This document shows, piece by piece, positions 1 to 64,000 of a DNA stretch of 64,000 nucleotides. The notes under the pieces were generated by a model. It had not been told where the DNA came from. It did no database searches and saw only the letters and a program-made list of their open reading frames with translations. How positions within the stretch are numbered: the first letter of the stretch is position 1; each line of letters opens with the position of its first letter. Where the stretch lies: positions 1,641 to 65,640 of the forward strand of contig JBEKJM010000003.1 of the NCBI GenBank assembly GCA_050011215.1, in the 5' to 3' direction. The stretch comes from Nitrososphaerales archaeon. GTDB taxonomy: Archaea > Thermoproteota > Nitrososphaeria > Nitrososphaerales > Gagatemarchaeaceae. The position numbers were made by a program, and so were the translations under genes.

Positions 1-175
1 TCGGAGTCACAATATCAGTCAGGTGTTCGCCGCTGAAACATTATGACGCAGAATTGTAATGAATTATTCGAATCGCCCGGTATTTAAGCGTCCTTGACTC
101 GATGAGATTCGATCGCGCGTCGTGCCTGGTCCGCGGTGTTCGAGGCGAATTCATGGACGCGAACGTAGGGGGAAG

Positions 176-251
176 CGGGCCCGGTGGGATTCGAACCCAT
201 GGTCTTCAGCTCCGAAGGCTGACGCCTTAATCCGTGCTAGGCTACGGGCCC
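176..251 (-). tRNA. tRNA-Arg (anticodon UCG)
   Basis: The reverse complement folds as a 76-nt cloverleaf. Acceptor GGGCCCG/CGGGCCC, D arm GCCU..AGGC, anticodon stem UCAGC/GCUGA with loop CUUCGGA, T loop UUCGAAU. One A:C mismatch at the base of the T stem; no encoded CCA. Confidence 0.85.
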
Positions 252-277
252 GAAAACGCCAAAGACGACCTAGGTAA

Positions 278-1318
278 TTAAGACATGACCCGGGCGATGT
301 TCTCCTCGAACGGCCTCTCGATCAATCCCCTGTCCGACACCATCGCAGTGACGAGTTCCGGAGGCGTCATGTCGAAGGCCGGGTTGGCCACGGAGACGCC
401 CTTCGGCGCGATCCTCCTCCCTCTGATGCGGACGACCTCGTCGAAGCTCCGCTCCTCTATGGTCACCTGCCCGTGGGTGCGGGACAGGTCGAAGGTGGAC
501 CGTGGCGCAGCAGGGTAGAACGGGACCCCGTGCCTGTTAGCCAAGACCGCCTCCTGATAGGTCCCTATCTTGTTGAACACGTAACCGTCCTTCGTAATCC
601 TGTCGGCCCCCACGATGACCTTGTCGACCCTGCCGAGGCTGAACATGTGTCCAACGGCCGTGTCCGGGATCAGGGTGCAGTCGATGCCGTCAGTCACCAG
701 CTCGAAGGCCGTCAGGCGCGCGCCCTGGAGCAGAGGCCTCGTCTCGGGCACCAGCACCTTCACCAGCTTCCCCTGATCGACGGCCGCTCTCACCACGCCC
801 AGTGCCGTTCCGTACCCCACGGTCGCGAGCGCGCCGGCGTTGCACTGGGTCAGGACCGTATCTCCGTCCTCGATCAGGTCCGCGCCCGCGCGTCCGAGCC
901 TCCTGTTGGCCTCGACGTCCTCCTCCTCCATCGTCTTCACCTCTGCCGAGACCAGCGTCCTGGCCTCGCGGGCCGACTTCGCGGACCGTGCGACCTTCAT
1001 GACCCGGTCGATCCCCCAGAAGAGGTTGACCGCCGTGGGCCTGGTCGAGCGGAGCAGGTCCGCGCTGTTCTCGAGCTCCTTCATGAGCTCCCCGAGGTCT
1101 TTCGTGGTGGAACGCGCGGCGGCCAGAGCAACTCCCATCGCGGCCGCCACCCCTATCGCAGGCGCACCACGGACTACCATCGTCCTGATCGCCTCGGCCA
1201 CTTCCTCGGGCCGAGTGTAGGTTACGTAGGTCAGCCTTCCTGGAAGGGCCGTCTGGTCGATCATCTTCACCGAGCCGTCGCCCCAGGTTACCGTGCGCAT
1301 CGTAAAGAAGTCGGCCAA
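278..1318 (-). CDS. mtnA: eIF-2B-family isomerase, most likely methylthioribose-1-phosphate isomerase
   Basis: 346-aa ORF. TVTWGDGSVKMIDQTALPGRL and MVVRGAPAIGVAAAMG are typical of the MtnA/aIF-2BI family. A ribose-1,5-bisphosphate isomerase paralogue cannot be excluded. Confidence 0.8.
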   Translation of the reverse strand: MADFFTMRTVTWGDGSVKMIDQTALPGRLTYVTYTRPEEVAEAIRTMVVRGAPAIGVAAAMGVALAAARSTTKDLGELMKELENSADLLRSTRPTAVNLFWGIDRVMKVARSAKSAREARTLVSAEVKTMEEEDVEANRRLGRAGADLIEDGDTVLTQCNAGALATVGYGTALGVVRAAVDQGKLVKVLVPETRPLLQGARLTAFELVTDGIDCTLIPDTAVGHMFSLGRVDKVIVGADRITKDGYVFNKIGTYQEAVLANRHGVPFYPAAPRSTFDLSRTHGQVTIEERSFDEVVRIRGRRIAPKGVSVANPAFDMTPPELVTAMVSDRGLIERPFEENIARVMS

Positions 1319-1415
1319 GGAACGCGCACCGCACCTACTCGGTTCTAAAGCGTTTCCGCCATCGATTCTTTTGAACCTTCAAATACGGTCGGACGGCCTT
1401 CGCGAACCGAGAGAG

Positions 1416-1964
1416 TTGGGAGAGGCCGTCGTCGCCGATGAGCAGGTCCAGCCGTTCAACGCTGTCCTCGTGGAAGGCACCGCGGTGGTGGTCGACCGGG
1501 AGCGCCTTGGCGAGCTGGAGGCGTCCGGCTACGGGTCGAAGGAAGGCAAGGACTTGGCCCTGCGCGACTACGAGGCGCTCTATCTTCTCTACGCAGGAAA
1601 GCTCGACCTGAAGGACGGGTCTGGGAAGGCGGTCACCTTCGAGAGGCTCGCGGAGCTGACCCAGAAGCGGGCCAGAGACGCCTGGACCAAGTTCATGATC
1701 TACAGGGACCTGAGGAGCAGGGGCTACGTGGTGCGGGAAGGATTCGGCTTCGGGACCGACCTGAGGGTCTACGAGAGGGGAGACTACCCGAAGAAGCCCG
1801 CGAAGTACGTCGTCTTCGCCCTGGACGAGGGGATCGAGAAGGGGATGGGGGAGCTCCAGCAGTCGGTCAAGGAGATGGCCAAGATGGGGAAGGAGGCGAT
1901 AATCGCGGTAATCGAGCGCAGGGGCGAAGCGATCTACTACAAGGTGAGCAGGGCAAGGTTCTGA
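1416..1964 (+). CDS. endA: tRNA-splicing (intron) endonuclease
   Basis: YRDLRSRGYVVREGFGFGTDLRVYERGD..KYVVFALDEG matches the EndA catalytic domain. The track ORF starts at GTG 1293, overlapping mtnA head-to-head. I prefer in-frame TTG 1416 (182 aa), with a TATA-like TCAAATAC ~30 nt upstream. Start uncertain. Confidence 0.7.
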   Translation: MGEAVVADEQVQPFNAVLVEGTAVVVDRERLGELEASGYGSKEGKDLALRDYEALYLLYAGKLDLKDGSGKAVTFERLAELTQKRARDAWTKFMIYRDLRSRGYVVREGFGFGTDLRVYERGDYPKKPAKYVVFALDEGIEKGMGELQQSVKEMAKMGKEAIIAVIERRGEAIYYKVSRARF

Positions 1965-1968
1965 CCCG

Positions 1969-2814
1969 ATGAGCCTCAGAGCGGGCCTCGAGCTGATGCG
2001 GCCGGCCAACTGCACCATGATCGGCTTCGCCGTCATCGTCGGGGTCTTCGTCTCCAAGCCGGCCGACGTGAAGGTCGTCCAGGGGGCCCTGGGGTTCCTG
2101 ACCGGGTTCTTCCTCTGCGCCTACTCCATGTCTACGAACGACATCTACGACGTCGAGGTGGACAGGGTGAACCAGCCGGAGCGCCCCATCCCGAGCGGCC
2201 GCGTCTCGACCCAGGCGGCGGTCAGGCTCTCCGTGCTCGTCCTCGTGGCGGGCGTCGCCTCCTGCGTCCTGACCCTGAACCCCGCGGCCGTCGGCATCGC
2301 CCTGCTGTACGCGTTCCTAATGTGGGTCTACAACAGCCGGGCGAAGCTGACGGGCCTCCCCGGGAACCTCCTCGTCGCTTCCTCCCTCGCCGTCCCCTTC
2401 ATCTACGGCGGCGTCGTCTCCGGCGGAAGCCTGACGAGGTCCCTGCTGCTGATGATGGCGTTCACGTCGTTCTTTTCCGGTGTGGGGAGGGAAGTGGTGA
2501 AGGGGATGGCCGACGTCGAGGGAGACGCTAAGCGGGGGGTCAACTCCGTGGCGAGGAGCAGAGGGCTCAGGGCCGCGTCCTCCGTCGGTGCGGCCTTCTT
2601 CCTTCTCGCCGTAGTCACCAGCTGGGTGCCCCTCGCGCTTGGGCTGGCGAACGGGTTCTACACCTTCGGGGTCATCGTGCCCGACGCGGTCTTCGCGTAC
2701 CTGGCCGCATCCATAGTCGCGAGACACGACCCCGCCAACGCGCACGGGGTGAAGCGGATCGCGCTCGCTGGCATGGCCGTGGGGCTAATCGTCTTCGTGG
2801 GAGGCGCCTACTGA
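1969..2814 (+). CDS. UbiA-family prenyltransferase, probable digeranylgeranylglyceryl phosphate synthase
   Basis: Polytopic membrane protein with the NDIYDVEVDRVNQPERPIPSG Asp-rich UbiA motif. The archaeal context favours DGGGP synthase. Confidence 0.7.
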   Translation: MSLRAGLELMRPANCTMIGFAVIVGVFVSKPADVKVVQGALGFLTGFFLCAYSMSTNDIYDVEVDRVNQPERPIPSGRVSTQAAVRLSVLVLVAGVASCVLTLNPAAVGIALLYAFLMWVYNSRAKLTGLPGNLLVASSLAVPFIYGGVVSGGSLTRSLLLMMAFTSFFSGVGREVVKGMADVEGDAKRGVNSVARSRGLRAASSVGAAFFLLAVVTSWVPLALGLANGFYTFGVIVPDAVFAYLAASIVARHDPANAHGVKRIALAGMAVGLIVFVGGAY

Positions 2815-3993
2815 TTGTGGTCTGAGAAGTACAGGCCTGCCAGCCTGGACCACATGGTGGGCAACGAGGAGGCGAGGGACAGGTTCGTGCTGTGGTTGAG
2901 GAAGTGGAAGCGAGGGGCCAGGGCCGCCCTCCTTGTGGGCCCTCCCGGAACGGGGAAGACGACCTGCGTCCACCTCGCCGCCAAGAAGCTGGGGCTCCAG
3001 CTCGTGGAGCTGAACGCGAGCGACACCCGCACCAAGGACAGACTTTCGAAGCGCATCGGAGAGGTGATCTCGAGCAGGAACCTTTTCGACACCAGGACGC
3101 TCGTCTTCCTCGACGAAGTCGACGGGCTGGCCGGGAGAGCCGACTACGGGGCCATCGATTTCATCAGGGACGCGGTCCGGAAGAGCGAGAACCCCGTGGT
3201 CATGGCAGCCAACGACCCGGAGTCGGACCAGGTGAAGAAGCTCTCGGGCGTGACGACCCGGATCGAGTTTCAGAAGCCGGCGCCCGAAGTCGTGGAGGCG
3301 CACCTCGCCAGAATCGCCGGGAACGAGGGGCTCTCGCTCGAGGAGGGGGAGCTGGCCTCGATCGCGAAGGCGGCCAACGGCGACTGGCGTTCCGCGATCA
3401 ACTTCCTGCAGTCGGGAGCCCCTTCCGCGAAGGACGAGGAGATGACCACTTCGCAGGCGATCAACGCCTTCTTCGACGCCGTGGACGAGAAGGCAGCCCT
3501 CAAGGCGCTGAGGTCATACCCTGGCCAGCCCAGAGACAAGCTCCGCGACCTGTTCACTGGCGTGGTGAAGGCCAGGGTCCACGAGGAAAGGAAGGCGGCC
3601 GCGCTCGAAGCGATCTCGAGGGCCGACCTCCTCATGGGGCGGATCATGAGAGGGCAGGACTGGAGGCTGCTGAGGTACCTCGACCCGATGCTGGCGTCAG
3701 GGCTCTGGAGGGCGCTGGGCGACGGGGGGGCGTCCTACTCCATGGACGGCGCCCCTTGGCCCCTGCAGGTTAGGATCTGGAACGACTCGAAGAAGCTCAA
3801 GGAGATCGGACGCCTGGGAGGCCGGAGGCTCGGGATAAGCCAGAAGGGCTTCCTTGTCGAGGACATGCCGTACGTGCTGCTGCTCTGCAGGGGAGCGGCG
3901 TTCAGGGACGAGCTGGTCAGGAGCCTCGGCCTGGAGGAGAGCTACGCCGAGTTCGTCGCCAAGGAGGCGGGCCGGGCTCGTCCGGCTAGTTGA
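2815..3993 (+). CDS. rfcL: replication factor C large subunit
   Basis: MWSEKYRP..., Walker A GPPGTGKTT, LNASDTR and Walker B FLDEVD. TTG start directly after the upstream stop. Confidence 0.85.
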   Translation: MWSEKYRPASLDHMVGNEEARDRFVLWLRKWKRGARAALLVGPPGTGKTTCVHLAAKKLGLQLVELNASDTRTKDRLSKRIGEVISSRNLFDTRTLVFLDEVDGLAGRADYGAIDFIRDAVRKSENPVVMAANDPESDQVKKLSGVTTRIEFQKPAPEVVEAHLARIAGNEGLSLEEGELASIAKAANGDWRSAINFLQSGAPSAKDEEMTTSQAINAFFDAVDEKAALKALRSYPGQPRDKLRDLFTGVVKARVHEERKAAALEAISRADLLMGRIMRGQDWRLLRYLDPMLASGLWRALGDGGASYSMDGAPWPLQVRIWNDSKKLKEIGRLGGRRLGISQKGFLVEDMPYVLLLCRGAAFRDELVRSLGLEESYAEFVAKEAGRARPAS

Positions 3994-4324
3994 ACGGTTT
4001 CTGGCAGGACGCTTCCCTGGCCTCCTGCCACTCCGAGAGGAACCTTGCGATCACGCCGACGAAGGGGTTGCTCCTGTCGACGCGGAAGATGCGGATCCTG
4101 TTGAAGCGCTTCTCGGCGAGTATCCCCGACTCAGTCAGGAACTCCAAGTGGCGCGCGGCCGACGTGTGCGAGAGCCCGGACCTCCGCGTGATCTCTGAGA
4201 TGTTCAGCTCTCCGCTCTTGATCATCACAGTGAGCACCTTGGTCCTCCCGTAGGAGGACAGCAGCTCCTCAACCTGTGGACCACCCACGACTGAAGCACG
4301 TGGGCTTCTTGCTTCACTGGCCAA
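3986..4324 (-). CDS. ArsR-type winged-helix transcriptional regulator
   Basis: 112 aa. GRTKVLTVMIKSGELNISEITRRSGLSHTSAARHLEFLTESGIL is a canonical ArsR/SmtB HTH. TTG start 4324 overlaps the tnpB stop; an alternative GTG start lies at 4288. Confidence 0.7.
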   Translation of the reverse strand: MASEARSPRASVVGGPQVEELLSSYGRTKVLTVMIKSGELNISEITRRSGLSHTSAARHLEFLTESGILAEKRFNRIRIFRVDRSNPFVGVIARFLSEWQEAREASCQKPFN

Positions 4325-5555
4325 ACTTGCTTATCCTCTTCCTTCGCTGGACAAGTAGAGGCTCGGCCTCTACGTGGGCCAGTTCCTGGCCCGCCTTCAG
4401 GATATTCCTTGCCGCGTTCACATCCCTGTCCACGACAAGCCCGCACCGTGGGCAGTGGTGGACCCTCTCCGACAGCTCCTTCGGAACCACTTCCCCGCAT
4501 CCAGAGCATTTCTGCGACGTCCCCCTGGGTTCGACGAGGATCACTCGTCCGCCGTGCCTCTCCGCCTTGTAGGCGGTCAACTGACGCAGCTGCCCCCATG
4601 AGGCATCCGTTATTGCCGATGCCAGGCTGTGGTTCTTGACCATCGACGGAATGTGAAGGTCCTCAAAGACTATGGTGGAGTAGTGATTGGCGAGATGATG
4701 TGAGAGCCTGTGGGCGTAGTCATCCCTCTGCCTCCTCACCTTCCTCCATGCCTTTCCAAGTGCCACCTTCGTCTTCATCCGGTTGTTCGAGCCCCGTTTC
4801 TTTCCGGACAGGTTCCTCTGAAGCCGCTTGATCTGCTTGATCGAGCCGGGCAGGTATCTTGGATTCGGGAACTTCGTTCCGTCGCTGAGAGCAACGAGGT
4901 TTGTGATTCCAAGGTCAACTCCGATTGGTCTGTCTAAGACCTGGGCTTCTGTGGGTCTGGGGTTGTATTTCTCTGCCTCCACTGAGATGCAGGCGTACCA
5001 CTGGTCCACATCCCTGACGACCGTGCAGGTCTTTGATGCCTCCTCGATGGACCTGTGCACCTTCATCTTCACAGAGCCTATCTTCGAAAGTCTCAGTCTG
5101 TTTCCGATGATCTTGAACCCTCCAAGCTGTGGGTATCTGAACGAGTTGTACCTGTCCTTGCGCCTGAACCTTGGGCGCTTCGCGAGGCCCACGAAGAACG
5201 CCTGATATGCCTTGTCGAGTCTCAGCATGACATCCTGCAGGACCTGCGAGTGGATCGCCTCCAAGAATTTGTTGTCTCGCTTCAATTCCACGAGCATCCT
5301 CTTCTGCTCGTAGAATCCAGTCCTGTTCTCTATCCTGTCTGCGAGCATCGCGTTGTAGAGCCTCCTGCAGGTCTCGAGCGTCTCCTCCATGACACCGCTC
5401 TGGGTCTCGTTTGGGTAGAGCCTGAATCTGTATGTAATCAGCATCTCTGTTCTTCCGCATCCCTGCAGGATAAGAGGGCCACTCCTGGTTGGAGACACAG
5501 ATTCATCCCACCCGTGAATGGTGTGGGGTTTCTTTGTTTCCCCGAACCCCTTTCG
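4284..5555 (-). mobile_element. IS200/IS605-family element carrying tnpB only (IS1341-like); ends not determined
   Basis: tnpB lies between orc1/cdc6 and arsR/rfcL, with no TnpA in the window. Hairpin CCCACG-N9-CGTGGG (4284-4304) sits just 3' of tnpB. Boundaries are approximate. Confidence 0.5.
4314..5444 (-). CDS. tnpB: RNA-guided endonuclease TnpB (IS200/IS605-family OrfB)
   Basis: MLITYRFRLYPNETQ N-terminus. RuvC motifs GVDLGITN, IVFEDL and DRDVNAARNI, plus zinc finger CSGCG..HHCPRCG. ATG at 5444 is preferred over the track start 5498. Confidence 0.9.
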   Translation of the reverse strand: MLITYRFRLYPNETQSGVMEETLETCRRLYNAMLADRIENRTGFYEQKRMLVELKRDNKFLEAIHSQVLQDVMLRLDKAYQAFFVGLAKRPRFRRKDRYNSFRYPQLGGFKIIGNRLRLSKIGSVKMKVHRSIEEASKTCTVVRDVDQWYACISVEAEKYNPRPTEAQVLDRPIGVDLGITNLVALSDGTKFPNPRYLPGSIKQIKRLQRNLSGKKRGSNNRMKTKVALGKAWRKVRRQRDDYAHRLSHHLANHYSTIVFEDLHIPSMVKNHSLASAITDASWGQLRQLTAYKAERHGGRVILVEPRGTSQKCSGCGEVVPKELSERVHHCPRCGLVVDRDVNAARNILKAGQELAHVEAEPLLVQRRKRISKFGQ

Positions 5556-7787
5556 CTATCTAACGTCTGCGACCATCCCCTTCTCGAGCTCCCCCATCAG
5601 CTCCTTCGCCGACACGAGCGACAGCCCGATCAGGGTGGTCCTGCCCTTCATGCCCCTGCCCGAGAGCTGGGTCTCTATGATGCCCTTCCTGGACAGCTCG
5701 TTGACGTCGTTCCACACCTGTGTGTGGTGGTTCGCCGCCACCCCCATGCTCTCGCAGAGTACGCCGTAGCTTCTCTCGACCTCGCCTATGGTGACGTAGG
5801 TCGAGTCCCCCTTCTTGAGGAGGGCAGAGACCGCCATCAGTATCAGCCGCTGGTGCCTCGACAGGTAGCTCAGCTCCTCCTTGCTGAACCCCGGAGGCAG
5901 CGAAGCCTTGGCAGACCTGATGTGTTCGGGCAAGATCCGTGGTGACTCGGAGATGTCAGCGAGCTTCCCGGCCCTGTAGACCAGGTCGAGCGCATACCGA
6001 GCGTCGCCGTACAGACTCGCTATGTCTGCCGCCAGCTGCATCGAGTTGTCGCCCAGGGCGCCATCGGTGAACGCTTCGCTCCGAGAGACTATGATGTCCA
6101 AGAGCTGGGCAGCCGAGTAGGGTTCGAGCGAGACTTCGTTCCACTGCACCGAGCTGAGGGTGCTGAGGTCCACGGCCTTCATGTAATTGAGCGTCTTCGA
6201 AATGAGCAGGGAAGAAAAGACCTGGCTCCCCTGAACCGTCTCTCTCAGGCGCGTTATGGTGTAGAGCGCGGAGGGATCTGAGGTTATGAGGGAGTCAACC
6301 TCGTCGAACGCTATGACCAGGTGCATGTGGTTGCTCCTCAGTTCTTCGACGAGGACGGAGAGGAGCTCCTCGAAGCCGTATCCCCTCGACGGATAATTCT
6401 GACCGAGGGTGCTGAGCGCTCGGACCATTACTGACTGCAGCGTCTTGTCGATCCTGCAGTTGACGTGCAACATCTTCACCAGGTTCCCATACAGCGCCGC
6501 CTTCTTCTGCAGCGATTCGCCGAGCTTCTTGGCGAGCATCGTCTTGCCAGAATTGTGTGTTACCGTGAAATCATCTAAGAGGTATCGTTGATCAGAACCG
6601 ACTCTAAAACCGAAGTACTCTTCTTCCCCCAGAGGTTTTAGCGTGAAGCCCGTCCTTAAAACGCTCTTCTTCTGCCTTCTTGTCGGTGCCTGTTTTCTAC
6701 TAACCCTAGTAGGAATTTTGGAAATGTCGCCTGAAATTCCAACTCTGTAATACAGTCCCTCATGACCAAATTGGTCGTGGGAAGATTTTTCCCTGACAAA
6801 AGCGTAGAATCCAAGACTTCTAGACACAAATGCCACATCTTCAGCGAGCTGTTTCGACTTGGTGATAAAATCAAAGTATCCTGCATCTAGACTACCGTCT
6901 GTGTCCAGTAATCCAGCCAGAACTTCTAGACGTGTTCTTCTTGATCCAAACTTATACTGAGATGGGATGAACTTCGACTCAGATGTTTCCTTGTAAAGCC
7001 CTAACGCCATTAAATCCTTGGCTAGCCCATTTAGTAATGCTTGTCCACCTGTCCTCCCCGGAGTCAGCATATATTCTTGGGCTTGGCCTGCTGGGTACTG
7101 GCGTACTTTTAGCAAGTACTTTCCAGATTGGCTATTTACTATAGTTGATAGTTCTGCGTCCGCCGAAGTGATAGTGATATGGCCATTGGCACTACTTCCG
7201 TCCCCTAAATACACACCAAGAAAGTGAGGGTCTATCGACCCAGCTGGCATCTGAGGAAAATCGACGCCAGTTCTCATTAATTTGTAGAGACCCTTGGGAC
7301 CAACATACCATCTTGGAAGCTTTAACAGCTCGCTTACTCTAATGTCTTTGATTATCCCTTCAGTATCTTCAGACGGCTTTCGTGGGTGTTTCTTCAGTCG
7401 AGTTTGTATGACTGTCAGAACATGGTCCTCAGAAACCACAAATGGTTTTCCCTTTATCGGCTGGACTTCAATCATCCGTCCAAAACCATGTGCCGTCTCA
7501 AGCACTTTTCTTGGGGTACTGTCTGGACCCATCAACAAGTCTCCTTGAGTCACGTCTTCGACGCGTTTGAGAGATCCGTCAAACATCAAAACGAGTTGTC
7601 CTTTCCTATGGCACCCGACAGGCCCGGAGAGCATCACGTTCTGGCTCGCCTTCGAGGCGTTCTGCACGACGCTCTGGAAGTAGAGTTCGAGGGCCCTGAG
7701 CTGGTCGTCGCGGTGAGGGATTTGGTGCGGCAGGTATTCCGGGAAGAGGAATGACTCGTCCCTGAAGACGGAGCGCGGGGGCACCAA
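5556..7787 (-). CDS. cdc6: Orc1/Cdc6 replication initiator interrupted by an intein
   Basis: N-extein FPEYLPHQIPHRDDQLRAL...MLSGPVG joins C-extein SGKTMLAKK...VIAFDEVD with a C-terminal winged helix. Spliced product is 389 aa with the P-loop GPVGSGKT restored. Confidence 0.9.
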   Translation of the reverse strand: MVPPRSVFRDESFLFPEYLPHQIPHRDDQLRALELYFQSVVQNASKASQNVMLSGPVGCHRKGQLVLMFDGSLKRVEDVTQGDLLMGPDSTPRKVLETAHGFGRMIEVQPIKGKPFVVSEDHVLTVIQTRLKKHPRKPSEDTEGIIKDIRVSELLKLPRWYVGPKGLYKLMRTGVDFPQMPAGSIDPHFLGVYLGDGSSANGHITITSADAELSTIVNSQSGKYLLKVRQYPAGQAQEYMLTPGRTGGQALLNGLAKDLMALGLYKETSESKFIPSQYKFGSRRTRLEVLAGLLDTDGSLDAGYFDFITKSKQLAEDVAFVSRSLGFYAFVREKSSHDQFGHEGLYYRVGISGDISKIPTRVSRKQAPTRRQKKSVLRTGFTLKPLGEEEYFGFRVGSDQRYLLDDFTVTHNSGKTMLAKKLGESLQKKAALYGNLVKMLHVNCRIDKTLQSVMVRALSTLGQNYPSRGYGFEELLSVLVEELRSNHMHLVIAFDEVDSLITSDPSALYTITRLRETVQGSQVFSSLLISKTLNYMKAVDLSTLSSVQWNEVSLEPYSAAQLLDIIVSRSEAFTDGALGDNSMQLAADIASLYGDARYALDLVYRAGKLADISESPRILPEHIRSAKASLPPGFSKEELSYLSRHQRLILMAVSALLKKGDSTYVTIGEVERSYGVLCESMGVAANHHTQVWNDVNELSRKGIIETQLSGRGMKGRTTLIGLSLVSAKELMGELEKGMVADVR
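6552..7613 (-). other. intein (354 aa) with LAGLIDADG homing endonuclease, inserted in the Walker A motif of Orc1/Cdc6
   Basis: Starts with Cys59 (codon 7611-7613) and ends ..VTHN (Asn codon 6552-6554), followed by Ser+1. Two LAGLIDADG blocks (LGVYLGDGSS, LAGLLDTDGS). Clearly more AT-rich than the flanking exteins. Confidence 0.85.
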
Positions 7788-8117
7788 GGGGAAGTTCCCC
7801 TGATTCGTCGCTCTTCACCTTATAACCTTGATTACGATGATGAGAACGTCCACATTAGGGAGGTCACTGAAAGTGTTTCTTCGCCTCTGGCGCCGGGGCC
7901 AAAGACTCGAGCTAGGAGGTGGGCATACCGATATTGGTATGGAACCGAGCTGCTGGACGTCTTGGCAGCCCTGCCTGGATTCGAGCACCTGGAACGGGGT
8001 TCCCTGCCTGTCGAGTCCCTAAGCGACGACCTCCCGTTACGCGGTCGGCGCAGCAGGACGCCCTCGACCTAAGGAAGCACAGATTAATACCCGCGAGCCG
8101 ACAAGCGGTCGGCCTCA
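7788..8117. promoter_or_regulatory. divergent orc1/cdc6-purD intergenic region with several palindromes; possible origin-proximal or regulatory DNA
   Basis: Palindromes GGGGAAGTTCCCC (7788-7800), ATACCGATATTGGTAT (7925-7940) and GGAACGGGGTTCC (7991-8003). TATA-like GATTAATAC ~40 nt upstream of purD. Function unproven. Confidence 0.3.
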
Positions 8118-9521
8118 ATGGACAGGGTGGGCGTCCTCGTCGTCTCGAAGTGCCTCAGCGCGGCCGCCATCGTCGACGCCATCTCCAGAAGCGAGAAGTA
8201 CAGGCCCGAGTTCTTTGTCGTCGAGAAGCAGCGCAACCCCTTCAACGTCAGGAGGGCCAAGGTCCACGTGGTCGTCCCTGACCTCGCTGTCGCGGACGTC
8301 GTGAAGGCCGCCGGGAAGTTCAAGGAAAGGATTGCATTCGGGCTGACGGACACCGAGGACTTCGTAGTGGCGGGTGGTCGGGACGTCCTCGAGCGCGAGA
8401 CGGGGATTCCAATGATCTGCGTCTCGAAGGAGTACGCCCTGGAGGGGTCCAAGGCGGCGCAGCGGCGCCTGTTCGACAAGACATTCAGAGGCGCAAACCC
8501 CAGGTACAGGATCTTCGATCAGAAGGATTACCCCGGGACGCAACAGGCAGTGACCGACTTCAGAAAGGCGATCAGCGAGCTCGGTCCGGCTGTGATCAAG
8601 CCGGACGCGCCGGCGAGGGGCGCGGGTGTGGGTGTCTGGGGGAGCGATTTCAGCACGGACAGGGAGGCCGCGCAGTTCTTCCTGAACGCCTTCGCGAAGG
8701 GGAGCGTCGTCGTGGAGGAGAAGGTCGAGGGCGAGGAGTCCAGCTTCCACGCCTTCAGCGACGGAAGGCACTTCGTCCCCGCCCCCATGAGCAGGGACTA
8801 CAAGAGGAGCCTCGACGGCAACCGAGGCCCTCTGACCGGCGGGATGGGAAGCTACAGAGGACCTCGTGCGCACCTCCCCTTCGTCAGAGAATCGGACTGG
8901 AGCGGGCTCGTGCAGGCCGAGGAGAGGGCTTTCAGGCTGTGGAAAGGAAGAGGCTCGAACCCGGGCCTGCGCGGCATAGTCCTCTACGACGCGATCATGC
9001 ACACCGGCGGGGGCTTCAAGGTCCTGGAGAGAAACAGCAGGGGAGGGAACACGGAGCTCATCAACCTGCTGACAACGATCACGGACGACTTCGTCGACGT
9101 GTGCTACCGCATGCTGGACGGCGCGCTCAAGGGCATCAAGTTCGGGCGCACGGCTTCGGTGGTGACCTGCGCCGTCCCCGCCTCTTACGGGACCGGCACC
9201 CCAGCGCCTGGCATGGACGAGGCGATAGACCTGTCCGGGGCCTACGGCCTGAGCGAGAGGAGCGGGGGGAGTATCAGAATCCTTCCCATGGACGTGCGAA
9301 TCGAGAGGGGCCGGTGCCTGATGGGTCGCTCGCGCTCAGTGGCAGTCGTCGGGCTCGGCTCGACCCTGGAAGAAGCCCGTCGAGCCTCTCTGCGCGGGGC
9401 AGGGTCTCTTGTCGGGCCGGTCAGGTGGAGAAAGGACATCGCGAGTTCCTCGGACCTACGGAGCAGCCGAGACCATCTCAGGAGCCTCCGTCGCGTCGCG
9501 CACACTGTCGCTAGTGCTTGA
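8118..9521 (+). CDS. purD: phosphoribosylamine-glycine ligase (divergent PurD, ATP-grasp)
   Basis: GPLTGGMGSY and IVLYDAIMHTGGGFKVLERNSRGGNTE match PurD C-domain motifs. The N-terminus lacks the usual GGREHA motif. Confidence 0.7.
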   Translation: MDRVGVLVVSKCLSAAAIVDAISRSEKYRPEFFVVEKQRNPFNVRRAKVHVVVPDLAVADVVKAAGKFKERIAFGLTDTEDFVVAGGRDVLERETGIPMICVSKEYALEGSKAAQRRLFDKTFRGANPRYRIFDQKDYPGTQQAVTDFRKAISELGPAVIKPDAPARGAGVGVWGSDFSTDREAAQFFLNAFAKGSVVVEEKVEGEESSFHAFSDGRHFVPAPMSRDYKRSLDGNRGPLTGGMGSYRGPRAHLPFVRESDWSGLVQAEERAFRLWKGRGSNPGLRGIVLYDAIMHTGGGFKVLERNSRGGNTELINLLTTITDDFVDVCYRMLDGALKGIKFGRTASVVTCAVPASYGTGTPAPGMDEAIDLSGAYGLSERSGGSIRILPMDVRIERGRCLMGRSRSVAVVGLGSTLEEARRASLRGAGSLVGPVRWRKDIASSSDLRSSRDHLRSLRRVAHTVASA

Positions 9522-11112
9522 AGGCCCTCGTGTGGGTCAAGACCATAGCCATGCCGTGCTGGTCGGCAGCTTCGATCGACGCCTCGTCGTTCGTAGAGCC
9601 TCCGGGCTGAATCACGGCGGAGACCCCGGCCTGACCGAGGAGGTCGATACTGTCGCGGAAGGGGAAGAAGCCGTCTGAGGCGCAGACCGCCCCCTTCGAC
9701 CTCCCCGCCGCGTTGTCCAGCGCTATCTTCACGGCGCCATTCCTCTTCCTGAAGCTCGCCACCCCCAGGGTCCAGAACCGGGTCAGCCTCTCGCCCTCGA
9801 AGCTTCCTTCGACTATCACTATGCCATTCGACTGCACCTTCCTGACGACCTCCCACGCCTCGAGCAGCTTCCTCAGCTGGCGCGCGTCCGGCTTCACCTT
9901 CGTCGGGACGGTGGCCTTGGCGGCGTCCAGCTTGGCGCGGTAGTCGGGCGCCTCCTGCAGGAGGATCGCCCCTTCGATCACCTTCAGGTCGTAGGGGTAG
10001 TCCGGCCTCTGCGCGGTCTGAATGATCCTGACCTTCTTCTTCTGTTTCTTCTCTAAGGTGGCGAGAGCGTCCGGGGCGAATCCCGGGGCTATCACAATCT
10101 CTGTGTACACGGAGCCGTCCTTCGTGCCTTCGTTCCTGCCTATCAGTCTCGCGGCCTGCAGGTCAACCTCCCTGTTCGTCACGACGGTTCCCCCGAAGTC
10201 AGCCTCCGGGTCGCAGGAGTGTGCGAGCGAATACGCTTCAGCGACGGTCGGGGCGAAGGCGAAGCCGCTGATCTGGCCGTGCTTGACCGTCGCCACAGCC
10301 GCTGTGTCATCGTAGCCCTCGACTATGTCGTAGGCGCTGCCCACGTCGAGGAAGTTGTTGAAGGACAGAACGTCTCCGGCGAGCTGCTTCCAGCCCGACA
10401 TGGTCCTCCACCCGTCGATGGAGTAGATCACGGCCCTTCGATCGGGATTCTCCCCGTACTTCGCGTCCTGAATCTTCGAGGCGGAAATCAGGAGCTTCCG
10501 GGGGAACTCCCCGGCCGCGTCGTGTCTGAGCCCGTTGAAGATGGCGGCGTCGTAGGAGGAGGTCTGGGAGAACGCCTCCACCGCGAGGCGCCTCCTGAAG
10601 TCTCTCGTGGTCCCTCCGCCGTGCTTCTTCATCTCCTCTATGACCGGATCGTACAGCAGTGGCGACGGCACGACGGCCACGCTCTCGAAGTTCTTGGAAG
10701 CGGCCCTGACCATCGTCGGGCCGCCGATGTCGATGCTCTCGACAAGCGCCTCGTCCGCCGCACCCCGTCGCAGGGCCTCCTGGAAGGGATAGAAGTTGCA
10801 GACCACCATGTCCACGGGCTTGACCCCCATGGCGCTCAGTTCCGCCAGGTGCTCGCTCGTCCGCCTCGCCAGGATCGCCGCCTGGAGGGGCGCGTGCAGA
10901 GTCTTCACTCTGCCGGAGAGCGCGGTGGGGAGCTTCATGTCGTCCTGCAGGCTCTTGACGGAAAGGCCGGCCTCCTTGAGGGCCGCATAGGTCCCGCCTG
11001 TGGCCAGGATCTCGACGCCGAAGCCTGAGAGCGCGCCCGCGAAGCCGACCAGGCCCGCCTTGTCCGAAACACTGAGCACCGCGGTCCCGACCTTCACAAC
11101 TCCTTCTGACAT
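9511..11112 (-). CDS. purH: bifunctional AICAR transformylase / IMP cyclohydrolase
   Basis: 533 aa. MGS-like N-domain VLSVSDKAGLVGFA..ILATGGT and an AICARFT C-domain ending ..HGMAMVLTHTRAFKH. Confidence 0.9.
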   Translation of the reverse strand: MSEGVVKVGTAVLSVSDKAGLVGFAGALSGFGVEILATGGTYAALKEAGLSVKSLQDDMKLPTALSGRVKTLHAPLQAAILARRTSEHLAELSAMGVKPVDMVVCNFYPFQEALRRGAADEALVESIDIGGPTMVRAASKNFESVAVVPSPLLYDPVIEEMKKHGGGTTRDFRRRLAVEAFSQTSSYDAAIFNGLRHDAAGEFPRKLLISASKIQDAKYGENPDRRAVIYSIDGWRTMSGWKQLAGDVLSFNNFLDVGSAYDIVEGYDDTAAVATVKHGQISGFAFAPTVAEAYSLAHSCDPEADFGGTVVTNREVDLQAARLIGRNEGTKDGSVYTEIVIAPGFAPDALATLEKKQKKKVRIIQTAQRPDYPYDLKVIEGAILLQEAPDYRAKLDAAKATVPTKVKPDARQLRKLLEAWEVVRKVQSNGIVIVEGSFEGERLTRFWTLGVASFRKRNGAVKIALDNAAGRSKGAVCASDGFFPFRDSIDLLGQAGVSAVIQPGGSTNDEASIEAADQHGMAMVLTHTRAFKH

Positions 11113-11180
11113 CGGAACGGGTGCCCCCGAGCCGGTAGATAACGAGGCTTCTCATATCCGCCCGTTCTTTGCACCAACCT

Positions 11181-11214
11181 GACAATTCCATCTTATATAT
11201 CATACAGAATTGTC
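11181..11214 (+). promoter_or_regulatory. pur operon promoter: TATA box bracketed by an 8-bp inverted repeat
   Basis: TTATATAT (11193-11200) is centred ~25 nt upstream of the purS GTG (11221). It is flanked by GACAATTC (11181-11188) and GAATTGTC (11207-11214). Confidence 0.5.
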
Positions 11215-11220
11215 GCCTTC

Positions 11221-11481
11221 GTGCAACGATCCAAGGTCTTCACTGTGAAGGTCGTCATCTCCAACAGGGACGGTGCGGGCGACCCCGAAGGCGAAACCAT
11301 CTACAGGGACCTCGTGTCGAAGTCAGTGTTCAAGCAGGTCAAGGGGATACGCAGCGGGAAGTTCCTGAAGGTCTCCGTGGAGGCCGCTGACGCGGCATCC
11401 GCGAAGGCGCTCGTCTCCAAGATGTGCGACGAGCTGAGAATCTACAACCCGGCCGCCCATTCCATCACCGTGGAGGTGTGA
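11221..11481 (+). CDS. purS: FGAM synthase subunit PurS
   Basis: 86 aa. Typical PurS length and pattern (..GDPEGETIYRDL..IRSGKFLKVSVEA..), directly upstream of purQ/purL. Confidence 0.85.
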   Translation: MQRSKVFTVKVVISNRDGAGDPEGETIYRDLVSKSVFKQVKGIRSGKFLKVSVEAADAASAKALVSKMCDELRIYNPAAHSITVEV

Positions 11482-12188
11482 CTGAGATTCAAGCGAAGGT
11501 CGCCGTGGTGAGGTTCCCGGGCAGCAACTGCGACCTGGACGCCGTCAGCGCACTGAGGACGTTCCACAACGTGGAAGCCGACCTCGTCTGGCACGAGGAA
11601 CCTTCGATAGGAGAGTACGACGCGATCGTCCTCCCTGGAGGCTTCTCGTTCGGGGACTACCTCAGGGCGGGCGCCATAGCAGCGAGGAGCCCGGCCCTCA
11701 AGCGAGTCACGGAGGCCGCGGAGCGCGGAACGCCGATACTCGGAATCTGCAACGGCTTTCAGATACTCATAGAGGCGGGCCTCCTGCCCGGCTCGCTCCT
11801 TAGGAACAATTCTCTGAGGTTCGTGTGCAAGTGGGTCGCGATCAGAGTCGAGAACGACTCCACGAGCTTCACGCGTGGGATGAAGAAGGGGCAGGTCCTC
11901 CGGATCCCGATAGCGCACAACGAGGGGAGGTTCTACACCTCAAAGAGAGAGCAGCGGGAATTGGCCGACGGAGGACAAGTGGTCTTCCGGTACTGCGACG
12001 AGAGAGGAAGGCCGACGCCGTCCGCGAACCCCACGGGGACCCTGGACGGCATCGCCGGGGTGTGCAACAGAGCAGGCAACGTCGTAGGCCTGATGCCTCA
12101 TCCCGAAAGGGCGACCGAACCCATCCTGAGTCCCTTCGGGTCCGCCGACGGTTCGCTCATCTTCAAATCGATGCTGGAGAGCATCTGA
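11478..12188 (+). CDS. purQ: FGAM synthase glutaminase subunit PurQ
   Basis: VAVVRFPGSNCDLD, GGFSFGDYLRAG, GICNGFQIL (catalytic Cys) and MPHPER. GTG 11478 overlaps the purS stop (GTGA). Confidence 0.9.
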   Translation: MTEIQAKVAVVRFPGSNCDLDAVSALRTFHNVEADLVWHEEPSIGEYDAIVLPGGFSFGDYLRAGAIAARSPALKRVTEAAERGTPILGICNGFQILIEAGLLPGSLLRNNSLRFVCKWVAIRVENDSTSFTRGMKKGQVLRIPIAHNEGRFYTSKREQRELADGGQVVFRYCDERGRPTPSANPTGTLDGIAGVCNRAGNVVGLMPHPERATEPILSPFGSADGSLIFKSMLESI

Positions 12189-12189
12189 G

Positions 12190-14385
12190 TTGCTGGCAAT
12201 CGGGCCGCGGCTGGGCCTGAGCAGCGACGAGGTCGAGGCCGTCCGCGAGCTCCTCGGCCGGGAGCCGAACGAGACAGAGTGGGCGATCATCGACGCCGAG
12301 TGGGCCGAGCACAGTTCCTACAAGTCGTCGAGAGCTCTCCTGAAGCAGTTCCCTACGAGCGGAGAGCGGGTGGTCCTCGGTCCCGGATTCGACGCCGGGG
12401 TCGTGGACGTGGGGAAGGGGTACGTCGCGACCCTCCACATCGAGAGCCACAACCACCCCTCGGCCATCGACCCGTACGGGGGGGCCTCCACGGGCATCGG
12501 GGGGGTTCTCAGGGACATAATCTCAGTCGGCTCCAGGCCGATAGCGCTGCTGGACGTGCTGAGGTTCGGCGACCCCGAAGAGAGCGGGCACTCGAGGTGG
12601 CTTCTCAGGAACGTCGTCAGGGGAATCGCCGACTACGGCAACTGCGTGGGCGTTCCCACGGTGGCCGGGGACGTCGAGTTCGACGACAGCTTCGAGAAGA
12701 ACTGTCTCGTGGACGTCGCCTGCGTGGGGGTGGCGAAGAAGGGGTCCATCATCCTGGGGGAGGCCAAGCACCCGGGGGACGTGCTGCTGCTGATCGGCGG
12801 GAGCACTGGCAGGGACGGCATGGGCGGGGCCGCCTTCGCCTCGAAGAAGCTGGCGAAGGGCCCAGAGACGAGCAGGAGGTCTGTGCAGGTCCCGGATCCC
12901 TTCATGAAGAAGCTCCTGCTCGACGCTCTGCTCGAAGCGTCCCAGACCGGATTGATTCACGGGATGAAGGACCTCGGAGGAGGAGGCCTTTCCACCGCAC
13001 TCTCGGAGGTCGCCTCCAAGGGGGGCACTGGCGTTGACGTCGAGCTCACCAGGGTCGCGGCACGGGAGCAGGGGATGACCCCCGCTGAAATCATGACGTC
13101 TGAATCGCAGGAGCGGATGCTTCTGGTGCTCGGTCCAGACGACGCGACCCCCGTTCTGGAGATCCTTGACAGGTACGAAGTCCCCCACGCGGCGATAGGG
13201 AAGGTGACCTCGGACGGCGCGATGAAGCTCAGGTGGAACGGGCGCGTCGTGGCGGACCTGCCCGCGAAGGCCGTGGCTGAGGCCCCCGTGATCAAGTGGC
13301 CCACCAAGAGGCCGTCAAGGCGCGCCCAGCCGGTGACCCGTCGCCAGAGAGAGCCTCCGGTGGCCAGCGCCATAGCCGCCCTGCTCTCGTCGCCGAACAT
13401 CGCCAGCAGGAGGTGGATCTACGAGCAGTACGACCACGAGGTGGGCATTCGAACGGTGCTGAAGCCGGGGAACGCCGACGCCTCTCTTCTGAGGCTGCCG
13501 AACGGGTCGATGCTCGCCGTGAAGGCCGACGGCAACAGCAAGCACAGCTTCCTGGACCCCCGCCGCGGAGCAGCGGGATGCGTCGCCGAGGCGTGCAGGA
13601 ACGTCGTCTCCGTAGGCGCCGAGCCGATCGCGATGGTCGACCACCTTCAGTTCGGCGACCCCTCGGACCCGGAAGTGTACTGGGCGTTCACCGAGGCGCT
13701 CGAAGGCATGGCGCAGTACTGCAAGGACCTCCCCTTGCCCGTTGTGGGAGGAAAGGTCAGCTTCTACAACGAGGACGCGTCGACGAAGCGCGCGATCAAG
13801 CCCTCGCCCATCGCGATGGTGGTAGGCCTCCTGCAGGAAGCAGGCAGGCTTCCGTCTTCGGCGTTCCACCGGGCTGCCGAGCCGGTCTTCGTCGTGGGGA
13901 CCACAAAGGCTGAGCTGGGGGGCTCCGAGTACTGCGAAACCGTCCTGAAGGCGCAGGGAGGCAGAGTCCCCGCCCCCGATGCCCGCGAGGACTCCCGGAC
14001 CTACAGGGCGATTCTGTCGCTGATCCGGTCGGGCGCGGCGGGCGCGGTCCACGACTGCTCGAAGGGCGGCCTCGCCATCGCGGTGGCCGAGATGTGCATC
14101 CAAGGCGGCGTCGGGGCGGCGGTGGACGCAGGGAGAATCCCCGGCTGGCCCCTTTCGCCTACCGAGGCGCTCTTCTCGGAATCGCACGGACGATTCGTCG
14201 TCTCGGCAAGAGAAGGAGCGAAGGCAGAGGCCCTCCTGAGGAGAGAGGGGATACCCTACTCGCTGGTCGGTGAGACTGGAGGGGACGCACTCAGGATCTC
14301 AGTCGGAGGGAAGACCGTAGCCAGTCTTGAGATCGACGCGATCAGGGACATCTGGGAGAGACCGCTCGCGAGGCTGATGGGATGA
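12190..14385 (+). CDS. purL: FGAM synthase II (PurL)
   Basis: 731 aa. Duplicated PurM-like domains with ESHNHPSAIDPYGGA and GMKDLGGGG. Confidence 0.9.
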   Translation: MLAIGPRLGLSSDEVEAVRELLGREPNETEWAIIDAEWAEHSSYKSSRALLKQFPTSGERVVLGPGFDAGVVDVGKGYVATLHIESHNHPSAIDPYGGASTGIGGVLRDIISVGSRPIALLDVLRFGDPEESGHSRWLLRNVVRGIADYGNCVGVPTVAGDVEFDDSFEKNCLVDVACVGVAKKGSIILGEAKHPGDVLLLIGGSTGRDGMGGAAFASKKLAKGPETSRRSVQVPDPFMKKLLLDALLEASQTGLIHGMKDLGGGGLSTALSEVASKGGTGVDVELTRVAAREQGMTPAEIMTSESQERMLLVLGPDDATPVLEILDRYEVPHAAIGKVTSDGAMKLRWNGRVVADLPAKAVAEAPVIKWPTKRPSRRAQPVTRRQREPPVASAIAALLSSPNIASRRWIYEQYDHEVGIRTVLKPGNADASLLRLPNGSMLAVKADGNSKHSFLDPRRGAAGCVAEACRNVVSVGAEPIAMVDHLQFGDPSDPEVYWAFTEALEGMAQYCKDLPLPVVGGKVSFYNEDASTKRAIKPSPIAMVVGLLQEAGRLPSSAFHRAAEPVFVVGTTKAELGGSEYCETVLKAQGGRVPAPDAREDSRTYRAILSLIRSGAAGAVHDCSKGGLAIAVAEMCIQGGVGAAVDAGRIPGWPLSPTEALFSESHGRFVVSAREGAKAEALLRREGIPYSLVGETGGDALRISVGGKTVASLEIDAIRDIWERPLARLMG

Positions 14386-15821
14386 GAGGCGTGAAGGAGA
14401 AGTGCGGGATTGTCGGGGCGTACTCCGCGAAGGGTTCGGACGTGGTGCCCAAGATCCTGCGCGGGCTGGAGGCCCTCCAGCACAGAGGCCAGGAGTCGTG
14501 GGGGATCGCCGTCGAGCGGAAGCCCATCTTCCAGAGGATGGGGCTCGTCACCAATTGGTACCTGGATGCAAAGGAGCTCCTCAGGTGCCGCGGTCCGTCG
14601 GGCATAGGCCACGTCAGGTACTCGACCAAAGGCAGGTCCGTCCTCGGCAACGCTCAACCTATCCAGATAGGAGAGGAGTTCTCGATTGCCCACAATGGCA
14701 CGATCGTGAACGCGGAGCAGCTCGCCGCGCCCGTGAACGAGGAGTTCGGCATCTCGTGCGAGGCAGACACCCGCGCCGCAGGGTACAGGCTGCTCCACCA
14801 CCTGAAGGAGACGGGAAGCATGTTCGAGGCATTCGAGCGCTTTTCTCCCGAGGCCTTCGGTTCCTACTGCTTCGTCATCCTGGGGAAGGAGGGAGAGGTC
14901 TTCGCCGCGCGGGACCCCAGAGGCTACAGGCCCCTGTCCCTCGGATGGCATGAAGCCTCCAAGACGTTCGTAGCCGCGTCCGAGTCCTGCGCCCTCGAGG
15001 CCGTCGAAGCCGACTTCGTGAGGGACATCGAACCAGGCGAGGTCGTCAGGTTCGGCCCGCCCGACGGGACGCTCGAGTCCCACAGGTTCTCTCCCAAGGT
15101 GCCGACCGCGTACTGCTCGTTCGAGTACACCTACTTCGCCCATCCGTCCTCGCGCCTCAACGGGATCAGCGTCTACGAGTCGAGGAAGAGGGTCGGCCGG
15201 ATCCTCGCGAAGCGCTTCCGAATGGAGGCAGACGTTGTCATCCCGGTCCCCGATTCGGCGAGGCCAGCCGCGCTGGGCTTCGCGCTGGAGAGCGGCCTCC
15301 CGATGGACGAAGGCCTGATGAAGGACAGGTACAGAAGGAAGGGGAGCATCCGCAGCTTCATCGAGCCGGGGCAGGGAGAGAGGGAGGATGTGGTGAAGCG
15401 GATAGTCCCGATACGCGACGCGATACACGGAAAGGACATAGTTCTGGTCGATGACAGTCTGGTCAGAGGCACGAGCTCCAAGATAATCGCGAAGTCCCTG
15501 AGGAAGGCGGGGGCCAAGAGCGTGAAGATGGTCGTGACATTCCCCGCGATCAGGCACCCCTGCTTCATGGGCATGGACTTCCCGAGCAGGGACGAGCTGC
15601 TGGCCCACCGGGTCGCGCAGGGCGAGGAGGTCCCCGAAAGAACTGACGAAAGGGTCGCCAGAGCGATAGGGGTGGACGAGTTCCACTACAACGACATCGA
15701 GGGCCTGAGCGAGGCGATAGGCCTCCCCGCCGACAGCCTCTGCTTCTCGTGCATCACGGGCGACTACTCCAAGATCGGGGTCAGCCCGCCGCTGCTGTCG
15801 CAGGAGGAGGTGAAGGTCTGA
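14382..15821 (+). CDS. purF: amidophosphoribosyltransferase
   Basis: N-terminal CGIVG (Ntn Cys), a PRT motif VVLVDDSLVRGTS, and a 4-nt overlap with purL. Confidence 0.9.
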   Translation: MRGVKEKCGIVGAYSAKGSDVVPKILRGLEALQHRGQESWGIAVERKPIFQRMGLVTNWYLDAKELLRCRGPSGIGHVRYSTKGRSVLGNAQPIQIGEEFSIAHNGTIVNAEQLAAPVNEEFGISCEADTRAAGYRLLHHLKETGSMFEAFERFSPEAFGSYCFVILGKEGEVFAARDPRGYRPLSLGWHEASKTFVAASESCALEAVEADFVRDIEPGEVVRFGPPDGTLESHRFSPKVPTAYCSFEYTYFAHPSSRLNGISVYESRKRVGRILAKRFRMEADVVIPVPDSARPAALGFALESGLPMDEGLMKDRYRRKGSIRSFIEPGQGEREDVVKRIVPIRDAIHGKDIVLVDDSLVRGTSSKIIAKSLRKAGAKSVKMVVTFPAIRHPCFMGMDFPSRDELLAHRVAQGEEVPERTDERVARAIGVDEFHYNDIEGLSEAIGLPADSLCFSCITGDYSKIGVSPPLLSQEEVKV

Positions 15822-15823
15822 GC

Positions 15824-16441
15824 TTGCTCCAGATCGGGGTCCTCGTCTCAGGCAGGGGTTCGAACCTCGATGCAATCCTTGGGGCGATTGAGCACGGTGC
15901 CATCAAGCGCGCCCGGGTAACAGTCGTGATCAGCAACGACCCTACCGCCAAGGCCCTGAGCGTGGCCAGGCGGCACGGGGTCAAGGCGTTGGCCCTGGAG
16001 AGCAAGGGAACCCCAAGAGAGGAGTACGACGCGAAGCTGGCCGAGGCCCTCAGGAGCCACGGAGTCGGGCCCGAGAGCGGGCTCGTCCTGTTGGCAGGAT
16101 TCATGAGGATACTCTCGAAGCAGTTCGTCGAGGCCTACCAGGGTAGAATGATGAACATACATCCCTCGCTCCTTCCTGCCTTTCCCGGCCTGAGAGCTCA
16201 GCAGCAGGCAATCTCGCACGGCGTCAAGGTCGCCGGGTGCACGGTCCATTTCGTGGTTCCAGAAGTCGATGCTGGGCCGATAATCGTCCAGAAATCGGTG
16301 CCGGTCAAGGAGGACGACGACGAGGAGTCGCTGTCGGCCAGAATCCTGAGGCAGGAGCACAGGATTTACCCCCTCGCAGTGAAGCTGTTCGCCGAGGGAC
16401 GCCTGCGTGTAGAGGGAAGCAAGGTGAAGATCGCCAGATGA
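15824..16441 (+). CDS. purN: phosphoribosylglycinamide formyltransferase (folate-dependent)
   Basis: IGVLVSGRGSNL, MNIHPSLLP and HFVVPEVDAGPII motifs. TTG 15824 follows the purF stop, and the earlier part of the track ORF overlaps purF. Confidence 0.85.
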   Translation: MLQIGVLVSGRGSNLDAILGAIEHGAIKRARVTVVISNDPTAKALSVARRHGVKALALESKGTPREEYDAKLAEALRSHGVGPESGLVLLAGFMRILSKQFVEAYQGRMMNIHPSLLPAFPGLRAQQQAISHGVKVAGCTVHFVVPEVDAGPIIVQKSVPVKEDDDEESLSARILRQEHRIYPLAVKLFAEGRLRVEGSKVKIAR

Positions 16442-17319
16442 CCGCGATACCCATGGATGGCAGGGCGCTCTCAGCGAGCCTCGAGGAGCGCCTGAAAGCC
16501 GCCGCCGAGAAGATGAAAGCCTCAGGCGCAGAGCCGATGCTCGCGACCATCCTGGTGGGGGACGACCAGGCTTCGAGAGTCTACGTCGCGAGCAAGCACA
16601 AGGCCGCCGGACGGGTCGGGATCGGGTCGCGAAGCTGCGTCCTCCCCGAGCAGGCCACGGAGAATGAGCTCGCGTCTCTGATCGCAGGGCTCAACGCCGA
16701 CAAGTCCGTGAACGGAATCCTCCTTCAGCTCCCCCTTCCTCCTCAGTTCGACGAGCTGAAAATGCTCGAGAGAATTGACCCCGAGAAGGACGTGGATGGC
16801 CTGACTGCCACGAACGCCGGGAGGCTTGTCTATGGAAGGGCCGACCTGATACCATGCACGCCCAGGGGCATCATGGAACTGCTGCACCACTACCGCATAC
16901 CCATAAGATCCTCGAGGGCCGTCATCATAAACCGCAGCACGCTCGTTGGGAAGCCCCTGCACCACCTTCTCCTCGCCGAGGACGCCACAGTGACCGTCTG
17001 CCACTCGAAGTCCACCGAACTCCCCTCCCTTACGCAGCAAGCGGACATACTGGTGACGGCCGTTGGCCGGCGGCCCCACTTCGTGGTGACCGCGGACATG
17101 GTCAAAGAAGGTGCCGTGGTGGTGGACGTGGCGATGAACCGCGTGGACGGGAAGCTCGTCGGGGACGTGGACTACCAAGGCGTGTCGGAGAAGGCTTCGT
17201 ACATAACCCCCGTGCCCGGAGGAGTGGGGCCGATGACGGTCGTCATGCTCATGCAGAACACGCTGATCGCTACTGAGCGGCAGAACCACCTCGTGGTCTC
17301 GCAGATGGAATCGTCATGA
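16438..17319 (+). CDS. folD: methylene-THF dehydrogenase / methenyl-THF cyclohydrolase
   Basis: MTAIPMDGRALS.., VGDDQASRVYV, LLQLPLP and TPVPGGVGPMTV. ATG 16438 overlaps the purN stop (ATGA). Confidence 0.9.
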   Translation: MTAIPMDGRALSASLEERLKAAAEKMKASGAEPMLATILVGDDQASRVYVASKHKAAGRVGIGSRSCVLPEQATENELASLIAGLNADKSVNGILLQLPLPPQFDELKMLERIDPEKDVDGLTATNAGRLVYGRADLIPCTPRGIMELLHHYRIPIRSSRAVIINRSTLVGKPLHHLLLAEDATVTVCHSKSTELPSLTQQADILVTAVGRRPHFVVTADMVKEGAVVVDVAMNRVDGKLVGDVDYQGVSEKASYITPVPGGVGPMTVVMLMQNTLIATERQNHLVVSQMESS

Positions 17320-17894
17320 GCAAGGCGGACGTCAGGCGTGACGCCCTGAAGGCGAGGCGCTCCCTCTCGGCGGAGCAGGTAGAAACGCTGAGCGCGCGGA
17401 TACAGGACGCCCTCATGGCGCTCCCTGAGTTCCTGGAGGCCGTAGTCGTCGCAAGCTACGCGGCGAAGATCGACGAGGCCCAGACGGGGAAGATAATGCT
17501 GTCCGCGCTGTCGTCAGGGAAGAGGCTCCTCGTGCCGAGGACCGACCCTCACACCCTGAGCCTCCGCTTCTGCGAGATTTCGTCTCTTGACCAGCTGGCT
17601 CCCGGGTACCTAGGCATCCTCGAGCCGCCTCTCGCGTCGAAGGCTGTCCCGCTGAGCGAGTCTCAGCTAGTCGTCGTTCCGGTGGTAGCGTGGGACGACA
17701 CGGGCCAACGCCTGGGCTACGGGAAGGGGTACTTCGACAGGGAGCTCAGGTCCATTGGGAGGGCAGCGTCCGCCGGTCTGGCGTTCGAATCCCAGCGCCG
17801 CGACCGGCTCCCAGCGACGCCCTCTGACGTCCCCCTGGACATCATCGTGACCGAGAGGAGGGTCCTACGCTTCGGAGGGGCGTCCATTGGCTGA
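17316..17894 (+). CDS. 5-formyltetrahydrofolate cyclo-ligase
   Basis: 192 aa. ..PGYLGILEP.. and [24 protein letters not shown] are family hallmarks. Confidence 0.75.
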
Positions 17895-18330
17895 ACCCCC
17901 CAGGGTCGCCATCGTGGCCGGGAGCAAGAGTGACCAGGCGGTCGCCGACGAGGCGGCAAAGGTCCTGCAGGAGCTTGGCGTCTCCTTCGATGTCAGGTTC
18001 ATCTCCGCCCACAGGAACCCGGACGGATTGAGGCAATACCTGGCCGCGTCCCAGGCCAAGGTCTTCATAGCGATCGCGGGCCTGTCGGCCCACCTCCCCG
18101 GGGTCGTGGCGTCGATGACCCTGAGACCCGTGATCGGCGTCCCGGTCAGCGCCAAGCTGGGTGGTCTAGATTCCCTTCTCTCGATTGTCCAGATGCCGTC
18201 GGGAGTGCCGGTCGGTTGCGTCGGAATCGACAGTGCCCGGAACGCGGGCATCCTGGCAGCAGAGATCCTCGCGCTCGACGACACGGCCTTAGCCGCCAAC
18301 CTGGCGAAGATGAGGGAAGCATGGAGATGA
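17887..18330 (+). CDS. purE: N5-CAIR mutase / AIR carboxylase catalytic subunit
   Basis: [17 protein letters not shown] and [18 protein letters not shown] motifs. Confidence 0.9.
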
Positions 18331-19163
18331 ACAGGCCCGGCAGGTTCGTCCGCTCTGGCAAGGTGAAGGACATCTACGAGCTCGACGACGGACACCTGCT
18401 CTTCCGCTTCACGGACAGGGTCTCGGCCTACGACGTCGTGCTTCCGACGGTCATTCCCCGCAAGGGAGAAGTCCTCTGCAAGCTGGGCGCACACCTCTTC
18501 GAGACCCTCGGCGTGCCCAACCACATGATCAGGCTAGAGGGTGAAGACTCGATGGTAGTGAAGAAGATGGACATGATAATGGTGGAATGCGTGGTCAGAG
18601 GCTACCTCTACGGGAGCCTGATGGACAGGGCGAGAACGGGGGAGGTGTCGCTGCCCGTCGAGACGGTCCTGGCGGCGAAGCTCCCAGAGCCGTACTTCGA
18701 CCCGACGACGAAGTCCGACCTGAAGGACGAGCCCATGACCGAGGAAGAGATAGTCAGTCAGGGGCGGGCCACCCCCGCAGAACTCGCCCGCATCAGGAGG
18801 TCCTCGATTCAGATCTACGAGCTCATCAGGTCGAGGGCGGCAAACGCCGGGTTCATCCTCGCCGACATCAAGCTGGAGTTCGGCAGGCACGGAAGCGACA
18901 TCCTCCTGGGCGACTCCATAGGTCCGGACGAGTTCAGGATGTGGCCTGCGTCCAAGTACGAGCCCGGGAAGGCTCAGGAGAGCTACGACAAGCAGCCAAT
19001 CAGGGATTGGCTCTCCGCCGAAGGCTACAAGGCGAAGCTCGACCAGGCGAGGAAGGCCGGCGCCCCGACGCCGCCCCCGCCCAAGCTCCCCGAATGGCTC
19101 GTGGAAGAAATGAGCAGGAGGTACGTGGCGGTGTTCGAAAGCCTGTCGGGGAAGAAGCTCTAG
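18321..19163 (+). CDS. purC: SAICAR synthase
   Basis: [22 protein letters not shown] and [10 protein letters not shown] motifs. ATG 18321 overlaps the end of purE. Confidence 0.9.
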
Positions 19164-20218
19164 GGGCGAGGGTCCTGCCCCAAGAATCGTACGCGAAGGC
19201 AGGGGTCAACCTGCGAAAGGTCGGCCGAATCCAGCGCTCAATGGGGGCGCTGCTCGAAGCCACGTTCCCCTTCAGGGCGGGGAAGATCGGCGCCCCGCTG
19301 ATGCCCATAGGGCACTACGCCGGTCTCATCGACATCGGACACGGCAACGCCCTGACGATGCATACCGACGGCGTTGGCACGAAGGTCCTTGTGGCTCAGG
19401 AGATGGGGAGGTTCAACACTGTCGGCATCGACTGCATCGCCATGACGGTCAACGACCTGATCTGTCTGGGGTCCGAGCCTGTGGCACTGCTCGACTACAT
19501 CGCGTTGGAAAGGGAGAACAAGGAGCTCGTCGCGGAGCTAGGGAAGGGCCTCGTCGAAGGGGCCAGGCGCGCATCAGTCGCCATCGTGGGAGGCGAGACG
19601 GCCATCCTTGGGGGCGTGATCAAGGGGAAGGCAGGGCGGGGTTTCGACCTTGCCTCGATGGGAGTGGGAACCGTCAAGCAGGACGAGGTGATCGACGGCT
19701 CTGCAGTCGAGAAAGGGGACGCGGTGATCGGCGTGGCGAGCTCGGGGCTTCATTCCAACGGCTACACCCTGGCCAGAAAGGCGCTGCGCCGCCGCTCCCT
19801 GGGGGAGCGCGTGGACGAGCTCGGCTCGACGCTCGGAGAGGCCCTGCTGACGCCAACCTCCATCTATGTCAAGCCCTCGCTCGAGGCCATCAGGCGGTGC
19901 GAGATTCACGGCCTCGCGCACATCACCGGCGGCTCGTTCTCGAAGCTAGCCAGGCTCGTCGGAGGAAGGAGGCTCGGGTTCGACGTCACGCTGCCTCCGC
20001 CGCCGGAGATCTTCAACCTGCTAGGGCGTGAAGGAGGCATCTCCGAACGAGAGATGTACAGGACTTTCAACATGGGTGTGGGCCTCTGCGTCTGCCTCCC
20101 CGAGTCAGAGGCGGGCACGTGTGCCCGGGTCTTCAAGTCCCACGGCTTCCCCGCCTACCACCTGGGCTCCGTAAGAAGGGGTACGGGCGTCAGGGTCAAC
20201 GGGCTCGGGGTTTCCTGA
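19094..20218 (+). CDS. purM: AIR synthase (PurM); start codon ambiguous
   Basis: SYAKAGVN.., TMHTDGVGTKV, IDCIAMTVNDL and LHSNGYTL. The only canonical in-frame start upstream of the conserved N-terminus is ATG 19094, which gives a 70-nt overlap with purC. Alternative starts are CTG 19175 and ATG 19241. Confidence 0.8.
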   Translation: MARGRNEQEVRGGVRKPVGEEALGARVLPQESYAKAGVNLRKVGRIQRSMGALLEATFPFRAGKIGAPLMPIGHYAGLIDIGHGNALTMHTDGVGTKVLVAQEMGRFNTVGIDCIAMTVNDLICLGSEPVALLDYIALERENKELVAELGKGLVEGARRASVAIVGGETAILGGVIKGKAGRGFDLASMGVGTVKQDEVIDGSAVEKGDAVIGVASSGLHSNGYTLARKALRRRSLGERVDELGSTLGEALLTPTSIYVKPSLEAIRRCEIHGLAHITGGSFSKLARLVGGRRLGFDVTLPPPPEIFNLLGREGGISEREMYRTFNMGVGLCVCLPESEAGTCARVFKSHGFPAYHLGSVRRGTGVRVNGLGVS

Positions 20219-20333
20219 GCGGCCCACCATTGCCTCACTTCCTTGACTATGCATTGCGGAGAACGACCGACATATGCTTCGGCGAAACTGCTCCTCAGAA
20301 GGGTAAAAAGAACGCTGAACACGCCGACAGCCG

Positions 20334-21362
20334 ATGAAGGCTGTAAGATTCCACAGGCATGGAGGCCCGGAGGTCCTCCAGTACGAGGACGCGCCCGAAC
20401 CGCTGCCGAGCAGCGACGAGGCGTTGGTGAGGGTCAGGGCCTGCGCCCTGAACCACCTGGACCTCTGGGCGAGAAACGGTCTTCCCAACGTCGAGATACC
20501 GCTCCCGCACATTTCTGGGAGCGACATAGCTGGTGTCGTGGAGTGGGTCCCGCCGGAGGAGAGGGAGTTCAAGAAAGGCGACGAGGTGATTGTAAACCCC
20601 GGAATCGGGTGCGGAAGATGCGACAGGTGCCTGACAGGGAAGGACAATCAGTGTAGGCGCTACACCATAATCGGGTACGGCGTCGACGGCGGCTACGCAG
20701 AGCTGGCCAAGGTTCCCAGAGCGAACCTGATCCCGAAGCCAGAAGGGATGAGCTTCGAGGAAGCGGCCTCCTTCCCGCTCGTCTTCCTAACGGCGTATCA
20801 CATGCTGGTGACCAAGGCGGGCGTCGGGGCAGGGGACACTGTCCTCGTTCTCGCATCGAGCTCCGGTGTCGGCTCCGCTGCGATTCAGCTGGCGAAGCTG
20901 TACGGCGCAGGAGTGATAGCGACGGGCGGAGATGCGGAGAAGCTGGAGCGAGCGAAGGAACTCGGAGCCGACTACGTGATCGACCACTACAGACAGGACG
21001 TCCTTGGCGAGGTCAGAAGAATCACCGGGAAGAGAGGCGTCGACATCGTCGTCGAGCACGTGGGCAAGGCCACCTGGGAGTCCAGCGTGAAGGCCCTTGC
21101 GAAGGGGGGCAGACTGGTCCTGTGCGGGGCAACGACCGGGGCCGAAGTGGCCACAGACCTCAGGTACGTCTACAACAGGGAGCTGACCATCTATGGAAGC
21201 TTCATGTCGAGCAAGGGTGAGCTGCTCAAGGTCGTGGACCTCTTCAGGACGAGAAGGCTGAAGACCGTCGTCGACTCCGTCTTCCTCTTGGAAAGGGCAG
21301 GCGAGGCGCAGCGAAGGATGGAAGAAAGCCGGCACTTCGGCAAGATAGTTCTGAAGGTCTAG
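20334..21362 (+). CDS. zinc-type alcohol dehydrogenase / quinone oxidoreductase (MDR superfamily)
   Basis: MKAVRFHRHGGPEVL..., a GCGRCDRC structural-zinc motif and an ASSSGVGSAAIQLAK Rossmann motif. Confidence 0.8.
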   Translation: MKAVRFHRHGGPEVLQYEDAPEPLPSSDEALVRVRACALNHLDLWARNGLPNVEIPLPHISGSDIAGVVEWVPPEEREFKKGDEVIVNPGIGCGRCDRCLTGKDNQCRRYTIIGYGVDGGYAELAKVPRANLIPKPEGMSFEEAASFPLVFLTAYHMLVTKAGVGAGDTVLVLASSSGVGSAAIQLAKLYGAGVIATGGDAEKLERAKELGADYVIDHYRQDVLGEVRRITGKRGVDIVVEHVGKATWESSVKALAKGGRLVLCGATTGAEVATDLRYVYNRELTIYGSFMSSKGELLKVVDLFRTRRLKTVVDSVFLLERAGEAQRRMEESRHFGKIVLKV

Positions 21363-21368
21363 GGCACG

Positions 21369-21381
21369 ATCTCGTAGGAGT
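21369..21381 (+). repeat. att core, left copy (followed by displaced original osmC 3' tail)
   Basis: ATCTCGTAGGAGT. On the minus strand, core plus left flank read ..TCC TAC GAG ATC GTG CCC TAG (..SYEIVP*), ending at 21359. Confidence 0.7.
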
Positions 21382-21423
21382 ATATCGGCTCAAGATAGAT
21401 AACAAAGGAGCGAAAAAACCTAT

Positions 21424-22068
21424 TCACGCATAGACGTCCGGGATCTTCTTCTCGATCACGCGCCAGAGCCCGGCGTCCCCTTTGTGGCAGTACCTTCGCG
21501 CCCAGTTCCGGTCCTTGACCTTGAACCATTCCAGGAGGTCGTTCTCCGTCAGCTCATAGTCTGCTCCCATCTGTGAAGCCCTCTGCGACCTGAACCAGTG
21601 AGCCCAGAGCTCCACGCCCGCCCTCTTCCCCTGCTCGACGACGATATTGTATGCCTGCTTCCTGGTGAAAGGAAAGAGCATAGAGTCGGGGCGCTTGAGT
21701 CCGGCCAGGTACTGCTCGACATAGGGCCAGACGGGCTCTCCCCGCGGGAAGCTGAAGGTCCTCGAGCGCTTCCCTAGCTTCTGCTTGACTATGGGGACGT
21801 CGACGCAGCGGACCCGCTTCGGGTCTGCCAGGTCGAAGGTCGACCGCCTGAGCTGGATTCCTTCGCTGACCCGGCAGCCCGTGAGGAAGAGCGCAGCCGG
21901 CAGAGCCTTGTTCCTGGGAGAACCGCCCGCCTCGCATATCTCCCGGAGCTTGGGCCAGCCTACGAACTCCTCAATCTCCTGGACGCTGTGTCTGTGGTAT
22001 TCGTGGCCGCTGGACCTAGCCCAATAGCCCAAAATCCTTGTCTCAGACATTGGAAAGCTCCCCATCAC
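21424..22068 (-). CDS. tyrosine recombinase, short catalytic-domain-only type
   Basis: 214 aa. LFLTGCRVSEGIQL (Arg I region), HWFRSQRASQM (H-x-x-R) and a C-terminal Tyr region. Adjacent to the left att copy. Confidence 0.75.
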   Translation of the reverse strand: MMGSFPMSETRILGYWARSSGHEYHRHSVQEIEEFVGWPKLREICEAGGSPRNKALPAALFLTGCRVSEGIQLRRSTFDLADPKRVRCVDVPIVKQKLGKRSRTFSFPRGEPVWPYVEQYLAGLKRPDSMLFPFTRKQAYNIVVEQGKRAGVELWAHWFRSQRASQMGADYELTENDLLEWFKVKDRNWARRYCHKGDAGLWRVIEKKIPDVYA

Positions 22069-22194
22069 CCCGCCATTCTGGACCTTTCATACTGAGAGGA
22101 GTAATCCACGGTCAAATCGAAACGCCCAAGTCCCTGGAAGGGGCGAAAAACGGCATAACCTATCTGCCTAACAATGAGGAAACCCACGACACCC

Positions 22195-23070
22195 TCAGGA
22201 AGCGACGTCCGACTCACCCGAGGTTTTTTGGTCGAGTTTGGCCCTTATGCCTCGCGCACGGTCCCGGCCTATGTCGAAAGAGCCCATGAGGGCACTAATG
22301 GAATAGACCCCACGCTGCTGGTACTTCTCAGGAGTCTTCAGGACTTCATCCATGATGTCACTGTTGCTTTTCATGGGCCTCTCGCCGGCCTTCAGGCGCT
22401 TCGAGTATGAGAGGTAAAGCTGGTCCTGGACCCGTTGCTTCTTCGCTTCGTAGGCTTTCAGAAGGGCCTCGCCGGGGAGCGTGAAGTGCTGGACGTCGAC
22501 GATGGTCTTGAACCAGGGCGTCGAGCCGAACTTGTCCGGGATCTGCTTGAAGACCTCGCCCTTGCCGTGGGCCGTGATGTTGATCAGGAAACTGACCAAG
22601 GTCTTCGCGTCCTTATCGAGAAGGCCCAAGCTCGGGATGCAAAGGAACGTCACGAACCGTTTGAACCGATATCCGATCATCGTCTTTGAGAGGATGATAT
22701 TCGCCTCAGACATGAACTGCCTGTGATGCCAGCTTTGGCCGGGTTCATCGTAGATCAGACATGAGAACTTTGGAAGGCTCGTCACGGCGTCCATGTATTC
22801 AGACGCCGCAAAGACGACCTGGTGCTCGACGGCCTTCTCGGGATCGTCGATGAACGTGGAATCGATAAGCTCCGCGAGCCGGAGGGCCGCGTAGCTCTTC
22901 CCAAGTCCGGCCTCACCCTCAATGATGATCCTCGAGTCCATGTTGAGCTTGTTCCGGCGCTCGATTTCTCTGAGAAGAATCCCCTTGTAGCCTTGGGAGT
23001 GTTCTCGCAGCTGCCTTTCAAGGACTCTGGTGTGCTCTTCGCGGAATGTATCGATTATGAAGTCGCTCAT
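22195..23070 (-). CDS. P-loop NTPase of mobile-element origin
   Basis: Walker A GEAGLGKS and Walker B CLIYDEPG. No closer assignment possible by eye. Confidence 0.55.
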   Translation of the reverse strand: MSDFIIDTFREEHTRVLERQLREHSQGYKGILLREIERRNKLNMDSRIIIEGEAGLGKSYAALRLAELIDSTFIDDPEKAVEHQVVFAASEYMDAVTSLPKFSCLIYDEPGQSWHHRQFMSEANIILSKTMIGYRFKRFVTFLCIPSLGLLDKDAKTLVSFLINITAHGKGEVFKQIPDKFGSTPWFKTIVDVQHFTLPGEALLKAYEAKKQRVQDQLYLSYSKRLKAGERPMKSNSDIMDEVLKTPEKYQQRGVYSISALMGSFDIGRDRARGIRAKLDQKTSGESDVAS

Positions 23071-23212
23071 ATCTGGTCTGCCTCCGAGCTGCTTCCGCTA
23101 GTGCTAAAGTGGGAAACACCCTGGACACCGTGGACAGGGCGGACACGGAAGGTGGTATAGTCCAGCGTGTCCAGTGTGTCCACGGTTCCCCCCACTTTAG
23201 GCCCAGAGAACG

Positions 23213-24682
23213 TCAACCTTCAGCCTCCTTCAAGCCCTCTTCCTCTTCCTCCTCCGGTAAGGCCTTCCCCCACTCTTCGCTAGGCCGGAGCCCCAGGCCC
23301 AGGAAGTACCTCACGCGCTTCCCCTTCGGCCCTTCCCTCGACTCCTCGAGATGGCGTCCCGGAAAGTAGAGAGGCAGATTCTTGAAGAACGTGTCCGAAG
23401 TCACGACTGGCAGCTTCCGGAGCTTGCAGTAGTGGACAAACGCCTCGAAGAGAGCCTGCTTCGCAACCGAGGCGCTTGACTCCTGCTTTGTGCAATCGAG
23501 AAGGAATGCCTTCATGGGCGAGCTGCGGCGGATATAGTCGAGCCTCACGTCCTCGGTCGACTTCGAATTAGAGAAGGTCCAGCCGTTGTCTCTGAGTCTC
23601 TTCAGGCCCTCCAGAGCCCAATTCAGCACGCCCGAGAGCTCGTCCGGCGTGGTGAGCTTCTTCAGGAGGCCTTTGTCTGCGAGAGCTCCTTCGAAGGCGT
23701 GTGGGAATTGGATGATGATCCAGCGCCGAAAGAAGGCGGTGGTATCCTCATGGACCTCAGGAACCACGTTGCACGAGAAGGTGAGCTTCGCGAAGTTAAC
23801 AAAGGGAAAAGAATTGTGGAATTTCTTTTCCCCCCTGATCGGGTCGCCCCCGGTGAGCATCTTGAAAGTCCCGACGCTCTGCAAAGCGGAGTCCGGCAAG
23901 TCGGCGTAGATATTCGCGAGTTTGCCGAAGAGGTCGACCTTCGCGAACCTGTTTGTTTCGAGCTCCTGAAGCGAGACGGCGCTGATGTTGTCGACGCCCA
24001 GGAACGACTTCAGGACGGAAAGAAGGGTACTCTTTCCGTTGTTTCCGTCGCCGACGAAGAGGATCGCGACCTGGGCGGGATATCCTCGGTGTAGGCAGTA
24101 CCCGAACCACTCTTGAAGGACCGCGATATCCTCTGAGTACAGAACTTGAGACAGGAACGCCTTGAAGAGCTGACAGTCCTTAGAAGGGTCGAAAATGACC
24201 GGCAGCTTGCTCATGCTGTAAAAATCGGCCCTATGGGGTGCGGTTTGGTTTGTCTCCGTGTCTAGAAGGCCGTTCTCCACGACGAGGACCGGCCCCTCTG
24301 TGTTGAACTCTCCCCTGCTAATGAAAGTCGACCTTTGGACATGGCCCTCCACCTCGTTAACCAGATGGGCGGTGACGTCTCGCGTATTCGAGACGAATTT
24401 CTGGACCCGGCGCTTGATCAGGGCCTCGCCCCCCTCGACGTAGACGCCTTCCTTGTAGACGTAGACCTCTTCGGAACCGTTGAGGGTCGCGAAGTGGTCA
24501 GCTTCCATCAGCTTTTTTGCGATCCGCCAGGCATCAGTCCCGATCTCCCTTGCCTCTAAGTCCTCGAGCGTCGTGCCTTTCGAAGCGAGCTCCTTGACCG
24601 CCTCCGCGTGGAGTTTGTTCTCGGGGATTGTCCCTTCGGCAAGATATCTACGGTAGTCAGCCATCAGGTCGGCGGACCTCAT
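23213..24682 (-). CDS. D5/P4-family primase-associated SF3 helicase
   Basis: VAILFVGDGNNGKSTLL (Walker A), LANIYADLP, GGDPIRGEKKF..F and FFRRWIIIQFP are typical of the phage/plasmid primase P4-family C-terminal domain. Confidence 0.85.
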   Translation of the reverse strand: MRSADLMADYRRYLAEGTIPENKLHAEAVKELASKGTTLEDLEAREIGTDAWRIAKKLMEADHFATLNGSEEVYVYKEGVYVEGGEALIKRRVQKFVSNTRDVTAHLVNEVEGHVQRSTFISRGEFNTEGPVLVVENGLLDTETNQTAPHRADFYSMSKLPVIFDPSKDCQLFKAFLSQVLYSEDIAVLQEWFGYCLHRGYPAQVAILFVGDGNNGKSTLLSVLKSFLGVDNISAVSLQELETNRFAKVDLFGKLANIYADLPDSALQSVGTFKMLTGGDPIRGEKKFHNSFPFVNFAKLTFSCNVVPEVHEDTTAFFRRWIIIQFPHAFEGALADKGLLKKLTTPDELSGVLNWALEGLKRLRDNGWTFSNSKSTEDVRLDYIRRSSPMKAFLLDCTKQESSASVAKQALFEAFVHYCKLRKLPVVTSDTFFKNLPLYFPGRHLEESREGPKGKRVRYFLGLGLRPSEEWGKALPEEEEEEGLKEAEG

Positions 24683-24954
24683 GGGGTCAGCCCCGCCTTG
24701 AAAGCCAAGACCGCGTTAGTTTGTGTGGGCCTGGCAGAGCCCGAAGGCGTCAGCTCGAAGGGGACTAGCAGGAAACAAAAGTAAGCGTAGTCAAACCGCC
24801 CCTTCGCGCCCTCATGATCGGAGGGCTTGATTCCGGTCGTGACCTTTACGCCGGGGAGGGACTCGCTGAAGAATCGAATCAGCGCCGCTATCTCCTCCGG
24901 CGTGTTGCCCTGAATCTTGACGGAGCAGGTCCGATTATTTCTCTCTGGGCTCAT
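24679..24954 (-). CDS. hypothetical protein (element-borne)
   Basis: 91-aa ORF whose stop overlaps the helicase ATG (ATGA), suggesting translational coupling. No recognisable motif. Confidence 0.45.
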   Translation of the reverse strand: MSPERNNRTCSVKIQGNTPEEIAALIRFFSESLPGVKVTTGIKPSDHEGAKGRFDYAYFCFLLVPFELTPSGSARPTQTNAVLAFKAGLTP

Positions 24955-25062
24955 GGTTTTGATTCAGCTTACCCGGTTCCCGAAGGTCAGCTAGAATAGA
25001 ATCAACGATTGTATGCGCCCGTTCCAAGCGTGAGAGAATCGGGTCCTTGGAAGGTGCTTCGC

Positions 25063-25206
25063 TCATACCCTGGAGCTCCCTTTCTGCTCGACAGCCTTCT
25101 CTAGAGCTCGCGCAACGAATTTGCTCCGTGGAACGTCCCCCCGAAGCTGCTCGACCTTCTTGAGCAGGTCCTTATTGAGGGAAATCGCCACCGTCACGCT
25201 AGACAT
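25063..25206 (-). CDS. ribbon-helix-helix (CopG/Arc-type) DNA-binding protein
   Basis: 47 aa. MSSVTVAISLNKDLLKKVEQLRGDVPRSKFVARALEKAV follows the RHH pattern. ATG 25206 lies 27 nt from the shared TATA box. Confidence 0.6.
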   Translation of the reverse strand: MSSVTVAISLNKDLLKKVEQLRGDVPRSKFVARALEKAVEQKGSSRV

Positions 25207-25229
25207 TGGGTCTAATGGAATTATCAACC

Positions 25230-25257
25230 TTAATAAGTGGTCAGTCGCGACTGACCA
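25230..25257. promoter_or_regulatory. bidirectional TATA box plus perfect 20-bp palindromic operator
   Basis: TTAATAAG (25230-25237) lies midway between divergent starts 25206 (-) and 25263 (+). TGGTCAGTCGCGACTGACCA (25238-25257) is a perfect palindrome. Confidence 0.6.
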
Positions 25258-25262
25258 GTCAG

Positions 25263-26057
25263 ATGTCACTGGACAACATCCAAGAAGGAATTGTGTCTTT
25301 GCTCGAAAAGAATCCCCAAGGGCTAGGACAAAATCAAATGTGGAGGGAACTTTCCTGTGCTAAGGGGACATTCCTCGACCGATTAAACAAACTGGAGAAA
25401 GCGGGAATGGTGACATATACCGAAGGTTCCAGGAAGTCAAAGATCTATCAGCTCAACGATGAAATCCTGAAAGGGAATCGCGCAACGTGGGCCTTCAACA
25501 TTCTGATGCTGCATGACGCGATAAATCTGCTGAGCGAAGAGGCCGCTTCAAGACATTCAAACCGCCTCAAATTGGCTCGCGCAACGTTCCTCGTTCAGAA
25601 CGAGGTTTCGAAGTACATCTTTCGGCTCATGTACTTGAAGAATATCGAGGGATTGCTCATGAACTGGGACCGCGAACAGATGCTTTCAGGCGTGGTGGTG
25701 GACAGCCTGTTCGACGCCTATGCAGCGTTCCAAAGGAAGATCGGGGCAACTCATGGGGAGGTCGATTCTGCGATCATCGAGGTGGACCTGAGCAGATCGG
25801 CCGCAGCAATCCTTTGGACTAAGCTAAGAATGGACCGGTCACGGAAAGACGTAGACGAGTGGTTGAAAGAGCTTCCCAGACAGCTTCCAAGGCTTTGGAA
25901 GCGCACAGAGACAACAGTGAATTTGGCAGCTCGTTCTACGGCGTCCTTGTGGGAGAAGGCACGAAAGAGAAGTGACGAGTATCAAGAGCTCCTCCAAAAA
26001 CCAGAGGCAGAGCTCCGGGACACCTTCAAGCGAGAAATCGAAGTGTCTTTCAAGTAG
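25263..26057 (+). CDS. winged-helix protein (element-borne, putative regulator/replication protein)
   Basis: The N-terminus GIVSLLEKNPQGLGQNQMWRELSCAKGTFLDRLNKLEKAGMVTY is wHTH-like. ATG 25263 is chosen from TATA spacing; the rest is unassigned. Confidence 0.5.
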   Translation: MSLDNIQEGIVSLLEKNPQGLGQNQMWRELSCAKGTFLDRLNKLEKAGMVTYTEGSRKSKIYQLNDEILKGNRATWAFNILMLHDAINLLSEEAASRHSNRLKLARATFLVQNEVSKYIFRLMYLKNIEGLLMNWDREQMLSGVVVDSLFDAYAAFQRKIGATHGEVDSAIIEVDLSRSAAAILWTKLRMDRSRKDVDEWLKELPRQLPRLWKRTETTVNLAARSTASLWEKARKRSDEYQELLQKPEAELRDTFKREIEVSFK

Positions 26058-26088
26058 CCCGTGGATTTCGACTTCTACCCCATGGATA

Positions 26089-27246
26089 TCATGGGGTCAC
26101 GCTGACTTTCTTCCCCTTCAGCTCCTTCCGCCTCTCCTCCATGCTCTCCTCGATCATTTGCTGAAGCTCGTTGAACCTTGCTTCCCAGTTCGCCTTCTCG
26201 GAGTCAAACCGTTTCTGGGCCTCCTTCAGTTCGGCTGATGGCTTGTAGAGCCTTAGAGAGTCGTATGCGTTTCGGTAGGCATCCCTTAGCTGCGCGTCCG
26301 AAGGCTTGGAGTACGCTGACGCGGACGCTCCCCTGGGGATATGCCCGAGAAGCATATCGACCCAATTCAGGGGGACGCCGGACCCCTCGAGAATCGTCTG
26401 CGCCCTCTGCCTCAGAACGTGGGGATGGAACGTCTTAAGACCCGTCCGCGTGGTGATGAGCCCGGCGTCGTATGCCACGTTCCCAATCCGTCCGATTATA
26501 GTCGTGTGAGAGAGCGCCCTTCCGGTGCGGCTCTCGAAGAGATAGGAGTCGTCGTTCAACGGCCTGCCCTCAATCGTCCGGACCTTCCCGTGAATATCCT
26601 TCCCTTGCCTGTCCGTCGAGCGCCATGTCAGATAGTCCTTGAGCGCAGCCGCCGCGTCCGCCCCGATGAAACCCACGTATGCCCTCCCTCCCTTCGTTAT
26701 CGAGGCGGGGAAGCTCACCCGGCAGGGAAGGACCCCGGCCTCAAAGTCCGGCTTGATGTGCTTGTATCTGAGCTTCAGGACGGAGCCGATCCGCGCCCCC
26801 GAGTCTGTCAGGAATAGGACCAGGGCCTTTAGCTGCCGGGTCCCCGCAGCCTCCGCCAAGTCCCTTAGCTTTGCGTCGCTCGGCAGGCCGACCGGCTCCC
26901 TTTGAGGCGGAGGCCGGACTAGCTTCAGGTCTAAGTGGAGGTGGTTCGCAGCAAAGAAGGACTTGACGTATGCCCCGTAAGTGTGCGCCCCCTTCACGTT
27001 CTTGACGAAACCCCTTACCGTGTCCTCCGTCTTGAAACGGGCCTTCGCGCTCTTCTCTGTGAGCTCTGCCTCCTTAGCCGCGATCAATTCCTCCGGGTCC
27101 TTCCCCGTGTACTTCGAATATCTCAGGATCGAATAGAGGGCTGCCCCCCTAGTCCGTTCGGAAGCGCTCAGGCTGTTAAGCCAATTCTCGACTGATGGAA
27201 GGACCTCGAGCCGCGCGTATTCCGCCTTCAGATAACACTCAGGCAT
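26089..27246 (-). CDS. tyrosine recombinase / integrase (full length)
   Basis: 385 aa. LFLTDSGARIGSVLKL (Arg I), HPHVLRQRAQT (H-x-x-R) and LLGH..ASASAYS (His/Tyr). Adjacent to the right att copy. Confidence 0.85.
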   Translation of the reverse strand: MPECYLKAEYARLEVLPSVENWLNSLSASERTRGAALYSILRYSKYTGKDPEELIAAKEAELTEKSAKARFKTEDTVRGFVKNVKGAHTYGAYVKSFFAANHLHLDLKLVRPPPQREPVGLPSDAKLRDLAEAAGTRQLKALVLFLTDSGARIGSVLKLRYKHIKPDFEAGVLPCRVSFPASITKGGRAYVGFIGADAAAALKDYLTWRSTDRQGKDIHGKVRTIEGRPLNDDSYLFESRTGRALSHTTIIGRIGNVAYDAGLITTRTGLKTFHPHVLRQRAQTILEGSGVPLNWVDMLLGHIPRGASASAYSKPSDAQLRDAYRNAYDSLRLYKPSAELKEAQKRFDSEKANWEARFNELQQMIEESMEERRKELKGKKVSVTP

Positions 27247-27287
27247 GGGTCCTGAGCATGGGGGCGGGGCGTCTTAAGGGTTGTGAG

Positions 27288-27716
27288 TTATCTATTTGCA
27301 ATAATCTCGTAGGAGTGGGTTATCTTAGCGGTGGGAGACAGGGACGCGCCCACGCTGCAAAACTTCTCCGTGCTTTCCTTGATTGCTTCCTCGACGAAGC
27401 GCTTGTCGAGCTTCTTCCCCGACAGCACGTACTTGACGTGAATCGAAACCCATGGCCTTGGGAGGCCGTACTCCGGGCGTTCGCCTGACAACAGAATCCT
27501 AAGAGACGTCAGCGCCTGTTTTCTCTTCTTCAGGATTGCGACGATGTCCATCCCCGTACACGCCCCGAGAGCCGTCAGGACAGCCCTCATCGGCCCTATT
27601 CCCTTCATCACCCCGTCGTTGGAGTCATAGACGACCGTGTGGCCTGAGGTGTCGGAACCGAGGAAAACGTTCTCCCCCGACCAGGAGACCTCGGCCAGCC
27701 AGTTCTCCTTACTCAA
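27288..27716 (-). CDS. osmC: OsmC/Ohr-family peroxiredoxin-like protein
   Basis: GPMRAVLTALGACTGMDIV and EKFCSVGASL carry the two conserved Cys of OsmC. Its last 5 codons are supplied by the integrated element. Confidence 0.85.
   Translation of the reverse strand: MSKENWLAEVSWSGENVFLGSDTSGHTVVYDSNDGVMKGIGPMRAVLTALGACTGMDIVAILKKRKQALTSLRILLSGERPEYGLPRPWVSIHVKYVLSGKKLDKRFVEEAIKESTEKFCSVGASLSPTAKITHSYEIIANR
27304..27316 (+). repeat. att core, right copy (inside current osmC 3' end)
   Basis: ATCTCGTAGGAGT covers the osmC codons ..S Y E I.. The tail 27288-27303 (..IANR*) lies on the element side. Confidence 0.7.
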
Positions 27717-28437
27717 CCTCGACCACCAATGGCCTCGACTTTGAGGACACCGAGCCCTTCTCTATGAAGCTCCTGCGACCCCAGCTCGCATCGGCGCTCC
27801 CGACCAACCTGTGCTTGCCCCTGCCAAGCGCCGAGGCTGAGAATCTAAGCGTCTTCTCCACATCGAACATCTCTGACTTCGCGTCCTCCACGCTTCGGGG
27901 TATCTTTGGGGGCCCGCCGTCTTCTGGGACGACCATGGCCCAGATTCTGTAGGGGAGGTCCGGGTCCCTGCTCCAGAAGAGGCTGGCCTTCCTCACCTCT
28001 CTCCTGATCACGACGAGCTTCCGTGTGAGCAGGCCTCGCTGGACCCCCAGCGACATCCTCAACGTCAGCCTCACCGATTTGTCGAAATCCTCCCAGGCCA
28101 TCGTCCAGACCTCCGGCTGGAAAGCCTCTCTGAGTCCGCCCACGACCCGGAACTCAAGATTGGCAGTCACAGTGTCATTAGGAGAATACGATTTCTTGTC
28201 TGTGATCAGTTTGACCCCGTTAAGCTTGGTCTGCCTCCAGGAGTATTCGCCCCTCCTGTTCTTTAGCGGCAACGCGGTTCGGTCGCGGTCTGCTCTGGTT
28301 AAAAGCTTGATAGTTCCGTGTCTCGAACAGCTGTTCTGCCTGCGATGGCGTTCTCCATTCGTTTCTCTTCCAGGGGCATGCGCGATGCTGTCATTCTTTG
28401 GACATTGCATGGTCAATAAGCCAGAAGTTCGAGGCAA
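27709..28437 (-). CDS. hypothetical protein
   Basis: 242-aa ORF ending 8 nt inside the osmC start (operon-like). No motif recognised. The Arg-rich N-terminal part may be untranslated, with a possible start at MQCPK. Confidence 0.4.
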   Translation of the reverse strand: MPRTSGLLTMQCPKNDSIAHAPGRETNGERHRRQNSCSRHGTIKLLTRADRDRTALPLKNRRGEYSWRQTKLNGVKLITDKKSYSPNDTVTANLEFRVVGGLREAFQPEVWTMAWEDFDKSVRLTLRMSLGVQRGLLTRKLVVIRREVRKASLFWSRDPDLPYRIWAMVVPEDGGPPKIPRSVEDAKSEMFDVEKTLRFSASALGRGKHRLVGSADASWGRRSFIEKGSVSSKSRPLVVEVE

Positions 28438-28606
28438 ATTCCCTTTGGAAAGGCCAAAATCCCTTGTAAGGCCTGTCCCGCCTGTGCAACGAGTGGAAAG
28501 GAGCGATCATGGTCGTCGACTTCAATTCGGAATTGTGGATTGGGAATCGGCACAGCTTAAATCAGAACTCTACGTGCGACGTCGCGGGGACTGTAGGGGG
28601 ACCTAG

Positions 28607-29749
28607 ATGACGATAGTCAAGTCGGAGCCTGCCAACGTGAATGCCAGGACGGCCCAGCTTGTGAAGCTCCTTACGGAGGTCGGACCCGATGTCCCGGAGA
28701 TTTCTCGGAGGCTGGGGCAGTTCAAGGAATCGGTGAGATACCGTTACAAGGAGAAGATTCTGAACAAGGGTTTCGCGGTCCAGGGTAAGGCGGACCATGA
28801 GAAACTCGGCCTTCGCAGGGTCATAGTGGTGCTCGATTTCGCCGATGCCTACAGGAAGTTCGCCCAGTCGATCCTGGCGTCGATGAACGAGCTCTGCTAC
28901 CTCGTCAGCTTCGCTAAGACAATGCCAAGGGGATACTACATCGCTAGCTTCAGCGCACCACGCGAGTTCGTCAACCAACTGAAGTTCTTCCTCGGCGTAA
29001 TGAAGGAGAAGGGAATGTTCTCCCGTCTTGACGTTGTAGACTTCGACTGGATGAGAGTCGTGCCTATGAAGTCGGAGTTCTACGACTTCGACACAGGGAG
29101 GTGGGACTTCGACTGGACGGCCAAGGAAACCAGTGACTTCGGGTCGGCCCACTACATGCCTTCTGGCCCGGCAAAGTTCGACTACGTGGACCTGCTGATC
29201 ATCAAGGAGCTTCAGATGGACGCGAACAAGTCGCTAAAGGAGATTTCAGACAAGCTGAAGGTGAACTACAAAAAGCTCGCGTGGCACTACACCACGCACG
29301 TGGTGGCCAGGCGCCTTCTCAGCGGTTACTCGGTCAACTGGATGGGCACGAGGTACGACTATGGAATCGAGAAGGCCCTTCACCGGCAGCATCAGTACTT
29401 TGCGGTCACTCTCATGGTCCGCGGAGTCACGGAATACGAGACGATGTCTTTGAGACAGGCCGTCGACAGGCTTCCGTTCCTCTGGTCCGAGGCGGTCGGG
29501 ACCAACTACTTCTGCGAGTTCGCCTTTCCAGTCGATTTCGTCGTCGAAGGGCTCCAGTACCTGACCGAGATGATATCGGCGGTCAAGGAGAGGGCAGAGA
29601 TCTACGCCGTTGACCAGTCAGACGCGGCATCCTTCACAATCTCCTACAGCCGGTTTGACCAAGATCTGAAGAAATGGGAATTCGACCTGAATGACCTGAT
29701 CGGTAGGTTCGAAACGCTGATTGTGGAAATAAAGAAAGAGACACACTAG
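28607..29749 (+). CDS. duplicated Lrp/AsnC-like HTH protein
   Basis: Two HTH-like segments: TAQLVKLLTEVGPDVPEISRRLGQFKESVRYRY and VDLLIIKELQMDANKSLKEISDKLKVNYKKLAWHY. Each is followed by an alpha/beta segment. Confidence 0.5.
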   Translation: MTIVKSEPANVNARTAQLVKLLTEVGPDVPEISRRLGQFKESVRYRYKEKILNKGFAVQGKADHEKLGLRRVIVVLDFADAYRKFAQSILASMNELCYLVSFAKTMPRGYYIASFSAPREFVNQLKFFLGVMKEKGMFSRLDVVDFDWMRVVPMKSEFYDFDTGRWDFDWTAKETSDFGSAHYMPSGPAKFDYVDLLIIKELQMDANKSLKEISDKLKVNYKKLAWHYTTHVVARRLLSGYSVNWMGTRYDYGIEKALHRQHQYFAVTLMVRGVTEYETMSLRQAVDRLPFLWSEAVGTNYFCEFAFPVDFVVEGLQYLTEMISAVKERAEIYAVDQSDAASFTISYSRFDQDLKKWEFDLNDLIGRFETLIVEIKKETH

Positions 29750-29755
29750 GCGAGC

Positions 29756-29878
29756 CTAGTGTGTTCCGTAACCGCCGATTATCTCGAGCGGGCCGAGTTT
29801 CAGGCCCAGGGACGCAAAAACAAGGCTTGCGCCAGCCAGAGCCAGCATCCCGAAGCGGATCTTCTCGTCTGTGGTCAT
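29756..29878 (-). CDS. 40-aa single-TM small protein (below track length cut-off)
   Basis: MTTDEKIRFGMLALAGASLVFASLGLKLGPLEIIGGYGTH. TATA box TTTTTAAAAG (29902-29911) is centred ~28 nt upstream of the ATG, matching the window-wide leaderless spacing. Confidence 0.4.
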   Translation of the reverse strand: MTTDEKIRFGMLALAGASLVFASLGLKLGPLEIIGGYGTH

Positions 29879-30271
29879 GTCTGAGGGGTCTCCCGGACTC
29901 CCTTTTAAAAATGAGCCTACGCATGAGCGTCGCCCATCAACCCTAAGCGTATTCCAATAGAACCGTTCAGGCGGCGCTGGCGCGACCCCGAGATACAGAT
30001 CACGCTGGAAGGTGGAGCTCCTTTCCTCACGGTTCAGAACTACCCTTTCCGGCCTATGCTTGCCTACCGTTGTCCTTCCTGCCGGACAAGGAACCCGCAC
30101 AGCCAAGAAGTAATCGAATGGGGTGTCTTCGAGTGGATGAGGCAGAACCCCCGCGCATCCTGAACAGGTCTTCGAGAACCTTCACATCAGCGATGAAGCC
30201 TATGACAAGACCCTTAGTCGGCAACATGAACTGGAATCGGAACTCGTTCTTGGTAGTCAGCATCTTCCGGT

Positions 30272-30661
30272 TCAAGCGAGAGTCATAGAACCAACGGGGC
30301 CGTTTAACAGTTCGGGCCTCTCCACGATGTCCCGAACCAAGTGTCTGTGGCATGGGTTCCCGTCCTTCTCAAAACACAGAAGAGTGATGTCTTCCTTCTC
30401 GCTTAGTTCGTTCAGGGCATGAATCGCTTCCAGACTCGCAACATCGCCCTTGATTTGACCGATGAACTCCCGCTTGAACTCGTCCCAGTCTATCTTCCCT
30501 TCCTTGAAGGCAAACAGCAGGTCTGGATTCGGAGAAAGAACCGACGCCCAATCATAGAAGGTCTCTCTCGCCACGCCTCTTGGGTAGAACCGCGTGATTA
30601 GGATTCGACAGCCGTCTTCCCTCTCGGCAGGCTGGAAGATGCTTTTCGTCCTAACTGCCAT
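30272..30661 (-). CDS. DUF488-family protein
   Basis: ILITRFYPRG..., LSPNPDLLFAFKEGKIDWDEFKREF and LLCFEKDGNPCHRHLV are typical DUF488 signatures. Confidence 0.75.
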   Translation of the reverse strand: MAVRTKSIFQPAEREDGCRILITRFYPRGVARETFYDWASVLSPNPDLLFAFKEGKIDWDEFKREFIGQIKGDVASLEAIHALNELSEKEDITLLCFEKDGNPCHRHLVRDIVERPELLNGPVGSMTLA

Positions 30662-30968
30662 TGGCTTGCGCTCCTCTCGATTTCCTGATAAGCGTTCTTC
30701 CCAATACGGTCTATGGAACGGGGGGTCTAAGACGAAACAGCTAGGGGTGAACGGCCATCAACCGACTTTTGACAGTCCGAAGGATTACCACTTTCAACCG
30801 TCAACTTGACAGAGCCGACGCGGACCCTGCAAGCCCTAAATACAAAAACGACGGCTCCCAGGCTGAAGACCACTGCCTGAGAGCTCGCAGGAGAAGCACC
30901 CGCACATCCCCGCCCGTCGGGTCCTAGACAGGATCGTTCTCGGAGGCAGCGACGGAGCGATTGAGGCT

Positions 30969-31577
30969 ATGGCGATGACGGCCGCCCTCAACGGCGCCGG
31001 CGTAGCCTTCCACACCATACTGATTGCCGGGTTCGCCTTCGCCGTGGCGGGAGGTCTGTCGATGTTCTTCAGCAGCTATCTGTCCAGCCGGTCCGAGATG
31101 GATCTGCTGCGAATCGACGTTCAGCGGGAGCGGATGGAGATTGAGACTGAGCCCGAGGAGGAGAAGGCCGAGCTCGAGGAGCTCCTGAAGAAGGAAGGGT
31201 ACGACCAGAGGGAGGTCGAGGTGATAATGGGAAGGCTGGTCAAGGACAAGGAACTGTGGCTCAGGACCCAGCTGAATCACGAGTTGCGGGTGCACATGGA
31301 GGACCTCGCGACCAACCAGTTGGTCAGACCGGGCTCCTCCGGAATCGCCTTCTTCATCCTGGCGCTGGTCGCACTTTCCCCATACGAATTCGCCTCGGGC
31401 TACCTTCCCGCCCTGCTCATCTCAGTCGTCCTCTCCCTCATCGCGCTCTTCACGCTCGCGTCGAGGCTATTCAACCCAAGCCACTTCAACCTGAGAGCGG
31501 GTCTGGAGTCTGTCGCAGTGGGCGGAGTCGCCGCCGGGTTCCTCTACGCCCTGGGTCTAGTCATCTCGTCGGCGTAA
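30969..31577 (+). CDS. VIT1/CCC1-family iron/manganese transporter (N-terminus probably extends upstream)
   Basis: SSYLSSRSE..., a Glu-rich cytosolic helix and C-terminal TMs. The conserved VLGGSDGAIE segment is encoded in frame upstream (30924-30968) of the first canonical start. Confidence 0.65.
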   Translation: MAMTAALNGAGVAFHTILIAGFAFAVAGGLSMFFSSYLSSRSEMDLLRIDVQRERMEIETEPEEEKAELEELLKKEGYDQREVEVIMGRLVKDKELWLRTQLNHELRVHMEDLATNQLVRPGSSGIAFFILALVALSPYEFASGYLPALLISVVLSLIALFTLASRLFNPSHFNLRAGLESVAVGGVAAGFLYALGLVISSA

Positions 31578-31622
31578 AGAGACTTACATTCAATAACGAG
31601 CTTCGTCCTGTCAGCTTTAGGA

Positions 31623-32327
31623 ATGTCAGAAGAGGAGACCCATCAGGAACCGATCTTCTCGCTAGGACCGAGCGCGGTGAAGGAACTGCTCGGGAGGGAG
31701 AGGCTTGCGCTCATGTTGACGGTGCTCCTCGTCGAGCTGATGATATTCTTCGTCGCGACATCGGTGCCCATGGGCACGGCCACCCAGCAGGCACTGCAGC
31801 AGGAGGCGAACAGTGTCAAAGAAGTTTCGAACGGCTTGACCCCAACAGGCGAATTGGTCTACATCTTCACCCACAACGCGGCGATTGCGTTTGGTGAGAT
31901 GGTTCCGGTAATCGGAGGCCTCCTCTGGGTCTTCTCCATTTACGTGACAGGACAGATATTCCAGGTGGTGGCTCTCTCCTATGGTGTTCCTGGAGCGCTG
32001 TACGGCCTCCTCCTCCTCGTGTTCTACCCATTCGCAATCGTAGAGCTGTCCGCATACGCGGTTGCGGTCAACTCCGGAGTGATGCTGATTGTCGCCTGGA
32101 GGCGGCGCCGACTCAGGAGCGAAACGAGGGTTTTCGCGCTGGAAGTCGGAATCGTCGCCGCTTTGCTCCTAGTGGCGGCCTCAATGGAGACCATCACCCT
32201 CCTGAATCAGGACGTGGGCATCGCCCTCTGGATTCCGACCGGCCTCACAATCGCGGCTCTGGCTCTAGTCTCCCACAGGGTCCAGTCCAAGCCTTACTTG
32301 GGACCGACCCGGGAGACAGCAAGCTAA
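31623..32327 (+). CDS. SpoIIM/DUF95-like integral membrane protein
   Basis: 6-TM protein. IFTHNAAIAFGEMVPVIGGLLWVFSIYVTG resembles the stage II sporulation protein M family core. Confidence 0.5.
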   Translation: MSEEETHQEPIFSLGPSAVKELLGRERLALMLTVLLVELMIFFVATSVPMGTATQQALQQEANSVKEVSNGLTPTGELVYIFTHNAAIAFGEMVPVIGGLLWVFSIYVTGQIFQVVALSYGVPGALYGLLLLVFYPFAIVELSAYAVAVNSGVMLIVAWRRRRLRSETRVFALEVGIVAALLLVAASMETITLLNQDVGIALWIPTGLTIAALALVSHRVQSKPYLGPTRETAS

Positions 32328-33754
32328 CTCCTTTGGATCTTTCCGGCCATCTTGAGGAGATCTGAACCTCTTCTTGTTAGCTCATAGAAGACTCGCTCCC
32401 TACCCCTCGCTGTCACGACTCCTGACCTCCTCACCAGGGCGAGTCCCTCAAGCTCGCCAAGGTGCTGGTAGACGCTTGCAGTGGTGATCGTCCTTCCCGC
32501 TGAAAGCTCCTTCCAGAGCTCGTATCCGAAACGTGGCCTGCTTGTCAACGAGCGGAGCAGTTTCAGCTTGGTCTCCCCGATTTGCACCCGCGCGACGGGG
32601 TAGTCTTCCTTCACGACCACCTGTTTAGTCGCCTTGGCAATCCTGGAAATCGCTTTCGTATCCTTAAGCCCCGCACCAGTAATCACGCAGACTATCACCT
32701 CGTCGGCGTCGATCAGCCCTTGCGACTTTGCCGTCTGCAGTGCCGCCACGACCGAAGCGGCTGCAGGCTCTGCAAAGATGCCCTCGGTCCCAGCAAGAAG
32801 ACCCGTTGCGTCGATTGTCCCCTTCGCGGTTGTCTCGACCCATTGCCCCCCAGACTCCTGCATCGCCCTCATCGCCTCGCTTCTGAGAATGGGCTCGGAT
32901 TCCTCCAGCTCGGTGAAAAGCCCTTCGGCTTGCTCTGTGTAGTTCGTCCGACGCGGACCCCCAGAGGTAGGCGCAACCCCCGAGAACTGCACCCCTACGA
33001 GCCTGCAACTCGATCTGTCTATCAGCCCAGAATCCTTCAGCTGCCGGACAGCCCTCCAGAACATGCTGAGATGCCCTCCTGTGCCGACGGGGACGAGTAT
33101 CACATCTGGCGTCTTCCATCCCAGGTCCTGAACGATCTCGAAGCACGTCGTCTTCTCTCCTTCCAAGACGTACGGGTTCCCTGCGGTCACGGAGATAGAG
33201 CGGTCGTTGGACCCGCCTTTCCTCGCGGGCGTTGAGGATGTTTCGATGCGCGCACCGTAGGCGATCATCTGGTATAGCTTGCCCCGGTCAGTGTTTGGGC
33301 GTATCCTGATCTCGGCACCGATGCCCGCCTTCGCGCAGTAGGCTGCGAGCGAAGCGCCCAAGTTACCCGTGGTCACACAGGAACAGGTCTTGACGCCCCT
33401 CTCCTTTGCCAGGCTCACCAAGACCGTCGAGCCGCGGTCCATGAAGGACCCCGTAGGGTTCCTACTTTCGTCCTTGACCAGAAGATGGCCGAACCCCAGC
33501 TCCGACCCGAGCCTCGTCGCCCGCATCAGAGGAGTGCCGCCTTCGCCTAGGCTGACGACATCCTCAGTTGCTGTCTTCGGCAGGAGGGCCCGGTACCTCC
33601 AGACCCCAGGAGGGAGCCTCTCTAGGTCCTCCCTGTCGACAGAAGGCTTCTCTCTCCCGGTGAAGATGACCGCCGAACCACAAGCATCACAAGCCGCATC
33701 GAGCGAATTGGTCTCGAAGGTTTGAGAACAACTCACACATTCAAAGAGTGCCAT
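32324..33754 (-). CDS. threonine-synthase-like PLP fold-II domain (Lys->Met at PLP site) fused to C-terminal PadR-like wHTH
   Basis: N-terminal Zn ribbon CVSCS..CDACG, then VKDESRNPTGSFMDRG (canonical ..SFKDRG), TTGNLGASLAAYCAKAG and PVGTGGH. C-terminal LKLLRSLTSRPRFGYELWKEL...VYQHLGELEGLALV...RVFYELTRRG. Confidence 0.8.
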   Translation of the reverse strand: MALFECVSCSQTFETNSLDAACDACGSAVIFTGREKPSVDREDLERLPPGVWRYRALLPKTATEDVVSLGEGGTPLMRATRLGSELGFGHLLVKDESRNPTGSFMDRGSTVLVSLAKERGVKTCSCVTTGNLGASLAAYCAKAGIGAEIRIRPNTDRGKLYQMIAYGARIETSSTPARKGGSNDRSISVTAGNPYVLEGEKTTCFEIVQDLGWKTPDVILVPVGTGGHLSMFWRAVRQLKDSGLIDRSSCRLVGVQFSGVAPTSGGPRRTNYTEQAEGLFTELEESEPILRSEAMRAMQESGGQWVETTAKGTIDATGLLAGTEGIFAEPAAASVVAALQTAKSQGLIDADEVIVCVITGAGLKDTKAISRIAKATKQVVVKEDYPVARVQIGETKLKLLRSLTSRPRFGYELWKELSAGRTITTASVYQHLGELEGLALVRRSGVVTARGRERVFYELTRRGSDLLKMAGKIQRS

Positions 33755-33797
33755 CAGCTGGGATGACGGCGGCTGAGACCAATATATAGGTTGGAGC

Positions 33798-33982
33798 TTA
33801 TATATCCAAGGCAGTTGCCGCGGCCTCGAACCACATCATGATGCGGAACGCCCCTGAGCGGAAGTCCGCATGACCGCAAGAACAGCAATCCTGGAGCTGA
33901 AGAGAACAGACAACTGGGCTGTCGCCAACGCAGCCGCCTTCGATGCGTTGCTAAGGGGACGATCCTGTCGAAGAGTGAACAA
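33798..33982 (+). promoter_or_regulatory. promoter plus ~155-nt structured 5' leader of the ECF-S gene
   Basis: TATA TTATATAT (33798-33805) predicts a TSS near 33828. Hairpins at 33841-33871 (7-bp stem) and 33926-33950 (7-bp stem). A 38-codon uORF (33870-33986) overlaps the downstream ATG as ATGA. Confidence 0.35.
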
Positions 33983-34804
33983 ATGAGCTCAGAGAAGAAA
34001 AGAATCAATAATGGGACGATAGCCGCGACGGCTGTCTTTACTGCTTTCGTAGCCGCAGCAACCTCGGTTTTCTCAGTCTACATTCCTGCTACGACCGGAT
34101 ACTTCAACGTCGGCGAAATCATGGTGTACACATCAGCCCTGCTCATGGGCCCTTATGTCGGAGCCTTCGCCGGAGGAGTCGGATCAATGCTCTCTGACCT
34201 TTCGCTCGGCTACCCCTACTATGCTCCTGGAACGCTTCTGGTAAAGGGCCTTGAAGGATTCATAGTCGGCTATCTGGCAACCAAGACCTTCGCAAAGGTC
34301 ACGAAGGCGGTCTGGAGAGGCGTTGCTCTGACTTCAGGGCTGCTCTTCGCTTTTGCCCTTTCCTATGTGGGAACCACTTTTCTTTCGGGTAACTTCCCAC
34401 TTACACTCGGCGGGGTGTGGGACTTACCGGCATACACTGTCAACTTCCAAGTGCCCGCTCTCTGGTGGATTGCGCTAGCGGCTCTCTCATTCGTCGTCAT
34501 ACTTTTCGTTGGGCTGAAGATCGAAACAAGGTCGGGTCTAATCGTCCTGTCCGTTCTTGCCGGTGGGACAGAGATGGTCGCTGGGTACTACCTTTACGAA
34601 TCCTTCGTCATGCACCTCATCGCACCTGCTTCGGTGGTCGCCACTCTAGCCCCGGCAGCCGAAGTTCCAGTCAACGTAGCACAGATGCTGATTGGATTGC
34701 TCGTTTCAGTTCCCCTAACTAGGAGCATCAAGAAGATGATTGCGAGGTCGTTTACGACTGCGGGAGCTGGCGCGAAATCGCTGGGAGCTCAGGTAACTCC
34801 TTGA
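33983..34804 (+). CDS. ECF-transporter S-component-like membrane protein (substrate unknown)
   Basis: 6-7 TM protein. GEIMVYTSALLMGPYVGAFAGGVGSMLSDLSLGYPYYAPGTLLVKGLEGFIVGYL resembles the ECF S-component core. Confidence 0.55.
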   Translation: MSSEKKRINNGTIAATAVFTAFVAAATSVFSVYIPATTGYFNVGEIMVYTSALLMGPYVGAFAGGVGSMLSDLSLGYPYYAPGTLLVKGLEGFIVGYLATKTFAKVTKAVWRGVALTSGLLFAFALSYVGTTFLSGNFPLTLGGVWDLPAYTVNFQVPALWWIALAALSFVVILFVGLKIETRSGLIVLSVLAGGTEMVAGYYLYESFVMHLIAPASVVATLAPAAEVPVNVAQMLIGLLVSVPLTRSIKKMIARSFTTAGAGAKSLGAQVTP

Positions 34805-35838
34805 AGCGACTTCCCACGGGCAAGATCCCGATTGGGCTGCTGAAGTCGACGGTCCTCAGGATGACGGGGGCCCGGTCGGATGCCATCGTCACGCCGCCCG
34901 AGGCAGGGCTGGACTTCGCCGCCATCAAGCTGGACAGCGGGTACATGGTCGTGTCTGCAGACCCAATCACCGGGGTTTCGGAGGACATCGGGCACTACGC
35001 CATCGACGTCAGCGCCAATGACGTGGCCACCAGTGGGAACAGGCCTCAGTTCGCGGAGTCGGTCGTGCTGCTGCCTGAAGGATCATCTGCGAAGGACGTC
35101 GGAGAAGTGGCCAGACAGATGCACAGGGAGGCAAGGAATCTAGGGATAGCGATAGTGGGAGGTCACACCGAGGTCACCCCAGGCTTAGGGTTTCCCATAG
35201 TTGCTGCGACTGTGTTCAGCTTCGTCGAGAGCTACGTCTCCTCTCGAGACGCGCGAGTCGGAGACGTCATCATGATGACGAAGTCTGCTGGCATAGAAGG
35301 AACCGCGGCCCTAGCCCAGCATGGCAGCCTGAGCGGAAGGGTCCCGGCGGGTGCCACTCTGAGAGCGCGCGGCTTCCGCGCGAGGCTGAGCGTCGTCGAA
35401 GACTCGGTCGCCGCATTCCAGACCGGATTCGTCCGTGCGATGCACGACTGCACGGAGGGCGGGGTCCTCGGCGCGGTCTTCGAGATGTCTCTGGCATCGG
35501 ATCTGGGGTTCATTCTGAGAGAAGGTGCTGTTCCTGTGGCCAAAGAGACGCGCCTAATCTGCGAGGCGCTCTCCCTCGATCCCCTGAAATTGATCGGGTC
35601 GGGCTCAGTCCTCCTTTCTGTGAAGAAGGGAAGGGAGGGTCGCGTGGTGAAGGCTCTAGAACCGGTCTGCAAAGTGACGACCATAGGGGAGTTCACCGAG
35701 AAGAGCAGAGTCCTGGTCAAGAAAGATGGCGGAGAGGAAACTGTGCGCACGGCTCCCGAAGACGAACTGTGGCGCGCTTGGCCAGCGCATCTGAGGACGT
35801 CGCCTCGACCGGGACTCCGCGACTCGAGGAATTGGTAG
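34801..35838 (+). CDS. AIR-synthase-related (PurM/HypE/ThiL superfamily) protein
   Basis: VVSADPITG..., YAIDVSANDVATSG, VGGHTEV and MHDCTEGG motifs. 4-nt overlap with the upstream S-component gene. Confidence 0.7.
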   Translation: MKRLPTGKIPIGLLKSTVLRMTGARSDAIVTPPEAGLDFAAIKLDSGYMVVSADPITGVSEDIGHYAIDVSANDVATSGNRPQFAESVVLLPEGSSAKDVGEVARQMHREARNLGIAIVGGHTEVTPGLGFPIVAATVFSFVESYVSSRDARVGDVIMMTKSAGIEGTAALAQHGSLSGRVPAGATLRARGFRARLSVVEDSVAAFQTGFVRAMHDCTEGGVLGAVFEMSLASDLGFILREGAVPVAKETRLICEALSLDPLKLIGSGSVLLSVKKGREGRVVKALEPVCKVTTIGEFTEKSRVLVKKDGGEETVRTAPEDELWRAWPAHLRTSPRPGLRDSRNW

Positions 35839-35839
35839 C

Positions 35840-37339
35840 CTACTCGACCCAAGAGAACTTCTTCTGCATCGACTTGCTGTAGATCCTGGCCCAGTCGAGT
35901 CCGACCTCGTCGCACCACGACTTGTAGACCCTGGGGTCTATGTAGTTCTTCAGCGATGTGTTGAGATTGTAGTTCTTCGTCCTCTTGAAGAAGTCCAGCT
36001 CCATCTCGAGCTTCCTCACCTTCTTGTCGCTTGACCCAGCGGTCTTCGCCTCATGGAGCCTCTGTTCCTTCTTCTCCAAGGACTGTTCCCAAGTCTTCGG
36101 AGGGGTCCTCTGATGGTTGCAGAATTCCGCCGCCTTAAGGTTGGCTTCCTTTGCGTGGTACAGCTTGTCAAGGTCTTCGGCGTCTCTGAGGTCACTCGAA
36201 CGGAGCGCCTCTTCTGCCTTCGCAGTGGCGTGGTACGTCCTGAAGACCTTTGCAGATAGGCTTGGGACAATCGACGAGAGAAACTCATTCACCATTCTGG
36301 AGCTGACATCGTGAAAGACTTCGGCCTCGGGCTCTTTGCCCGCGGTGAATTCGCGGAGGTTCCTGACGACTGCGGGTGGAGGGCTGTCCTTCTTGTTCCA
36401 AGGAACGCTGTCCTTGCCGAGAAAGTTGAACTCAACGTCGTTTCCCTTCACTGTCACGTGTTCGACCCTGAGGGTGCTTGCGCCTACGGTGTCCGCCTCG
36501 TCCTCGTCTTTCTCGTCTCCGACCCTCATCCCCAGGGTGTCTATGAGGTAGCAGACGGTCGCCACCTGACGAGCCCGCTCGTCCTTGGAATCGAGACCCT
36601 TGAGAATCCTAGCCCTTATTCGCTGGAGGTTCTTCCCGACTTTGAGCGCTTTGTCATACTTCGCCTTGTTTCGGGACTGCTGCAGAGGAGAACTTTCGTG
36701 CAGCCAGACGTACTTCTCCCTGTCTGTCAGCTTGTCGATCCACTTGGCCATCCACATCGAGCCATGGTCGTGTACCACTGCCCCCCACTCGCCAGGCGGA
36801 ATCTGAGCTGACTCCCCGAGGTTCAGCGTCACATCCTTCTGTTGGACCCTCGGCTTCCACCTCCCTCTTAGCGGGTGCTGCCCCCTTCCCATGAAGAGCC
36901 CAGGGGGTTCAACCATCCAGTTGGCGAAGTCCACCTCCTTTCCGTCGAGGAGCGCTCGTCCATATCGAACCTTCAGGGCCTCCTTCCGTTCCTTGCGAGA
37001 GGCGGCCAGCGTCTTCTTTTCATCCTTGCCCATCGCCTCCTTCTGGGCCCTCTCTTCGTCCACGACACGGAAAAGCTCGGAGAAGTCGACGTCGGAAAAC
37101 TTGGCGCCTCTGGACCAGTCCGGAAGCTGCCCAGCGAAGTCGAGCATGAAGTTGGCCGTGAAGACCGGGTCCTTGATGTAGGGAGTGTCCTTCTTCTTGG
37201 CGAGGTTGTACGCCATCTCCTCGGCCAGCGGCGACAGGGAGGCGAGCCTCCCCTTGACCTTCACGGACAGGCCTCGCGGGGAATAGACATCAGGAAAGTT
37301 GACCCCGTTGTGCGAAAGGGTGGTCCAGTAAGCAGTCAT
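35840..37339 (-). CDS. eukaryote-type DNA topoisomerase IB
   Basis: WTTLSHNGVNFP, GLFMGRGQHP, CYLIDTLGMRVGDEKDEDEADTVGASTLRVEHV, FRTYHAT and the active-site region TSLKNYIDPRV (cf. eukaryotic SKxNYxDPR). ATG 37339 is chosen from TATA spacing. Confidence 0.85.
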   Translation of the reverse strand: MTAYWTTLSHNGVNFPDVYSPRGLSVKVKGRLASLSPLAEEMAYNLAKKKDTPYIKDPVFTANFMLDFAGQLPDWSRGAKFSDVDFSELFRVVDEERAQKEAMGKDEKKTLAASRKERKEALKVRYGRALLDGKEVDFANWMVEPPGLFMGRGQHPLRGRWKPRVQQKDVTLNLGESAQIPPGEWGAVVHDHGSMWMAKWIDKLTDREKYVWLHESSPLQQSRNKAKYDKALKVGKNLQRIRARILKGLDSKDERARQVATVCYLIDTLGMRVGDEKDEDEADTVGASTLRVEHVTVKGNDVEFNFLGKDSVPWNKKDSPPPAVVRNLREFTAGKEPEAEVFHDVSSRMVNEFLSSIVPSLSAKVFRTYHATAKAEEALRSSDLRDAEDLDKLYHAKEANLKAAEFCNHQRTPPKTWEQSLEKKEQRLHEAKTAGSSDKKVRKLEMELDFFKRTKNYNLNTSLKNYIDPRVYKSWCDEVGLDWARIYSKSMQKKFSWVE

Positions 37340-37369
37340 GAATCGGCTGGGCCTAGCCCCCCTCGCACG

Positions 37370-37377
37370 TATATAAG
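37370..37377 (-). promoter_or_regulatory. TATA box of the topoisomerase IB gene
   Basis: The minus strand reads TTTTTCTTATATAC, centred ~34 nt upstream of ATG 37339 (leader of ~8 nt). Confidence 0.5.
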
Positions 37378-37461
37378 AAAAATGGCTGTCGCCCCATGCG
37401 ACTCCCTGCATCCCGACAACGGATTAATACGCTAGGGAGCCGGCGCTGCGATGCATCTCCC

Positions 37462-38187
37462 ATGTGGCTTGACTTCGAAAGAATGAAGACCCCTACCCTA
37501 AGGAACCCGGCGATGGTAGTCGCCGTCTCCACCTCGCTTCAGCAGTACAGGGCAATGTACTCCCAGGCGCGAGAGTTGGGCGACTACTTGCTCAGGAGGA
37601 TGAAGTTCGAGCGCATCGCGACAATCCGCGCGTCCGCATTCCCGCCCGAAGTCATTGTCAGGGACGGGGGCATCTCTTCCCTGCCCGAATGCCATTTCCA
37701 TCTGAACAGAGAGAAAAGAGACTTGGTCCTCTTCACAGGCGACACAAGCCCCGTGGACGGGCAATACGAATTTGCAATGACCTTCCTCGACTACGCCGAG
37801 GAGCTCGGCGTGAAGGAACTGTACTCCGTGGGGACAAGGTGGACGGAGAACCCCCTCCCTCCAGGCACTGAGCCCGAGCCCAATGGGTTCTCCACTGACC
37901 GCGTCGGAGTCGTGAAGCTGAAGAAGAACGGAGTCAAGATCATAACAGAAGAACCGGCTCCCTTCTTCGCGTCGATGGTCGTCGGCATGGCCAAGGAGCG
38001 CGGGATTAGGGGATACAAACTGTCCGTCGACCACGGAGAGCCGAGTCCGCACTCCCGGTCGGTGGCCAGGCTGCTCGGTGTGCTTTCGACCATGGCAGGC
38101 TTTCAGGTCCAGCTCGAGGAACAGAAAGCGAGTTCAGAGCCTTCTTCGCCGCCAAAACAGGCCAGGGACAGCGCAATCTATCGGTGA
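37462..38187 (+). CDS. PAC2-family protein (proteasome assembly chaperone-like)
   Basis: LRNPAMVVAVS..., LVLFTGDTSP and APFFASMVVGMAKERGI are PAC2-like. ATG 37462 has TATA ATTAATAC (37423-37430) ~35 nt upstream. The track start 37396 is less likely. Confidence 0.65.
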   Translation: MWLDFERMKTPTLRNPAMVVAVSTSLQQYRAMYSQARELGDYLLRRMKFERIATIRASAFPPEVIVRDGGISSLPECHFHLNREKRDLVLFTGDTSPVDGQYEFAMTFLDYAEELGVKELYSVGTRWTENPLPPGTEPEPNGFSTDRVGVVKLKKNGVKIITEEPAPFFASMVVGMAKERGIRGYKLSVDHGEPSPHSRSVARLLGVLSTMAGFQVQLEEQKASSEPSSPPKQARDSAIYR

Positions 38188-38323
38188 CGGAATCCATTGG
38201 ATGTGTAGGCGATGGTGTCCGCCTCTCTGTCGCAGCAATCAAGCGCTGGTGTTATCGTTGCAATGACAGGTCAAACAGCAGCGGCCGCCGTACTCGAGTG
38301 GCCTGCCGAAGCGCCTGGGAGTC

Positions 38324-39997
38324 CTAGGTTCCCGTGATAGGCTGCATCAGGAGAGGTTCCCCAAGCTCGCCTGCAACGCATCCGCAACCGGCAGCGTGAT
38401 TTCCCCGTCTTAGAGTTCCCCTGTAGAGGTCGTCTTCCAGCTTCTTGCCGGTCTTGGCTTCCCATGCCTCGACGGGCATGCCGTATTTCTGTTGAATCCT
38501 GTCACGGTACCATTCTGGGAGGACATTGAAGCTGCAGAATGGAATTATCCTCAAGTCAGGTGTAAGGTAGTGGATGTCGCATCTCTGCACCCTCTCCTCA
38601 TCCTGATTGTACTTGTCCTGGAAGTGCATCATTCCAAGGAACATGCTCTTCAAGTGGAACTGGCCCACTGACGAGTAGTCGTGCTTGACCAGCGCGTCCG
38701 TCAACAGCTTCGCAAAACTCAGGCCCTTGGGCTGTTTTTCTTTGTTGACGAAGGACGATATCCTGGTCAGGATCTTGGCGGCAACCAGATAGCGGTTGGT
38801 TCCAGAGTTGATCTCTTCGGCCTTCTCGTCGAGGTATTCTATCATCCCAGGGATGTCAACGAACTCAGGCAATGGGACGAGCCTCTTCCTGTCGGGGTCG
38901 TTGAAGACATAGGTTCCTGCGCCGCACGCAAAGTGTATCGAAAGCTCGTACTGGTCCTTCTTGGTGAATGCTTCGATGAACCCAGTCACGGGTGAGCAGG
39001 ACGGCACGGGGAACCAGCTTTCCTTCGGGATTTCTCCATTGGTCTGTTCCTCGACCCTCTCGATGCAGTCAGGGATCGTAATCCTGTACTTCGCCCGCTC
39101 GCCCTTCGTGAGTCTTCCCGTCAGCGAGACAGGCTGGAAGTTCACCGCGTGGACTGTGTCGATGTTCCTGTGACCGAAGCGTATTATGTCGCCCAGCTCA
39201 TGGTCATTAATCGACTTGATGATGGTCGGTACGAGGACGACGCCGAGCCCCTGTCTCCGGCAGGCGTCTATAGCGTATGGGGCCTCCCAGTGGTTCTTCG
39301 GGTTGGTCTTCGGGGTCGTCCCGTCGAAGCTCATGTAGAGGTTTGAGACCCCGGCTTCCCTCAGTCTCTTGGCGAGGCCCTGGTCCAGAGCCAGGTTGAT
39401 GCCATTGGTGTTCAGCTGGATGTGGTCTACTCCCTCCTCCTTCAGAATCCTAACGATGGCCGGCAGGTCCTCCCTCAGCGTTGGTTCGCCGCCTGTGATC
39501 TGGACGGAGTTCCCGGGGACCGGTCTTTCTGCTTTCAACGAGCGGCCCATCTCCCTGATCTGGTCCAGCGTCGGCTCGTAGACGTAGGCTCCTTCGAGCC
39601 CCTTCTTGACATAGAAGAAGCAGTACCAGCAGGTCAGGTCGCATCTGTTGGTGACTGTGACGTTGGAGAGCCCGGTATGAGACAGGTGACTGGAACAGAG
39701 GCCGCAGTTCGCAGGGCATGAGCAGACGTCCAGAGGCACGTTGGCCGCGTGGGCGCTCCTCCCATCCTTCCAATAGCGCGAGAACCTGCTGTACATTTCG
39801 TATGACCCGAAGTAGAGCTCCTCAGTCTCGCCGTGCTCGGGGCAGGTCTTCGTCATCCAGACCTTGTCGTCTCGCTCGAAGACGATCGCGGGAAGGATGC
39901 GGTTACAGTCAGGACAGATCGACTGAGTCTGTCGGATGAGATTCCCTTTCGAAATCTCTTTCTTGAGTTCTAGACTAACGTCTGCGATTTGAGTCAT
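38324..39997 (-). CDS. radical SAM enzyme with N-terminal Cys-rich domains; candidate tetraether lipid synthase (Tes/GDGT-MAS-like)
   Basis: CPDC..CPEH ribbon, CSCPANCGLC cluster and the radical-SAM motif CDLTCWYC with ITGGEPTL. The Tes assignment is from remembered family architecture only. Confidence 0.6.
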   Translation of the reverse strand: MTQIADVSLELKKEISKGNLIRQTQSICPDCNRILPAIVFERDDKVWMTKTCPEHGETEELYFGSYEMYSRFSRYWKDGRSAHAANVPLDVCSCPANCGLCSSHLSHTGLSNVTVTNRCDLTCWYCFFYVKKGLEGAYVYEPTLDQIREMGRSLKAERPVPGNSVQITGGEPTLREDLPAIVRILKEEGVDHIQLNTNGINLALDQGLAKRLREAGVSNLYMSFDGTTPKTNPKNHWEAPYAIDACRRQGLGVVLVPTIIKSINDHELGDIIRFGHRNIDTVHAVNFQPVSLTGRLTKGERAKYRITIPDCIERVEEQTNGEIPKESWFPVPSCSPVTGFIEAFTKKDQYELSIHFACGAGTYVFNDPDRKRLVPLPEFVDIPGMIEYLDEKAEEINSGTNRYLVAAKILTRISSFVNKEKQPKGLSFAKLLTDALVKHDYSSVGQFHLKSMFLGMMHFQDKYNQDEERVQRCDIHYLTPDLRIIPFCSFNVLPEWYRDRIQQKYGMPVEAWEAKTGKKLEDDLYRGTLRRGNHAAGCGCVAGELGEPLLMQPITGT

Positions 39998-40279
39998 TGG
40001 AAAGCGCTCGTCAATGTCCTTGCCGCGGTAACCATATAAGCATTTTAACTTTACAGAGGGTGAAAGGTTAAGACGTGGGTTAGCTCTTCATCGGCCCTGA
40101 GAGACCCCGTTGAATCCCTTCTGCCGCGATGGCAGGCCGGCCGGGCCTGAGGACGAGATGGTTGTTGCTTGCCTTTCATCTGAAGCGCGCCTGACGCCAT
40201 CGTCAGCTTGTCATTGGTACAGGCAATTGACTCCCGTGCCGAAGGATAGTCCTCTGTCTGGCTTCAAGGGAGGGCGGCG

Positions 40280-41101
40280 GTGCAACCTCGAAGCACTGCC
40301 CACAGAAGAGGGTCGAATGGGGGGACCGTCCAGCAATTGAGCCTGAGTGACGCTGCGGGAGCGGCTCTCGTAGCCCTTGGTCTTACTGGCAGCGAGGTCA
40401 AGGCATACGTCGCGCTTCTGAAGGGCGGAACGATGACAGCGAGTGAGGTAAGCAGGGAGGCGAGGATACCCTACTCGAAGGTGTACGTAGCGCTCGAGTC
40501 GCTGCACGAAAAGGGGTGGGTCGAGGAACAGAAGAGTAGGCCAATCGTCTATACCGCCAAGCCTCCCGACACCGCACTCGATGGACTGAGGTCGAGGCAG
40601 GAGACGGCTAGAAGGGAAAAGGAACAGATGGCGCTAGAGGAGCTGATGGGAATCTATGTCAGTCGGGGTGAGCAAGAGAAGCCGGACATCTGGATAATGA
40701 GGGGCACGAATGAGATTCTGTCGAGGGTGAAGAACCTCCTCCTGAACTGCAGGACAGAACTCCTGATCGCGCTCCCGCCCCAGTTGCTGCCTTTTATCGA
40801 GAGAATCGAGCCCTTGCTGGCCGCCCTGAAGGAGAAGGGGGTCAAGAGCCTGATACTCACCTCGCCTGAAATCGCGGGAGAAGTGGCTGAAAAGCTGTCA
40901 AGGTCCGCCGAAATCAGGACAAGAAAGACGATGTACGGAGGAGGCCTCGTCTCTGACTCCAGAGAGGTTGTCCTCCTGTTGGGTGGAGGGGAGCAGGGAA
41001 CCCTGCCGCTCGCAATCTGGGCCTCACATCACGGATTGGCGAGTTACGCCAAGGATTACTTCGAGTTCCTCTGGAATTCGCAAGGGACTTCCAAGGTCTG
41101 A
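40280..41101 (+). CDS. TrmB-family transcriptional regulator
   Basis: LGLTGSEVKAYVALLKGGTMTASEVSREARIPYSKVYVALESLHEKGWV followed by a TrmB C-domain-like region. Start uncertain. Confidence 0.75.
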   Translation: MQPRSTAHRRGSNGGTVQQLSLSDAAGAALVALGLTGSEVKAYVALLKGGTMTASEVSREARIPYSKVYVALESLHEKGWVEEQKSRPIVYTAKPPDTALDGLRSRQETARREKEQMALEELMGIYVSRGEQEKPDIWIMRGTNEILSRVKNLLLNCRTELLIALPPQLLPFIERIEPLLAALKEKGVKSLILTSPEIAGEVAEKLSRSAEIRTRKTMYGGGLVSDSREVVLLLGGGEQGTLPLAIWASHHGLASYAKDYFEFLWNSQGTSKV

Positions 41102-41269
41102 AGACGGCATTGGGCCCAGGTCTCACCGTCTCCTGAGGGACGAGGGGGGAATCGTCAGACTCTCGGGACCCAAGTACGCCTGTCGAAGAACGAGCTGACA
41201 CTTGAGCTGATTCCCGTCGACAAAGCCGCAACGGAGAAAAGGGCGGACGAGAGGGGCACGTAGGAAAGC

Positions 41270-41689
41270 TTGAGCGATTGCCCCCACGAAATCGTGTTCA
41301 TAGGAATGGTGAACGTCAACAGGGACAACTACCTCCAGGGGGTCGTCGACGTCTGGAGGTGCAGGAAGTGCAAGACGCTCTATTGCGACGACAGGCGGTA
41401 CGGAGAGAACCTGAAGGCGAGCGTAGGCTTCGAGTCGATTCCTGACGACGAAAAGTGGGGCATCTTGACTTGCACGACGGTCAAAGAAGTCGCGATGAAC
41501 AGTCTGGGAGTAAAACCAGGGAAGAAGGTTACCCATTCCTGTAGGAACGGAGAGACGCACGAGTTCATAGTTGGTGAGGACTACTCCCTCACTCCAGAGG
41601 TCGCCAATCCGATCCACAGGCTCTACCTCGTTGAGGAGCACGTCAACAAGAACATTGAAGCAGGATACTACAGGCTGACGCTGCGATAG
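41270..41689 (+). CDS. hypothetical Cys-containing protein
   Basis: 139 aa with a CPHE...CRKC pair. No family recognised. Confidence 0.45.
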   Translation: MSDCPHEIVFIGMVNVNRDNYLQGVVDVWRCRKCKTLYCDDRRYGENLKASVGFESIPDDEKWGILTCTTVKEVAMNSLGVKPGKKVTHSCRNGETHEFIVGEDYSLTPEVANPIHRLYLVEEHVNKNIEAGYYRLTLR

Positions 41690-41691
41690 AC

Positions 41692-42063
41692 TTGGTCGGG
41701 ATCGCTACCTTTGCTGCCGGCGCTGGGATACTGGCAGGTCTGTTGACAGCCGGAGCATGGTTCTCCGGACTCGCCCCCCTTCGTCCTGTCTGGGCGACGC
41801 TAACGCTGGCGGTGGCGATTGCTCTGGTCTTCGATTCATTGGTAGCCCTCATTGGACCGAAGAGGATCTTCTACGTCTCAGCCCTGCTTTCGGCTCTGCT
41901 GGCTGGGTCGGAATGGCTCGGCTCGGGCTCTGACGCGACAGCCGCCAACCCTCTGGTCATAGCGATAGCAGGCGTCACGCTGGTTCTGAGCATCGTTGCG
42001 GCAAGATACGAGCCCGAGATCTCTGAGCAGTCCCACCCCCTGAACCTCCCGATCTTCGGCTAG
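41692..42063 (+). CDS. hypothetical 4-TM membrane protein
   Basis: 123 aa, almost entirely hydrophobic helices. Starts 3 nt after the upstream stop. Confidence 0.45.
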   Translation: MVGIATFAAGAGILAGLLTAGAWFSGLAPLRPVWATLTLAVAIALVFDSLVALIGPKRIFYVSALLSALLAGSEWLGSGSDATAANPLVIAIAGVTLVLSIVAARYEPEISEQSHPLNLPIFG

Positions 42064-42424
42064 ATCCTGAAGACTTCGAACCGAGGTAGGAGGGTCAGAT
42101 TCAGTCGCGCGAGCGGAGCGGAAGGCAAAGAAAAGGGGAGAAGCCAGTTTGTGGTTGGGCTTTGTTTGGTGGGTTCCCGACTCAAGATCTTTCTCATTGT
42201 GTTCAATCGGGCTAATCCGGTCATCACCCACCATGGCGGGCTGTTGGTGGCTTTCGTTAAAGTCTTGAGTTGAGAGAAAGGGCTCTCGCGCTGGCGGGAG
42301 ATCTCATGCTGTTGTGCTGTCCATCTTGAGCAGGAGAACCACCATCTGCCCAGAAATCGAATGGGAATAGGACAGGAATCAGTTTATAACCACTAAGCCG
42401 TTCGAGGGGCTTCGGCGTGGGGAT

Positions 42425-42889
42425 TTGGTAGAGCTCGACCTGACCTGCAACCTCGAAGGTTTCCGCAGGTTCCTGATCAACAGCACATGCAGGAGCTACA
42501 TCCCCGAATCCTATTTTCGCGACCCGGAAGTCTTCCCCGAAAAGGAGGGAGATCAGGGATCGATCTATGTCGAGGCCGTCGACAAGGTGGACCTGAAGAA
42601 GATCAGAGACGTGAAGTTCATCAACGCCCGCGACGTTCTGGGGATAATCTATACGTCAAAGAGCGGGAACACGAAGTTGAAGTGGAGGCAGTTGAGAGGA
42701 AGAATCGGCAGGATGTCAGGGGAGGCTTCCGGAAACTCGCTAGGGAACTTGGTGATGGCGCGCGTACTCTCGCCGGACGATGTAGAGGAGATAGTCGCAA
42801 GCCAGCGGACCGAGGGCGGAACCCAACAACAGGAGGAGCTCACCCCCGAGGAAGGGAACCAGCCTCAGCCAGACCTCACTTCAGAGTAG
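42425..42889 (+). CDS. hypothetical protein with acidic/Gln-rich tail
   Basis: 154 aa. TATA TTTATAA (42383-42389) lies ~39 nt upstream of the TTG start. Confidence 0.45.
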   Translation: MVELDLTCNLEGFRRFLINSTCRSYIPESYFRDPEVFPEKEGDQGSIYVEAVDKVDLKKIRDVKFINARDVLGIIYTSKSGNTKLKWRQLRGRIGRMSGEASGNSLGNLVMARVLSPDDVEEIVASQRTEGGTQQQEELTPEEGNQPQPDLTSE

Positions 42890-42967
42890 ATCAGATTCTA
42901 GCAAGAAGGCAGTCCGCAGACGCATCATCCGCTTAGTTTATAGTGGGCAGGCCTCTGGTTCGGACTG

Positions 42968-43303
42968 ATGGGCAAGGTAAAGGTCAACAGGATAAGCAGT
43001 GTGACCGACCCCCTGACCGGGCTTCCGGCAAAGCAAATCGAATTGATTGAGGTTCGTGATTCGCGCAGGCCAGAGATGTTTCCTGCCAGCGACGAGGGAA
43101 GGGCGATCCAGGGGATGGTGTCCCAATTGCAGTCGATGGGCCTGATGCCCCAAATGAGAGAGTTCGGGTTCTCCAAGGTGATAATGACCCTCACGGAATC
43201 CGAGTACGACATGCTCGGCATCCGCCTTGATGTCAATGAGTTCTACGAACTCGAAATCAAGAATGGGTCGCTTTCGCTAAAGAAGATGACGGAAGGCACC
43301 TGA
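42968..43303 (+). CDS. hypothetical protein
   Basis: 111 aa. TATA TTTATAG (42937-42943) is centred 28 nt upstream of the ATG (leaderless spacing). Confidence 0.5.
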   Translation: MGKVKVNRISSVTDPLTGLPAKQIELIEVRDSRRPEMFPASDEGRAIQGMVSQLQSMGLMPQMREFGFSKVIMTLTESEYDMLGIRLDVNEFYELEIKNGSLSLKKMTEGT

Positions 43304-43390
43304 AGGACGTACTTACCGAGAGCTCGCGTGAAGCCAATGAGCGGGAAGATCAAGGAAGAGGATACGGCGTCCAACTTCGATGGGCTACAC

Positions 43391-43415
43391 CACACACACG
43401 CGCGCGCGCGCGCGC
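43391..43415. repeat. alternating pyrimidine-purine tract (CA)4(CG)8C
   Basis: Length derived from two overlapping track ORF translations (..ERARARVCVV, ..SARARACVWC). Lies ~45 nt upstream of the TATA box of the ABC operon. Confidence 0.8.
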
Positions 43416-43507
43416 TCCAGCCCAGCATCTTGGGCGGGTTGATTCTGTACCAGTCCATCCTTATTTATTGGCATAGCCGCGCGTCCTGAGAACTCGATTC
43501 CCTGCCC

Positions 43508-44446
43508 ATGACTCATCCTGCACCGGCTATTGAGGCCGAGGGACTGACCAAGAAGTTCGGTGACCTCACCGCGGTCGATGGCGTGACCTTCCGAGTCGAG
43601 GAGGGAGAGGTGTTCGGATTCCTGGGGCCCAACGGGGCAGGAAAGACCACCACGGTGAGGATGCTGTGCTGCCTGATATCGAAGACAAGCGGCGAGGCAA
43701 GGATAGGGGGCTACCAAGTAGGTAACGAGGAGGACTCTCTGAAGATAAGGAAACTCATCGGATTTGTTCCTGACAATGTGGGCCTCTACGATGGTCTCAG
43801 CGCCTACGACAACCTGGACTTCTACGGGAAGCTCTATGACTGCACAGAACAGCAGCGGAAGGAGAACATCCAACGCTTCCTCACGATGCTTGGACTCTGG
43901 GAGAAGAAAGATGTAGCAGCAGGGACCTTCTCAAAAGGGATGAAGCAGAAGCTTGCGATTGCACGGTCCCTCATCCATGACCCTCAGATACTCTTCATGG
44001 ACGAGCCCACAGTGAACCTGGACCCCGAATCGTCGAAGACGGTCAGGGATTTCATCCTCGAGCTCAAGAAGGAGAAGAGGACGATCTTCCTGAACACGCA
44101 CAACCTCGACGAGGCTCAGAGGATCTGCGACAGGATTGCGATACTGAACACCAAACTGATGGCGATTGGCACCCCGGCTGAGCTCGAGCGGTCGGTGAGC
44201 GGCAGAAAGACCGTGATTCAGCTGGAGCAGGTGAACGATGCGGTTCTTGTTGCTCTCAGGAAGCTACCAATCGGGAACCTGGTCGTCGACGGCAGCAAAC
44301 TGACAATCGACGTGAAGGACCCCGAGAAAGAGAATGCCGCCATAGTAGACGCGGTAGTTCGAGCGGGCGGCCACCTTCAGTCCGTCACCATTGTCGGCTC
44401 GACACTGGAGGACGCCTATCTGAAACTCGTGAGGGAAGCCAAATGA
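43508..44446 (+). CDS. ABC transporter ATP-binding protein (ABC-2 exporter type), copy 1
   Basis: Walker A GPNGAGKTT, signature FSKGMKQKL and Walker B LFMDEP. ATGA overlap with the permease. Confidence 0.9.
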   Translation: MTHPAPAIEAEGLTKKFGDLTAVDGVTFRVEEGEVFGFLGPNGAGKTTTVRMLCCLISKTSGEARIGGYQVGNEEDSLKIRKLIGFVPDNVGLYDGLSAYDNLDFYGKLYDCTEQQRKENIQRFLTMLGLWEKKDVAAGTFSKGMKQKLAIARSLIHDPQILFMDEPTVNLDPESSKTVRDFILELKKEKRTIFLNTHNLDEAQRICDRIAILNTKLMAIGTPAELERSVSGRKTVIQLEQVNDAVLVALRKLPIGNLVVDGSKLTIDVKDPEKENAAIVDAVVRAGGHLQSVTIVGSTLEDAYLKLVREAK

Positions 44447-45189
44447 GGCTCTCCAAATCGTGGATCATCGCGTCCAAGGACTTCAAGACGTTCAGGAAAA
44501 AGAGGACCATAATCTACTCGTTGGTGGTCGTCCCTCTGATCATCGCCGTCCTCATCCCGGCCGTTATAGAATACGCGGGCCACAAGAGTGGCGGGACCGG
44601 CATCCCTGCGGCATCCCTGCTGATACTTCTTCCCGCCTTCGCCTTCTTCTACGTCATCCTCGCGGCGTATCTCCCAACTCCCATCGCCTCCTACACCATA
44701 GTGGGCGAGAAGGTGGAGAAGAGCCTGGAGCCGCTGCTGGCGACGCCCACGACGGACAGCGAAATCCTGCTTGGAAAGGGGATCGCGGCCTTCCTCCCAC
44801 CCATTGGAGCAGTCCTGGGAGGGTCGGCGGTCTTCATGACTCTCATGGACCTTGCGACCCGGAGTACGTTGCGTGGTTACTACTTTCCCAACTGGGGCAC
44901 TGGTATCGAGCTCTTCCTTTTGGCCCCGCTCGCGGCCCTACTGAGCGTCCAGGTGAACGTCATCGTTTCGTCGAGAATGAGCGACGTCAGGACCAGCCAA
45001 CAACTCGGGGCCCTTACGATTCTGCCCTTCGCCGGGCTTTATGTGGCGGGCGAGCTCAAAATAGTTGACCTCGGCTCGACGTCAAACCTCCTCATCATCG
45101 CAGCCGCCCTTCTCGTGGTGGACGTGCTCCTCTTCTTTGTCTCGAGAGCCACCTTCCGCAGGGAGGAGATCTTGACAAAATGGAAGTAG
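44443..45189 (+). CDS. ABC-2 family permease, copy 1
   Basis: 6-TM protein with the conserved GEKVEKSLEPLLATPTTDSEILLGK loop. Confidence 0.8.
   Translation: MRLSKSWIIASKDFKTFRKKRTIIYSLVVVPLIIAVLIPAVIEYAGHKSGGTGIPAASLLILLPAFAFFYVILAAYLPTPIASYTIVGEKVEKSLEPLLATPTTDSEILLGKGIAAFLPPIGAVLGGSAVFMTLMDLATRSTLRGYYFPNWGTGIELFLLAPLAALLSVQVNVIVSSRMSDVRTSQQLGALTILPFAGLYVAGELKIVDLGSTSNLLIIAAALLVVDVLLFFVSRATFRREEILTKWK
45097..45189 (+). repeat. 93-bp inverted repeat, left arm (3' end of permease copy 1)
   Basis: 90/93 identical to the reverse complement of 45948-46040, with the first 65 nt perfect. The rest of the paralogues is visibly much more diverged. Confidence 0.85.
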
Positions 45190-45230
45190 CATGAATAGCC
45201 CGAATCAGGCTTATTCTCACCGACAGAGTC

Positions 45231-45265
45231 CATTCTGAGCTTATTTCTGGTGCGGCCTCCGGGAT
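45231..45265 (-). repeat. orphan copy of the tRNA-Gly 3' end plus trailer (att-like direct repeat A)
   Basis: CATTCTGAGCTTATTTCTGGTGCGGCCTCCGGGAT matches 48208-48242 at 31/35. It contains the last 18 nt of the tRNA (..AUCCCGGAGGCCGCACCA). Confidence 0.75.
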
Positions 45266-45585
45266 GCGCAGCGATAATGTTGCTGGAGTGGGATTCAGAT
45301 GAGGGATTATGCCTCTGATGACTCGGACTCGCGTCAGACTCGGTCCAAAATGTGATGATTCGGAAGGCCAAGGGTTTGGGCCGGAAGGTACCCATCCGGA
45401 TATCCGTATGGAACCTGTTTTTCTCGTGGACATGCTTGATCAATTCAGTTCTAACATTGGCTTCATTATTTATGCCCCCACCCGATTGTGACAAGGCTAT
45501 GCGATTGTGCGTTTGAATCTCACTGGCCCCATCCTATTTACCGTTCATGATGGTGTTACTGCTGCAGAGCGCTATATCCTCGGTT

Positions 45586-45957
45586 TCAGGTGCTCGAACT
45601 CCGCGCTGGCTTCCCGTCCACGAGCACCTTCAATTCCCTCCCCTTTACAAATGCGACCAGGGGCAAAGTCATTCCTAGGCTGACTTCGACCTTGTGTACC
45701 TCAGAGCTTCCTACGTCGAAAGAGAATTTCTTCGCACCGAGCGAGTAGTAGTATTCATCGGCCAGCTTCTCTCCGTCCAGCTCGATGCGGATATGCTTCA
45801 TTACCCTGTCCCTATCTACTGTGAGTATATGCTTCTCCTTCTCTCCAACTTCGAAACTGGATTTGGCCACGCGTCTTGCGAAGGGTGAAGGAACATAAAA
45901 GAGATTCGCGCCGTCCAAATTTTGGACCGGCTTCGAAGCTGAGGCGCCTACTTCCAT
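45586..45957 (-). CDS. hypothetical protein downstream of ABC copy 2
   Basis: 123 aa. Its ATG overlaps the permease-2 stop (..AAA TGG AAG TAG). Only this C-terminal part of the 357-aa track ORF is credible. Confidence 0.45.
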   Translation of the reverse strand: MEVGASASKPVQNLDGANLFYVPSPFARRVAKSSFEVGEKEKHILTVDRDRVMKHIRIELDGEKLADEYYYSLGAKKFSFDVGSSEVHKVEVSLGMTLPLVAFVKGRELKVLVDGKPARSSST

Positions 45958-46040
45958 TTTGTCAGTATCTCCTCTCTGCGGAAGGTGGCTCTCGAGACAA
46001 AGAAGAGGAGCACGTCCACCACGAGAAGGGCGGCTGCGAT
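45948..46040 (-). repeat. 93-bp inverted repeat, right arm (3' end of permease copy 2)
   Basis: See the left arm. Both arms encode the identical C-terminus ..IAAALLVVDVLLFFVSRATFRREEILTKWK. Confidence 0.85.
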
Positions 46041-46676
46041 TATCAGCAGGTTGCCGGCGTCTCCGAGGTTGATTAGGCCCAGTTCTCCGGAGGCGTACAG
46101 CCCAACGAATGGAACGATGGCCAGGCCACCCAGTTGCTGTCCAGCCCTGACGTCGGTCACCCTCGAGGAGATGATTACGTTCACCTGCACGCTCATCAAC
46201 AACGCGAGCGGAACGAGCAGGAGCAGGACCAGGGCCGAATTCGGGTCTGGGAAGTAGTAGTAACCGAGCTTGCCCTTGGTGGTCAGGTCCATGAGAATCA
46301 TGAAGAGCGCGGATCCTCCCCAAAGCGGTGCCAGCGGCGGAAGGAAGGCAGCTATCCCCTTCCCGAGGAGGATCTCGCTGTCCGTCGTGGGTGTCGCAAG
46401 GAGCGGCTCGAGGCTCTTTTCGACCTTTTCTCCGACGATGGTGTAGGAGGCGATGGGGGTCGCGAGGTACGCAGCCAGGATTACGTAGTAGAAGAGGAAC
46501 GCAGGCAGAAACACAACCAGCTCGGCAGGGGACTTGTGGGCGACGTAGCCTATCACCGCTGGAATGAGGACGGCGATGAGAAAGGGAATGACGAACAACG
46601 TATAGATGATGTTCTTCTTCTTGCGGAGGGTCTTGAAATCCTTCGCCGCTATGATCCACGACCTGGCGAGCCGCAC
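45948..46676 (-). CDS. ABC-2 family permease, copy 2
   Basis: Paralogue of 44443-45189 with the same GEKVEKSLEPLLATPTTDSEILLGK loop and an identical C-terminus. Confidence 0.8.
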   Translation of the reverse strand: MRLARSWIIAAKDFKTLRKKKNIIYTLFVIPFLIAVLIPAVIGYVAHKSPAELVVFLPAFLFYYVILAAYLATPIASYTIVGEKVEKSLEPLLATPTTDSEILLGKGIAAFLPPLAPLWGGSALFMILMDLTTKGKLGYYYFPDPNSALVLLLLVPLALLMSVQVNVIISSRVTDVRAGQQLGGLAIVPFVGLYASGELGLINLGDAGNLLIIAAALLVVDVLLFFVSRATFRREEILTKWK

Positions 46677-46680
46677 GTTC

Positions 46681-47613
46681 CTAACTCCCTCCTTCCTTCA
46701 CCAGCTTCAGGTATACGTCTTCTAGCGAGGCGCCGACTATCGTCGCGGACTGGATGTGTCCTCCGGCCTTGGATATCGCCTCGATGACATCGGCGTTCTC
46801 CTTCTCAGGGTCCTTCAGCTCGATTGTCAGTTGGTTCCCTTCCGCCGTGACGTTCCCTGATAGCCGTCTCACTCCCGCCAGTATCGCGTCAGTCGCTTGC
46901 TCCTGGAGCAGCACGACCGTCCTTCTGGTCCCTCCGCTGCTCAGCGATCTCTCGAGCTCCTGCGGGGTACCCGTCGCGATGAGCTTGGTGCTCAGGATTC
47001 CGATCCTGTCGCATATCCTCTGGGCCTCGTCAAGGTTGTGCGTGTTGAGGAAGATGGTCTTCTTCTCCTTCTTCAGCTCGAGGATGAAGTCCCTGACCGT
47101 CTTGGCGGACTCCGGGTCCAGGTTGGCCGTGGGTTCGTCCATGAAGAGGAGCTTTGGCTCGTGTATGAGGGCGCGCGCGATGGCGAGCTTCTGCTTCATC
47201 CCCTTGGAGAAGGTTCCGGCCACGGCGTCCCTCTTCTCCCACAGACCCAGCATCGTCAGGAATCGCTGGATGTTCTCTTTCCGCTGGGCATCCGGGCAGT
47301 CGTACAGCTTGCCGTAAAAGTCCAAGTTGTCGTAGGCGCTCAGGTCCTCGTAGAGGCCCACGTTGTCCGGTACAAGGCCGATGAGCTTCCTGATCTTGAG
47401 CGCGTCGGCTTCCTTGCCGACGTCATAGTCTGCTATCCTCGCTTCGCCGCTCGTCTTCGAGATGAGGCAGCAGAGCATCCTCACAGTTGTCGTCTTGCCT
47501 GCGCCGTTGGGACCGAGAAAACCGAAGACCTCGCCATCGTTGACGTTGATCGTAACTGAGTCGACGGCCGTGAGGTCGCCAAACTTCTTGGTGAGATTCT
47601 GGGTCTGGATCAT
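46681..47613 (-). CDS. ABC transporter ATP-binding protein, copy 2
   Basis: High identity by eye to copy 1 (LTKKFGDLTAVD, GPNGAGKTTTVRMLCCLISKTSGEARI, NIQRFLTMLGLWEK). Confidence 0.9.
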   Translation of the reverse strand: MIQTQNLTKKFGDLTAVDSVTINVNDGEVFGFLGPNGAGKTTTVRMLCCLISKTSGEARIADYDVGKEADALKIRKLIGLVPDNVGLYEDLSAYDNLDFYGKLYDCPDAQRKENIQRFLTMLGLWEKRDAVAGTFSKGMKQKLAIARALIHEPKLLFMDEPTANLDPESAKTVRDFILELKKEKKTIFLNTHNLDEAQRICDRIGILSTKLIATGTPQELERSLSSGGTRRTVVLLQEQATDAILAGVRRLSGNVTAEGNQLTIELKDPEKENADVIEAISKAGGHIQSATIVGASLEDVYLKLVKEGGS

Positions 47614-48029
47614 AGCGCACCATGACTCAGGCCCGATAAGCGGAACATGCCCAGAGAACGGGAGCAGAGAATCAAGAAGAACCTCGAGTCCTAGTCCATT
47701 TCCATTTCAATACACTACCCACAACTATTACAATTACAGTAAGGACGACAACTAAGACGATTTGGTGAGTACTAATCAATTCATACGACCCAGTTTTAGA
47801 ACCTTCCATCCCCAGATAAATGCAATTCGGCTGGTACAAGATTTGTACCAAGCAGATCGGCCGATAATGCAATCCCCTCCGCGCTCATCGCCAGCACTAT
47901 CCATTCCTAATGAATAATTCAAATCCAAAGAACGAAAGTATACTGGTCGAAGCTCACCGGTCCTACCAATTAACTCGGTCTCGTCCTCCCGAGTTCAATG
48001 ATCGACCCGGCAGGGATCGCCAGCCAGGT

Positions 48030-48056
48030 CAAGGGTTCGAATCCTTGGCTTCTACA
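48030..48056 (+). other. tRNA-like T-arm/acceptor fragment (plus strand)
   Basis: CAAGGGTTCGAATCCTTGGCTTCTACA has a GTTCGAATC T-loop consensus. I could not build a full cloverleaf from the upstream sequence. Confidence 0.3.
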
Positions 48057-48126
48057 AGGGGTTCCGAACGAGCTCGAACATCGCTTAACTTGACAAACGG
48101 AACTCATTCTAAGCTATTTTTGAACA

Positions 48127-48156
48127 GTGGGCCGGAAGGGATTCGAACCCAGTGAC
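48127..48156 (-). other. tRNA 3'-half-like fragment (minus strand)
   Basis: The minus strand reads GUCACUGGGUUCGAAUCCCUUCCGGCCCAC. No matching 5' acceptor strand is present. Its trailer (..AAUAGCUUAGAAUG) resembles the tRNA-Gly trailer. Confidence 0.4.
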
Positions 48157-48207
48157 AGAATGTTGTTTAGAATGGCTCAGATTGGGCTATTACAACGAAT
48201 TGGAGTT

Positions 48208-48242
48208 CATTTCGAGCTTATTCTTGGTGCGGCCTCCGGGAT
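48208..48242 (-). repeat. direct repeat B (3' end of intact tRNA-Gly plus trailer)
   Basis: CATTTCGAGCTTATTCTTGGTGCGGCCTCCGGGAT, in the same orientation as repeat A, 2,942 bp away. Confidence 0.75.
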
Positions 48243-48317
48243 TCGGACCCGGGCGAACGGCTGTCTCCTCTCCGCGATTGGGAAGCCGCTATCCTAACCA
48301 GGCTGGATCAAGGCCGC
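48225..48317 (-). tRNA. tRNA-Gly (anticodon CCC) with 16-nt intron and encoded CCA
   Basis: Acceptor GCGGCCU/AGGCCGC, D arm AUCC-AGCCUGGUUA-GGAU, anticodon stem GCGGC/GCCGU with UUCCCA + 16-nt insert at 37/38, T arm CCGGG-UCCGAAU-CCCGG, and ACCA. TATA CGTTTATAGT lies ~29 nt upstream. Confidence 0.8.
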
Positions 48318-48374
48318 GCCACCATGCCCTAGAATGGAAATACTATAAACGAAGCCATCCTGGACAGGTCCCGA

Positions 48375-49235
48375 ATGAATCGGGACTTGATGGCCGAGGT
48401 TGTACCCCGGCTGAAGGGACTGACCCAGGGTGGGTATGAGAGGGAGTACCGGCATCGTGGGAGGCTTTTCAAGACAAGCACACACCAGCTCATCGCGGAC
48501 CTTCTCGATTCCCTAAGAATCCCATTCAAGGAGAACGTCCAGATCCCCGGCGCTGGTTCAATGGCCGCCGATTTCCTGGTCAATGAGATCTGGGTCTTCG
48601 TGGAAAGATCCCTCAGCAGGACGGAGATGCGGAGGCTGAGGAGAGTCGGCAGGAACTGCGTCTTCATCAGCAGGGATGCCTTCAGAAGTGATGGCTCAGA
48701 CCACGGGATACGGGTCCTGGGCCTCGAAGAATCGGGCGGCCTCCAGACCATCTTCCTGGACGACCCTTCATTCAACTTCGACTATGCGCACATCCTACCC
48801 AGGACCAAGAAGTGTTCCGTGATGCACGGGCACACGTCGTCAGCCTTGGTCGAAGTGGTCGGACGGCCAATCGACGGCATGGTCGTCGACTTCGGGGTCG
48901 CGAAGGAGATCATTCGGGACGCAATCAGGAGCCTCGACCATAAGCTGTTCATCAATGAGAGATATGTCACGAGGATGGACGCGAAGAGCATCACCCTCAG
49001 GTTCAAGACTATCCACGGAGATTTTGCGATTCAGGCCCCCAAGCCCACGACCGTCCTGCTGTCAGGCGAGGCCACCGTCGAGAACCTCGCAAGGGAAGTT
49101 GTATCTAGGATAGCGCCCCGGATGCCAGGGAATGTGACGGCGGTGGGGGTCTACGTGTACGAGGGACTAAACAAGGGGAGCCACCTGCTGGCACAGATCC
49201 ACCAAGACAGTGAGAGGCCACGAAAGAAGCCATAG
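48375..49235 (+). CDS. queD: 6-carboxytetrahydropterin synthase (QueD) with ~135-aa uncharacterised N-terminal extension
   Basis: The C-terminal half has FNFDYAHIL..KKCSVMHGH (Cx3HGH zinc/catalytic motif). The N-terminal half (..AADFLVNEIWVFVER..) has no canonical start between the domains. Confidence 0.75.
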   Translation: MNRDLMAEVVPRLKGLTQGGYEREYRHRGRLFKTSTHQLIADLLDSLRIPFKENVQIPGAGSMAADFLVNEIWVFVERSLSRTEMRRLRRVGRNCVFISRDAFRSDGSDHGIRVLGLEESGGLQTIFLDDPSFNFDYAHILPRTKKCSVMHGHTSSALVEVVGRPIDGMVVDFGVAKEIIRDAIRSLDHKLFINERYVTRMDAKSITLRFKTIHGDFAIQAPKPTTVLLSGEATVENLAREVVSRIAPRMPGNVTAVGVYVYEGLNKGSHLLAQIHQDSERPRKKP

Positions 49236-49873
49236 TGCTTCTCTCGGGTGGCATAGACTCTGCGACCTGCGTCCGGCTGATGAAAGAGAGATACAACGTT
49301 CGGACCTTGACTTTCGGGTACCACGGCATGGCAAGAAGGGAGCTGGAGGCGGCCCGGGCAATCGTTCGAGCGGCGGGCATCAGCGAGCACCGCTTCGTCA
49401 GGCTTCCCGACCTCTTGGAGGCGGGCGACATCAGGAGAGTGACCTTCGTAGGCGTGCCGTCCACCTACATTCCGATGAGGAACAGTATCTTCTACTCCCT
49501 AGCCGCATCTTACGCCGAAGAGGTAGGCGCGGACTTCATAGTTGGAGGACACAACAAAGAGGACGTCAGGACCTTCGCAGACGCGGCACCGGCCTTCTTC
49601 GACGCGCTTCAGAGGGCATTCCGAGTGGGTTCGCCCATTCTCAAGAAGAGGCGGACGAGGATCTTACTACCCTTGTCAGAGAAGACGAAGGCTCAGGTGG
49701 TCAGGCTCGCCTCTTCCTTGGAGGTACCTCTGGGACTGACCTGGAGCTGCCATGGAGAAAGCGGGAACCACTGCTGGGAGTGCGATGGGTGCCGTGCAAG
49801 GATGGCAGCATTCGAGAAGGCGGGCGTCGTCGACCCCTTGAGAGAACCAGGTGAAGCGGGGAAAATTTCATAA
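49235..49873 (+). CDS. queC: 7-cyano-7-deazaguanine synthase
   Basis: LLSGGIDS PP-loop and the C-terminal zinc motif WSCH..CWECDGC. The GTG start overlaps the queD stop by 1 nt. Confidence 0.9.
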   Translation: MLLSGGIDSATCVRLMKERYNVRTLTFGYHGMARRELEAARAIVRAAGISEHRFVRLPDLLEAGDIRRVTFVGVPSTYIPMRNSIFYSLAASYAEEVGADFIVGGHNKEDVRTFADAAPAFFDALQRAFRVGSPILKKRRTRILLPLSEKTKAQVVRLASSLEVPLGLTWSCHGESGNHCWECDGCRARMAAFEKAGVVDPLREPGEAGKIS

Positions 49874-49887
49874 GCAATCGGGAATCC

Positions 49888-50649
49888 GTGATGATACCTT
49901 TGGTGTCCAAAGACCACCGCTCACCAGGCGCTCTCGAGTTCATCGATACCACAGCGGACGTCCAGTCCGAGTCATCCCACCTGCCGGTGGTCGCGGGAGT
50001 CGCAAACCTGAGGGTCATGTTCAGCGCTGGTCGCCTGAACATGCCGGTTGACCTTTCCATCCAGACCTCGACGGGACTCCACAGGGGCGTCCACATGAGC
50101 AGGCTCGTCAGGGCCGCGAACAACCGGAACGCGACGGGCATGGAGGAGTGGCTGAGGTGGATCTGCAGGGAGGTGAACAAGACGCAGCCGGGCACCTCGG
50201 TGACCTCTACGTTTGAGCTTCCGTACGACGACCAGTTCGCCCGCATGAGGATAAGGACGACGGAGAGGGGTGCGCTCACGTACATGTTCAAGGTGAGTGG
50301 GATGACTGCGTGTCCTTGCAGCAAGAAGATGGTAGGCGTGGGGCATATGCAGAGGGCAGAGATTTCGGTGGTCCTGAGGAGTAGGAAGACCCTCGACTCG
50401 CTGAGGGTGATTGGCCGCATCAACGAGTGCTTCTCCGCTGTCCCCAAGGAAGAGATGAAGAGAGTCGAGGAGGCGAAGAAGATCATGGAAGCACAGGCGA
50501 ATCCTAAGTTCGCCGAGGATCTCGTGAGGGAGTGTGTCGCCAGGTTCCCCGACGCCGAGTACGTGAATGCGAGGACCTTCGAATCTATCCACCTTCACGA
50601 CGCGGTGGCGACCTGGTCGGCGCGGCCGGGTTGGATGCCCGCGATGTAG
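49888..50649 (+). CDS. folE2: GTP cyclohydrolase FolE2/MptA family
   Basis: HRGVHMSRL and MTACPCSKKM motifs of the type IB/IV GTP cyclohydrolases. The queD/queC context favours the preQ0 pathway. Confidence 0.75.
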   Translation: MMIPLVSKDHRSPGALEFIDTTADVQSESSHLPVVAGVANLRVMFSAGRLNMPVDLSIQTSTGLHRGVHMSRLVRAANNRNATGMEEWLRWICREVNKTQPGTSVTSTFELPYDDQFARMRIRTTERGALTYMFKVSGMTACPCSKKMVGVGHMQRAEISVVLRSRKTLDSLRVIGRINECFSAVPKEEMKRVEEAKKIMEAQANPKFAEDLVRECVARFPDAEYVNARTFESIHLHDAVATWSARPGWMPAM

Positions 50650-50701
50650 CTACGGGGAAACCATCAGCTTAAATCGACAAGAGTCAGCCAAACCCAGACG
50701 G

Positions 50702-51559
50702 ATGTCCGAGCTTCTCGTCGGTACGTCAGGCTGGTCGTACAGTGAATGGACAGGCGTCTTCTACCCGAGTTCCAGCACCAACAAGCTATCCTTCTATTCG
50801 AAGGTCTTTGGGACCGCGGAGATCGACTCCACGTTCTATGCATACCCGTCGAAGGGCCTCGTCCTTGGATGGTCCAGGTACTCTCCGGAAGAATTCATCT
50901 TCTCAGCGAAGCTGCCGAGGGCGATAACCCACGAGAAGAGGCTGGACCTGAGCAGGGGAGCCGAATCCGATCTGCTCAGGTTCCTTAGCCTGATGAAGCC
51001 ACTCATCGCGACAGGGAAGCTGGGGCCCGTCCTGATCCAGCTCCCTCCCAGCTACTCCTACGAGGAGGACTTCGGGAAACTGAAGTCGTTCCTGGAGGTA
51101 GTACCTGACGACGTCAGGTTCGCCGTTGAATTCCGCCATCCTTCATGGCTGAGAGATGAAGTCTGGTCGCTCCTGAAGTCGAGGAACGTGGCCAACGTGA
51201 TAGTCGACGAACCCCTGCTGCCCCCGGAAACCGTGGTGACCGCCGACTTCGCCTTCATCAGATGGCACGGGAGAGGCACGCGCCCCTGGTACAACTACAG
51301 GTACACGGAGGCAGAGCTCAGAAAGTGGGTCCCGAAGGTGAAGGAGGTATCGTCGAGGGTGAACAGAACCTTCGGATACTTCAATAACCACTTCAGGGGC
51401 TTTGCGGTGGAGAACTCCCTAAAGATGATGGGGATGCTCGGAGTCTCGACGCCGGAGCAGGACGAGGCGGGAGCCAAGGCCTCAAGGTTCCTTGAGGGCG
51501 GAGGCAGGAGGGAAGGAGAGGGGAGCATGCTCGAGTACGTAGGCGGGAAGGGAGTGTGA
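50702..51559 (+). CDS. DUF72-family protein
   Basis: MSELLVGTSGWSYSEWTGVFYP..., FGTAEIDSTFY, VLIQLPPS and FRHPSW. ATG 50702 is preferred over the track start. Confidence 0.85.
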   Translation: MSELLVGTSGWSYSEWTGVFYPSSSTNKLSFYSKVFGTAEIDSTFYAYPSKGLVLGWSRYSPEEFIFSAKLPRAITHEKRLDLSRGAESDLLRFLSLMKPLIATGKLGPVLIQLPPSYSYEEDFGKLKSFLEVVPDDVRFAVEFRHPSWLRDEVWSLLKSRNVANVIVDEPLLPPETVVTADFAFIRWHGRGTRPWYNYRYTEAELRKWVPKVKEVSSRVNRTFGYFNNHFRGFAVENSLKMMGMLGVSTPEQDEAGAKASRFLEGGGRREGEGSMLEYVGGKGV

Positions 51560-51563
51560 GTCC

Positions 51564-52361
51564 GTGAAGGTAAAGATGCTCCTCGATGACGGGAGGCCGA
51601 AGATTGAACCTGAAGAGCTGAAGGAGGTGATCGAGAAGGCGGGTATGACGGTGGGAGACAGGAAGGCCGACATCGGCGTGGTCGTTGGCGGCGACGGGAT
51701 CTTCAGCATGTTCGGCAGGAGCGAAGAGATGCCTCTGCTGTTCGTCGGCGTCAGGTCGAGAGGCGCGACGGGTTCGAAGGCTTACATGGCCGCAGCCTAC
51801 TTCGACGAACTGCCGTCTGCCCTGGAGGAGATTGCCGCAGGCCGCTTCACTGTAGAAGAACACGGACGCCTTGAGGTTCTGAAGAACGAGAAGCGTCTGG
51901 GGGAGGTCTTCACGGACGTCTACCTGCAGAGGGGAGCAGAAAGCAACTGCATCAGGTACAGGCTCAAGATCACTTCGACGGACATGGCCATCGAAGAGGC
52001 GGCAATCGGGGACGGCGTCGTGGTCACGACATCGGCAGGATCCACGGGTTACTATTCGTATCCAGACAAGGTGGACGGAAAAGAGATGCGGGTCGACGCC
52101 CATTCGACCGTCAGGAGAGACGAGATAGGAATCTGCCACATAACACCCACCTACACTGAACGCTCCGGGACCGGTGAGCATCCGTTCAGGTACACGGTTC
52201 CGTGGGGCAGCAGAGTCGAGCTTTGGATTTCGAGGCCTGCCGATGCAAGGCTCTATGGAGCCACAGCCAGCCGGAAGGGAGTCGAGATCGGAATGCGTGA
52301 TCGGATAACAGTAATCCCCAGCAGGAACACCACGAAGGTCATAGTTCTGAAGCCTTCGTAG
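51564..52361 (+). CDS. NAD(+) kinase-like protein
   Basis: VVVGGDGIF (GGDG motif) and TSAGSTGYYSY (cf. TPTGSTAY) in a 265-aa protein. Confidence 0.6.
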   Translation: MKVKMLLDDGRPKIEPEELKEVIEKAGMTVGDRKADIGVVVGGDGIFSMFGRSEEMPLLFVGVRSRGATGSKAYMAAAYFDELPSALEEIAAGRFTVEEHGRLEVLKNEKRLGEVFTDVYLQRGAESNCIRYRLKITSTDMAIEEAAIGDGVVVTTSAGSTGYYSYPDKVDGKEMRVDAHSTVRRDEIGICHITPTYTERSGTGEHPFRYTVPWGSRVELWISRPADARLYGATASRKGVEIGMRDRITVIPSRNTTKVIVLKPS

Positions 52362-52988
52362 TCAGTCGTTGGGCTCTACGCCGGTCACGATGTAGTCAAC
52401 CATCTCACCGATGTATGTGGCATGGTCTGAGATGCGCTCCAAGTACCTCAGAATCAGGTTAGCGGACACCGCACATCTGATGTCCTTCTTCTGGTCGAGG
52501 ACGGCCCGGAGGTTCTGCCTGTAGCTGTCGTCCACTGCGTCGTCAAGCTTGGGGATTTGTCTCGCAAGGGCGACGTCCCTCCTCGCGAAGGCGTCCACGC
52601 TCATCCTGATCATCTCCTGGGTGTCGCGAGCGGTCTCGACGACTGCCCCGTGGTCGCACTTGCTGAGGTCGCCGAAAATCTCCAGCACCTCAACGATGTC
52701 AAGCGCGTACCTTCCGAAGCGGAAGAATCCATAGGATATCTCGAAACAGGCTTTGATGAACCTGAGGTCTGATGCTACGGGCTGGAACCGGGCGATCAGC
52801 TCCATCGAGAGATCACTCACCTGGCGATGCAGGGTCTGGAGACGCCTCGACCGCTCTCTGACCTCCGCGCCCTTGCCGCCCTTGCTGTAGGCTTCGATTG
52901 AAGCAGCGACTGCGTTCTCCGAGAGGGTGGCCATCTCGAGCAGCATGTCGTTGAGCTTGTCGAGGCCCATGTCCATGAGTCTAGGCAA
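52362..52988 (-). CDS. phoU: phosphate signalling complex protein PhoU
   Basis: 208 aa with a two-repeat PhoU helical pattern (..E..VD.., ..ISDHATYIGE), downstream of pstB. Confidence 0.85.
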   Translation of the reverse strand: MPRLMDMGLDKLNDMLLEMATLSENAVAASIEAYSKGGKGAEVRERSRRLQTLHRQVSDLSMELIARFQPVASDLRFIKACFEISYGFFRFGRYALDIVEVLEIFGDLSKCDHGAVVETARDTQEMIRMSVDAFARRDVALARQIPKLDDAVDDSYRQNLRAVLDQKKDIRCAVSANLILRYLERISDHATYIGEMVDYIVTGVEPND

Positions 52989-52998
52989 TTCTCTTCAC

Positions 52999-53838
52999 CT
53001 ACCCGAATTTCCCTGTGATGTACCTCTCAGTCAGTTCTTGTTGGGGGTTTTCGAAGATCCTCGCTGTCTCGTCATATTCAATCAGCTTCCCCAGATACAT
53101 GAAGGCAGTGTAGTCTGCGACCCTTGAGGCCTGCTGCATGTTGTGTGTTACAACCACAACTGTATACTGCGTCTTGAGACTAATCATCAGCCCCTCGATT
53201 TTTGCAGTGGCAGCCGGGTCCAGGGCCGAACAGGGCTCGTCCATCAGGATGACCTCGGGCTCAAGTGCAATGGCCCGAGCTATGCAAAGCCTCTGTTGCT
53301 GTCCTCCTGAGATGCTGGTCCCAGGCTTGTTTAGGTCGTCCCTCACTTCCTCCCAAAGCCCAGCCTGTTCCAGACTCCGCCTGACAATCTCATCAAGGTT
53401 CCTCCCTCTCTTCATGCCCGTCAGTTTCAGGCCTGCCGCTACGTTATCGTAGATCGACATCGTCGGGAACGGATTTGGCTTCTGAAAGACCATGCCTACT
53501 CTCCTCCGGATCAGCACAGGGTCTACCCTCTTGGCATAGATGTCCTCATCATCAAGGAAGACCTGGCCTGAAGTGGTTGCTCCAGGAACGAGTTCGTGCA
53601 TCCTGTTCAAGCAGCGCACGTAGGTCGATTTCCCACAACCTGACGGCCCTATGATTGCAGTCACTGCGTTGCTGGTTATCTTCAGGGAGACCTCGCTCAG
53701 CGCCTGTTTTCCGTGGTACCAGGCACTCAGATCAACGGTCCTTATCTTCTCCGAGCCCTGCCCCTGCATCGGCATGTGGTAACCATTGTCGACTTCTAAT
53801 GTCTTCATCGCGCTCAAATCCAAGATTGGAGTTGTCAT
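52999..53838 (-). CDS. pstB: phosphate ABC transporter ATP-binding protein
   Basis: [35 protein letters not shown] and the C-terminal ..[10 protein letters not shown] typical of PstB. Confidence 0.9.
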
Positions 53839-54677
53839 CTGCGTCCCATCCGTCTTTCCCGGCTTGCAAGCCGCACTGCTACGTTGATGGCTAGAACAAT
53901 GAGAATCAAGACGAGCGCTGCGCCCCAGGCCGCCTGTTGGTATCCGCTGTACGGCTGCTTCCAGTCTGTGAAGATGTACATCGTAAGCGATCCCGTTGGC
54001 CCGTTCAAGCCATGTAGGTAGTAGGTGTTGCCGAATGCGGTGAACAATAGTGGTGCCGTCTCACCGGCTACTCTTGCAACCGCGAGCAGAGAACCCGTTA
54101 TCAGGCCAGAACGTGCGGCCCTGAGGACGATGCTGACCGTCGCTCTCCATTTCCTGATGCCGAGAGCTGAAGAGCCTTCCCTTATGGAGTTCGGCACCAG
54201 CTTGATTGACTCCTCGGTCGTCCTGGAAACGATTGGAATCAGGATGAAAGAGAGAGCAAGCGCGCCCGCCAGCGGGGAGTAGCCGAAAACAAGGACGAAA
54301 ATGAGGTAGACTGTGATGCCAGCTATAATGGTTGGAAACTCAGTCAGCACGTCGCTGAAGAATCTCATAGCAGATGCGTACCTGTTGTCGCCGTACTCGG
54401 CAAGGTAAATGCCAGACATGACTCCAATGGGTATTCCGATAAGACTCGTCAGGCCGACCATGATCAGGGTCCCCTGAATTGCCGGACCTATGCCACCTGG
54501 GCTCGTCGGGGACGGGAGCGAACTCGAGGTAAGGAATTTCCAACTCAGGGCCGGCGCGCCTTTGACTACGACGTCAAGGAGTATGCTTCCCAGGGGAATT
54601 ACCGCGATTATGACACATGCGGCTCCGAGAAAGGTGAAGAGCCTGTTCTTGAACCGTCGGACTGCGTATCTGTCCAA
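53835..54677 (-). CDS. pstA: phosphate ABC transporter permease PstA
   Basis: 6-TM permease with [11 protein letters not shown]..(EAA-like loop). Second permease in operon order. Confidence 0.85.
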
Positions 54678-54678
54678 T

Positions 54679-55635
54679 CTACTCGATCGCTCCTCCCTTG
54701 ACCTTCAGGACTCTGGTGACCATTAGCCGCGCTATGATGTTGATGGAAAAGGCGAGAACCATGAGGAAAAGCCCAACCCCGAGGATGGCCGAAAATTCTT
54801 GGGTTCCCGGCGTGGCTTCGAAGAAGAGATTGAGGATCAAAGACGACATGGTCTGGCCGGGCTTTAGCAGTGAAGTCGGGAGAGCTGAGGGGCCGATCGT
54901 GTTGCCAATCACCATGCTGACCGCGATGGTCTCGCCTACGGCCCGGCCGAGGCCCAAAATGACAGCCCCGAAGAGGCCAGAACGGGCATAGCCAAGAACC
55001 CAATTTCTGGTTACCTCCCACCTAGTGGCGCCGATGCTGTAAGCGCCTTCCCTGACGGAATTCGGGACTGCGGAGATGACCTCCCTGCTCACAGAGGAGA
55101 CCGTTGGGATTATCATGATTGCGAGTATGCAGCCCGCGGTAAGCACGTCGACGCCAATGGGTGGTCCGCTGAAGATGGGTATCCATCCAAAATAGGTTGA
55201 CAGAGGAGTCTCTATGTAATCGGCTATGAAGAACCGGAATACGAAGAAACCCCACAAGCCGTAGATCACGCTCGGGACGGCCGCAAGCAGCTCGACGAGG
55301 TTCGAGACAGGAATTCGAATTCCTCTTGGCGACATCTCCGAAAGGAAGATTGCGATGCCGAGGCTTATCGGGACGCCGATTATCAATGCAATGGCTGAAG
55401 TAACTAACGTGCCGAGCATGTAGGGCAGGGCTCCGTAGATCTCCTTTCCAGCCGCAGAGTTCCACTTCGTACCAGTGAAGAAGTATAGCCCGAACCTTTT
55501 CAGCACTGGAATCGAGCTGCTCAGTAGCGTGTAACCCATTAGCAAGAGGATTACTAGAGCAGAAGCCGCCAGCGCTGCGGCGACCAGCTTGAATGCGTAG
55601 TCGCTAGTTGGGAATCTACTCAAGCGCATCGACAA
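54679..55635 (-). CDS. pstC: phosphate ABC transporter permease PstC
   Basis: 6-TM permease with REGAYSIGATRWE (EAA loop). First permease after pstS. Confidence 0.85.
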   Translation of the reverse strand: MSMRLSRFPTSDYAFKLVAAALAASALVILLLMGYTLLSSSIPVLKRFGLYFFTGTKWNSAAGKEIYGALPYMLGTLVTSAIALIIGVPISLGIAIFLSEMSPRGIRIPVSNLVELLAAVPSVIYGLWGFFVFRFFIADYIETPLSTYFGWIPIFSGPPIGVDVLTAGCILAIMIIPTVSSVSREVISAVPNSVREGAYSIGATRWEVTRNWVLGYARSGLFGAVILGLGRAVGETIAVSMVIGNTIGPSALPTSLLKPGQTMSSLILNLFFEATPGTQEFSAILGVGLFLMVLAFSINIIARLMVTRVLKVKGGAIE

Positions 55636-55689
55636 CCCGGAGTATTCTAAAAAAGATGAGGGGCAGGTGTCGGTTATCCGACACCATGC

Positions 55690-56934
55690 CTAGGTCGTTA
55701 GTAGGGATTGCCCGTTGTATGTTATGGATTGGATGGTCTGTTCGTCCAATGTGACCACGTTCTGTGGGAGTGGGACGTACCCAAGTGCCATATTTTGTTG
55801 CTGCCCGGTGGTGACTACCCACCATAGGAATTGGACCAAGGCCGTAGCGCCCGCCGCAGACTTGCCGGAGGTCTGCGCCGTGTTCACGCTCAAATCCTGG
55901 TAGACGAATATGTAGGTGAATGTCACGATTGGGTAGGTGCCTGCACCTGCCTGATTGAGGAGGTTGACGCTAGCCCAGCTTGCATTTCCAGCCGGAAGGG
56001 AGGGAAGGGCGGTTGCGGCAGCCGCGGAAGTAGCCTGCGTCGGCAGGACGTAATCTCCCGCCGGGTTCTGGACAGCAGCGACTGTAATCTTGGGTGTAGA
56101 GGTCAGTGCGTAGGCCAGTTCGACGTAGCCCATGGTGTAGTGGGTGCCTTGGACGAATCCCGCCACGCCTGCATTACCGTTTGCGCCGTATCCTGTTGGC
56201 CAGGTGGGGGCCTTAGCCTGTCCTACCTCTTTCGCCCACGCAGCGCTGTCTTCAGTGAGGAATCCTGTGAATGTGAATGATGTCCCTGAACTGTCAGACC
56301 TGTGCACGACGATGATTTGCTGGTTCGGAAGGGCAGCCTTCAGCGTCGCGTTGGTTTGCAGGCTCAGAATTGCCGGGTCGTTCCACTTTGTGATGTTCCC
56401 GGCGAATATCTGCGCCATGACGGCTCCGGTGAGGTTGAGCCCTGACGCGATGTGGGGAAGGTTGTAGGCCACTGTGACCGATCCTATGGCGTCTGGGATC
56501 GTAAGGGCCTTCGGCGCCTTCGCCTGGTCAGCTGCCTGCAGCGGGGCGTCCGACGCGGCGTAGTCAACCGTATGCCCTTCAAGGTCCGTGATTCCGGCTC
56601 CACTTCCTATTGACTGGTAGTTGATTTGGATGTTCGGGTAGAGGGACGTGTATTGGGTGATCCACGCGGACATGAGGGGGTAGACGAATGTCGAACCAGC
56701 GCCGTCCAGCGAGAACGATTGAGATTTTGTGGAAGACGTCGTGGTGACGGAGGTGCTGATACTGGTGGTGACACTGGTACTTATACTGGTGCTGATTTTA
56801 GTAGTCGTTGCAGTCACAGTTGTGGACTTTCCCGTGTCGACCGCGATGTATGCGGCCGCGGCTATGACCACGATGATGAGCACGACTGTCAGAGCGACTG
56901 TAATTGTGCTGATACCTTTCTTGCTGATCTTCAT
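55690..56934 (-). CDS. pstS: phosphate-binding protein PstS with N-terminal TM anchor and Ser/Thr-rich linker
   Basis: MKISKKGISTITVALTVVLIIVV.., a T/S linker, then GAGSTFVYPL and SGTSFTF PstS motifs. ATG 56934 is supported by a TATA box 30 nt upstream. The track's longer ORF is rejected. Confidence 0.85.
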   Translation of the reverse strand: MKISKKGISTITVALTVVLIIVVIAAAAYIAVDTGKSTTVTATTTKISTSISTSVTTSISTSVTTTSSTKSQSFSLDGAGSTFVYPLMSAWITQYTSLYPNIQINYQSIGSGAGITDLEGHTVDYAASDAPLQAADQAKAPKALTIPDAIGSVTVAYNLPHIASGLNLTGAVMAQIFAGNITKWNDPAILSLQTNATLKAALPNQQIIVVHRSDSSGTSFTFTGFLTEDSAAWAKEVGQAKAPTWPTGYGANGNAGVAGFVQGTHYTMGYVELAYALTSTPKITVAAVQNPAGDYVLPTQATSAAAATALPSLPAGNASWASVNLLNQAGAGTYPIVTFTYIFVYQDLSVNTAQTSGKSAAGATALVQFLWWVVTTGQQQNMALGYVPLPQNVVTLDEQTIQSITYNGQSLLTT

Positions 56935-56960
56935 CTTCAGAGACGGGCAGTGAACGACTG

Positions 56961-57048
56961 AATATATTGCTCCCCGAATTACTTCCAATTCTGGTATTGT
57001 ACTCACAGCGAAGTATATGGAGTTCTTGCAGAACTGATGGTTTATATA
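56961..57048. promoter_or_regulatory. divergent pstS / phoU-abrB promoters with candidate operator
   Basis: TATA AATATATT (56961-56968) serves pstS and TTTATATA (57041-57048) serves the + gene. The inverted repeat AGTTCT-TGC-AGAACT (57021-57035) lies between them. Confidence 0.45.
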
Positions 57049-57073
57049 TTGACATATAGGTTCAACGACACAT

Positions 57074-58084
57074 ATGGACTTCCGAAAGGTCCAGGTCACA
57101 GGTGGGAACAGCTTCGTCGTCTCGCTTCCCAAGACATGGGTGAAGGACGTGGGCCTTAAGCCCAAAGATGCCGTCGCGATAATCGTGCAGCCAGACTCAT
57201 CGCTCCTGATAATTCCAAGGAAAGAGCTCCGAGAGGCAGCCAAGTCTGAGGCCGTGATTGAAGCCTCACCGGGACTCGACAAGGACGCATTGCTGAGACA
57301 CTTCATCTCATTCTACCTAGCAGGCTACGACATCATCAGAATCAACCTCGGAAGATCGGATGGATCGCTTAGAAGGTCAATCAAGGAAGGAATACGGCGG
57401 AAGCTGGTTGGCGTCGAGATCATAGAGGAATCTCAGACCGGAATCCTTACCCAGTGCCTCTCTGGATATATCGATCTCCCGCTGAAGAAGGCCCTCGAGA
57501 GGATGGCGATAATAGCGGCAGGAATGATCACAGATGCGGCCGCAGCACTTCATGACGACACTACGGGGATGGCCGAGGAAGTAATCCAACGCGACGACGA
57601 GGTGGACAGGTTCTATCACTTCATCCTTAGGCAGCTAAACATCGCGGTCAGGGATCGCTCGGTGATTCAGGAGATTGGTCTTAGTTCTGCCAGAGACTGT
57701 CTTGGCTATAGACTGGTGGCTAAGAGCACGGAAAGAGTGGCGGATCACGCCGTGTTGATAGCGACCCAGGCTGAGACACTGAAGTCGGTTCCTGAAGGGT
57801 CCGTGAGGAAGGTCCAGGAGATGACCGCGCTTTCACGGAAGATCTTTGAGAGTTCTATAACCGCCCTGCTGAGGTTGGATGCAAAGATGGCGGAAGAGGC
57901 GATATCGAAGACAAAGGAAGTAGCAAGACTTGAGGAGAAGCTGAGCTCAGAGATCCTGGTGCCCAGGATGAGCGGAACGCAGGTCGCCTCGGTCAAGCTG
58001 ATGCTCGAAAGCATCCGGAGGGTGGCTGAATACGGCGCAGACATATCTGAAGCGGCCTTGGACCTCGCTGTCAGCGAGCCTTAG
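57074..58084 (+). CDS. AbrB/SpoVT-domain plus PhoU-domain transcriptional regulator
   Basis: The N-terminus VQVTGGNSFVVSLPKTWVKDVGLKPKDAV is an AbrB-type swapped hairpin. Two PhoU-like repeats follow (..QRDDEVDRFY.., ..ERVADHA..). Confidence 0.8.
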   Translation: MDFRKVQVTGGNSFVVSLPKTWVKDVGLKPKDAVAIIVQPDSSLLIIPRKELREAAKSEAVIEASPGLDKDALLRHFISFYLAGYDIIRINLGRSDGSLRRSIKEGIRRKLVGVEIIEESQTGILTQCLSGYIDLPLKKALERMAIIAAGMITDAAAALHDDTTGMAEEVIQRDDEVDRFYHFILRQLNIAVRDRSVIQEIGLSSARDCLGYRLVAKSTERVADHAVLIATQAETLKSVPEGSVRKVQEMTALSRKIFESSITALLRLDAKMAEEAISKTKEVARLEEKLSSEILVPRMSGTQVASVKLMLESIRRVAEYGADISEAALDLAVSEP

Positions 58085-58119
58085 AATCAATGACAACGAA
58101 AGTGAAGGGTCGAGATCCT

Positions 58120-58428
58120 CTATCTCTCGGGGAGCTCGCACATCTGCTCCATTTCACGGAGAAGAACTCTCTCGCCCTCGTCGGTGAGGCACAGGGTTTG
58201 CTTGACACCGCTTCCATCAAGCTCAGAGACCACGCCCACTAAGCGGTTCCTGCGGAGTCGGTCGAGCAGCTGCCCGAACTCGGAAGGCTTCATTCCGAAG
58301 GAGGCATGCAGCTCTCCGTTCGTGAGGGGCTTCCGCGCCAGGGCAAGCAAAACAACGAAGCCTTGGCCCGAAACCCTGCTGCCGTGGCCAAAGCTCTTGG
58401 CCCCGATTTCTTGGATTTCTTGCATCAT
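58120..58428 (-). CDS. small winged-helix (MarR/ArsR-like) protein
   Basis: VVLLALARKPLTNGELHASFGMKPSEFGQLLDRLRRNRLVGV resembles an HTH plus wing. Confidence 0.5.
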   Translation of the reverse strand: MMQEIQEIGAKSFGHGSRVSGQGFVVLLALARKPLTNGELHASFGMKPSEFGQLLDRLRRNRLVGVVSELDGSGVKQTLCLTDEGERVLLREMEQMCELPER

Positions 58429-58665
58429 CGGAGTGAAGATGATGATGTGCGGCTAAATGGGTTGTCGAATTGAACTATAGTCGCGACGAGAAGTATAGAG
58501 ATTCGCCAAGCTGTACCTACGCTCATGTGCAGCCAGCGCCAGGCTCTGTCACACTCAGGTCGCGGTATCCTGCTCGGCGTCAACATCCTGAGAGGATGCA
58601 GGCACATCGGCAGTTCTCAAGTTTGGGAATCATCCCCACGAGTTAAATCCGTTGCCACGAGCGAA

Positions 58666-59175
58666 ATGATTAGTGGAACGATGCCGGAACAAAGCGTGCA
58701 GAAGGCGGAACACAAGTTGGGGATCGTAGTCTTCGACACAAAGTTCGGGAACACCGAGAAGATAGCGAAGTCTATCGCGGCCGGGCTAGAACGAGCAGGG
58801 GTCGCGGTGAAGTGCACCAGCGTGAGCGAGGCGCACCCCGGGTCTCTAAAAGACTACGATCTCATAGCTGTCGGAGCGCCAACCCAGACCTTCACCGCAT
58901 CGAAACCCATGAAGGAGTTCATCTGCCTCGTAGAGAACGCTGGTGGGCTGGCAGGGAAAAGCTTCTACGCGTTCGACACCAGGCTTCCGAGCAAGTTCTC
59001 AGGGAGTGCCGCGAAGTACATCGAGTCCAAGCTGGAGAAGCTGGGACTCCGACCTGCAGCACCTAGGTCATCTGCGATAGGGCGGGGAAGCGTCTTCAGG
59101 CTGGATGACGGGGAAGAGATGAGGTTCGAGCGAATCGGGTTCGAGGTAGGCACGAACCTGTCGAAATCAAGCTAG
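58666..59175 (+). CDS. flavodoxin-like protein
   Basis: LGIVVFDTKFGNTEKIAKSIAAGL (FMN phosphate loop) and DLIAVGAPTQ. ATG 58666 is preferred over the track start. Confidence 0.65.
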   Translation: MISGTMPEQSVQKAEHKLGIVVFDTKFGNTEKIAKSIAAGLERAGVAVKCTSVSEAHPGSLKDYDLIAVGAPTQTFTASKPMKEFICLVENAGGLAGKSFYAFDTRLPSKFSGSAAKYIESKLEKLGLRPAAPRSSAIGRGSVFRLDDGEEMRFERIGFEVGTNLSKSS

Positions 59176-59232
59176 GCGTGCCCCTAACCCGGGTCAGAAT
59201 GCAGACTCCCCAAGCTTGTGATCCGAGTATTC

Positions 59233-60006
59233 CTATTCGATCAATCTCTTCAGGACGACAGACGCGCACCCAATGAAGAAGAGCGTGGAGAGCAGTAGGG
59301 CTAGGATGTCGACTGGCAACGCTGAGTAATCCCCCGTCAGGAGCATGCACCTTATTGCATCTACACCGTAGCTAAGCGGGTTGAACTTCGAGATGTACTG
59401 TAGCCAGACTGGCATCAAAGAAACAGGGTAGATTGCGTTGCTCGCGAAAAAGAGAGGCATTGTTATCGCTTGTCCGATGCCCATCATCCTGTCACGCGTC
59501 TTGAGGAATGAAGCGAGCGTCATTGACAAGCAAGCGAAACACATGGCCAAGAGGACAGCCGCTATGAAGACTCCAGTCACGTCAAGCGGGTCGAAACGGA
59601 GATTGATTCCAATGATGAGTGCCAGAGCGAATACCATCACTCCTTGGAAAATCCCTCTGACCCCCGCCGCCAGCGACTTGCCAACTACGATAGAAAGCCT
59701 CGGCGAGGGGGTAGAGAGCAACTTGGTAAGCAAACCGACGTCCCTTTCCCAGACTATTGTTATCCCGTAGAAGATTGCGACGAAGAGAACCGACTGTGCT
59801 AGAACACCGGGTGCGATGTATTGGATATAGCTGTACCCAGGTATCGAAAGACTTCGAACGGCATTGAAGACCTCACCGAAGACCAACAACCAGAGCGCGG
59901 GCTGGACTGTCCTCATCCACAGTTCTGTCGAATCGTGCCGAATCTTCCTTGCTTCAATTTCGGCGATTGTCAGCGCACTTGATACGGACCGCTGTAGATT
60001 GATCAT
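59233..60006 (-). CDS. ABC-2 type exporter permease
   Basis: 6-TM protein with an ABC-2 (DrrB/NatB-like) organisation. 4-nt overlap with the upstream ATPase. Confidence 0.8.
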   Translation of the reverse strand: MINLQRSVSSALTIAEIEARKIRHDSTELWMRTVQPALWLLVFGEVFNAVRSLSIPGYSYIQYIAPGVLAQSVLFVAIFYGITIVWERDVGLLTKLLSTPSPRLSIVVGKSLAAGVRGIFQGVMVFALALIIGINLRFDPLDVTGVFIAAVLLAMCFACLSMTLASFLKTRDRMMGIGQAITMPLFFASNAIYPVSLMPVWLQYISKFNPLSYGVDAIRCMLLTGDYSALPVDILALLLSTLFFIGCASVVLKRLIE

Positions 60007-60920
60007 CTTCCATGCCTCGCGATGCTGCGCCTGGCCGAACGTGCTTCTCTGAATGTCCCGTCCTGCTGCAGACTTGTCTTCGCGTACTTCATGAAGACAT
60101 CGTCGAGGGTCGGCCTGCTCAAGGATACAGACTCCACCACGGCACCGTTCCGTTCGAAGTATTCCATAAGTCGGGGGATTGCTGCCTCGCCATCCTCCGT
60201 GAGAATCTTTACTGTCCCCTGTTCCGAACTGATGACCGAACCCAGGCCTGTCGGTAGAGTAGCAGCTGCCTGACCAGTCACCTTGACCGTCAATACATCT
60301 CCACCCACAGAATGCTTAAGGTCAGCCGGCGCGCCAGAGATAGCTATCTTTCCCATATTCATTATCGCCAACCTATTGCACAGGACGTCAGCCTCAGCCA
60401 TATCATGAGTCGTAATGAGGATAGTCGTTCCGAACTCCCGGTTCAACTCCCGTATCTGTTCGATGACCTGCTTCTTCGAATACGGGTCCAGTCCAATGCT
60501 CGGCTCATCCAGGAACATTATCTTGGGACGGTTCACCAAGGCCTGGGCGATTTCCAGACGCCTCATCATGCCTCCCGAATAGTTCTTCACAAGTTCGTTC
60601 GCACGGTCGGCAAGTCCGAAGTACTCCAAGGCATCAAGTATCCTCTGCTTCCTATCCTCGCGACTCACGAAGAAGAGCTTTGCAAAGACGAGCAAGTTCT
60701 CGTATCCCGTCAGGTCGCCGTCCACTGAGATTGCCTGGGGAACGAAGCCAAGCATCTGTCTTACCTCCTGGGGAGCGCGCTGCACATCAATACCGAAGAC
60801 CCTTATCGAACCCGCGGTCGGCCGAGCGAGGGTTGTTATGGTCTTGATGGCAGTAGTCTTGCCCGCGCCGTTGGGACCAAGTAGTCCGAAGATTTCACCC
60901 TCCTCCACCGAGAAACTCAC
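60003..60920 (-). CDS. ABC exporter ATP-binding protein (DrrA-like); true N-terminus probably 22 codons further upstream
   Basis: GPNGAGKTT, YSGGMMRRLEIAQAL and MFLDEPS. The conserved first beta-strand (KAIEVDSLTKVYPNGTRAVDG) is encoded in frame at 60921-60986 with no ATG/GTG/TTG. Confidence 0.85.
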   Translation of the reverse strand: MSFSVEEGEIFGLLGPNGAGKTTAIKTITTLARPTAGSIRVFGIDVQRAPQEVRQMLGFVPQAISVDGDLTGYENLLVFAKLFFVSREDRKQRILDALEYFGLADRANELVKNYSGGMMRRLEIAQALVNRPKIMFLDEPSIGLDPYSKKQVIEQIRELNREFGTTILITTHDMAEADVLCNRLAIMNMGKIAISGAPADLKHSVGGDVLTVKVTGQAAATLPTGLGSVISSEQGTVKILTEDGEAAIPRLMEYFERNGAVVESVSLSRPTLDDVFMKYAKTSLQQDGTFREARSARRSIARHGR

Positions 60921-61329
60921 GCCGTCGACAGCTCTCGTTCCGTTGGGGTAGACCTTTGTCAGGGAATCGACCTCAATCGCTTTCGTGGTTCGTTCGCCAG
61001 CGGGAGGTCATAATGCAGCCATTATAAGGTGGAAAACAGTCTCCTGTCCTTCATCGTCGCCCACGGCTCAAATCCATGTTCGTGGAGGAATCAAGAACCA
61101 TTCGATTGAATGGGCAGGAAGGAGTCTGTCCTAAACTAACGGCCGAGAATGCGACACGTACACATGTCTGGAACAACTCGCAGAAGAGTTCTTTCGAGTT
61201 CAGGGGATTTACTTCTCTTGCAGTTTCTGTTAAAGTGATGGATAATTGTTGCAATAATACCCGTTCAAACCACCTGAACGGCCGTTCCATTCCGCTCGTT
61301 CATATCGACTCCATTCCTATGCTCAAGGT

Positions 61330-62493
61330 ATGAGCAGTGGAAAACAAGTCGTCTCGGCAGGAATGGTCGGCCTCATATTGGCCGTTGCCCTGATCGCTGG
61401 GGCGGCGTTATTCCTAGCAAGTCCAACGACAATTGGAACCCCAAGTCAAACGAGCTCTTCGACACAAGTCAACTCCTCCACCCAATCCGTAGGAGGTCAG
61501 GGTACCCTCGACGTCCTACTCACAGACCCGCCAAACGTCCCGGCTGGGGTCACCGCCGTCTACGTGACTTACAGCAATGTGGCCGTACACGTTAGAGATG
61601 CGGGTAACCAAAGCGGATGGACGAACTCCAACACAGCGGGGACCATCGATCTAATGAAATTGGTCAACTATAGTACAACCATAGCCAGCATCAAGGTGAC
61701 GGCCGGAGTCTACAACGCCCTGCGCTTCAACATCTCCTCAGCGGCGGTAACCTTCAATGGCAAGAACTACACCGCCTTCGTCCCACGGGCCATGCTGACC
61801 GTCCTTATTCCGGGCGGGATCAGCGTGAACGCAAAAAACAGCAGCGCAGAGATCATCGATGTGTCGCCCACAGTCTTGAACATCGGCAGCGAGTCGACGC
61901 CCGAGTTCATCATTAGCACGGCTGCATCCTGCTTTCGCGTCCCGTCCAGCATTCTCCTAGTGACGAAGAACATAGACCATCGTGGGTTCATCCTAGGACT
62001 CGCTGGCGCAACCTGGTGGCACCAGATACGGGAAGGCTACACGGCGAACGTGACCATAAGCGAGGCGTCGCTGTCGGCCAGTTCGCTCTCCGTGACCGTG
62101 GAGAATACAGGCTCGACACCGCTGAACCTCAGCGCTGTCATCGTCACCTCACTTGGATACGAGTGTGCAATGCAAACCTCGACCAGCAGCATCACCACCT
62201 CTACAGCCCACCCTGGAAATCACGTCCGGATCCCAGATTGCCTCACCAGATCAGCTACGTTCCTCATTGACAACGGAACCCTACTCTCCTTGAAAGATAG
62301 ACCAGTCTGTCTCGCGCAAGTCTTGTCCTCACCATGGTCGCTGTTCGGCAAGATGGGACTCACCGTTGCGCCGGGAGGCTCGGCTACGCTGACCTATAGC
62401 GGGCCAATCAACTTCGTGATCTCGGGAGACAAGTACAGCACAACCGTCGTCGGATCGCAGGCTCTCGCACAGACAGACGTGGCGGCTTCCTAG
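61330..62493 (+). CDS. DUF4382-like secreted/anchored protein, probable glycoprotein
   Basis: N-terminal TM/signal anchor and an S/T-rich spacer. GTLDVLLTDPP..IDLMKLVN..GVYNALRFNI..FVP resembles DUF4382. At least 9 N-x-S/T sequons by my count. Confidence 0.6.
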   Translation: MSSGKQVVSAGMVGLILAVALIAGAALFLASPTTIGTPSQTSSSTQVNSSTQSVGGQGTLDVLLTDPPNVPAGVTAVYVTYSNVAVHVRDAGNQSGWTNSNTAGTIDLMKLVNYSTTIASIKVTAGVYNALRFNISSAAVTFNGKNYTAFVPRAMLTVLIPGGISVNAKNSSAEIIDVSPTVLNIGSESTPEFIISTAASCFRVPSSILLVTKNIDHRGFILGLAGATWWHQIREGYTANVTISEASLSASSLSVTVENTGSTPLNLSAVIVTSLGYECAMQTSTSSITTSTAHPGNHVRIPDCLTRSATFLIDNGTLLSLKDRPVCLAQVLSSPWSLFGKMGLTVAPGGSATLTYSGPINFVISGDKYSTTVVGSQALAQTDVAAS

Positions 62494-62665
62494 AGCCTCC
62501 ACTCTCCACTTTTTCACTGGAAGTTGCTCTTTTTCCAACCTGCAAGTGCACTAGTCCTGGCCGGTTCTTGAGTGGAGGGAAATTGACCGTATGATGTTGC
62601 CATCCACCCCGGGGATTCCACCGTCTGACCAACTAACCCATCTCTGGTCGGAAGGTTTGCGAATT

Positions 62666-63409
62666 CTAGAACAATGCGTCCATGACGAACCTGCTGCCGT
62701 CGAGGATCCTGCCGTCCTCCCCTATCCGTGACTCTCGCGTGATCCTGCCGTCGCGGACCGCGCACACGCGGTTGCACTCCGCCACCACAATAGGATCGTG
62801 AGTTACCAAGACGAAGGTTGCGTGCTCCTCCTTTCGCAGCGACTTCATCACCTCCATCAGCTTCTTCGCCGATTTCGAATCCAGGTCCCCCGTCGGCTCA
62901 TCGGCGAGCACAACGGACGGATGATTGGCCAGGGCGCGTGCGACGGCGACTCGCTGCTGCTCGCCTCCGCTCAGTTCGTCGGGCATGTGATCTGCTCTCG
63001 CTTCCAGCCCCACGGCCTCCAGGAGGTTCAGCGCACGCTCCCTTTGCTCTGCAGCAGGCAGTTTCGCCAGGGCCATCGGGAGTTCGACGTTTTCAACAGA
63101 ACTCAGTGTCGGGATCAAGTTGTAGAACTGGAAGACAAACCCGACCTTGCGCAGTCTGTAGGCCGTAAGTTCCGCGTCGCTCAGCTTGTCCAGTTCCACT
63201 CCGTCCACCTGGACGGTCCCCTTGGTGGGCCTGTCCAACCCGCCTATCAGATTGAGCAGGGTCGTCTTCCCCGATCCTGAGGGCCCTATTATGCCCAAGA
63301 TTTCGCCCTTTCCGACCGTCAGGTTCACTCCGTTTAGGGCAGGCACAGGGAACTTACCGCGCTTGTACCGTCTCTGCAGATCGACGGTCCTCACCATGGC
63401 TTCAGACAT
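62666..63409 (-). CDS. ABC transporter ATP-binding protein (MacB/LolD/FtsE-like)
   Basis: GPSGSGKTTLLN, LSGGEQQRVAVARAL and VLADEPTGDLD. ATG 63409 overlaps the permease stop. Confidence 0.85.
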   Translation of the reverse strand: MSEAMVRTVDLQRRYKRGKFPVPALNGVNLTVGKGEILGIIGPSGSGKTTLLNLIGGLDRPTKGTVQVDGVELDKLSDAELTAYRLRKVGFVFQFYNLIPTLSSVENVELPMALAKLPAAEQRERALNLLEAVGLEARADHMPDELSGGEQQRVAVARALANHPSVVLADEPTGDLDSKSAKKLMEVMKSLRKEEHATFVLVTHDPIVVAECNRVCAVRDGRITRESRIGEDGRILDGSRFVMDALF

Positions 63410-64000
63410 GCCGCAAGGCCTCCACCGGGTCCATCCTGGACGCACGGAGCGCGGGGTAGACCCCCGCGGCGATTCCGACGAGGCTCCCCAGAGCAAAACT
63501 CAACACGAGGTTGAAGGATGTCAGCGTCGGTAGAAGTTTGCCCGGGATGAAACCCCCAAGGCCTCTAGCTCCGCTCGAGGCGGCCGCGCCGGTGAGGGAT
63601 GGGAGTGCGAACGACACGACGACCCCGATGAAGACCCCGACAGTCGCTCCGATCAGTCCGATCAGGAATGCCTCGCTCAGAAACATCTTCAAGACCTGTC
63701 TCTTCGTCGCACCGATCGCACGGAGGGTCCCGATCTCACGGGTTCTTTCGCCGATTGACATCATCATGGTGTTGATCACCCCGAATGCCCCCGCCAGGAG
63801 GGCGACCAGGCCGATCACGATGAAGAATGTGGTCATGGTGTTCGTCAGTGTTGTTGCGGAGCCCGCAATTCCGCTGGCAACGTTGGCTGTGACGCCTGAA
63901 ATCGTGTCTATGTCTGACGCAATCTGATTGACGAGCGTCGAGTCCGTCGCCTTGACGTAGATTTCGGTGACCAACCCCTCCCGGCCGCTGATGTTCTGAG
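63402..64000 (-). CDS. FtsX/MacB-type ABC permease, C-terminal part (continues beyond window)
   Basis: MSIGERTREIGTLRAIGATKRQVLKMFLSEA is the FtsX-domain signature. The reading frame stays open to position 64000. Confidence 0.8.
   Translation of the reverse strand, partial: QNISGREGLVTEIYVKATDSTLVNQIASDIDTISGVTANVASGIAGSATTLTNTMTTFFIVIGLVALLAGAFGVINTMMMSIGERTREIGTLRAIGATKRQVLKMFLSEAFLIGLIGATVGVFIGVVVSFALPSLTGAAASSGARGLGGFIPGKLLPTLTSFNLVLSFALGSLVGIAAGVYPALRASRMDPVEALRHV

What the first reader, a model, noticed from the sequence alone, without database searches (positions are those of the whole stretch)
21369..27316. 5.9-kb integrated element that replaced the 3' end of osmC; 13-bp att duplication preserves the ancestral gene tail
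A perfect direct repeat ATCTCGTAGGAGT occurs at 21369-21381 and 27304-27316. The right copy lies inside osmC (codons S-Y-E-I). The present gene then finishes with element-side sequence (..EIIANR*, stop 27288). Read on the minus strand, the left copy continues ..TAC GAG ATC GTG CCC TAG. This is an alternative in-frame tail ..SYEIVP*, ending exactly at the stop of the convergent MDR dehydrogenase gene (shared CTAG, 21359-21362). This is the classical signature of site-specific integration into a gene 3' end, with the element supplying a substitute tail. Between the repeats lie two tyrosine recombinases (one at each end), a D5/P4-type SF3 helicase, a P-loop ATPase, an RHH protein and a wHTH protein. 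No capsid-like genes are present, so it looks like a cryptic integrated plasmid rather than a provirus. The chance of a 13-mer match between two ~100-bp junction windows is roughly 1e-4.
Basis: partly seen in the sequence, partly recalled or inferred. Interest (0 to 1): 0.65.

Follow-up and report, generated by a model that had tools for sequence, protein, structure and literature searches.

The report
Integrated plasmid-virus hybrid in archaeal osmC
A 5.9-kb mobile DNA element has inserted into the last codons of the osmC gene of a peat-soil ammonia-oxidiser-type archaeon (Nitrososphaerales) and supplies the gene with a new ending; public metagenomes hold both occupied and empty versions of the site, which confirms it as a well-documented example of a known kind of element.

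Summary
ATCTCGTAGGAGT occurs only at 21369-21381 and 27304-27316. The present osmC ends SYEIIANR*, and the left copy preserves SYEIVP*, the commonest tail among 120 homologues. Contigs in two public peat metagenomes join 21367 directly to 27303, skipping exactly 5,935 bp (the empty site). Eight other runs and 13 independent contigs carry the occupied site.

The host is a Nitrososphaerales archaeon. The 385-aa tyrosine integrase next to osmC is the likely integrase. Its relatives (46-70% identity) also sit directly downstream of a host gene. In the two closest loci (57% and 70%) the arm sequences on both sides of the crossover are conserved, and the int-side arm supplies an in-phase short tail and a TAA stop.

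The cargo is a mosaic:
- A plasmid-like module: RHH, a 91-aa ORF, a D5-type SF3 helicase without a primase domain, and a wHTH protein.
- A "DnaA-like" AAA+ ATPase plus a 214-aa catalytic-domain-only tyrosine recombinase. This pair is shared with 15-22 kb spindle-virus-like contigs.

No capsid gene is present. This is a new member of the thaumarchaeal "cryptic integrated elements" (Krupovic 2019). A pSSVx/pSSVi-like satellite role is possible but unproven.

The parts
20334..21362 (+). Left host flank: MDR-type zinc alcohol dehydrogenase gene, convergent on osmC in the empty site
   Evidence: Pfam ADH_N and ADH_zinc_N. 98% identical protein in the syntenic locus L001.
21359..21379 (-). Displaced ancestral osmC tail, TCC TAC GAG ATC GTG CCC TAG = SYEIVP*
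   Evidence: Sequence. SYEIVP is the commonest tail among 120 homologues and 140 aa the usual length. The empty-site contigs restore this tail.
21369..21381 (.). Left att core copy, ATCTCGTAGGAGT (junction on the MDR side)
21382..21403 (-). Element arm far from int ('P arm'). On the minus strand it reads GTTATCTATCTTGAGCCGATAT and abuts the core. It holds one copy of the GTTATCT motif (21397-21403).
   Evidence: CTATCTTGAGCCGATAT is conserved next to the core in the window, L001, L005 and L007 (alignment A5). Motif counts.
21424..22068 (-). Small tyrosine recombinase, 214 aa (208 aa by another gene call), catalytic domain only
   Evidence: Pfam Phage_integrase 7.5e-05, below cut-off; phrog_216 integrase. 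R66, K95, H157, R160 and Y193 are invariant in 30 family members. The family profile hits XerA structure 4a8e at 2e-16. 61.5% identical to the gene downstream of the ATPase in virus-like contig L069.
22195..23070 (-). P-loop AAA+ ATPase of the spindle-shaped-virus 'DnaA-like' (SSV1 B251) type, 291 aa
   Evidence: Walker A GEAGLGKS and Walker B IYDEPG. phrog_5484 at 4.6e-07. hhalign 98.3% probability, E 2.2e-14, against the Haloferax lemon-shaped virus LSV-48N protein; 81.8%, E 1.1e-05, against SSV1 B251. AlphaFold2 pLDDT 84. Homologues of 49-62% identity lie in virus-like contigs.
23104..23200 (.). 97-bp imperfect palindrome with GGACA repeats on each arm (three on the left; two exact plus one GTCCAG variant on the right) and 10-bp perfect outer arms. 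Candidate replication origin or operator (inferred).
   Evidence: DNA fold z-score -3.45, with 0 of 200 shuffles folding as well. Not shared with the virus-like contigs.
23213..24682 (-). D5_N + DUF5906 superfamily-3 helicase (P4-family primase C-terminal region) without a primase domain, 489 aa
   Evidence: Pfam; TIGR01613 at 5.2e-57; phrog_864. Aligns only to residues ~325-750 of the 854-888-aa primpol-helicases of L081 and L086. Nothing above 35% identity in JGI metagenomes apart from itself.
24679..24954 (-). 91-aa ORF of unknown function; its stop overlaps the helicase start by 4 nt
   Evidence: No family hits. Called as a gene in independent assemblies.
25063..25206 (-). Probable ribbon-helix-helix (CopG-like) protein, 47 aa from the internal ATG
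   Evidence: Sub-threshold Pfam hits to CcdA (0.015) and RHH_1 (0.035). The 47-aa gene call appears in independent assemblies.
25239..25256 (.). Perfect 18-bp palindrome GGTCAGTCGCGACTGACC between the divergent RHH and wHTH genes. Candidate operator (inferred).
   Evidence: Sequence.
25263..26057 (+). Protein with an N-terminal winged HTH and an unknown helical C-terminal region. The start is uncertain: the ORF opens at 25206 and another gene call gives 239 aa.
   Evidence: Pfam HTH_24 at 3.3e-04, just below cut-off. The single-sequence AlphaFold2 model was unusable, pLDDT 38.7.
26089..27246 (-). 385-aa tyrosine integrase, the probable integrase for the osmC site
   Evidence: Pfam Phage_integrase 7.5e-14. 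R152, K185, R279, H302 and Y312 are invariant and H276 is at least 90% conserved. Relatives of 70%, 57% and 46% identity all sit directly downstream of, and codirectional with, a host gene. Junction arms are conserved in the 70% and 57% loci.
27287..27303 (-). Element arm next to int ('P′ arm'), TATTGCAAATAGATAAC on the minus strand. It encodes the substitute tail (I)ANR and the TAA stop (27288-27290).
   Evidence: TATTGyA...AG(A/C)TAAC, with the TAA in the same phase, is found in the window, L005 and L007 (translations).
27304..27316 (.). Right att core copy, inside osmC codons (H)SYEI
27288..27716 (-). Target gene osmC in its present form (142 aa, hybrid tail)
   Evidence: Pfam OsmC 1.7e-11. 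Homologues are named Nitrososphaerales OsmC family proteins.

Best explanation
The stretch 21369-27303 (5,935 bp: the element plus one core copy) is a site-specific integrated mobile element in the chromosome of an uncultivated peat/wetland Nitrososphaerales (Thaumarchaeota) archaeon.

Shown:
- A circular precursor can be inferred whose attP reads ...GTTATCTATTTGCAATA-ATCTCGTAGGAGT-ATATCGGCTCAAGATAGATAAC... It recombined with the identical 13-bp core in the last codons of osmC.
- The element-side arm next to the integrase gene supplies four codons and a TAA, so osmC stays complete (SYEI-VP* becomes SYEI-IANR*).
- The old tail is left 5.9 kb away, against the MDR dehydrogenase gene.
- The site is polymorphic in nature, occupied or precisely empty, among strains with nearly identical flanks.

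Inferred:
- The 385-aa tyrosine integrase beside osmC catalyses the reaction. Its clade specialises in the 3' ends of protein genes. Three elements with related integrases, hitting two different targets (osmC and a DUF35-family gene), carry conserved arms on both sides of the crossover.
- The rest is a mosaic. An RHH / orf91 / SF3-helicase operon, with a divergent wHTH gene and palindromic or iteron-like sites, would maintain the element as a plasmid.
- A spindle-virus-type 'DnaA-like' AAA+ ATPase plus a minimal 214-aa tyrosine recombinase were acquired as a pair from 15-22 kb spindle-virus-like elements. The small recombinase is not needed for osmC integration. Its role (multimer resolution, a second specificity, or interaction with a helper virus) is unknown.
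For: - Repeat and tails.
- Homologue tails and lengths.
- Empty-site joint 21367->27303, skipping 5,935 bp, in runs X20 and X22; only 2 differences in ~1.5 kb of flank.
- Occupied site contiguous in X1-X3, and both junctions spanned in X5 and X8 (one junction spanned in X4, X6 and X7).
- Same element in 13 contigs (six examined, from six JGI samples).
- Synteny osmC-(insert)-MDR-pur genes in MAG GCA_050011715.1.
- Integrase catalytic residues.
- Relatives beside host gene ends, with direct repeats and substitute tails.
- Conserved arms.
- GTTATCT motif, 4 of 6 window copies within 90 bp of the cores; empirical P ~0.005.
- Replication module.
- ATPase affinity to spindle-virus ATPases.
- ATPase followed by the small recombinase in L069, L171, L172 and L067.
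- The same kind of element (13-bp att, substitute stop, 3'-distal target) is published for Thaumarchaeota: PMC6563490.
Against: - No excised circle junction was found: it is not in IMG/VR and no 'goes back' joint appears in the contigs of 12 runs. Raw reads were not available, so present-day mobility is inferred only from the presence/absence polymorphism.
- The empty allele has T (ATT) where the occupied strain's MDR-side copy has C (ATC), directly beside the core. The empty contigs are therefore not simply the excision product of this exact allele, unless the exchanged region includes that base.
- No recombinase activity was tested. The small recombinase also lies next to att and keeps its catalytic residues.
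- The RHH and wHTH assignments are sub-threshold.
- The helicase has no primase partner.
- Depth of the element is about equal to that of the flanks, so there is no sign of an episomal surplus.
Confidence: 0.9

Rival explanations
1. Integrative satellite. The element is a plasmid-virus hybrid that is packaged and spread by a helper spindle-shaped virus of Nitrososphaerales. It would use the virus-type AAA+ ATPase as pSSVx does, and would be integrative like pSSVi. This extends the best explanation rather than contradicting it.
For: - Size 5.9 kb, a plasmid-type replication module, a B251-type ATPase and no capsid protein. This is the combination that defines pSSVx and the haloarchaeal SRCEs (PMC1635272; bioRxiv 10.1101/2025.02.15.638363).
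- Candidate helper-type genomes exist. L067, L068, L069 and L171 share the 135-137-aa ORF + ATPase tandem, 2-TM hairpin capsid-like proteins and ~860-aa proteins; L068 is a 15,017-bp circle.
Against: - No evidence of encapsidation.
- No helper with a near-identical ATPase was found in the same samples; the best is 66% identity.
- The hosts of the virus-like contigs are unknown, and they are absent from IMG/VR.
- The 135-aa partner ORF of the ATPase is missing from the element.
- The ATPase could simply serve replication.
Confidence: 0.3
2. Decayed provirus. The element is what remains of a spindle-virus-like provirus after loss of its structural genes, and is no longer mobile.
For: The ATPase + small recombinase pair is typical of the virus-like contigs. 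A clearly decayed insert sits at the same site in L001.
Against: - All seven ORFs are intact and identical across many samples.
- The helicase, RHH, wHTH and large integrase have no counterpart in the virus-like contigs, so this is not a deletion derivative.
- The precise presence/absence polymorphism between nearly identical strains argues for recent mobility.
Confidence: 0.07
3. The small 214-aa recombinase, not the 385-aa integrase, performed the osmC integration. Alternatively, both are needed.
For: It lies 42 bp from the left core copy and keeps R-K-H-R-Y. In the virus-like contigs it is the only recombinase seen.
Against: Elements L005 and L007 have the same conserved arms and the same integration style, with only the large integrase and no small one. 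The large integrase's position relative to the target gene is conserved in 4 of 4 loci.
Confidence: 0.1
4. A chance repeat, a transposon target-site duplication, or a chimeric assembly joined at a compositional boundary.
For: GC drops from ~0.64 to ~0.56 exactly at the left junction. The repeat is only 13 bp.
Against: - The empty-site contig crosses the same boundary.
- Synteny holds in an independent MAG.
- The same join appears in 13 independently assembled contigs.
- No transposase, Cas1 or terminal inverted repeats are present.
- The repeat lies in conserved coding sequence, next to arms that are conserved between elements.
Confidence: 0.01

Closest known systems
Thaumarchaeal cryptic integrated elements, e.g. 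NitEve-E2 of Nitrososphaera evergladensis (Krupovic et al. 2019, PMC6563490)
   Same: - Tyrosine-integrase-mediated insertion into the 3'-distal part of a protein-coding gene.
- A very short att site (13 bp in NitEve-E2; median 17 bp).
- An element-supplied stop codon.
- Validation by comparison with an empty site.
- Small size, with RHH, wHTH and SF3-helicase genes and no virion or conjugation genes.
   Different: - osmC does not occur in the main text of that paper.
- This element carries two tyrosine recombinases and a spindle-virus-type ATPase.
- Its helicase lacks the primpol domain that is fused in NitKor_MY1-E1 and NitAQ6f-E4.
- The host is an uncultivated peat lineage.
pSSVx and pSSVi of Saccharolobus/Sulfolobus (satellites of fuselloviruses SSV1/SSV2)
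   Same: - About 5.7 kb.
- A plasmid replication module combined with a homologue of the fusellovirus B251 'DnaA-like' ATPase.
- No capsid gene (PMC1635272; bioRxiv 10.1101/2025.02.15.638363).
- pSSVi is also integrative (from memory).
   Different: - A different phylum and a mesophilic habitat.
- The integrase here is not of the self-splitting SSV type.
- The A153-like partner ORF is absent.
- Helper-dependent packaging is entirely untested here.
- The ATPase relationship to B251 is remote (hhalign 82%).
SRCEs / PL6-family plasmids of haloarchaea and nanohaloarchaea (bioRxiv 10.1101/2025.02.15.638363)
   Same: Small elements (2.7-9 kb) combining plasmid Rep or primase-helicase genes with the spindle-virus AAA+ ATPase and/or capsid protein. 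They are proposed to be satellites.
   Different: Those were recovered as circular elements with high copy depth. This one is seen only integrated and at chromosomal depth, and it carries integrases.
Elements L005 and L007
   Same: - The same integrase clade.
- The same conserved arms on both sides of the core.
- The same phase of the substitute tail and TAA.
- The integrase gene lies directly downstream of the target gene.
   Different: The target is the zf-ChsH2/DUF35-family gene rather than osmC. The cargo differs (2.4 and 3.9 kb; no helicase, ATPase or small recombinase).
pRN1-family plasmids of Sulfolobales (from memory: CopG-like ORF56 upstream of the primase-helicase ORF904, plus a wHTH-like PlrA)
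   Same: Gene logic of a small RHH regulator followed by an SF3-helicase replication protein, plus a separate DNA-binding protein.
   Different: No primase domain is detectable here and no sequence similarity was tested. This is a resemblance of organisation only.

Membership tests
Site-specific integrated element of the tyrosine-recombinase type (thaumarchaeal cryptic integrated element, sensu Krupovic 2019) | Direct repeats (attL/attR) flank the element | tested here: met
   Perfect 13-mer at 21369-21381 and 27304-27316, unique in the window.
Site-specific integrated element of the tyrosine-recombinase type (thaumarchaeal cryptic integrated element, sensu Krupovic 2019) | A closely related genome has the empty site with a single att copy | tested here: met
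   Joint 21367->27303 skipping 5,935 bp in contigs of runs X20 and X22.
Site-specific integrated element of the tyrosine-recombinase type (thaumarchaeal cryptic integrated element, sensu Krupovic 2019) | Encodes a tyrosine recombinase with the catalytic R-K-H-R-H/W-Y set | tested here: met
   Large integrase: R152, K185, H276, R279, H302, Y312. Small recombinase: R66, K95, H157, R160, Y193.
Site-specific integrated element of the tyrosine-recombinase type (thaumarchaeal cryptic integrated element, sensu Krupovic 2019) | 'Cryptic': no virion, conjugation or transposition genes | tested here: met
   No such hits in Pfam, PHROGs or NCBIfam. No hydrophobic-hairpin ORF. No homologues of the virus-like contigs' structural proteins.
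Site-specific integrated element of the tyrosine-recombinase type (thaumarchaeal cryptic integrated element, sensu Krupovic 2019) | Excision to a circle and re-integration (activity) | not testable with these tools
   Only assembled contigs were available. No circle junction in them or in IMG/VR.
SSV-type ('suicidal') integrase elements | attP lies inside the integrase ORF, so integration splits the int gene into two parts | tested here: not met
   Both recombinase ORFs are intact. The core lies 42 bp beyond the stop of one and 57 bp upstream of the start of the other.
Plasmid-virus hybrid satellites of spindle-shaped viruses (pSSVx / pSSVi / SRCE) | Plasmid-type replication module | tested here: met
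   D5_N/DUF5906 SF3 helicase preceded by a probable RHH. No primase domain.
Plasmid-virus hybrid satellites of spindle-shaped viruses (pSSVx / pSSVi / SRCE) | Homologue of the spindle-virus AAA+ (B251 / 'DnaA-like') ATPase and/or capsid protein, without a full morphogenetic module | tested here: met
   hhalign 98.3% to the LSV-48N ATPase and 81.8% to SSV1 B251; phrog_5484. No capsid-like ORF.
Plasmid-virus hybrid satellites of spindle-shaped viruses (pSSVx / pSSVi / SRCE) | Packaged into helper-virus particles; spread depends on the helper | not testable with these tools
   Needs virus-fraction sequencing or culture. No RNA or virome runs were found.
Plasmid-virus hybrid satellites of spindle-shaped viruses (pSSVx / pSSVi / SRCE) | A helper virus with cognate genes infects the same host | tested here: inconclusive
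   Related virus-like genomes exist (ATPase 49-62% identical, up to 66% in short contigs). Their hosts and co-occurrence are unknown.
Transposon or casposon with target-site duplication | Transposase or Cas1 and terminal inverted repeats; the repeat is created by staggered cuts | tested here: not met
   No transposase or Cas1 hits. The only end-associated inverted repeat is the 9-bp GTTATCTAT/ATAGATAAC set back from the core (sequence; motif positions). The arms are homologous to those of other integrase-bearing elements.

The most novel reading that the evidence does not exclude
The element is an integrative satellite, a plasmid-virus hybrid in the manner of pSSVi/pSSVx. Its helper would be an undescribed group of ~15-22 kb circular, spindle-virus-like viruses, presumably of soil/peat Nitrososphaerales although their hosts are not established. 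These are represented by contigs L067-L069 and L171, which carry 2-TM capsid-like proteins, the ATPase and (in most) the minimal recombinase. It would be the first virus satellite proposed for Thaumarchaeota. A further untested possibility: the integrase gene sits 41 bp downstream of the stress gene osmC and is codirectional with it, as it is with the target gene in every relative examined. Read-through from the host promoter could therefore couple integrase expression, and so excision, to host stress.
Probability: 0.3. Interest if true: 0.65.

Novelty: new member of a known kind. Interest (0 to 1): 0.45.

Why it matters
The case is clean and fully bounded: both junctions, the empty site and the conserved attP arms are all in hand. 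It shows an archaeal integrase clade that targets the last codons of protein genes and repairs them with a built-in, in-phase tail and stop codon.

It adds osmC to the known thaumarchaeal targets and shows that the site is a recurrent insertion point. It gives concrete DNA substrates (core CTACrAGwT with arms CTATCTTGAGCCGATAT and TATTGyA..AGATAAC) for biochemical work on short-att archaeal integrases.

The mosaic cargo links small integrative plasmids of soil and peat Nitrososphaerales to a group of spindle-virus-like genomes that were not found in IMG/VR and had no PHROG matches. If the satellite reading holds, virus-satellite systems would extend to a globally important nitrifier-related lineage.

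Tried and rejected
- An exact search for the reconstructed attP junction in IMG/VR found nothing.
- No RNA runs hold the element, so expression could not be assessed.
- No run kept as raw reads was offered, so rare excision products could not be sought. Contigs of 12 runs show no circle joint.
- Helicase relatives are all 35% identical or less in the JGI metagenome contigs and 31% or less in IMG/VR, apart from the element itself. No related element could be traced through the helicase.
- A scan of IMG/VR with the ATPase alignment found no relatives.
- A sequence search of the PDB with the ATPase found nothing. Fold searches gave only weak, generic P-loop matches (Zot 2r2a, RFC, ATV ORF286; TM <= 0.55).
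- The small recombinase has no tblastn match in the phage collection. Its profile is not significantly similar to the 206-aa integrase of LSV-48N (hhalign 2.5%).
- Alignment A2 was too diverse for a locus scan. A narrower alignment worked.
- The single-sequence AlphaFold2 model of the wHTH protein was unusable, pLDDT 38.7.
- The GGACA iteron palindrome is not shared with the virus-like contigs.
- The L070 osmC tail (SYEIRSSQS) diverges exactly after the core, but the contig is too short to show a second copy. It is not counted as an insertion.
- Considered and rejected: an SSV-type split integrase, a transposon target-site duplication, and a chimeric assembly at the GC step (see the rival explanations).

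Full report
**1. The observation**

ATCTCGTAGGAGT occurs at 21369-21381 and 27304-27316 and nowhere else in the 64-kb window, even when one mismatch is allowed. None of 100 shuffles gave two matches.

The right copy lies inside a 142-aa OsmC-family gene (27288-27716, minus strand; Pfam OsmC) that ends ...KITHSYEIIANR*, with its stop at 27288-27290. Read on the minus strand, the left copy continues TCC TAC GAG ATC GTG CCC TAG = SYEIVP*. Its stop shares CTAG (21359-21362) with the stop of the convergent zinc-dehydrogenase gene 20334-21362.

**2. Is the tail ancestral, and is there an empty site?**

A search with the OsmC protein returned hundreds of close homologues from Nitrososphaerales/Thaumarchaeota MAGs and from peat, soil and sediment metagenomes.
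- Of the 120 best, most are 140 aa long. That is exactly the length the gene would have with the VP tail.
- The commonest last six residues are SYEIVP (33 of 120). Conservation stops after SYEI.
- IIANR occurs only in the two clusters that are 99% identical to the window's gene.

Public runs holding the stretch are all peat or wetland metagenomes. In runs X1-X3, single contigs run through both junctions; both junctions are also spanned in X5 and X8, and one junction each in X4, X6 and X7.

In runs X20 and X22, a 45.7-kb contig (depth 56) and a 2.5-kb contig (depth 154) join 21367 directly to 27303. They skip 5,935 bp, which is exactly the spacing of the repeats, and differ at only two other positions in about 1.5 kb of flank.

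One detail remains open. The base next to the core is T (ATT Ile codon) in the empty allele, but C (ATC) in the occupied strain's displaced tail. This is either a synonymous strain difference or a sign that the exchanged region covers 14 bases.

Thirteen contigs carry the IIANR-tailed osmC. The six examined, from six JGI samples, all have the same element next to it, so the structure is not an assembly accident.

The window shows a GC step from ~0.64 to ~0.56 exactly at the left junction, which raised the possibility of a chimera. That is excluded for two reasons. The empty-site contig crosses the same boundary. An independent MAG (GCA_050011715.1, locus L001) has the same order, osmC - insert - dehydrogenase - purM/purC.

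**3. Which recombinase, and how?**

Both recombinase ORFs are intact, and the core lies between genes. The element is therefore not of the SSV type, in which integration splits the integrase gene.

The 385-aa protein (26089-27246) has a clear Phage_integrase domain. R152, K185, R279, H302 and Y312 are invariant across its relatives, and H276 is at least 90% conserved.

Its relatives at 70%, 57% and 46% identity each sit directly downstream of a host gene and in the same orientation:

| Locus | Integrase identity | Upstream host gene |
|---|---|---|
| L005 | 70% | zf-ChsH2/DUF35-family gene |
| L007 | 57% | zf-ChsH2/DUF35-family gene |
| L009 | 46% | elongation factor 2 gene |

In L007, a 12-bp direct repeat bounds a 3.9-kb element, and the host protein's tail changes from GYKFIVMAIYNL* to GYKFIVIS*. 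L005 has the analogous copies 2.4 kb apart.

Alignment of the junctions gives three results.
- On the integrase side, the sequence abutting the crossover is conserved: TATTGCAAATAGATAAC in the window, TATTGTAGAGAGATAAC in L005 and TATTGTAATTAGCTAAC in L007. In all three it is read in the same phase, to give a four-codon tail ending in the TAA of this motif (translations).
- On the far side, CTATCTTGAGCCGATAT abuts the core in the window, L005, L007 and L001.
- The host-side cores themselves resemble each other (CTACGAGAT, ATACAAGTT, CTACAAGTT). The clade therefore appears to recognise a related short sequence in different genes.

L005 and L007 carry no small recombinase. I therefore assign the osmC integration to the 385-aa integrase. 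This is an inference, at about 0.8 confidence.

The heptamer GTTATCT occurs six times in the window, and four of those lie within 90 bp of the two cores. One of the four is on the host side, where it encodes the conserved K-I-T of OsmC. A 7-mer reaching four copies in two such segments happened in 0.5% of random segment pairs. These may be integrase-binding sites, but they overlap a plausible TATA-like box and the substitute stop, so their role is open.

L001 keeps the far arm and a core copy next to the dehydrogenase gene. On the osmC side it has lost the integrase arm, and it carries only a 410-aa secreted NHL-repeat protein in 1.6 kb. It is a decayed relative at the same site.

A low-depth contig in X22 matches the first ~29 bp of the integrase-side arm at lower identity (13 differences over 162 bp) and then diverges. 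The osmC end is thus a recurrent insertion point in this lineage.

**4. The cargo**

The plasmid-like part, reading along the minus strand:
- A probable 47-aa ribbon-helix-helix protein. The hits to CcdA and RHH_1 are sub-threshold.
- A 91-aa ORF without relatives.
- A 489-aa D5_N/DUF5906 superfamily-3 helicase (TIGR01613 5e-57).

The helicase aligns only with the C-terminal part of the 854-888-aa primpol-helicases of other archaeal elements, so it has no primase domain. Nothing above 35% identity exists in the JGI metagenome contigs searched, apart from the element itself.

A wHTH protein is transcribed divergently from the RHH gene. A perfect 18-bp palindrome (25239-25256) lies between them. 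Between the helicase and the ATPase lies a 97-bp imperfect palindrome with GGACA repeats on each arm (three on the left; two exact plus one variant on the right). It folds far better than shuffles do (z = -3.45). I take this to be a candidate origin or operator.

The virus-related part is the 291-aa P-loop protein and the 214-aa recombinase.
- The ATPase has no Pfam family, but it matches PHROG 5484, 'DnaA-like replication initiation protein'.
- Its only hit among 50,697 phage and archaeal-virus records is the lemon-shaped Haloferax virus LSV-48N.
- The family profile matches that LSV-48N protein with 98.3% probability (E 2e-14) and SSV1 B251 with 81.8% (E 1e-5).
- Its closest homologues (49-62% identity) lie in contigs of 15-22 kb packed with small unannotated ORFs.

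Four of these contigs (L067-L069 and L171) share a common gene set: a 135-137-aa ORF in tandem with the ATPase (same gene order in L171), proteins of ~860, ~300 and ~280 aa with signal or membrane segments, and several 60-95-aa proteins made of two hydrophobic helices. That is the architecture of spindle-shaped-virus capsid proteins. L172 has the ATPase and the small recombinase but a different gene layout.

L068 is a complete 15,017-bp circle: it has a 30-bp terminal overlap and a gene that wraps across the ends. In L069, L171, L172 and L067 the ATPase is followed by a homologue of the small recombinase, which is 61.5% identical in L069. None of the structural genes is in the window, and no hydrophobic-hairpin ORF exists in the element.

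The small recombinase belongs to a family of ~200-250-aa proteins that have a catalytic domain only. R, K, H-x-x-R and Y are invariant, and the family profile hits archaeal XerA (4a8e) at 2e-16. Members occur in Bathyarchaeia and Nitrososphaerales MAGs. In two loci (L081, L086) a member sits beside a primpol-helicase and a separate full-length integrase. The two-recombinase layout is therefore recurrent.

**5. Comparison with what is known**

Krupovic et al. (2019, PMC6563490) reported the following:
- 14 of 68 thaumarchaeal integrated elements sit in the 3'-distal region of protein genes.
- att sites are short (median 17 bp). A 13-bp example has an element-supplied stop, validated against an empty site.
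- Most elements are small 'cryptic integrated elements' with integrase, RHH/wHTH and assorted replication genes.

The present element meets every testable defining feature of that class. osmC does not occur in the main text of that paper. The finding is therefore a new, unusually well-bounded member of a known kind, not a new kind.

The combination of a plasmid replication module with the spindle-virus ATPase, and no capsid gene, is what defines pSSVx. It also defines the recently proposed haloarchaeal SRCE satellites (PMC1635272; bioRxiv 10.1101/2025.02.15.638363). A satellite role is thus a legitimate hypothesis, but encapsidation, a cognate helper and the host link are all untested. I put it at about 0.3.

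**6. Verdict**

- The roles of the two recombinases are assigned.
- The attP arms are defined.
- The cargo is recognised as a plasmid/spindle-virus mosaic.

Interest is moderate. The mechanism is textbook and already documented in this phylum. The conserved 'gene-repairing' arm, the recurrent use of the osmC end and the link to spindle-virus-like genomes that were not found in IMG/VR are useful additions.

Noticed in passing
L067, L068, L069, L171, L172 (not in the window): Contigs of 15-22 kb whose ATPase is 49-62% identical to the element's. Four of them (L067-L069, L171) share an ATPase tandem, 2-TM hairpin capsid-like proteins and ~860-aa proteins. L068 closes into a 15,017-bp circle. PHROGs, tried on ten large proteins of L067 and L069, gave no significant match, and no relatives of the ATPase were found in IMG/VR. 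They look like a group of spindle-shaped-virus-like genomes not found in those libraries; the host is unproven.
   Followed up: partly
L001:10400-12020 (MAG GCA_050011715.1): The same osmC-dehydrogenase site holds a 1.6-kb insert. It has degenerate core copies (ACTCCTACGAAAT and GCTCCTACGAGAT), the conserved far arm, no integrase, and a 410-aa secreted NHL-repeat beta-propeller gene. This is a decayed relative of the element.
   Followed up: partly
window 21000-21400: An abrupt and lasting GC step: ~0.64 over 8-21 kb (the purine-biosynthesis gene cluster) against ~0.55-0.59 from 21 kb to 64 kb. It coincides with the left junction but is native, because it is also present in the empty-site contig and in L001. 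The cause is unknown.
   Followed up: partly
window 5556-7787 (-): A 743-aa Orc1/Cdc6 homologue interrupted by an intein (Hint + LAGLIDADG domains). It lies in a low-GC stretch (~0.52), so the chromosomal replication origin may be nearby.
   Followed up: no
window 4314-5498 (-): An IS200/IS605-family TnpB (OrfB_IS605 + Cas12f1-like TNB domain) next to the Orc1/Cdc6 gene.
   Followed up: no
window 48225-48317 (-): A 93-nt tRNA-like gene with an unassignable anticodon in ARAGORN, probably an intron-containing archaeal tRNA.
   Followed up: no
L081:9944-16167 and L086:2375-8743 (Bathyarchaeia MAGs): Elements with the same three-part layout as the window's: a small catalytic-domain-only tyrosine recombinase, a primpol-SF3 helicase and a separate full-length integrase. 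In L081 this lies next to a tRNA-His gene. The two-recombinase design recurs across archaeal phyla.
   Followed up: partly
L169 (Haloferax lemon-shaped virus LSV-48N, PP151251.1): This isolated virus also has a 'DnaA-like' ATPase followed, one gene later, by a 206-aa integrase, plus a second 344-aa integrase. The layout parallels the window's element, although the small integrases are not detectably similar in sequence.
   Followed up: partly
window 27246-27290, and L005, L007, L009 near position 10000: In all four loci the integrase gene starts 1-57 bp downstream of the target gene's new stop and runs in the same direction. Read-through from the host promoter could drive integrase expression in the integrated state.
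   Followed up: no

Follow-up and report, generated by a model that had tools for sequence, protein, structure and literature searches.

The gene thrCL, in the 64,000-nucleotide stretch of Nitrososphaerales DNA that we analysed (the window), belongs to a large archaeal family. Its product joins a threonine synthase (ThrC) domain to a PadR-type winged helix (wHTH). In the clade of thrCL the Schiff-base lysine is lost and the rest of the PLP scaffold is retained. An ECF-type S-component (ECF-S) gene is the conserved neighbour, and a conserved palindrome lies between the two genes. We consider it probable on balance that thrCL encodes a dimeric ligand-sensing repressor of the ECF-S operon and of itself, with vitamin B6 as effector.

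Domain architecture of thrCL

Re-translation reproduced exactly the open reading frame and the motifs described in an earlier sequence-only reading of this DNA (CVSCS...CDACG, TTGNLGASLAAYCAKAG, PVGTGGH and NPTGSFMDRG, in 476 aa). The features are listed in Table 1. In the Lys-less family the conservation of each zinc-ribbon Cys is 90% or higher; the ribbon gave weak Pfam matches to Zn-ribbon/DUF7129 and an AF2 pLDDT of ∼90. The next domain had been called an archaeal-type threonine synthase, which Pfam PALP and the ThrC sequence and fold matches bear out. ThrC structures were the top sequence matches (PDB 2zsj at E 3e-53), and the top Foldseek matches of the model were all ThrC.

thrCL is ∼35% identical to solved ThrCs. 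It shares with threonine synthase (TIGR00260/PRK05638/PRK08197) the Zn ribbon, the PALP fold, NPTGSF-DRG, the Gly-rich phosphate loop and TG-GLKD. It differs from ThrC by the replaced Lys, a hydrophobic pocket at positions 132, 196 and 231, the extra wHTH, and scores under the NCBIfam equivalog cut-offs (NF006050, 237.5 vs 303; TIGR00260, 146.3 vs 167.1). PRK05638 (442 positions) is the only ThrC model that extends over the wHTH. Membership in NF004170/PRK05638 was rejected for thrCL (259.6 against a cut-off of 421).

Whether the C-terminus resembles any wHTH model had been left as a question. PadR (PF03551) matched residues 399–467 well above its gathering score (39.6 bits vs 27; E 5.4e-10), covering 73 of 75 model positions. 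The AF2 topology, H-H-H-E-E-H (H394–402, H410–418, H425–437, E441–449, E452–459, H461–475), agrees with the PadR-like winged helix that had been proposed. The pLDDT was 81–91 per 10-residue block over residues 391–470. The recognition helix is SVYQHLGELE, and SVYQHL is kept family-wide. As in PadR and LmrR, the wHTH of thrCL carries a GYEL motif and a C-terminal helix. Classical PadR proteins are ∼110–180 aa long with an N-terminal wHTH and no enzyme-like sensor, whereas the wHTH of thrCL lies C-terminal to a 390-aa putative pseudoenzyme.

Table 1. Positions of thrCL, its domains and neighbouring features in the window.
Feature	Position	Strand	Basis
thrCL, whole gene, putative ThrC-like pseudoenzyme with PadR wHTH	32324..33754	-	ORF/translation, 476 aa, ATG start; Pfam PALP + PadR
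N-terminal Cys4 zinc ribbon, residues 3-29 (C6, C9, C22, C25)	33668..33748	-	Conservation, Pfam, AF2
PALP domain, fold-type II, threonine-synthase type, residues 67-360	32675..33556	-	Pfam E 7.2e-57
Met105 codon ATG at the Schiff-base Lys position	33440..33442	-	a33442-t33441-g33440; alignment to 2zsj, 2d1f
Flexible linker, residues 361-390	32585..32674	-	AF2 pLDDT <50
PadR-type wHTH and C-terminal helix, residues 394-475	32330..32575	-	Pfam PadR, AF2 topology
24-bp palindrome ATATATAAG-N6-CCTATATAT, candidate operator	33782..33805	read on -	Two back-to-back TATA-box-like halves
ECF-type S-component, HmpT/PdxU2-like, with inserted TM-helix pair	33983..34804	+	PF07155 E 5e-31
AIR-synthase-superfamily protein (HypE/ThiL/SelD-like)	34801..35838	+	Pfam AIRS + AIRS_C (PF00586/PF02769)

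Loss of the Schiff-base lysine in one clade

Met105, which the sequence-only reading had noted in NPTGSFMDRG, was confirmed together with its codon. It falls on the exact Schiff-base Lys column in the alignment to 2zsj and 2d1f (nptgsfMdrg vs nptgsfKdrg). A search for substitutions among the 120 closest homologues gave I, M, L, F or Y in 118. Lys was found in one (P0039), where it is an apparent reversion, and the motif was absent from one fragment. Across the whole Lys-less clade the column is I/L/V/M.

Fused PALP and PadR homologues were found across archaeal phyla. The sequence-only reading was aware of no characterised member of this architecture, and our literature searches likewise found no characterised ThrC-PadR protein. 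Among the library representatives, the ∼85-aa wHTH tail was present in 76 proteins without Lys and 8 with Lys; six of these eight are ∼615-aa proteins with a different tail of ∼210 aa. The tail was absent from 51 representatives with Lys and from 6 without it, all fragments. The 168 fetched loci contained 43 fused ORFs with a residue other than Lys or Arg and 6 with Lys or Arg, the latter from a sister clade fetched deliberately. All 113 complete unfused ThrC have Lys. The genome and metagenome scans for distant loci were a sample among the matches listed, and their patterns also matched canonical ThrC.

In a crude neighbour-joining (NJ) tree the Lys-less fusions formed one clade, apparently monophyletic, with members in Nitrososphaerota, Bathyarchaeia, Asgard archaea and Desulfurococcales. 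Lys was kept in 115 of 118 members of a sister clade with this fusion, most of them from Bathyarchaeia, so a dead enzyme cannot be deduced from the fusion architecture alone. The Lys loss was thus conserved in the clade of thrCL but did not extend to the homologous fusions of the sister clade. The Lys-retaining fusions (Bathyarchaeia, Lokiarchaeota), which have Lys or else Arg, share the three-part architecture and the wHTH signature (AVYQHL) with thrCL and form a separate NJ clade. Their nearest model is PRK05638, at 357–359 bits. A RIO2-kinase neighbour is common to one Lys-less locus (L008) and two Lys-retaining loci (L086, L087).

Genes neighbouring thrCL

The sequence-only reading had pointed to a divergent ECF-S/AIR-synthase-like gene pair. 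Both genes are real, and the ECF-S gene is conserved across phyla, but the AIR-synthase-like (AIRS-like) gene is limited to certain lineages (8 of 38 non-redundant loci). The two genes share 4 nt at the ECF-S stop and are therefore probably co-transcribed. The AIRS-like protein scored under all family cut-offs in NCBIfam (hypE, 104 bits vs 252; thiL, 66 vs 184).

Close relatives were uninformative about neighbours: synteny of the entire region (Topo IB, PAC2, SpoIIM, VIT1) persists down to 59% identity, and more distant loci were needed. Of the 43 Lys-less loci, 31 have a PF07155 ECF-S homologue, which is mostly divergent and less than ∼700 nt away. None of the 113 canonical thrC loci, which together span 1.3 Mb, has one (Fisher p = 3e-23, without correction for phylogeny). 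Pfam added one further ECF-S locus, L109. About a quarter of the Lys-less loci are without the ECF-S or without the palindrome. The divergent ECF-S was the only neighbour common to L008 (Bathyarchaeia), L009 (Nitrososphaerota) and L010 (Thorarchaeota). PF07155 genes are sometimes found near the Lys-retaining sister-clade fusions, and the association thus does not require loss of Lys.

The sole PDB relative of the ECF-S was 4hzu_S (E 4e-11 with the single sequence; E 1.4e-23 with the profile, over both halves). The only other profile match at E ≤10 was a chance match to PsaA (E 2.1). According to PMC4860826, this relative, HmpT (PdxU2), binds and transports pyridoxamine, with Glu41, His84 and a Gln as substrate contacts. 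The ECF-S agrees with the HmpT binding site only in part: it keeps E41, has an invariant Lys in place of H84 and an invariant Glu in place of Q87, and has an extra insertion of ∼80 residues. PdxU and PdxU2 both belong to PF07155 (PMC9997740).

The ∼155-nt leader of the ECF-S gene gave no riboswitch match in Rfam at E up to 1, of the TPP type or any other. A sigma-70 and terminator scan, whose models are not relevant to an archaeon, gave nothing of note.

The predicted effector

The effector of thrCL is probably PLP or PMP, bound non-covalently, and this would make thrCL the archaeal counterpart of bacterial control of B6 uptake of the PdxR type. The kinship of the ECF-S with HmpT, its membership of PF07155 together with PdxU and PdxU2, and the presence of pdxU in PdxR regulons link the system to B6. 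The residues with which ThrC contacts the PLP phosphate, O3' and N1 are kept in the Lys-less sensor, and this makes a B6 ligand the simplest explanation. The Foldseek matches included the OASS K41A structure 1d6s, which is Lys-less and contains a PLP-methionine external aldimine; a fold II enzyme can therefore still hold PLP after losing its Lys. At the substrate-phosphate sites, STGNTS and NSVNPYR of 2zsj are TTGNLG and TAGNPYV in thrCL. We take the substrate-phosphate binders of ThrC to be T88, N154, S155 and R160 (T. thermophilus numbering), and their replacement disfavours O-phosphohomoserine as the ligand.

We assign a clearly smaller chance to the same regulator and target with an effector other than B6, such as HMP(-P), a thiamine-related compound or a PLP-amino-acid external aldimine. 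HMP(-P) is a close structural mimic of pyridoxamine and PLP, and the thiamine pyrimidine HMP was the first predicted cargo of HmpT-type proteins. ThiL/HypE-like genes of the AIR-synthase superfamily accompany the ECF-S in two separate subclades, and at L099 a ThiN-domain protein lies between two AIRS-like genes beside the ECF-S/thrCL pair. These neighbours hint at thiamine rather than B6. The departures of the ECF-S pocket from HmpT (H84→K, Q87→E) likewise speak for an effector other than B6, and the aldimine held by 1d6s fits a PLP-amino-acid ligand. PMC4860826 describes the HmpT cargo, HMP or a B6 vitamer, as debated until that 2015 study. However, the ThiN and AIRS links were found in few loci, the leader has no TPP or other riboswitch, and the PLP phosphate, O3' and N1 contacts remain of the ThrC type. 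Genes of threonine or amino-acid pathways recurred near thrCL at none of the 38 non-redundant loci, which argues against an amino-acid ligand.

We propose, more tentatively than the repressor model itself, that thrCL may be the missing archaeal B6 regulator. It would bind free PLP or PMP reversibly, and the loaded form on the palindrome would shut off the B6 importer and thrCL itself.

A palindrome between thrCL and the ECF-S gene

The palindrome lies between the two genes and overlaps back-to-back TATA boxes. It occurs once in the window, against ∼0.01 expected by chance, and 29 of the 39 Lys-less loci having upstream sequence carry it upstream of their thrCL gene. In 1.85 Mb of fetched sequence all matches with at most two mismatches were upstream of thrCL or ECF-S. 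No further copies that might mark a regulon were found in the window, and the 1.85 Mb yielded only chance-level matches with three mismatches. The Lys/Arg sister clade showed no ATATATAAG-N6-CCTATATAT element in its upstream regions. At L098, where the thrCL/ECF-S pair is split, the palindrome stays with the ECF-S gene.

Two compensatory half-site changes were found, in L009 and in L108/L109; the L108 type has GAG/CCC in place of AAG/CCT. This covariation, with 2 pairs and 3 cells, is modest: 31 of 500 shuffles reached the pair count. The loci with CCCATATATGGG for CCTATATATAGG have altered residues before the recognition helix, DIS[SG]VYQHL.

Proteins of the PadR family bind palindromic operators as dimers and often repress their own gene as well as a divergent one. 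We predict that a thrCL dimer would bind 33782–33805, coincident with the TATA boxes of both divergent promoters. Because the palindrome coincides with two TATA boxes, such binding would block the access of TBP/TFB. It would repress both the HmpT/PdxU-like ECF-S operon (33983–35838) and thrCL.

Each half of the palindrome resembles an ordinary TATA box of the organism, and the element could therefore be a strong bidirectional promoter only. The regulator would then bind at another site or control other genes, and the ECF-S adjacency would reflect co-expression instead of direct control. CTTATATAT and TATATAAG indeed occur as single boxes ∼20 nt upstream of other window genes (11192, 37370), and the sequence between the boxes could be overlapping BRE elements. 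We nevertheless regard a mere promoter as improbable. The 9-6-9 spacing is fixed, and the AAG/CCT flanks, which are not part of a TATA box, are kept from Nitrososphaerota to Thorarchaeota. At L007, which has neither the ECF-S nor any divergent gene, the palindrome stays with thrCL and both halves are kept. No other promoter in the 1.85 Mb carries the element, the compensatory changes are symmetric, and the wHTH shows a matching change. These observations are consistent with an operator for thrCL.

The cofactor pocket

Pocket conservation was calculated on 67 Lys-less representatives that are ∼35–40% identical overall. The cofactor scaffold is kept: P100, D106, R107 and G226 in all 67, T359 in 66, N99 in 65, G130 in 64, G224 in 63, K364 in 62 and N131 in 54 (Asp in 11). 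The pocket itself has turned hydrophobic: besides K105→L/I/V/M, position 132 changed from A to L, 196 from R/T/Q to F/L and 231 from G/A to M. With a mean column identity of 40%, the Lys-less clade has 15 invariant positions and ∼39 at ≥90%, many of which fall in the cofactor-binding motifs of ThrC. Judged from these alignments, the catalytic residue is gone and the remainder of the site is under purifying selection, as expected of a sensor based on a pseudoenzyme. The fold II domain derived from threonine synthase would thus have lost catalysis with Lys105→Met and would now serve as a dimerising, ligand-sensing module, tethered to the wHTH through the flexible linker.

A constitutive, ligand-independent PadR regulator, whose PALP domain would be an inert scaffold for dimerisation, is very unlikely. 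The hydrophobic K105M, L132, V196 and M231 could fill the old active site, but residues that bind the cofactor and have no part in dimerisation are near-invariant in so divergent a clade, namely the NPTGSF-DRG motif, the G224-x-G226 loop and T359-G-x-G-L-K.

Fold II enzymes cannot work without the Schiff-base Lys. Sequencing error and pseudogene were rejected as explanations of the ATG codon. The identical 476-aa protein (MGD0318286.1, from a Nitrososphaerales MAG) is present on 8 public contigs from four sources, homologues have a non-Lys residue clade-wide, and the reading frame is unbroken and retained in homologues as distant as 32% identity. Despite the annotation of relatives as threonine synthase and the Lys of the sister clade, the conservation data effectively refute an assembly error, a decaying pseudogene, or a protein that is still a threonine synthase or other PLP enzyme and also binds DNA, as the Lys is absent throughout the clade, thrCL is below all NCBIfam ThrC cut-offs, and Nitrososphaeria genomes hold a canonical Lys-bearing thrC (L028, L034).

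Comparison with known regulators

MocR, GabR and PdxR are likewise wHTH transcription factors whose effector domain has the fold of a PLP enzyme. The suggestion that thrCL follows the logic of MocR/GabR with different folds agrees with our results: Pfam gave PALP (fold II) and PadR and no Aminotran or GntR match, so the likeness is in concept only. In MocR proteins an N-terminal GntR wHTH is joined to a fold-type I aminotransferase domain in which the Lys is retained and PLP is bound covalently, unlike thrCL with its C-terminal PadR wHTH and Lys-less fold-type II ThrC domain. MocR, GabR and PdxR act as dimers on repeat-type operators; thrCL has a candidate palindrome and is a predicted dimer. 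PdxR regulons include pdxU, of the same Pfam family (PF07155) as the ECF-S neighbour of thrCL (PMC5320631). MocR regulators are reported absent from Archaea (PMC5320631), which argues that the thrCL family is an independent invention.

Fusions of a vitamin enzyme with a DNA-binding domain that control vitamin genes are found in Archaea as RbkR (riboflavin kinase + HTH) and ThiR (ThiN domain + HTH). The latter was reportedly described as an archaeal regulator by Rodionov and co-workers in J Bacteriol in 2017. Both differ from thrCL in enzyme fold and DNA-binding domain, and the ligand of thrCL is predicted. RbkR stays catalytically active, whereas the catalytic residue of thrCL is gone.

Significance

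This family is a concrete and testable candidate for the control of B6 or related vitamin uptake in Archaea, and both an operator and a target are predicted for it. The Lys-retaining sister fusion, the apparently monophyletic Lys-less clade and the apparent reversion in P0039 form an ordered evolutionary series, in which an enzyme would have become a sensor. Many members bear the name threonine synthase, or else "pyridoxal-phosphate dependent enzyme", and the NCBI equivalog cut-offs for ThrC are exceeded by at least one Lys-less protein. Metabolic reconstructions of Nitrososphaerota, Bathyarchaeia and Asgard archaea may therefore list such a protein as a threonine synthase in error. If the palindrome is an operator, its coincidence with two TATA boxes would provide a compact model for repression of divergent promoters in Archaea. 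If thrCL is the B6 regulator, it would be a convergent and differently built analogue of PdxR, ancient and common to Thermoproteota lineages and Asgard archaea.

The thrCL protein

Translation of the window returned the thrCL ORF with the motifs that the sequence-only reading had described, namely the four-Cys ribbon CVSCS...CDACG, TTGNLGASLAAYCAKAG, PVGTGGH and NPTGSFMDRG, the last with its ATG codon for Met105. An identical protein (MGD0318286.1) is on record from 8 contigs (NCBI, JGI, ENA and Logan).

Features of thrCL, its surroundings and related loci
Feature	Position	Strand or orientation	Basis or remark
thrCL ORF	32324-33754	minus	476 residues, translation of window
Met105 codon ATG	33442-33440	minus	sequence
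PALP domain	residues 67-360 of thrCL		Pfam, E 7.2e-57
PadR domain	residues 399-467 of thrCL		Pfam, 39.6 bits vs gathering score 27
Palindrome ATATATAAGCTCCAACCTATATAT	33782-33805	read on minus strand	between thrCL and ECF-S
ECF-S leader	33806-33982		predicted, ~155 nt
ECF S-component gene (ECF-S)	33983-34804	divergent from thrCL	PF07155
AIR-synthase-superfamily gene (AIRS)	34801-35838		4-nt overlap with ECF-S gene
Topo IB	35840-37411		eukaryote-type
380-aa ORF	28607-29749
HAD-family hydrolase in relatives	L003:7437-7880, L004:7450-8106, L005:7486-8157, L169:4495-4932	convergent with thrCL
P0039 locus	L169:3001-4440
Region after thrCL	L109:4182-8466		ECF module
ECF-S with AIRS genes	L099:887-4046, L098:647-1702
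Arg-type fusion and canonical thrC	L011:5876-7135, 7959-9386		Bathyarchaeia genome
PF07155 gene and palindrome	L011:13018-13294
Topo IB with insertion	L006:3339-6065		related MAG

The best solved-structure matches were threonine synthases, 2zsj (E 3e-53), 2d1f, 6cgq and 1uim, and in the alignments to 2zsj and 2d1f the Schiff-base lysine aligned with Met105. An AlphaFold2 model was built from 137 sequences (mean pLDDT 82, pTM 0.70). The PALP fold was confident in this model, residues 361-390 formed a disordered linker, and the winged helix, also confident, consisted of three helices followed by a wing of two strands and a last helix at the C-terminus. The top Foldseek matches of the model were threonine synthases only. 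Thus the Pfam, structure and fold matches bear out a threonine-synthase-like domain with Met in place of the Schiff-base Lys, and the Pfam score and winged-helix topology bear out the PadR-like C-terminus.

Without the lysine, and below all equivalog cut-offs, thrCL does not classify as a threonine synthase, while its C-terminal domain classifies as PadR. It is alike in logic to ThiR, an archaeal enzyme-derived vitamin regulator, but is not a member. The same holds for MocR/PdxR, where both folds differ by Pfam as had been supposed for MocR/GabR, and for RbkR, an archaeal enzyme-derived vitamin regulator (PMC8305020).

Loss of the lysine across the family

Among the 120 closest homologues (56-95% identity), every protein except one had PALP together with PadR. 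In the Lys column, 51 of this set have Ile, 39 Met, 24 Leu, three Phe and one Tyr. The exceptions were the homologue P0039, which reads NPTGSIKDRG, and one fragment without the motif.

We also searched 50%-identity representatives exhaustively and sorted them by presence of the ~85-residue winged-helix tail. Seventy-six had the tail and a non-Lys residue at position 105 (I 21, L 24, V 9, M 5, T 4, R 8, F 2, N 1, A 1, S 1). Without a tail, 51 had Lys, and a non-Lys residue appeared in 6 fragments only. Eight combined a tail with Lys; six of these (P0197, P0209, P0227, P0242, P0256 and P0270) are Lys-bearing ThrC homologues of ~615 aa (range ~610-620) with a different C-terminal extension of ~210 residues, and the cluster checked, that of P0197, is from NC10 bacteria.

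Loci were sampled twice independently, once from GTDB genomes and once from metagenomes. These samples held at least 43 fused ORFs without K/R and 6 with K or R, three of the latter fetched on purpose. All 113 unfused ORFs had Lys. Judged from these sequences, the missing lysine is a conserved feature of the thrCL family. A sister group of fusions does keep Lys (115 of 118 around the homologue P0183).

Relatives bear the public names "threonine synthase" or "pyridoxal-phosphate dependent enzyme", and in one case "transcriptional regulator". JGI names many Lys-less fusions "threonine synthase" (metagenome loci L089-L113). At least one Lys-less fusion, P0122 with Ile at this position, lies above NCBIfam equivalog cut-offs for threonine synthase (NF006050, 329 vs 303; TIGR00260, 240 vs 167), so automatic pipelines will give such pseudoenzymes that name.

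Distribution and history

By source names and record titles, Lys-less fusions were found in Nitrososphaerota, Bathyarchaeia, Thorarchaeota, Njordarchaeales and Desulfurococcales. Sister fusions with Lys or Arg came from Bathyarchaeia and from Asgard lineages, among them Lokiarchaeota and Hermodarchaeota. The PALP region was used for a neighbour-joining tree, crude and without support values, which gave three groups: canonical ThrC (Lys throughout), a clade of K/R fusions, and a single clade of hydrophobic-residue fusions with the window protein. The simplest history is fusion first, then a single ancient loss of Lys, with several separate K-to-R changes in the sister clade.

P0039 is the only Lys carrier inside the hydrophobic-residue clade, and its presence on several contigs indicates that it is real. 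Its motif codons are ATC AAG against TTC ATG, so that Lys came via ATG to AAG beside Phe104 to Ile. Because synteny at its locus is complete, ECF-S, AIRS and palindrome included, and the other remodelled pocket residues are retained, the Lys looks like a secondary reversion within the Nitrososphaerales clade.

L011 carries an Arg-type ThrC-PadR fusion and, two genes away, a canonical thrC with Lys. The PF07155 gene nearby has a different perfect palindrome, TATAGTTATAACTATA, in front of it.

The pocket

Pocket conservation was analyzed in 67 Lys-less representatives, ~35-40% identical overall. The cofactor scaffold was strongly conserved: N99-P100-T101-G102-S103-F104, then D106-R107; G130-N131, S135 and Y139; E198 and K201-T202; the G224-x-G226 loop; E324-G325 and E329; and T359-G360-x-G362-L-K364. 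By homology with T. thermophilus ThrC, these motifs would hold PLP at its phosphate, O3' and ring N1. The changes in the Lys-less clade were at Lys105 and at positions lining the substrate side: 132 (A/T in canonical ThrC, L/F here), 196 (R/T/Q, here F/L/Y, with Val in the window) and 231 (G/A, here M). The window protein also has TAGNPYV where ThrC has NSVNPYR.

A kept scaffold with a changed substrate side argues against an inert scaffold. It also argues against O-phosphohomoserine as the ligand. Reversible, non-covalent binding of a B6-like ligand fits this pattern. OASS K41A (1d6s, among the Foldseek matches) is a Lys-less fold II enzyme that still holds PLP.

The divergent transporter gene

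The divergent ECF-S/AIR-synthase pair described earlier is present in the window; only its first member is conserved across phyla. Clustering of flanking ORFs from 38 non-redundant loci found ECF-S in 25 and an AIR-synthase-like protein, the second neighbour family, in 8, from two subclades. The remaining flanking families were limited to Nitrososphaerales synteny. Synteny of the whole region in close relatives says nothing about function. In distant loci all neighbours differ except a PF07155 gene, kept immediately upstream and divergent. The differing neighbours are CTP synthase and RIO2 kinase in L008 (Bathyarchaeia), 4-HFC-P synthase and a HisA-like protein in L009 (Nitrososphaerota), and desulfoferrodoxin in L010 (Thorarchaeota).

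By tblastn, an ECF-S homologue was found in 31/43 Lys-less loci (L109 adds one more by Pfam), in 4/6 K/R fusion loci and in 0/113 canonical thrC loci, with 1.3 Mb searched. Fisher's test gave p = 3e-23 for loci that are not phylogenetically independent.

The archaeal ECF-S profile had a single meaningful match in the PDB, HmpT (4hzu_S, E 1.4e-23), in two blocks around an inserted ~80-residue segment. The sole other row at E up to 10 was PsaA (E 2.1, chance), and no RibU structure matched. HmpT was shown to bind pyridoxamine (PMC4860826), and PdxU is also within PF07155 (PMC9997740). HmpT contact residues are matched only in part (E41 conserved, H84 an invariant Lys, Q87 an invariant Glu), so a B6 vitamer as the ECF-S substrate is suggested, not established.

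In L109, a complete ECF module adjoins the regulator. After thrCL come a PfkB-family kinase with a weak Phos_pyr_kin match and an EcfT (CbiQ) gene; one membrane protein and two ABC ATPase genes are also present. Many Nitrososphaerales relatives carry a HAD-family hydrolase gene directly downstream of thrCL, which is absent from the window. Some HAD phosphatases, e.g. YbhA, act on PLP (PMC9997740).

In another subclade (L098, L099), one or two AIR-synthase-superfamily genes flank ECF-S. L099 also encodes a ThiN-domain protein that is extended at its N-terminus and may be a thiamine regulator of the ThiR type. This context hints at a possible link of the ECF-S transporter to thiamine or HMP.

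The eukaryote-type Topo IB next to this region and the source names of close homologues assign the window to Nitrososphaerales. The Topo IB of L006 carries ~390 extra residues, inserted in frame within its N-terminal DNA-binding domain, which match LAGLIDADG and intein-splicing domains and look like an intein; the window Topo IB is without them. The unannotated 380-aa ORF, kept in Nitrososphaerales relatives (76% identical in L007), had a sub-threshold AsnC-type HTH match only and is possibly a DNA-binding protein.

The palindrome

Between the end of the palindrome and the thrCL start codon are 27 nt. The window has a single copy, with 0.01 matches expected at up to 3 mismatches. Of the 39 Lys-less loci with upstream sequence, 29, including L008 and L010, have the pattern ATATATAAG-N6-CCTATATAT ahead of thrCL at ≤2 mismatches over 18 specified bases. 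Across the 1.85 Mb of DNA fetched, every match at this stringency lay upstream of thrCL or of ECF-S. In L007, where the ECF-S gene has been lost, the element still precedes thrCL. In L098 the pair is separated by an inositol-phosphate-synthase gene; the full element is with ECF-S and thrCL has a shorter CCTATATAGG. The window ECF-S leader is predicted to be ~155 nt, vs ~27-70 nt in relatives, and Rfam gave no match in it.

Both halves are TATA-box-like, and single CTTATATAT and TATATAAG boxes lie ~20 nt upstream of other window ORFs, so the element is predicted to form, at a minimum, a bidirectional promoter core. It is also a candidate for a specific operator, in favour of which speak a 9-6-9 spacing that does not vary, conservation of the non-TATA flanks and confinement to the thrCL/ECF-S pair. 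Suggestive, not decisive, are compensatory half-site changes (A-T to T-A in L009, A-T to G-C in L108/L109) and winged-helix residues that vary with box type. The covariation comprised 2 pairs and 3 cells, reached by 31 and 5 of 500 shuffles, and its score was reached by 2/500. The four loci with CCCATATATGG-type boxes (L093, L096, L108, L109) share DIS[SG]VYQHL before the recognition helix, where other loci have K[IL]PSVYQHL or TTASVYQHL. Both patterns may reflect one or two evolutionary events.

Proposed mechanism

ThrC enzymes are dimers, and PadR proteins are dimers on DNA. The fusion would therefore offer the palindrome two winged-helix domains on flexible linkers. Protein bound over both TATA boxes would exclude TBP/TFB, so that the ECF-S(-AIRS) operon and thrCL itself, a nearly leaderless gene, would be repressed. 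Binding would be modulated by ligand in the Lys-less pocket. The main rival keeps this mechanism with another ligand, HMP/thiamine-related compounds or a PLP-amino-acid adduct. The AIRS neighbours, which are ThiL/HypE-like, and the ThiN-domain gene of L099 suggest this rival, and we consider it unlikely. A B6 ligand is preferred because the PLP scaffold is retained, because the candidate target is akin to HmpT/PdxU, and because there is a bacterial precedent in PdxR, which controls pdxU (PMC5320631).

We found no description of a ThrC-PadR protein in the literature; the sequence-only reading, too, was aware of no characterised member. We rate thrCL as a probable enzyme-derived sensor transcription factor. 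Its family is uncharacterised, ancient and widespread in archaea, with a predicted operator and target.
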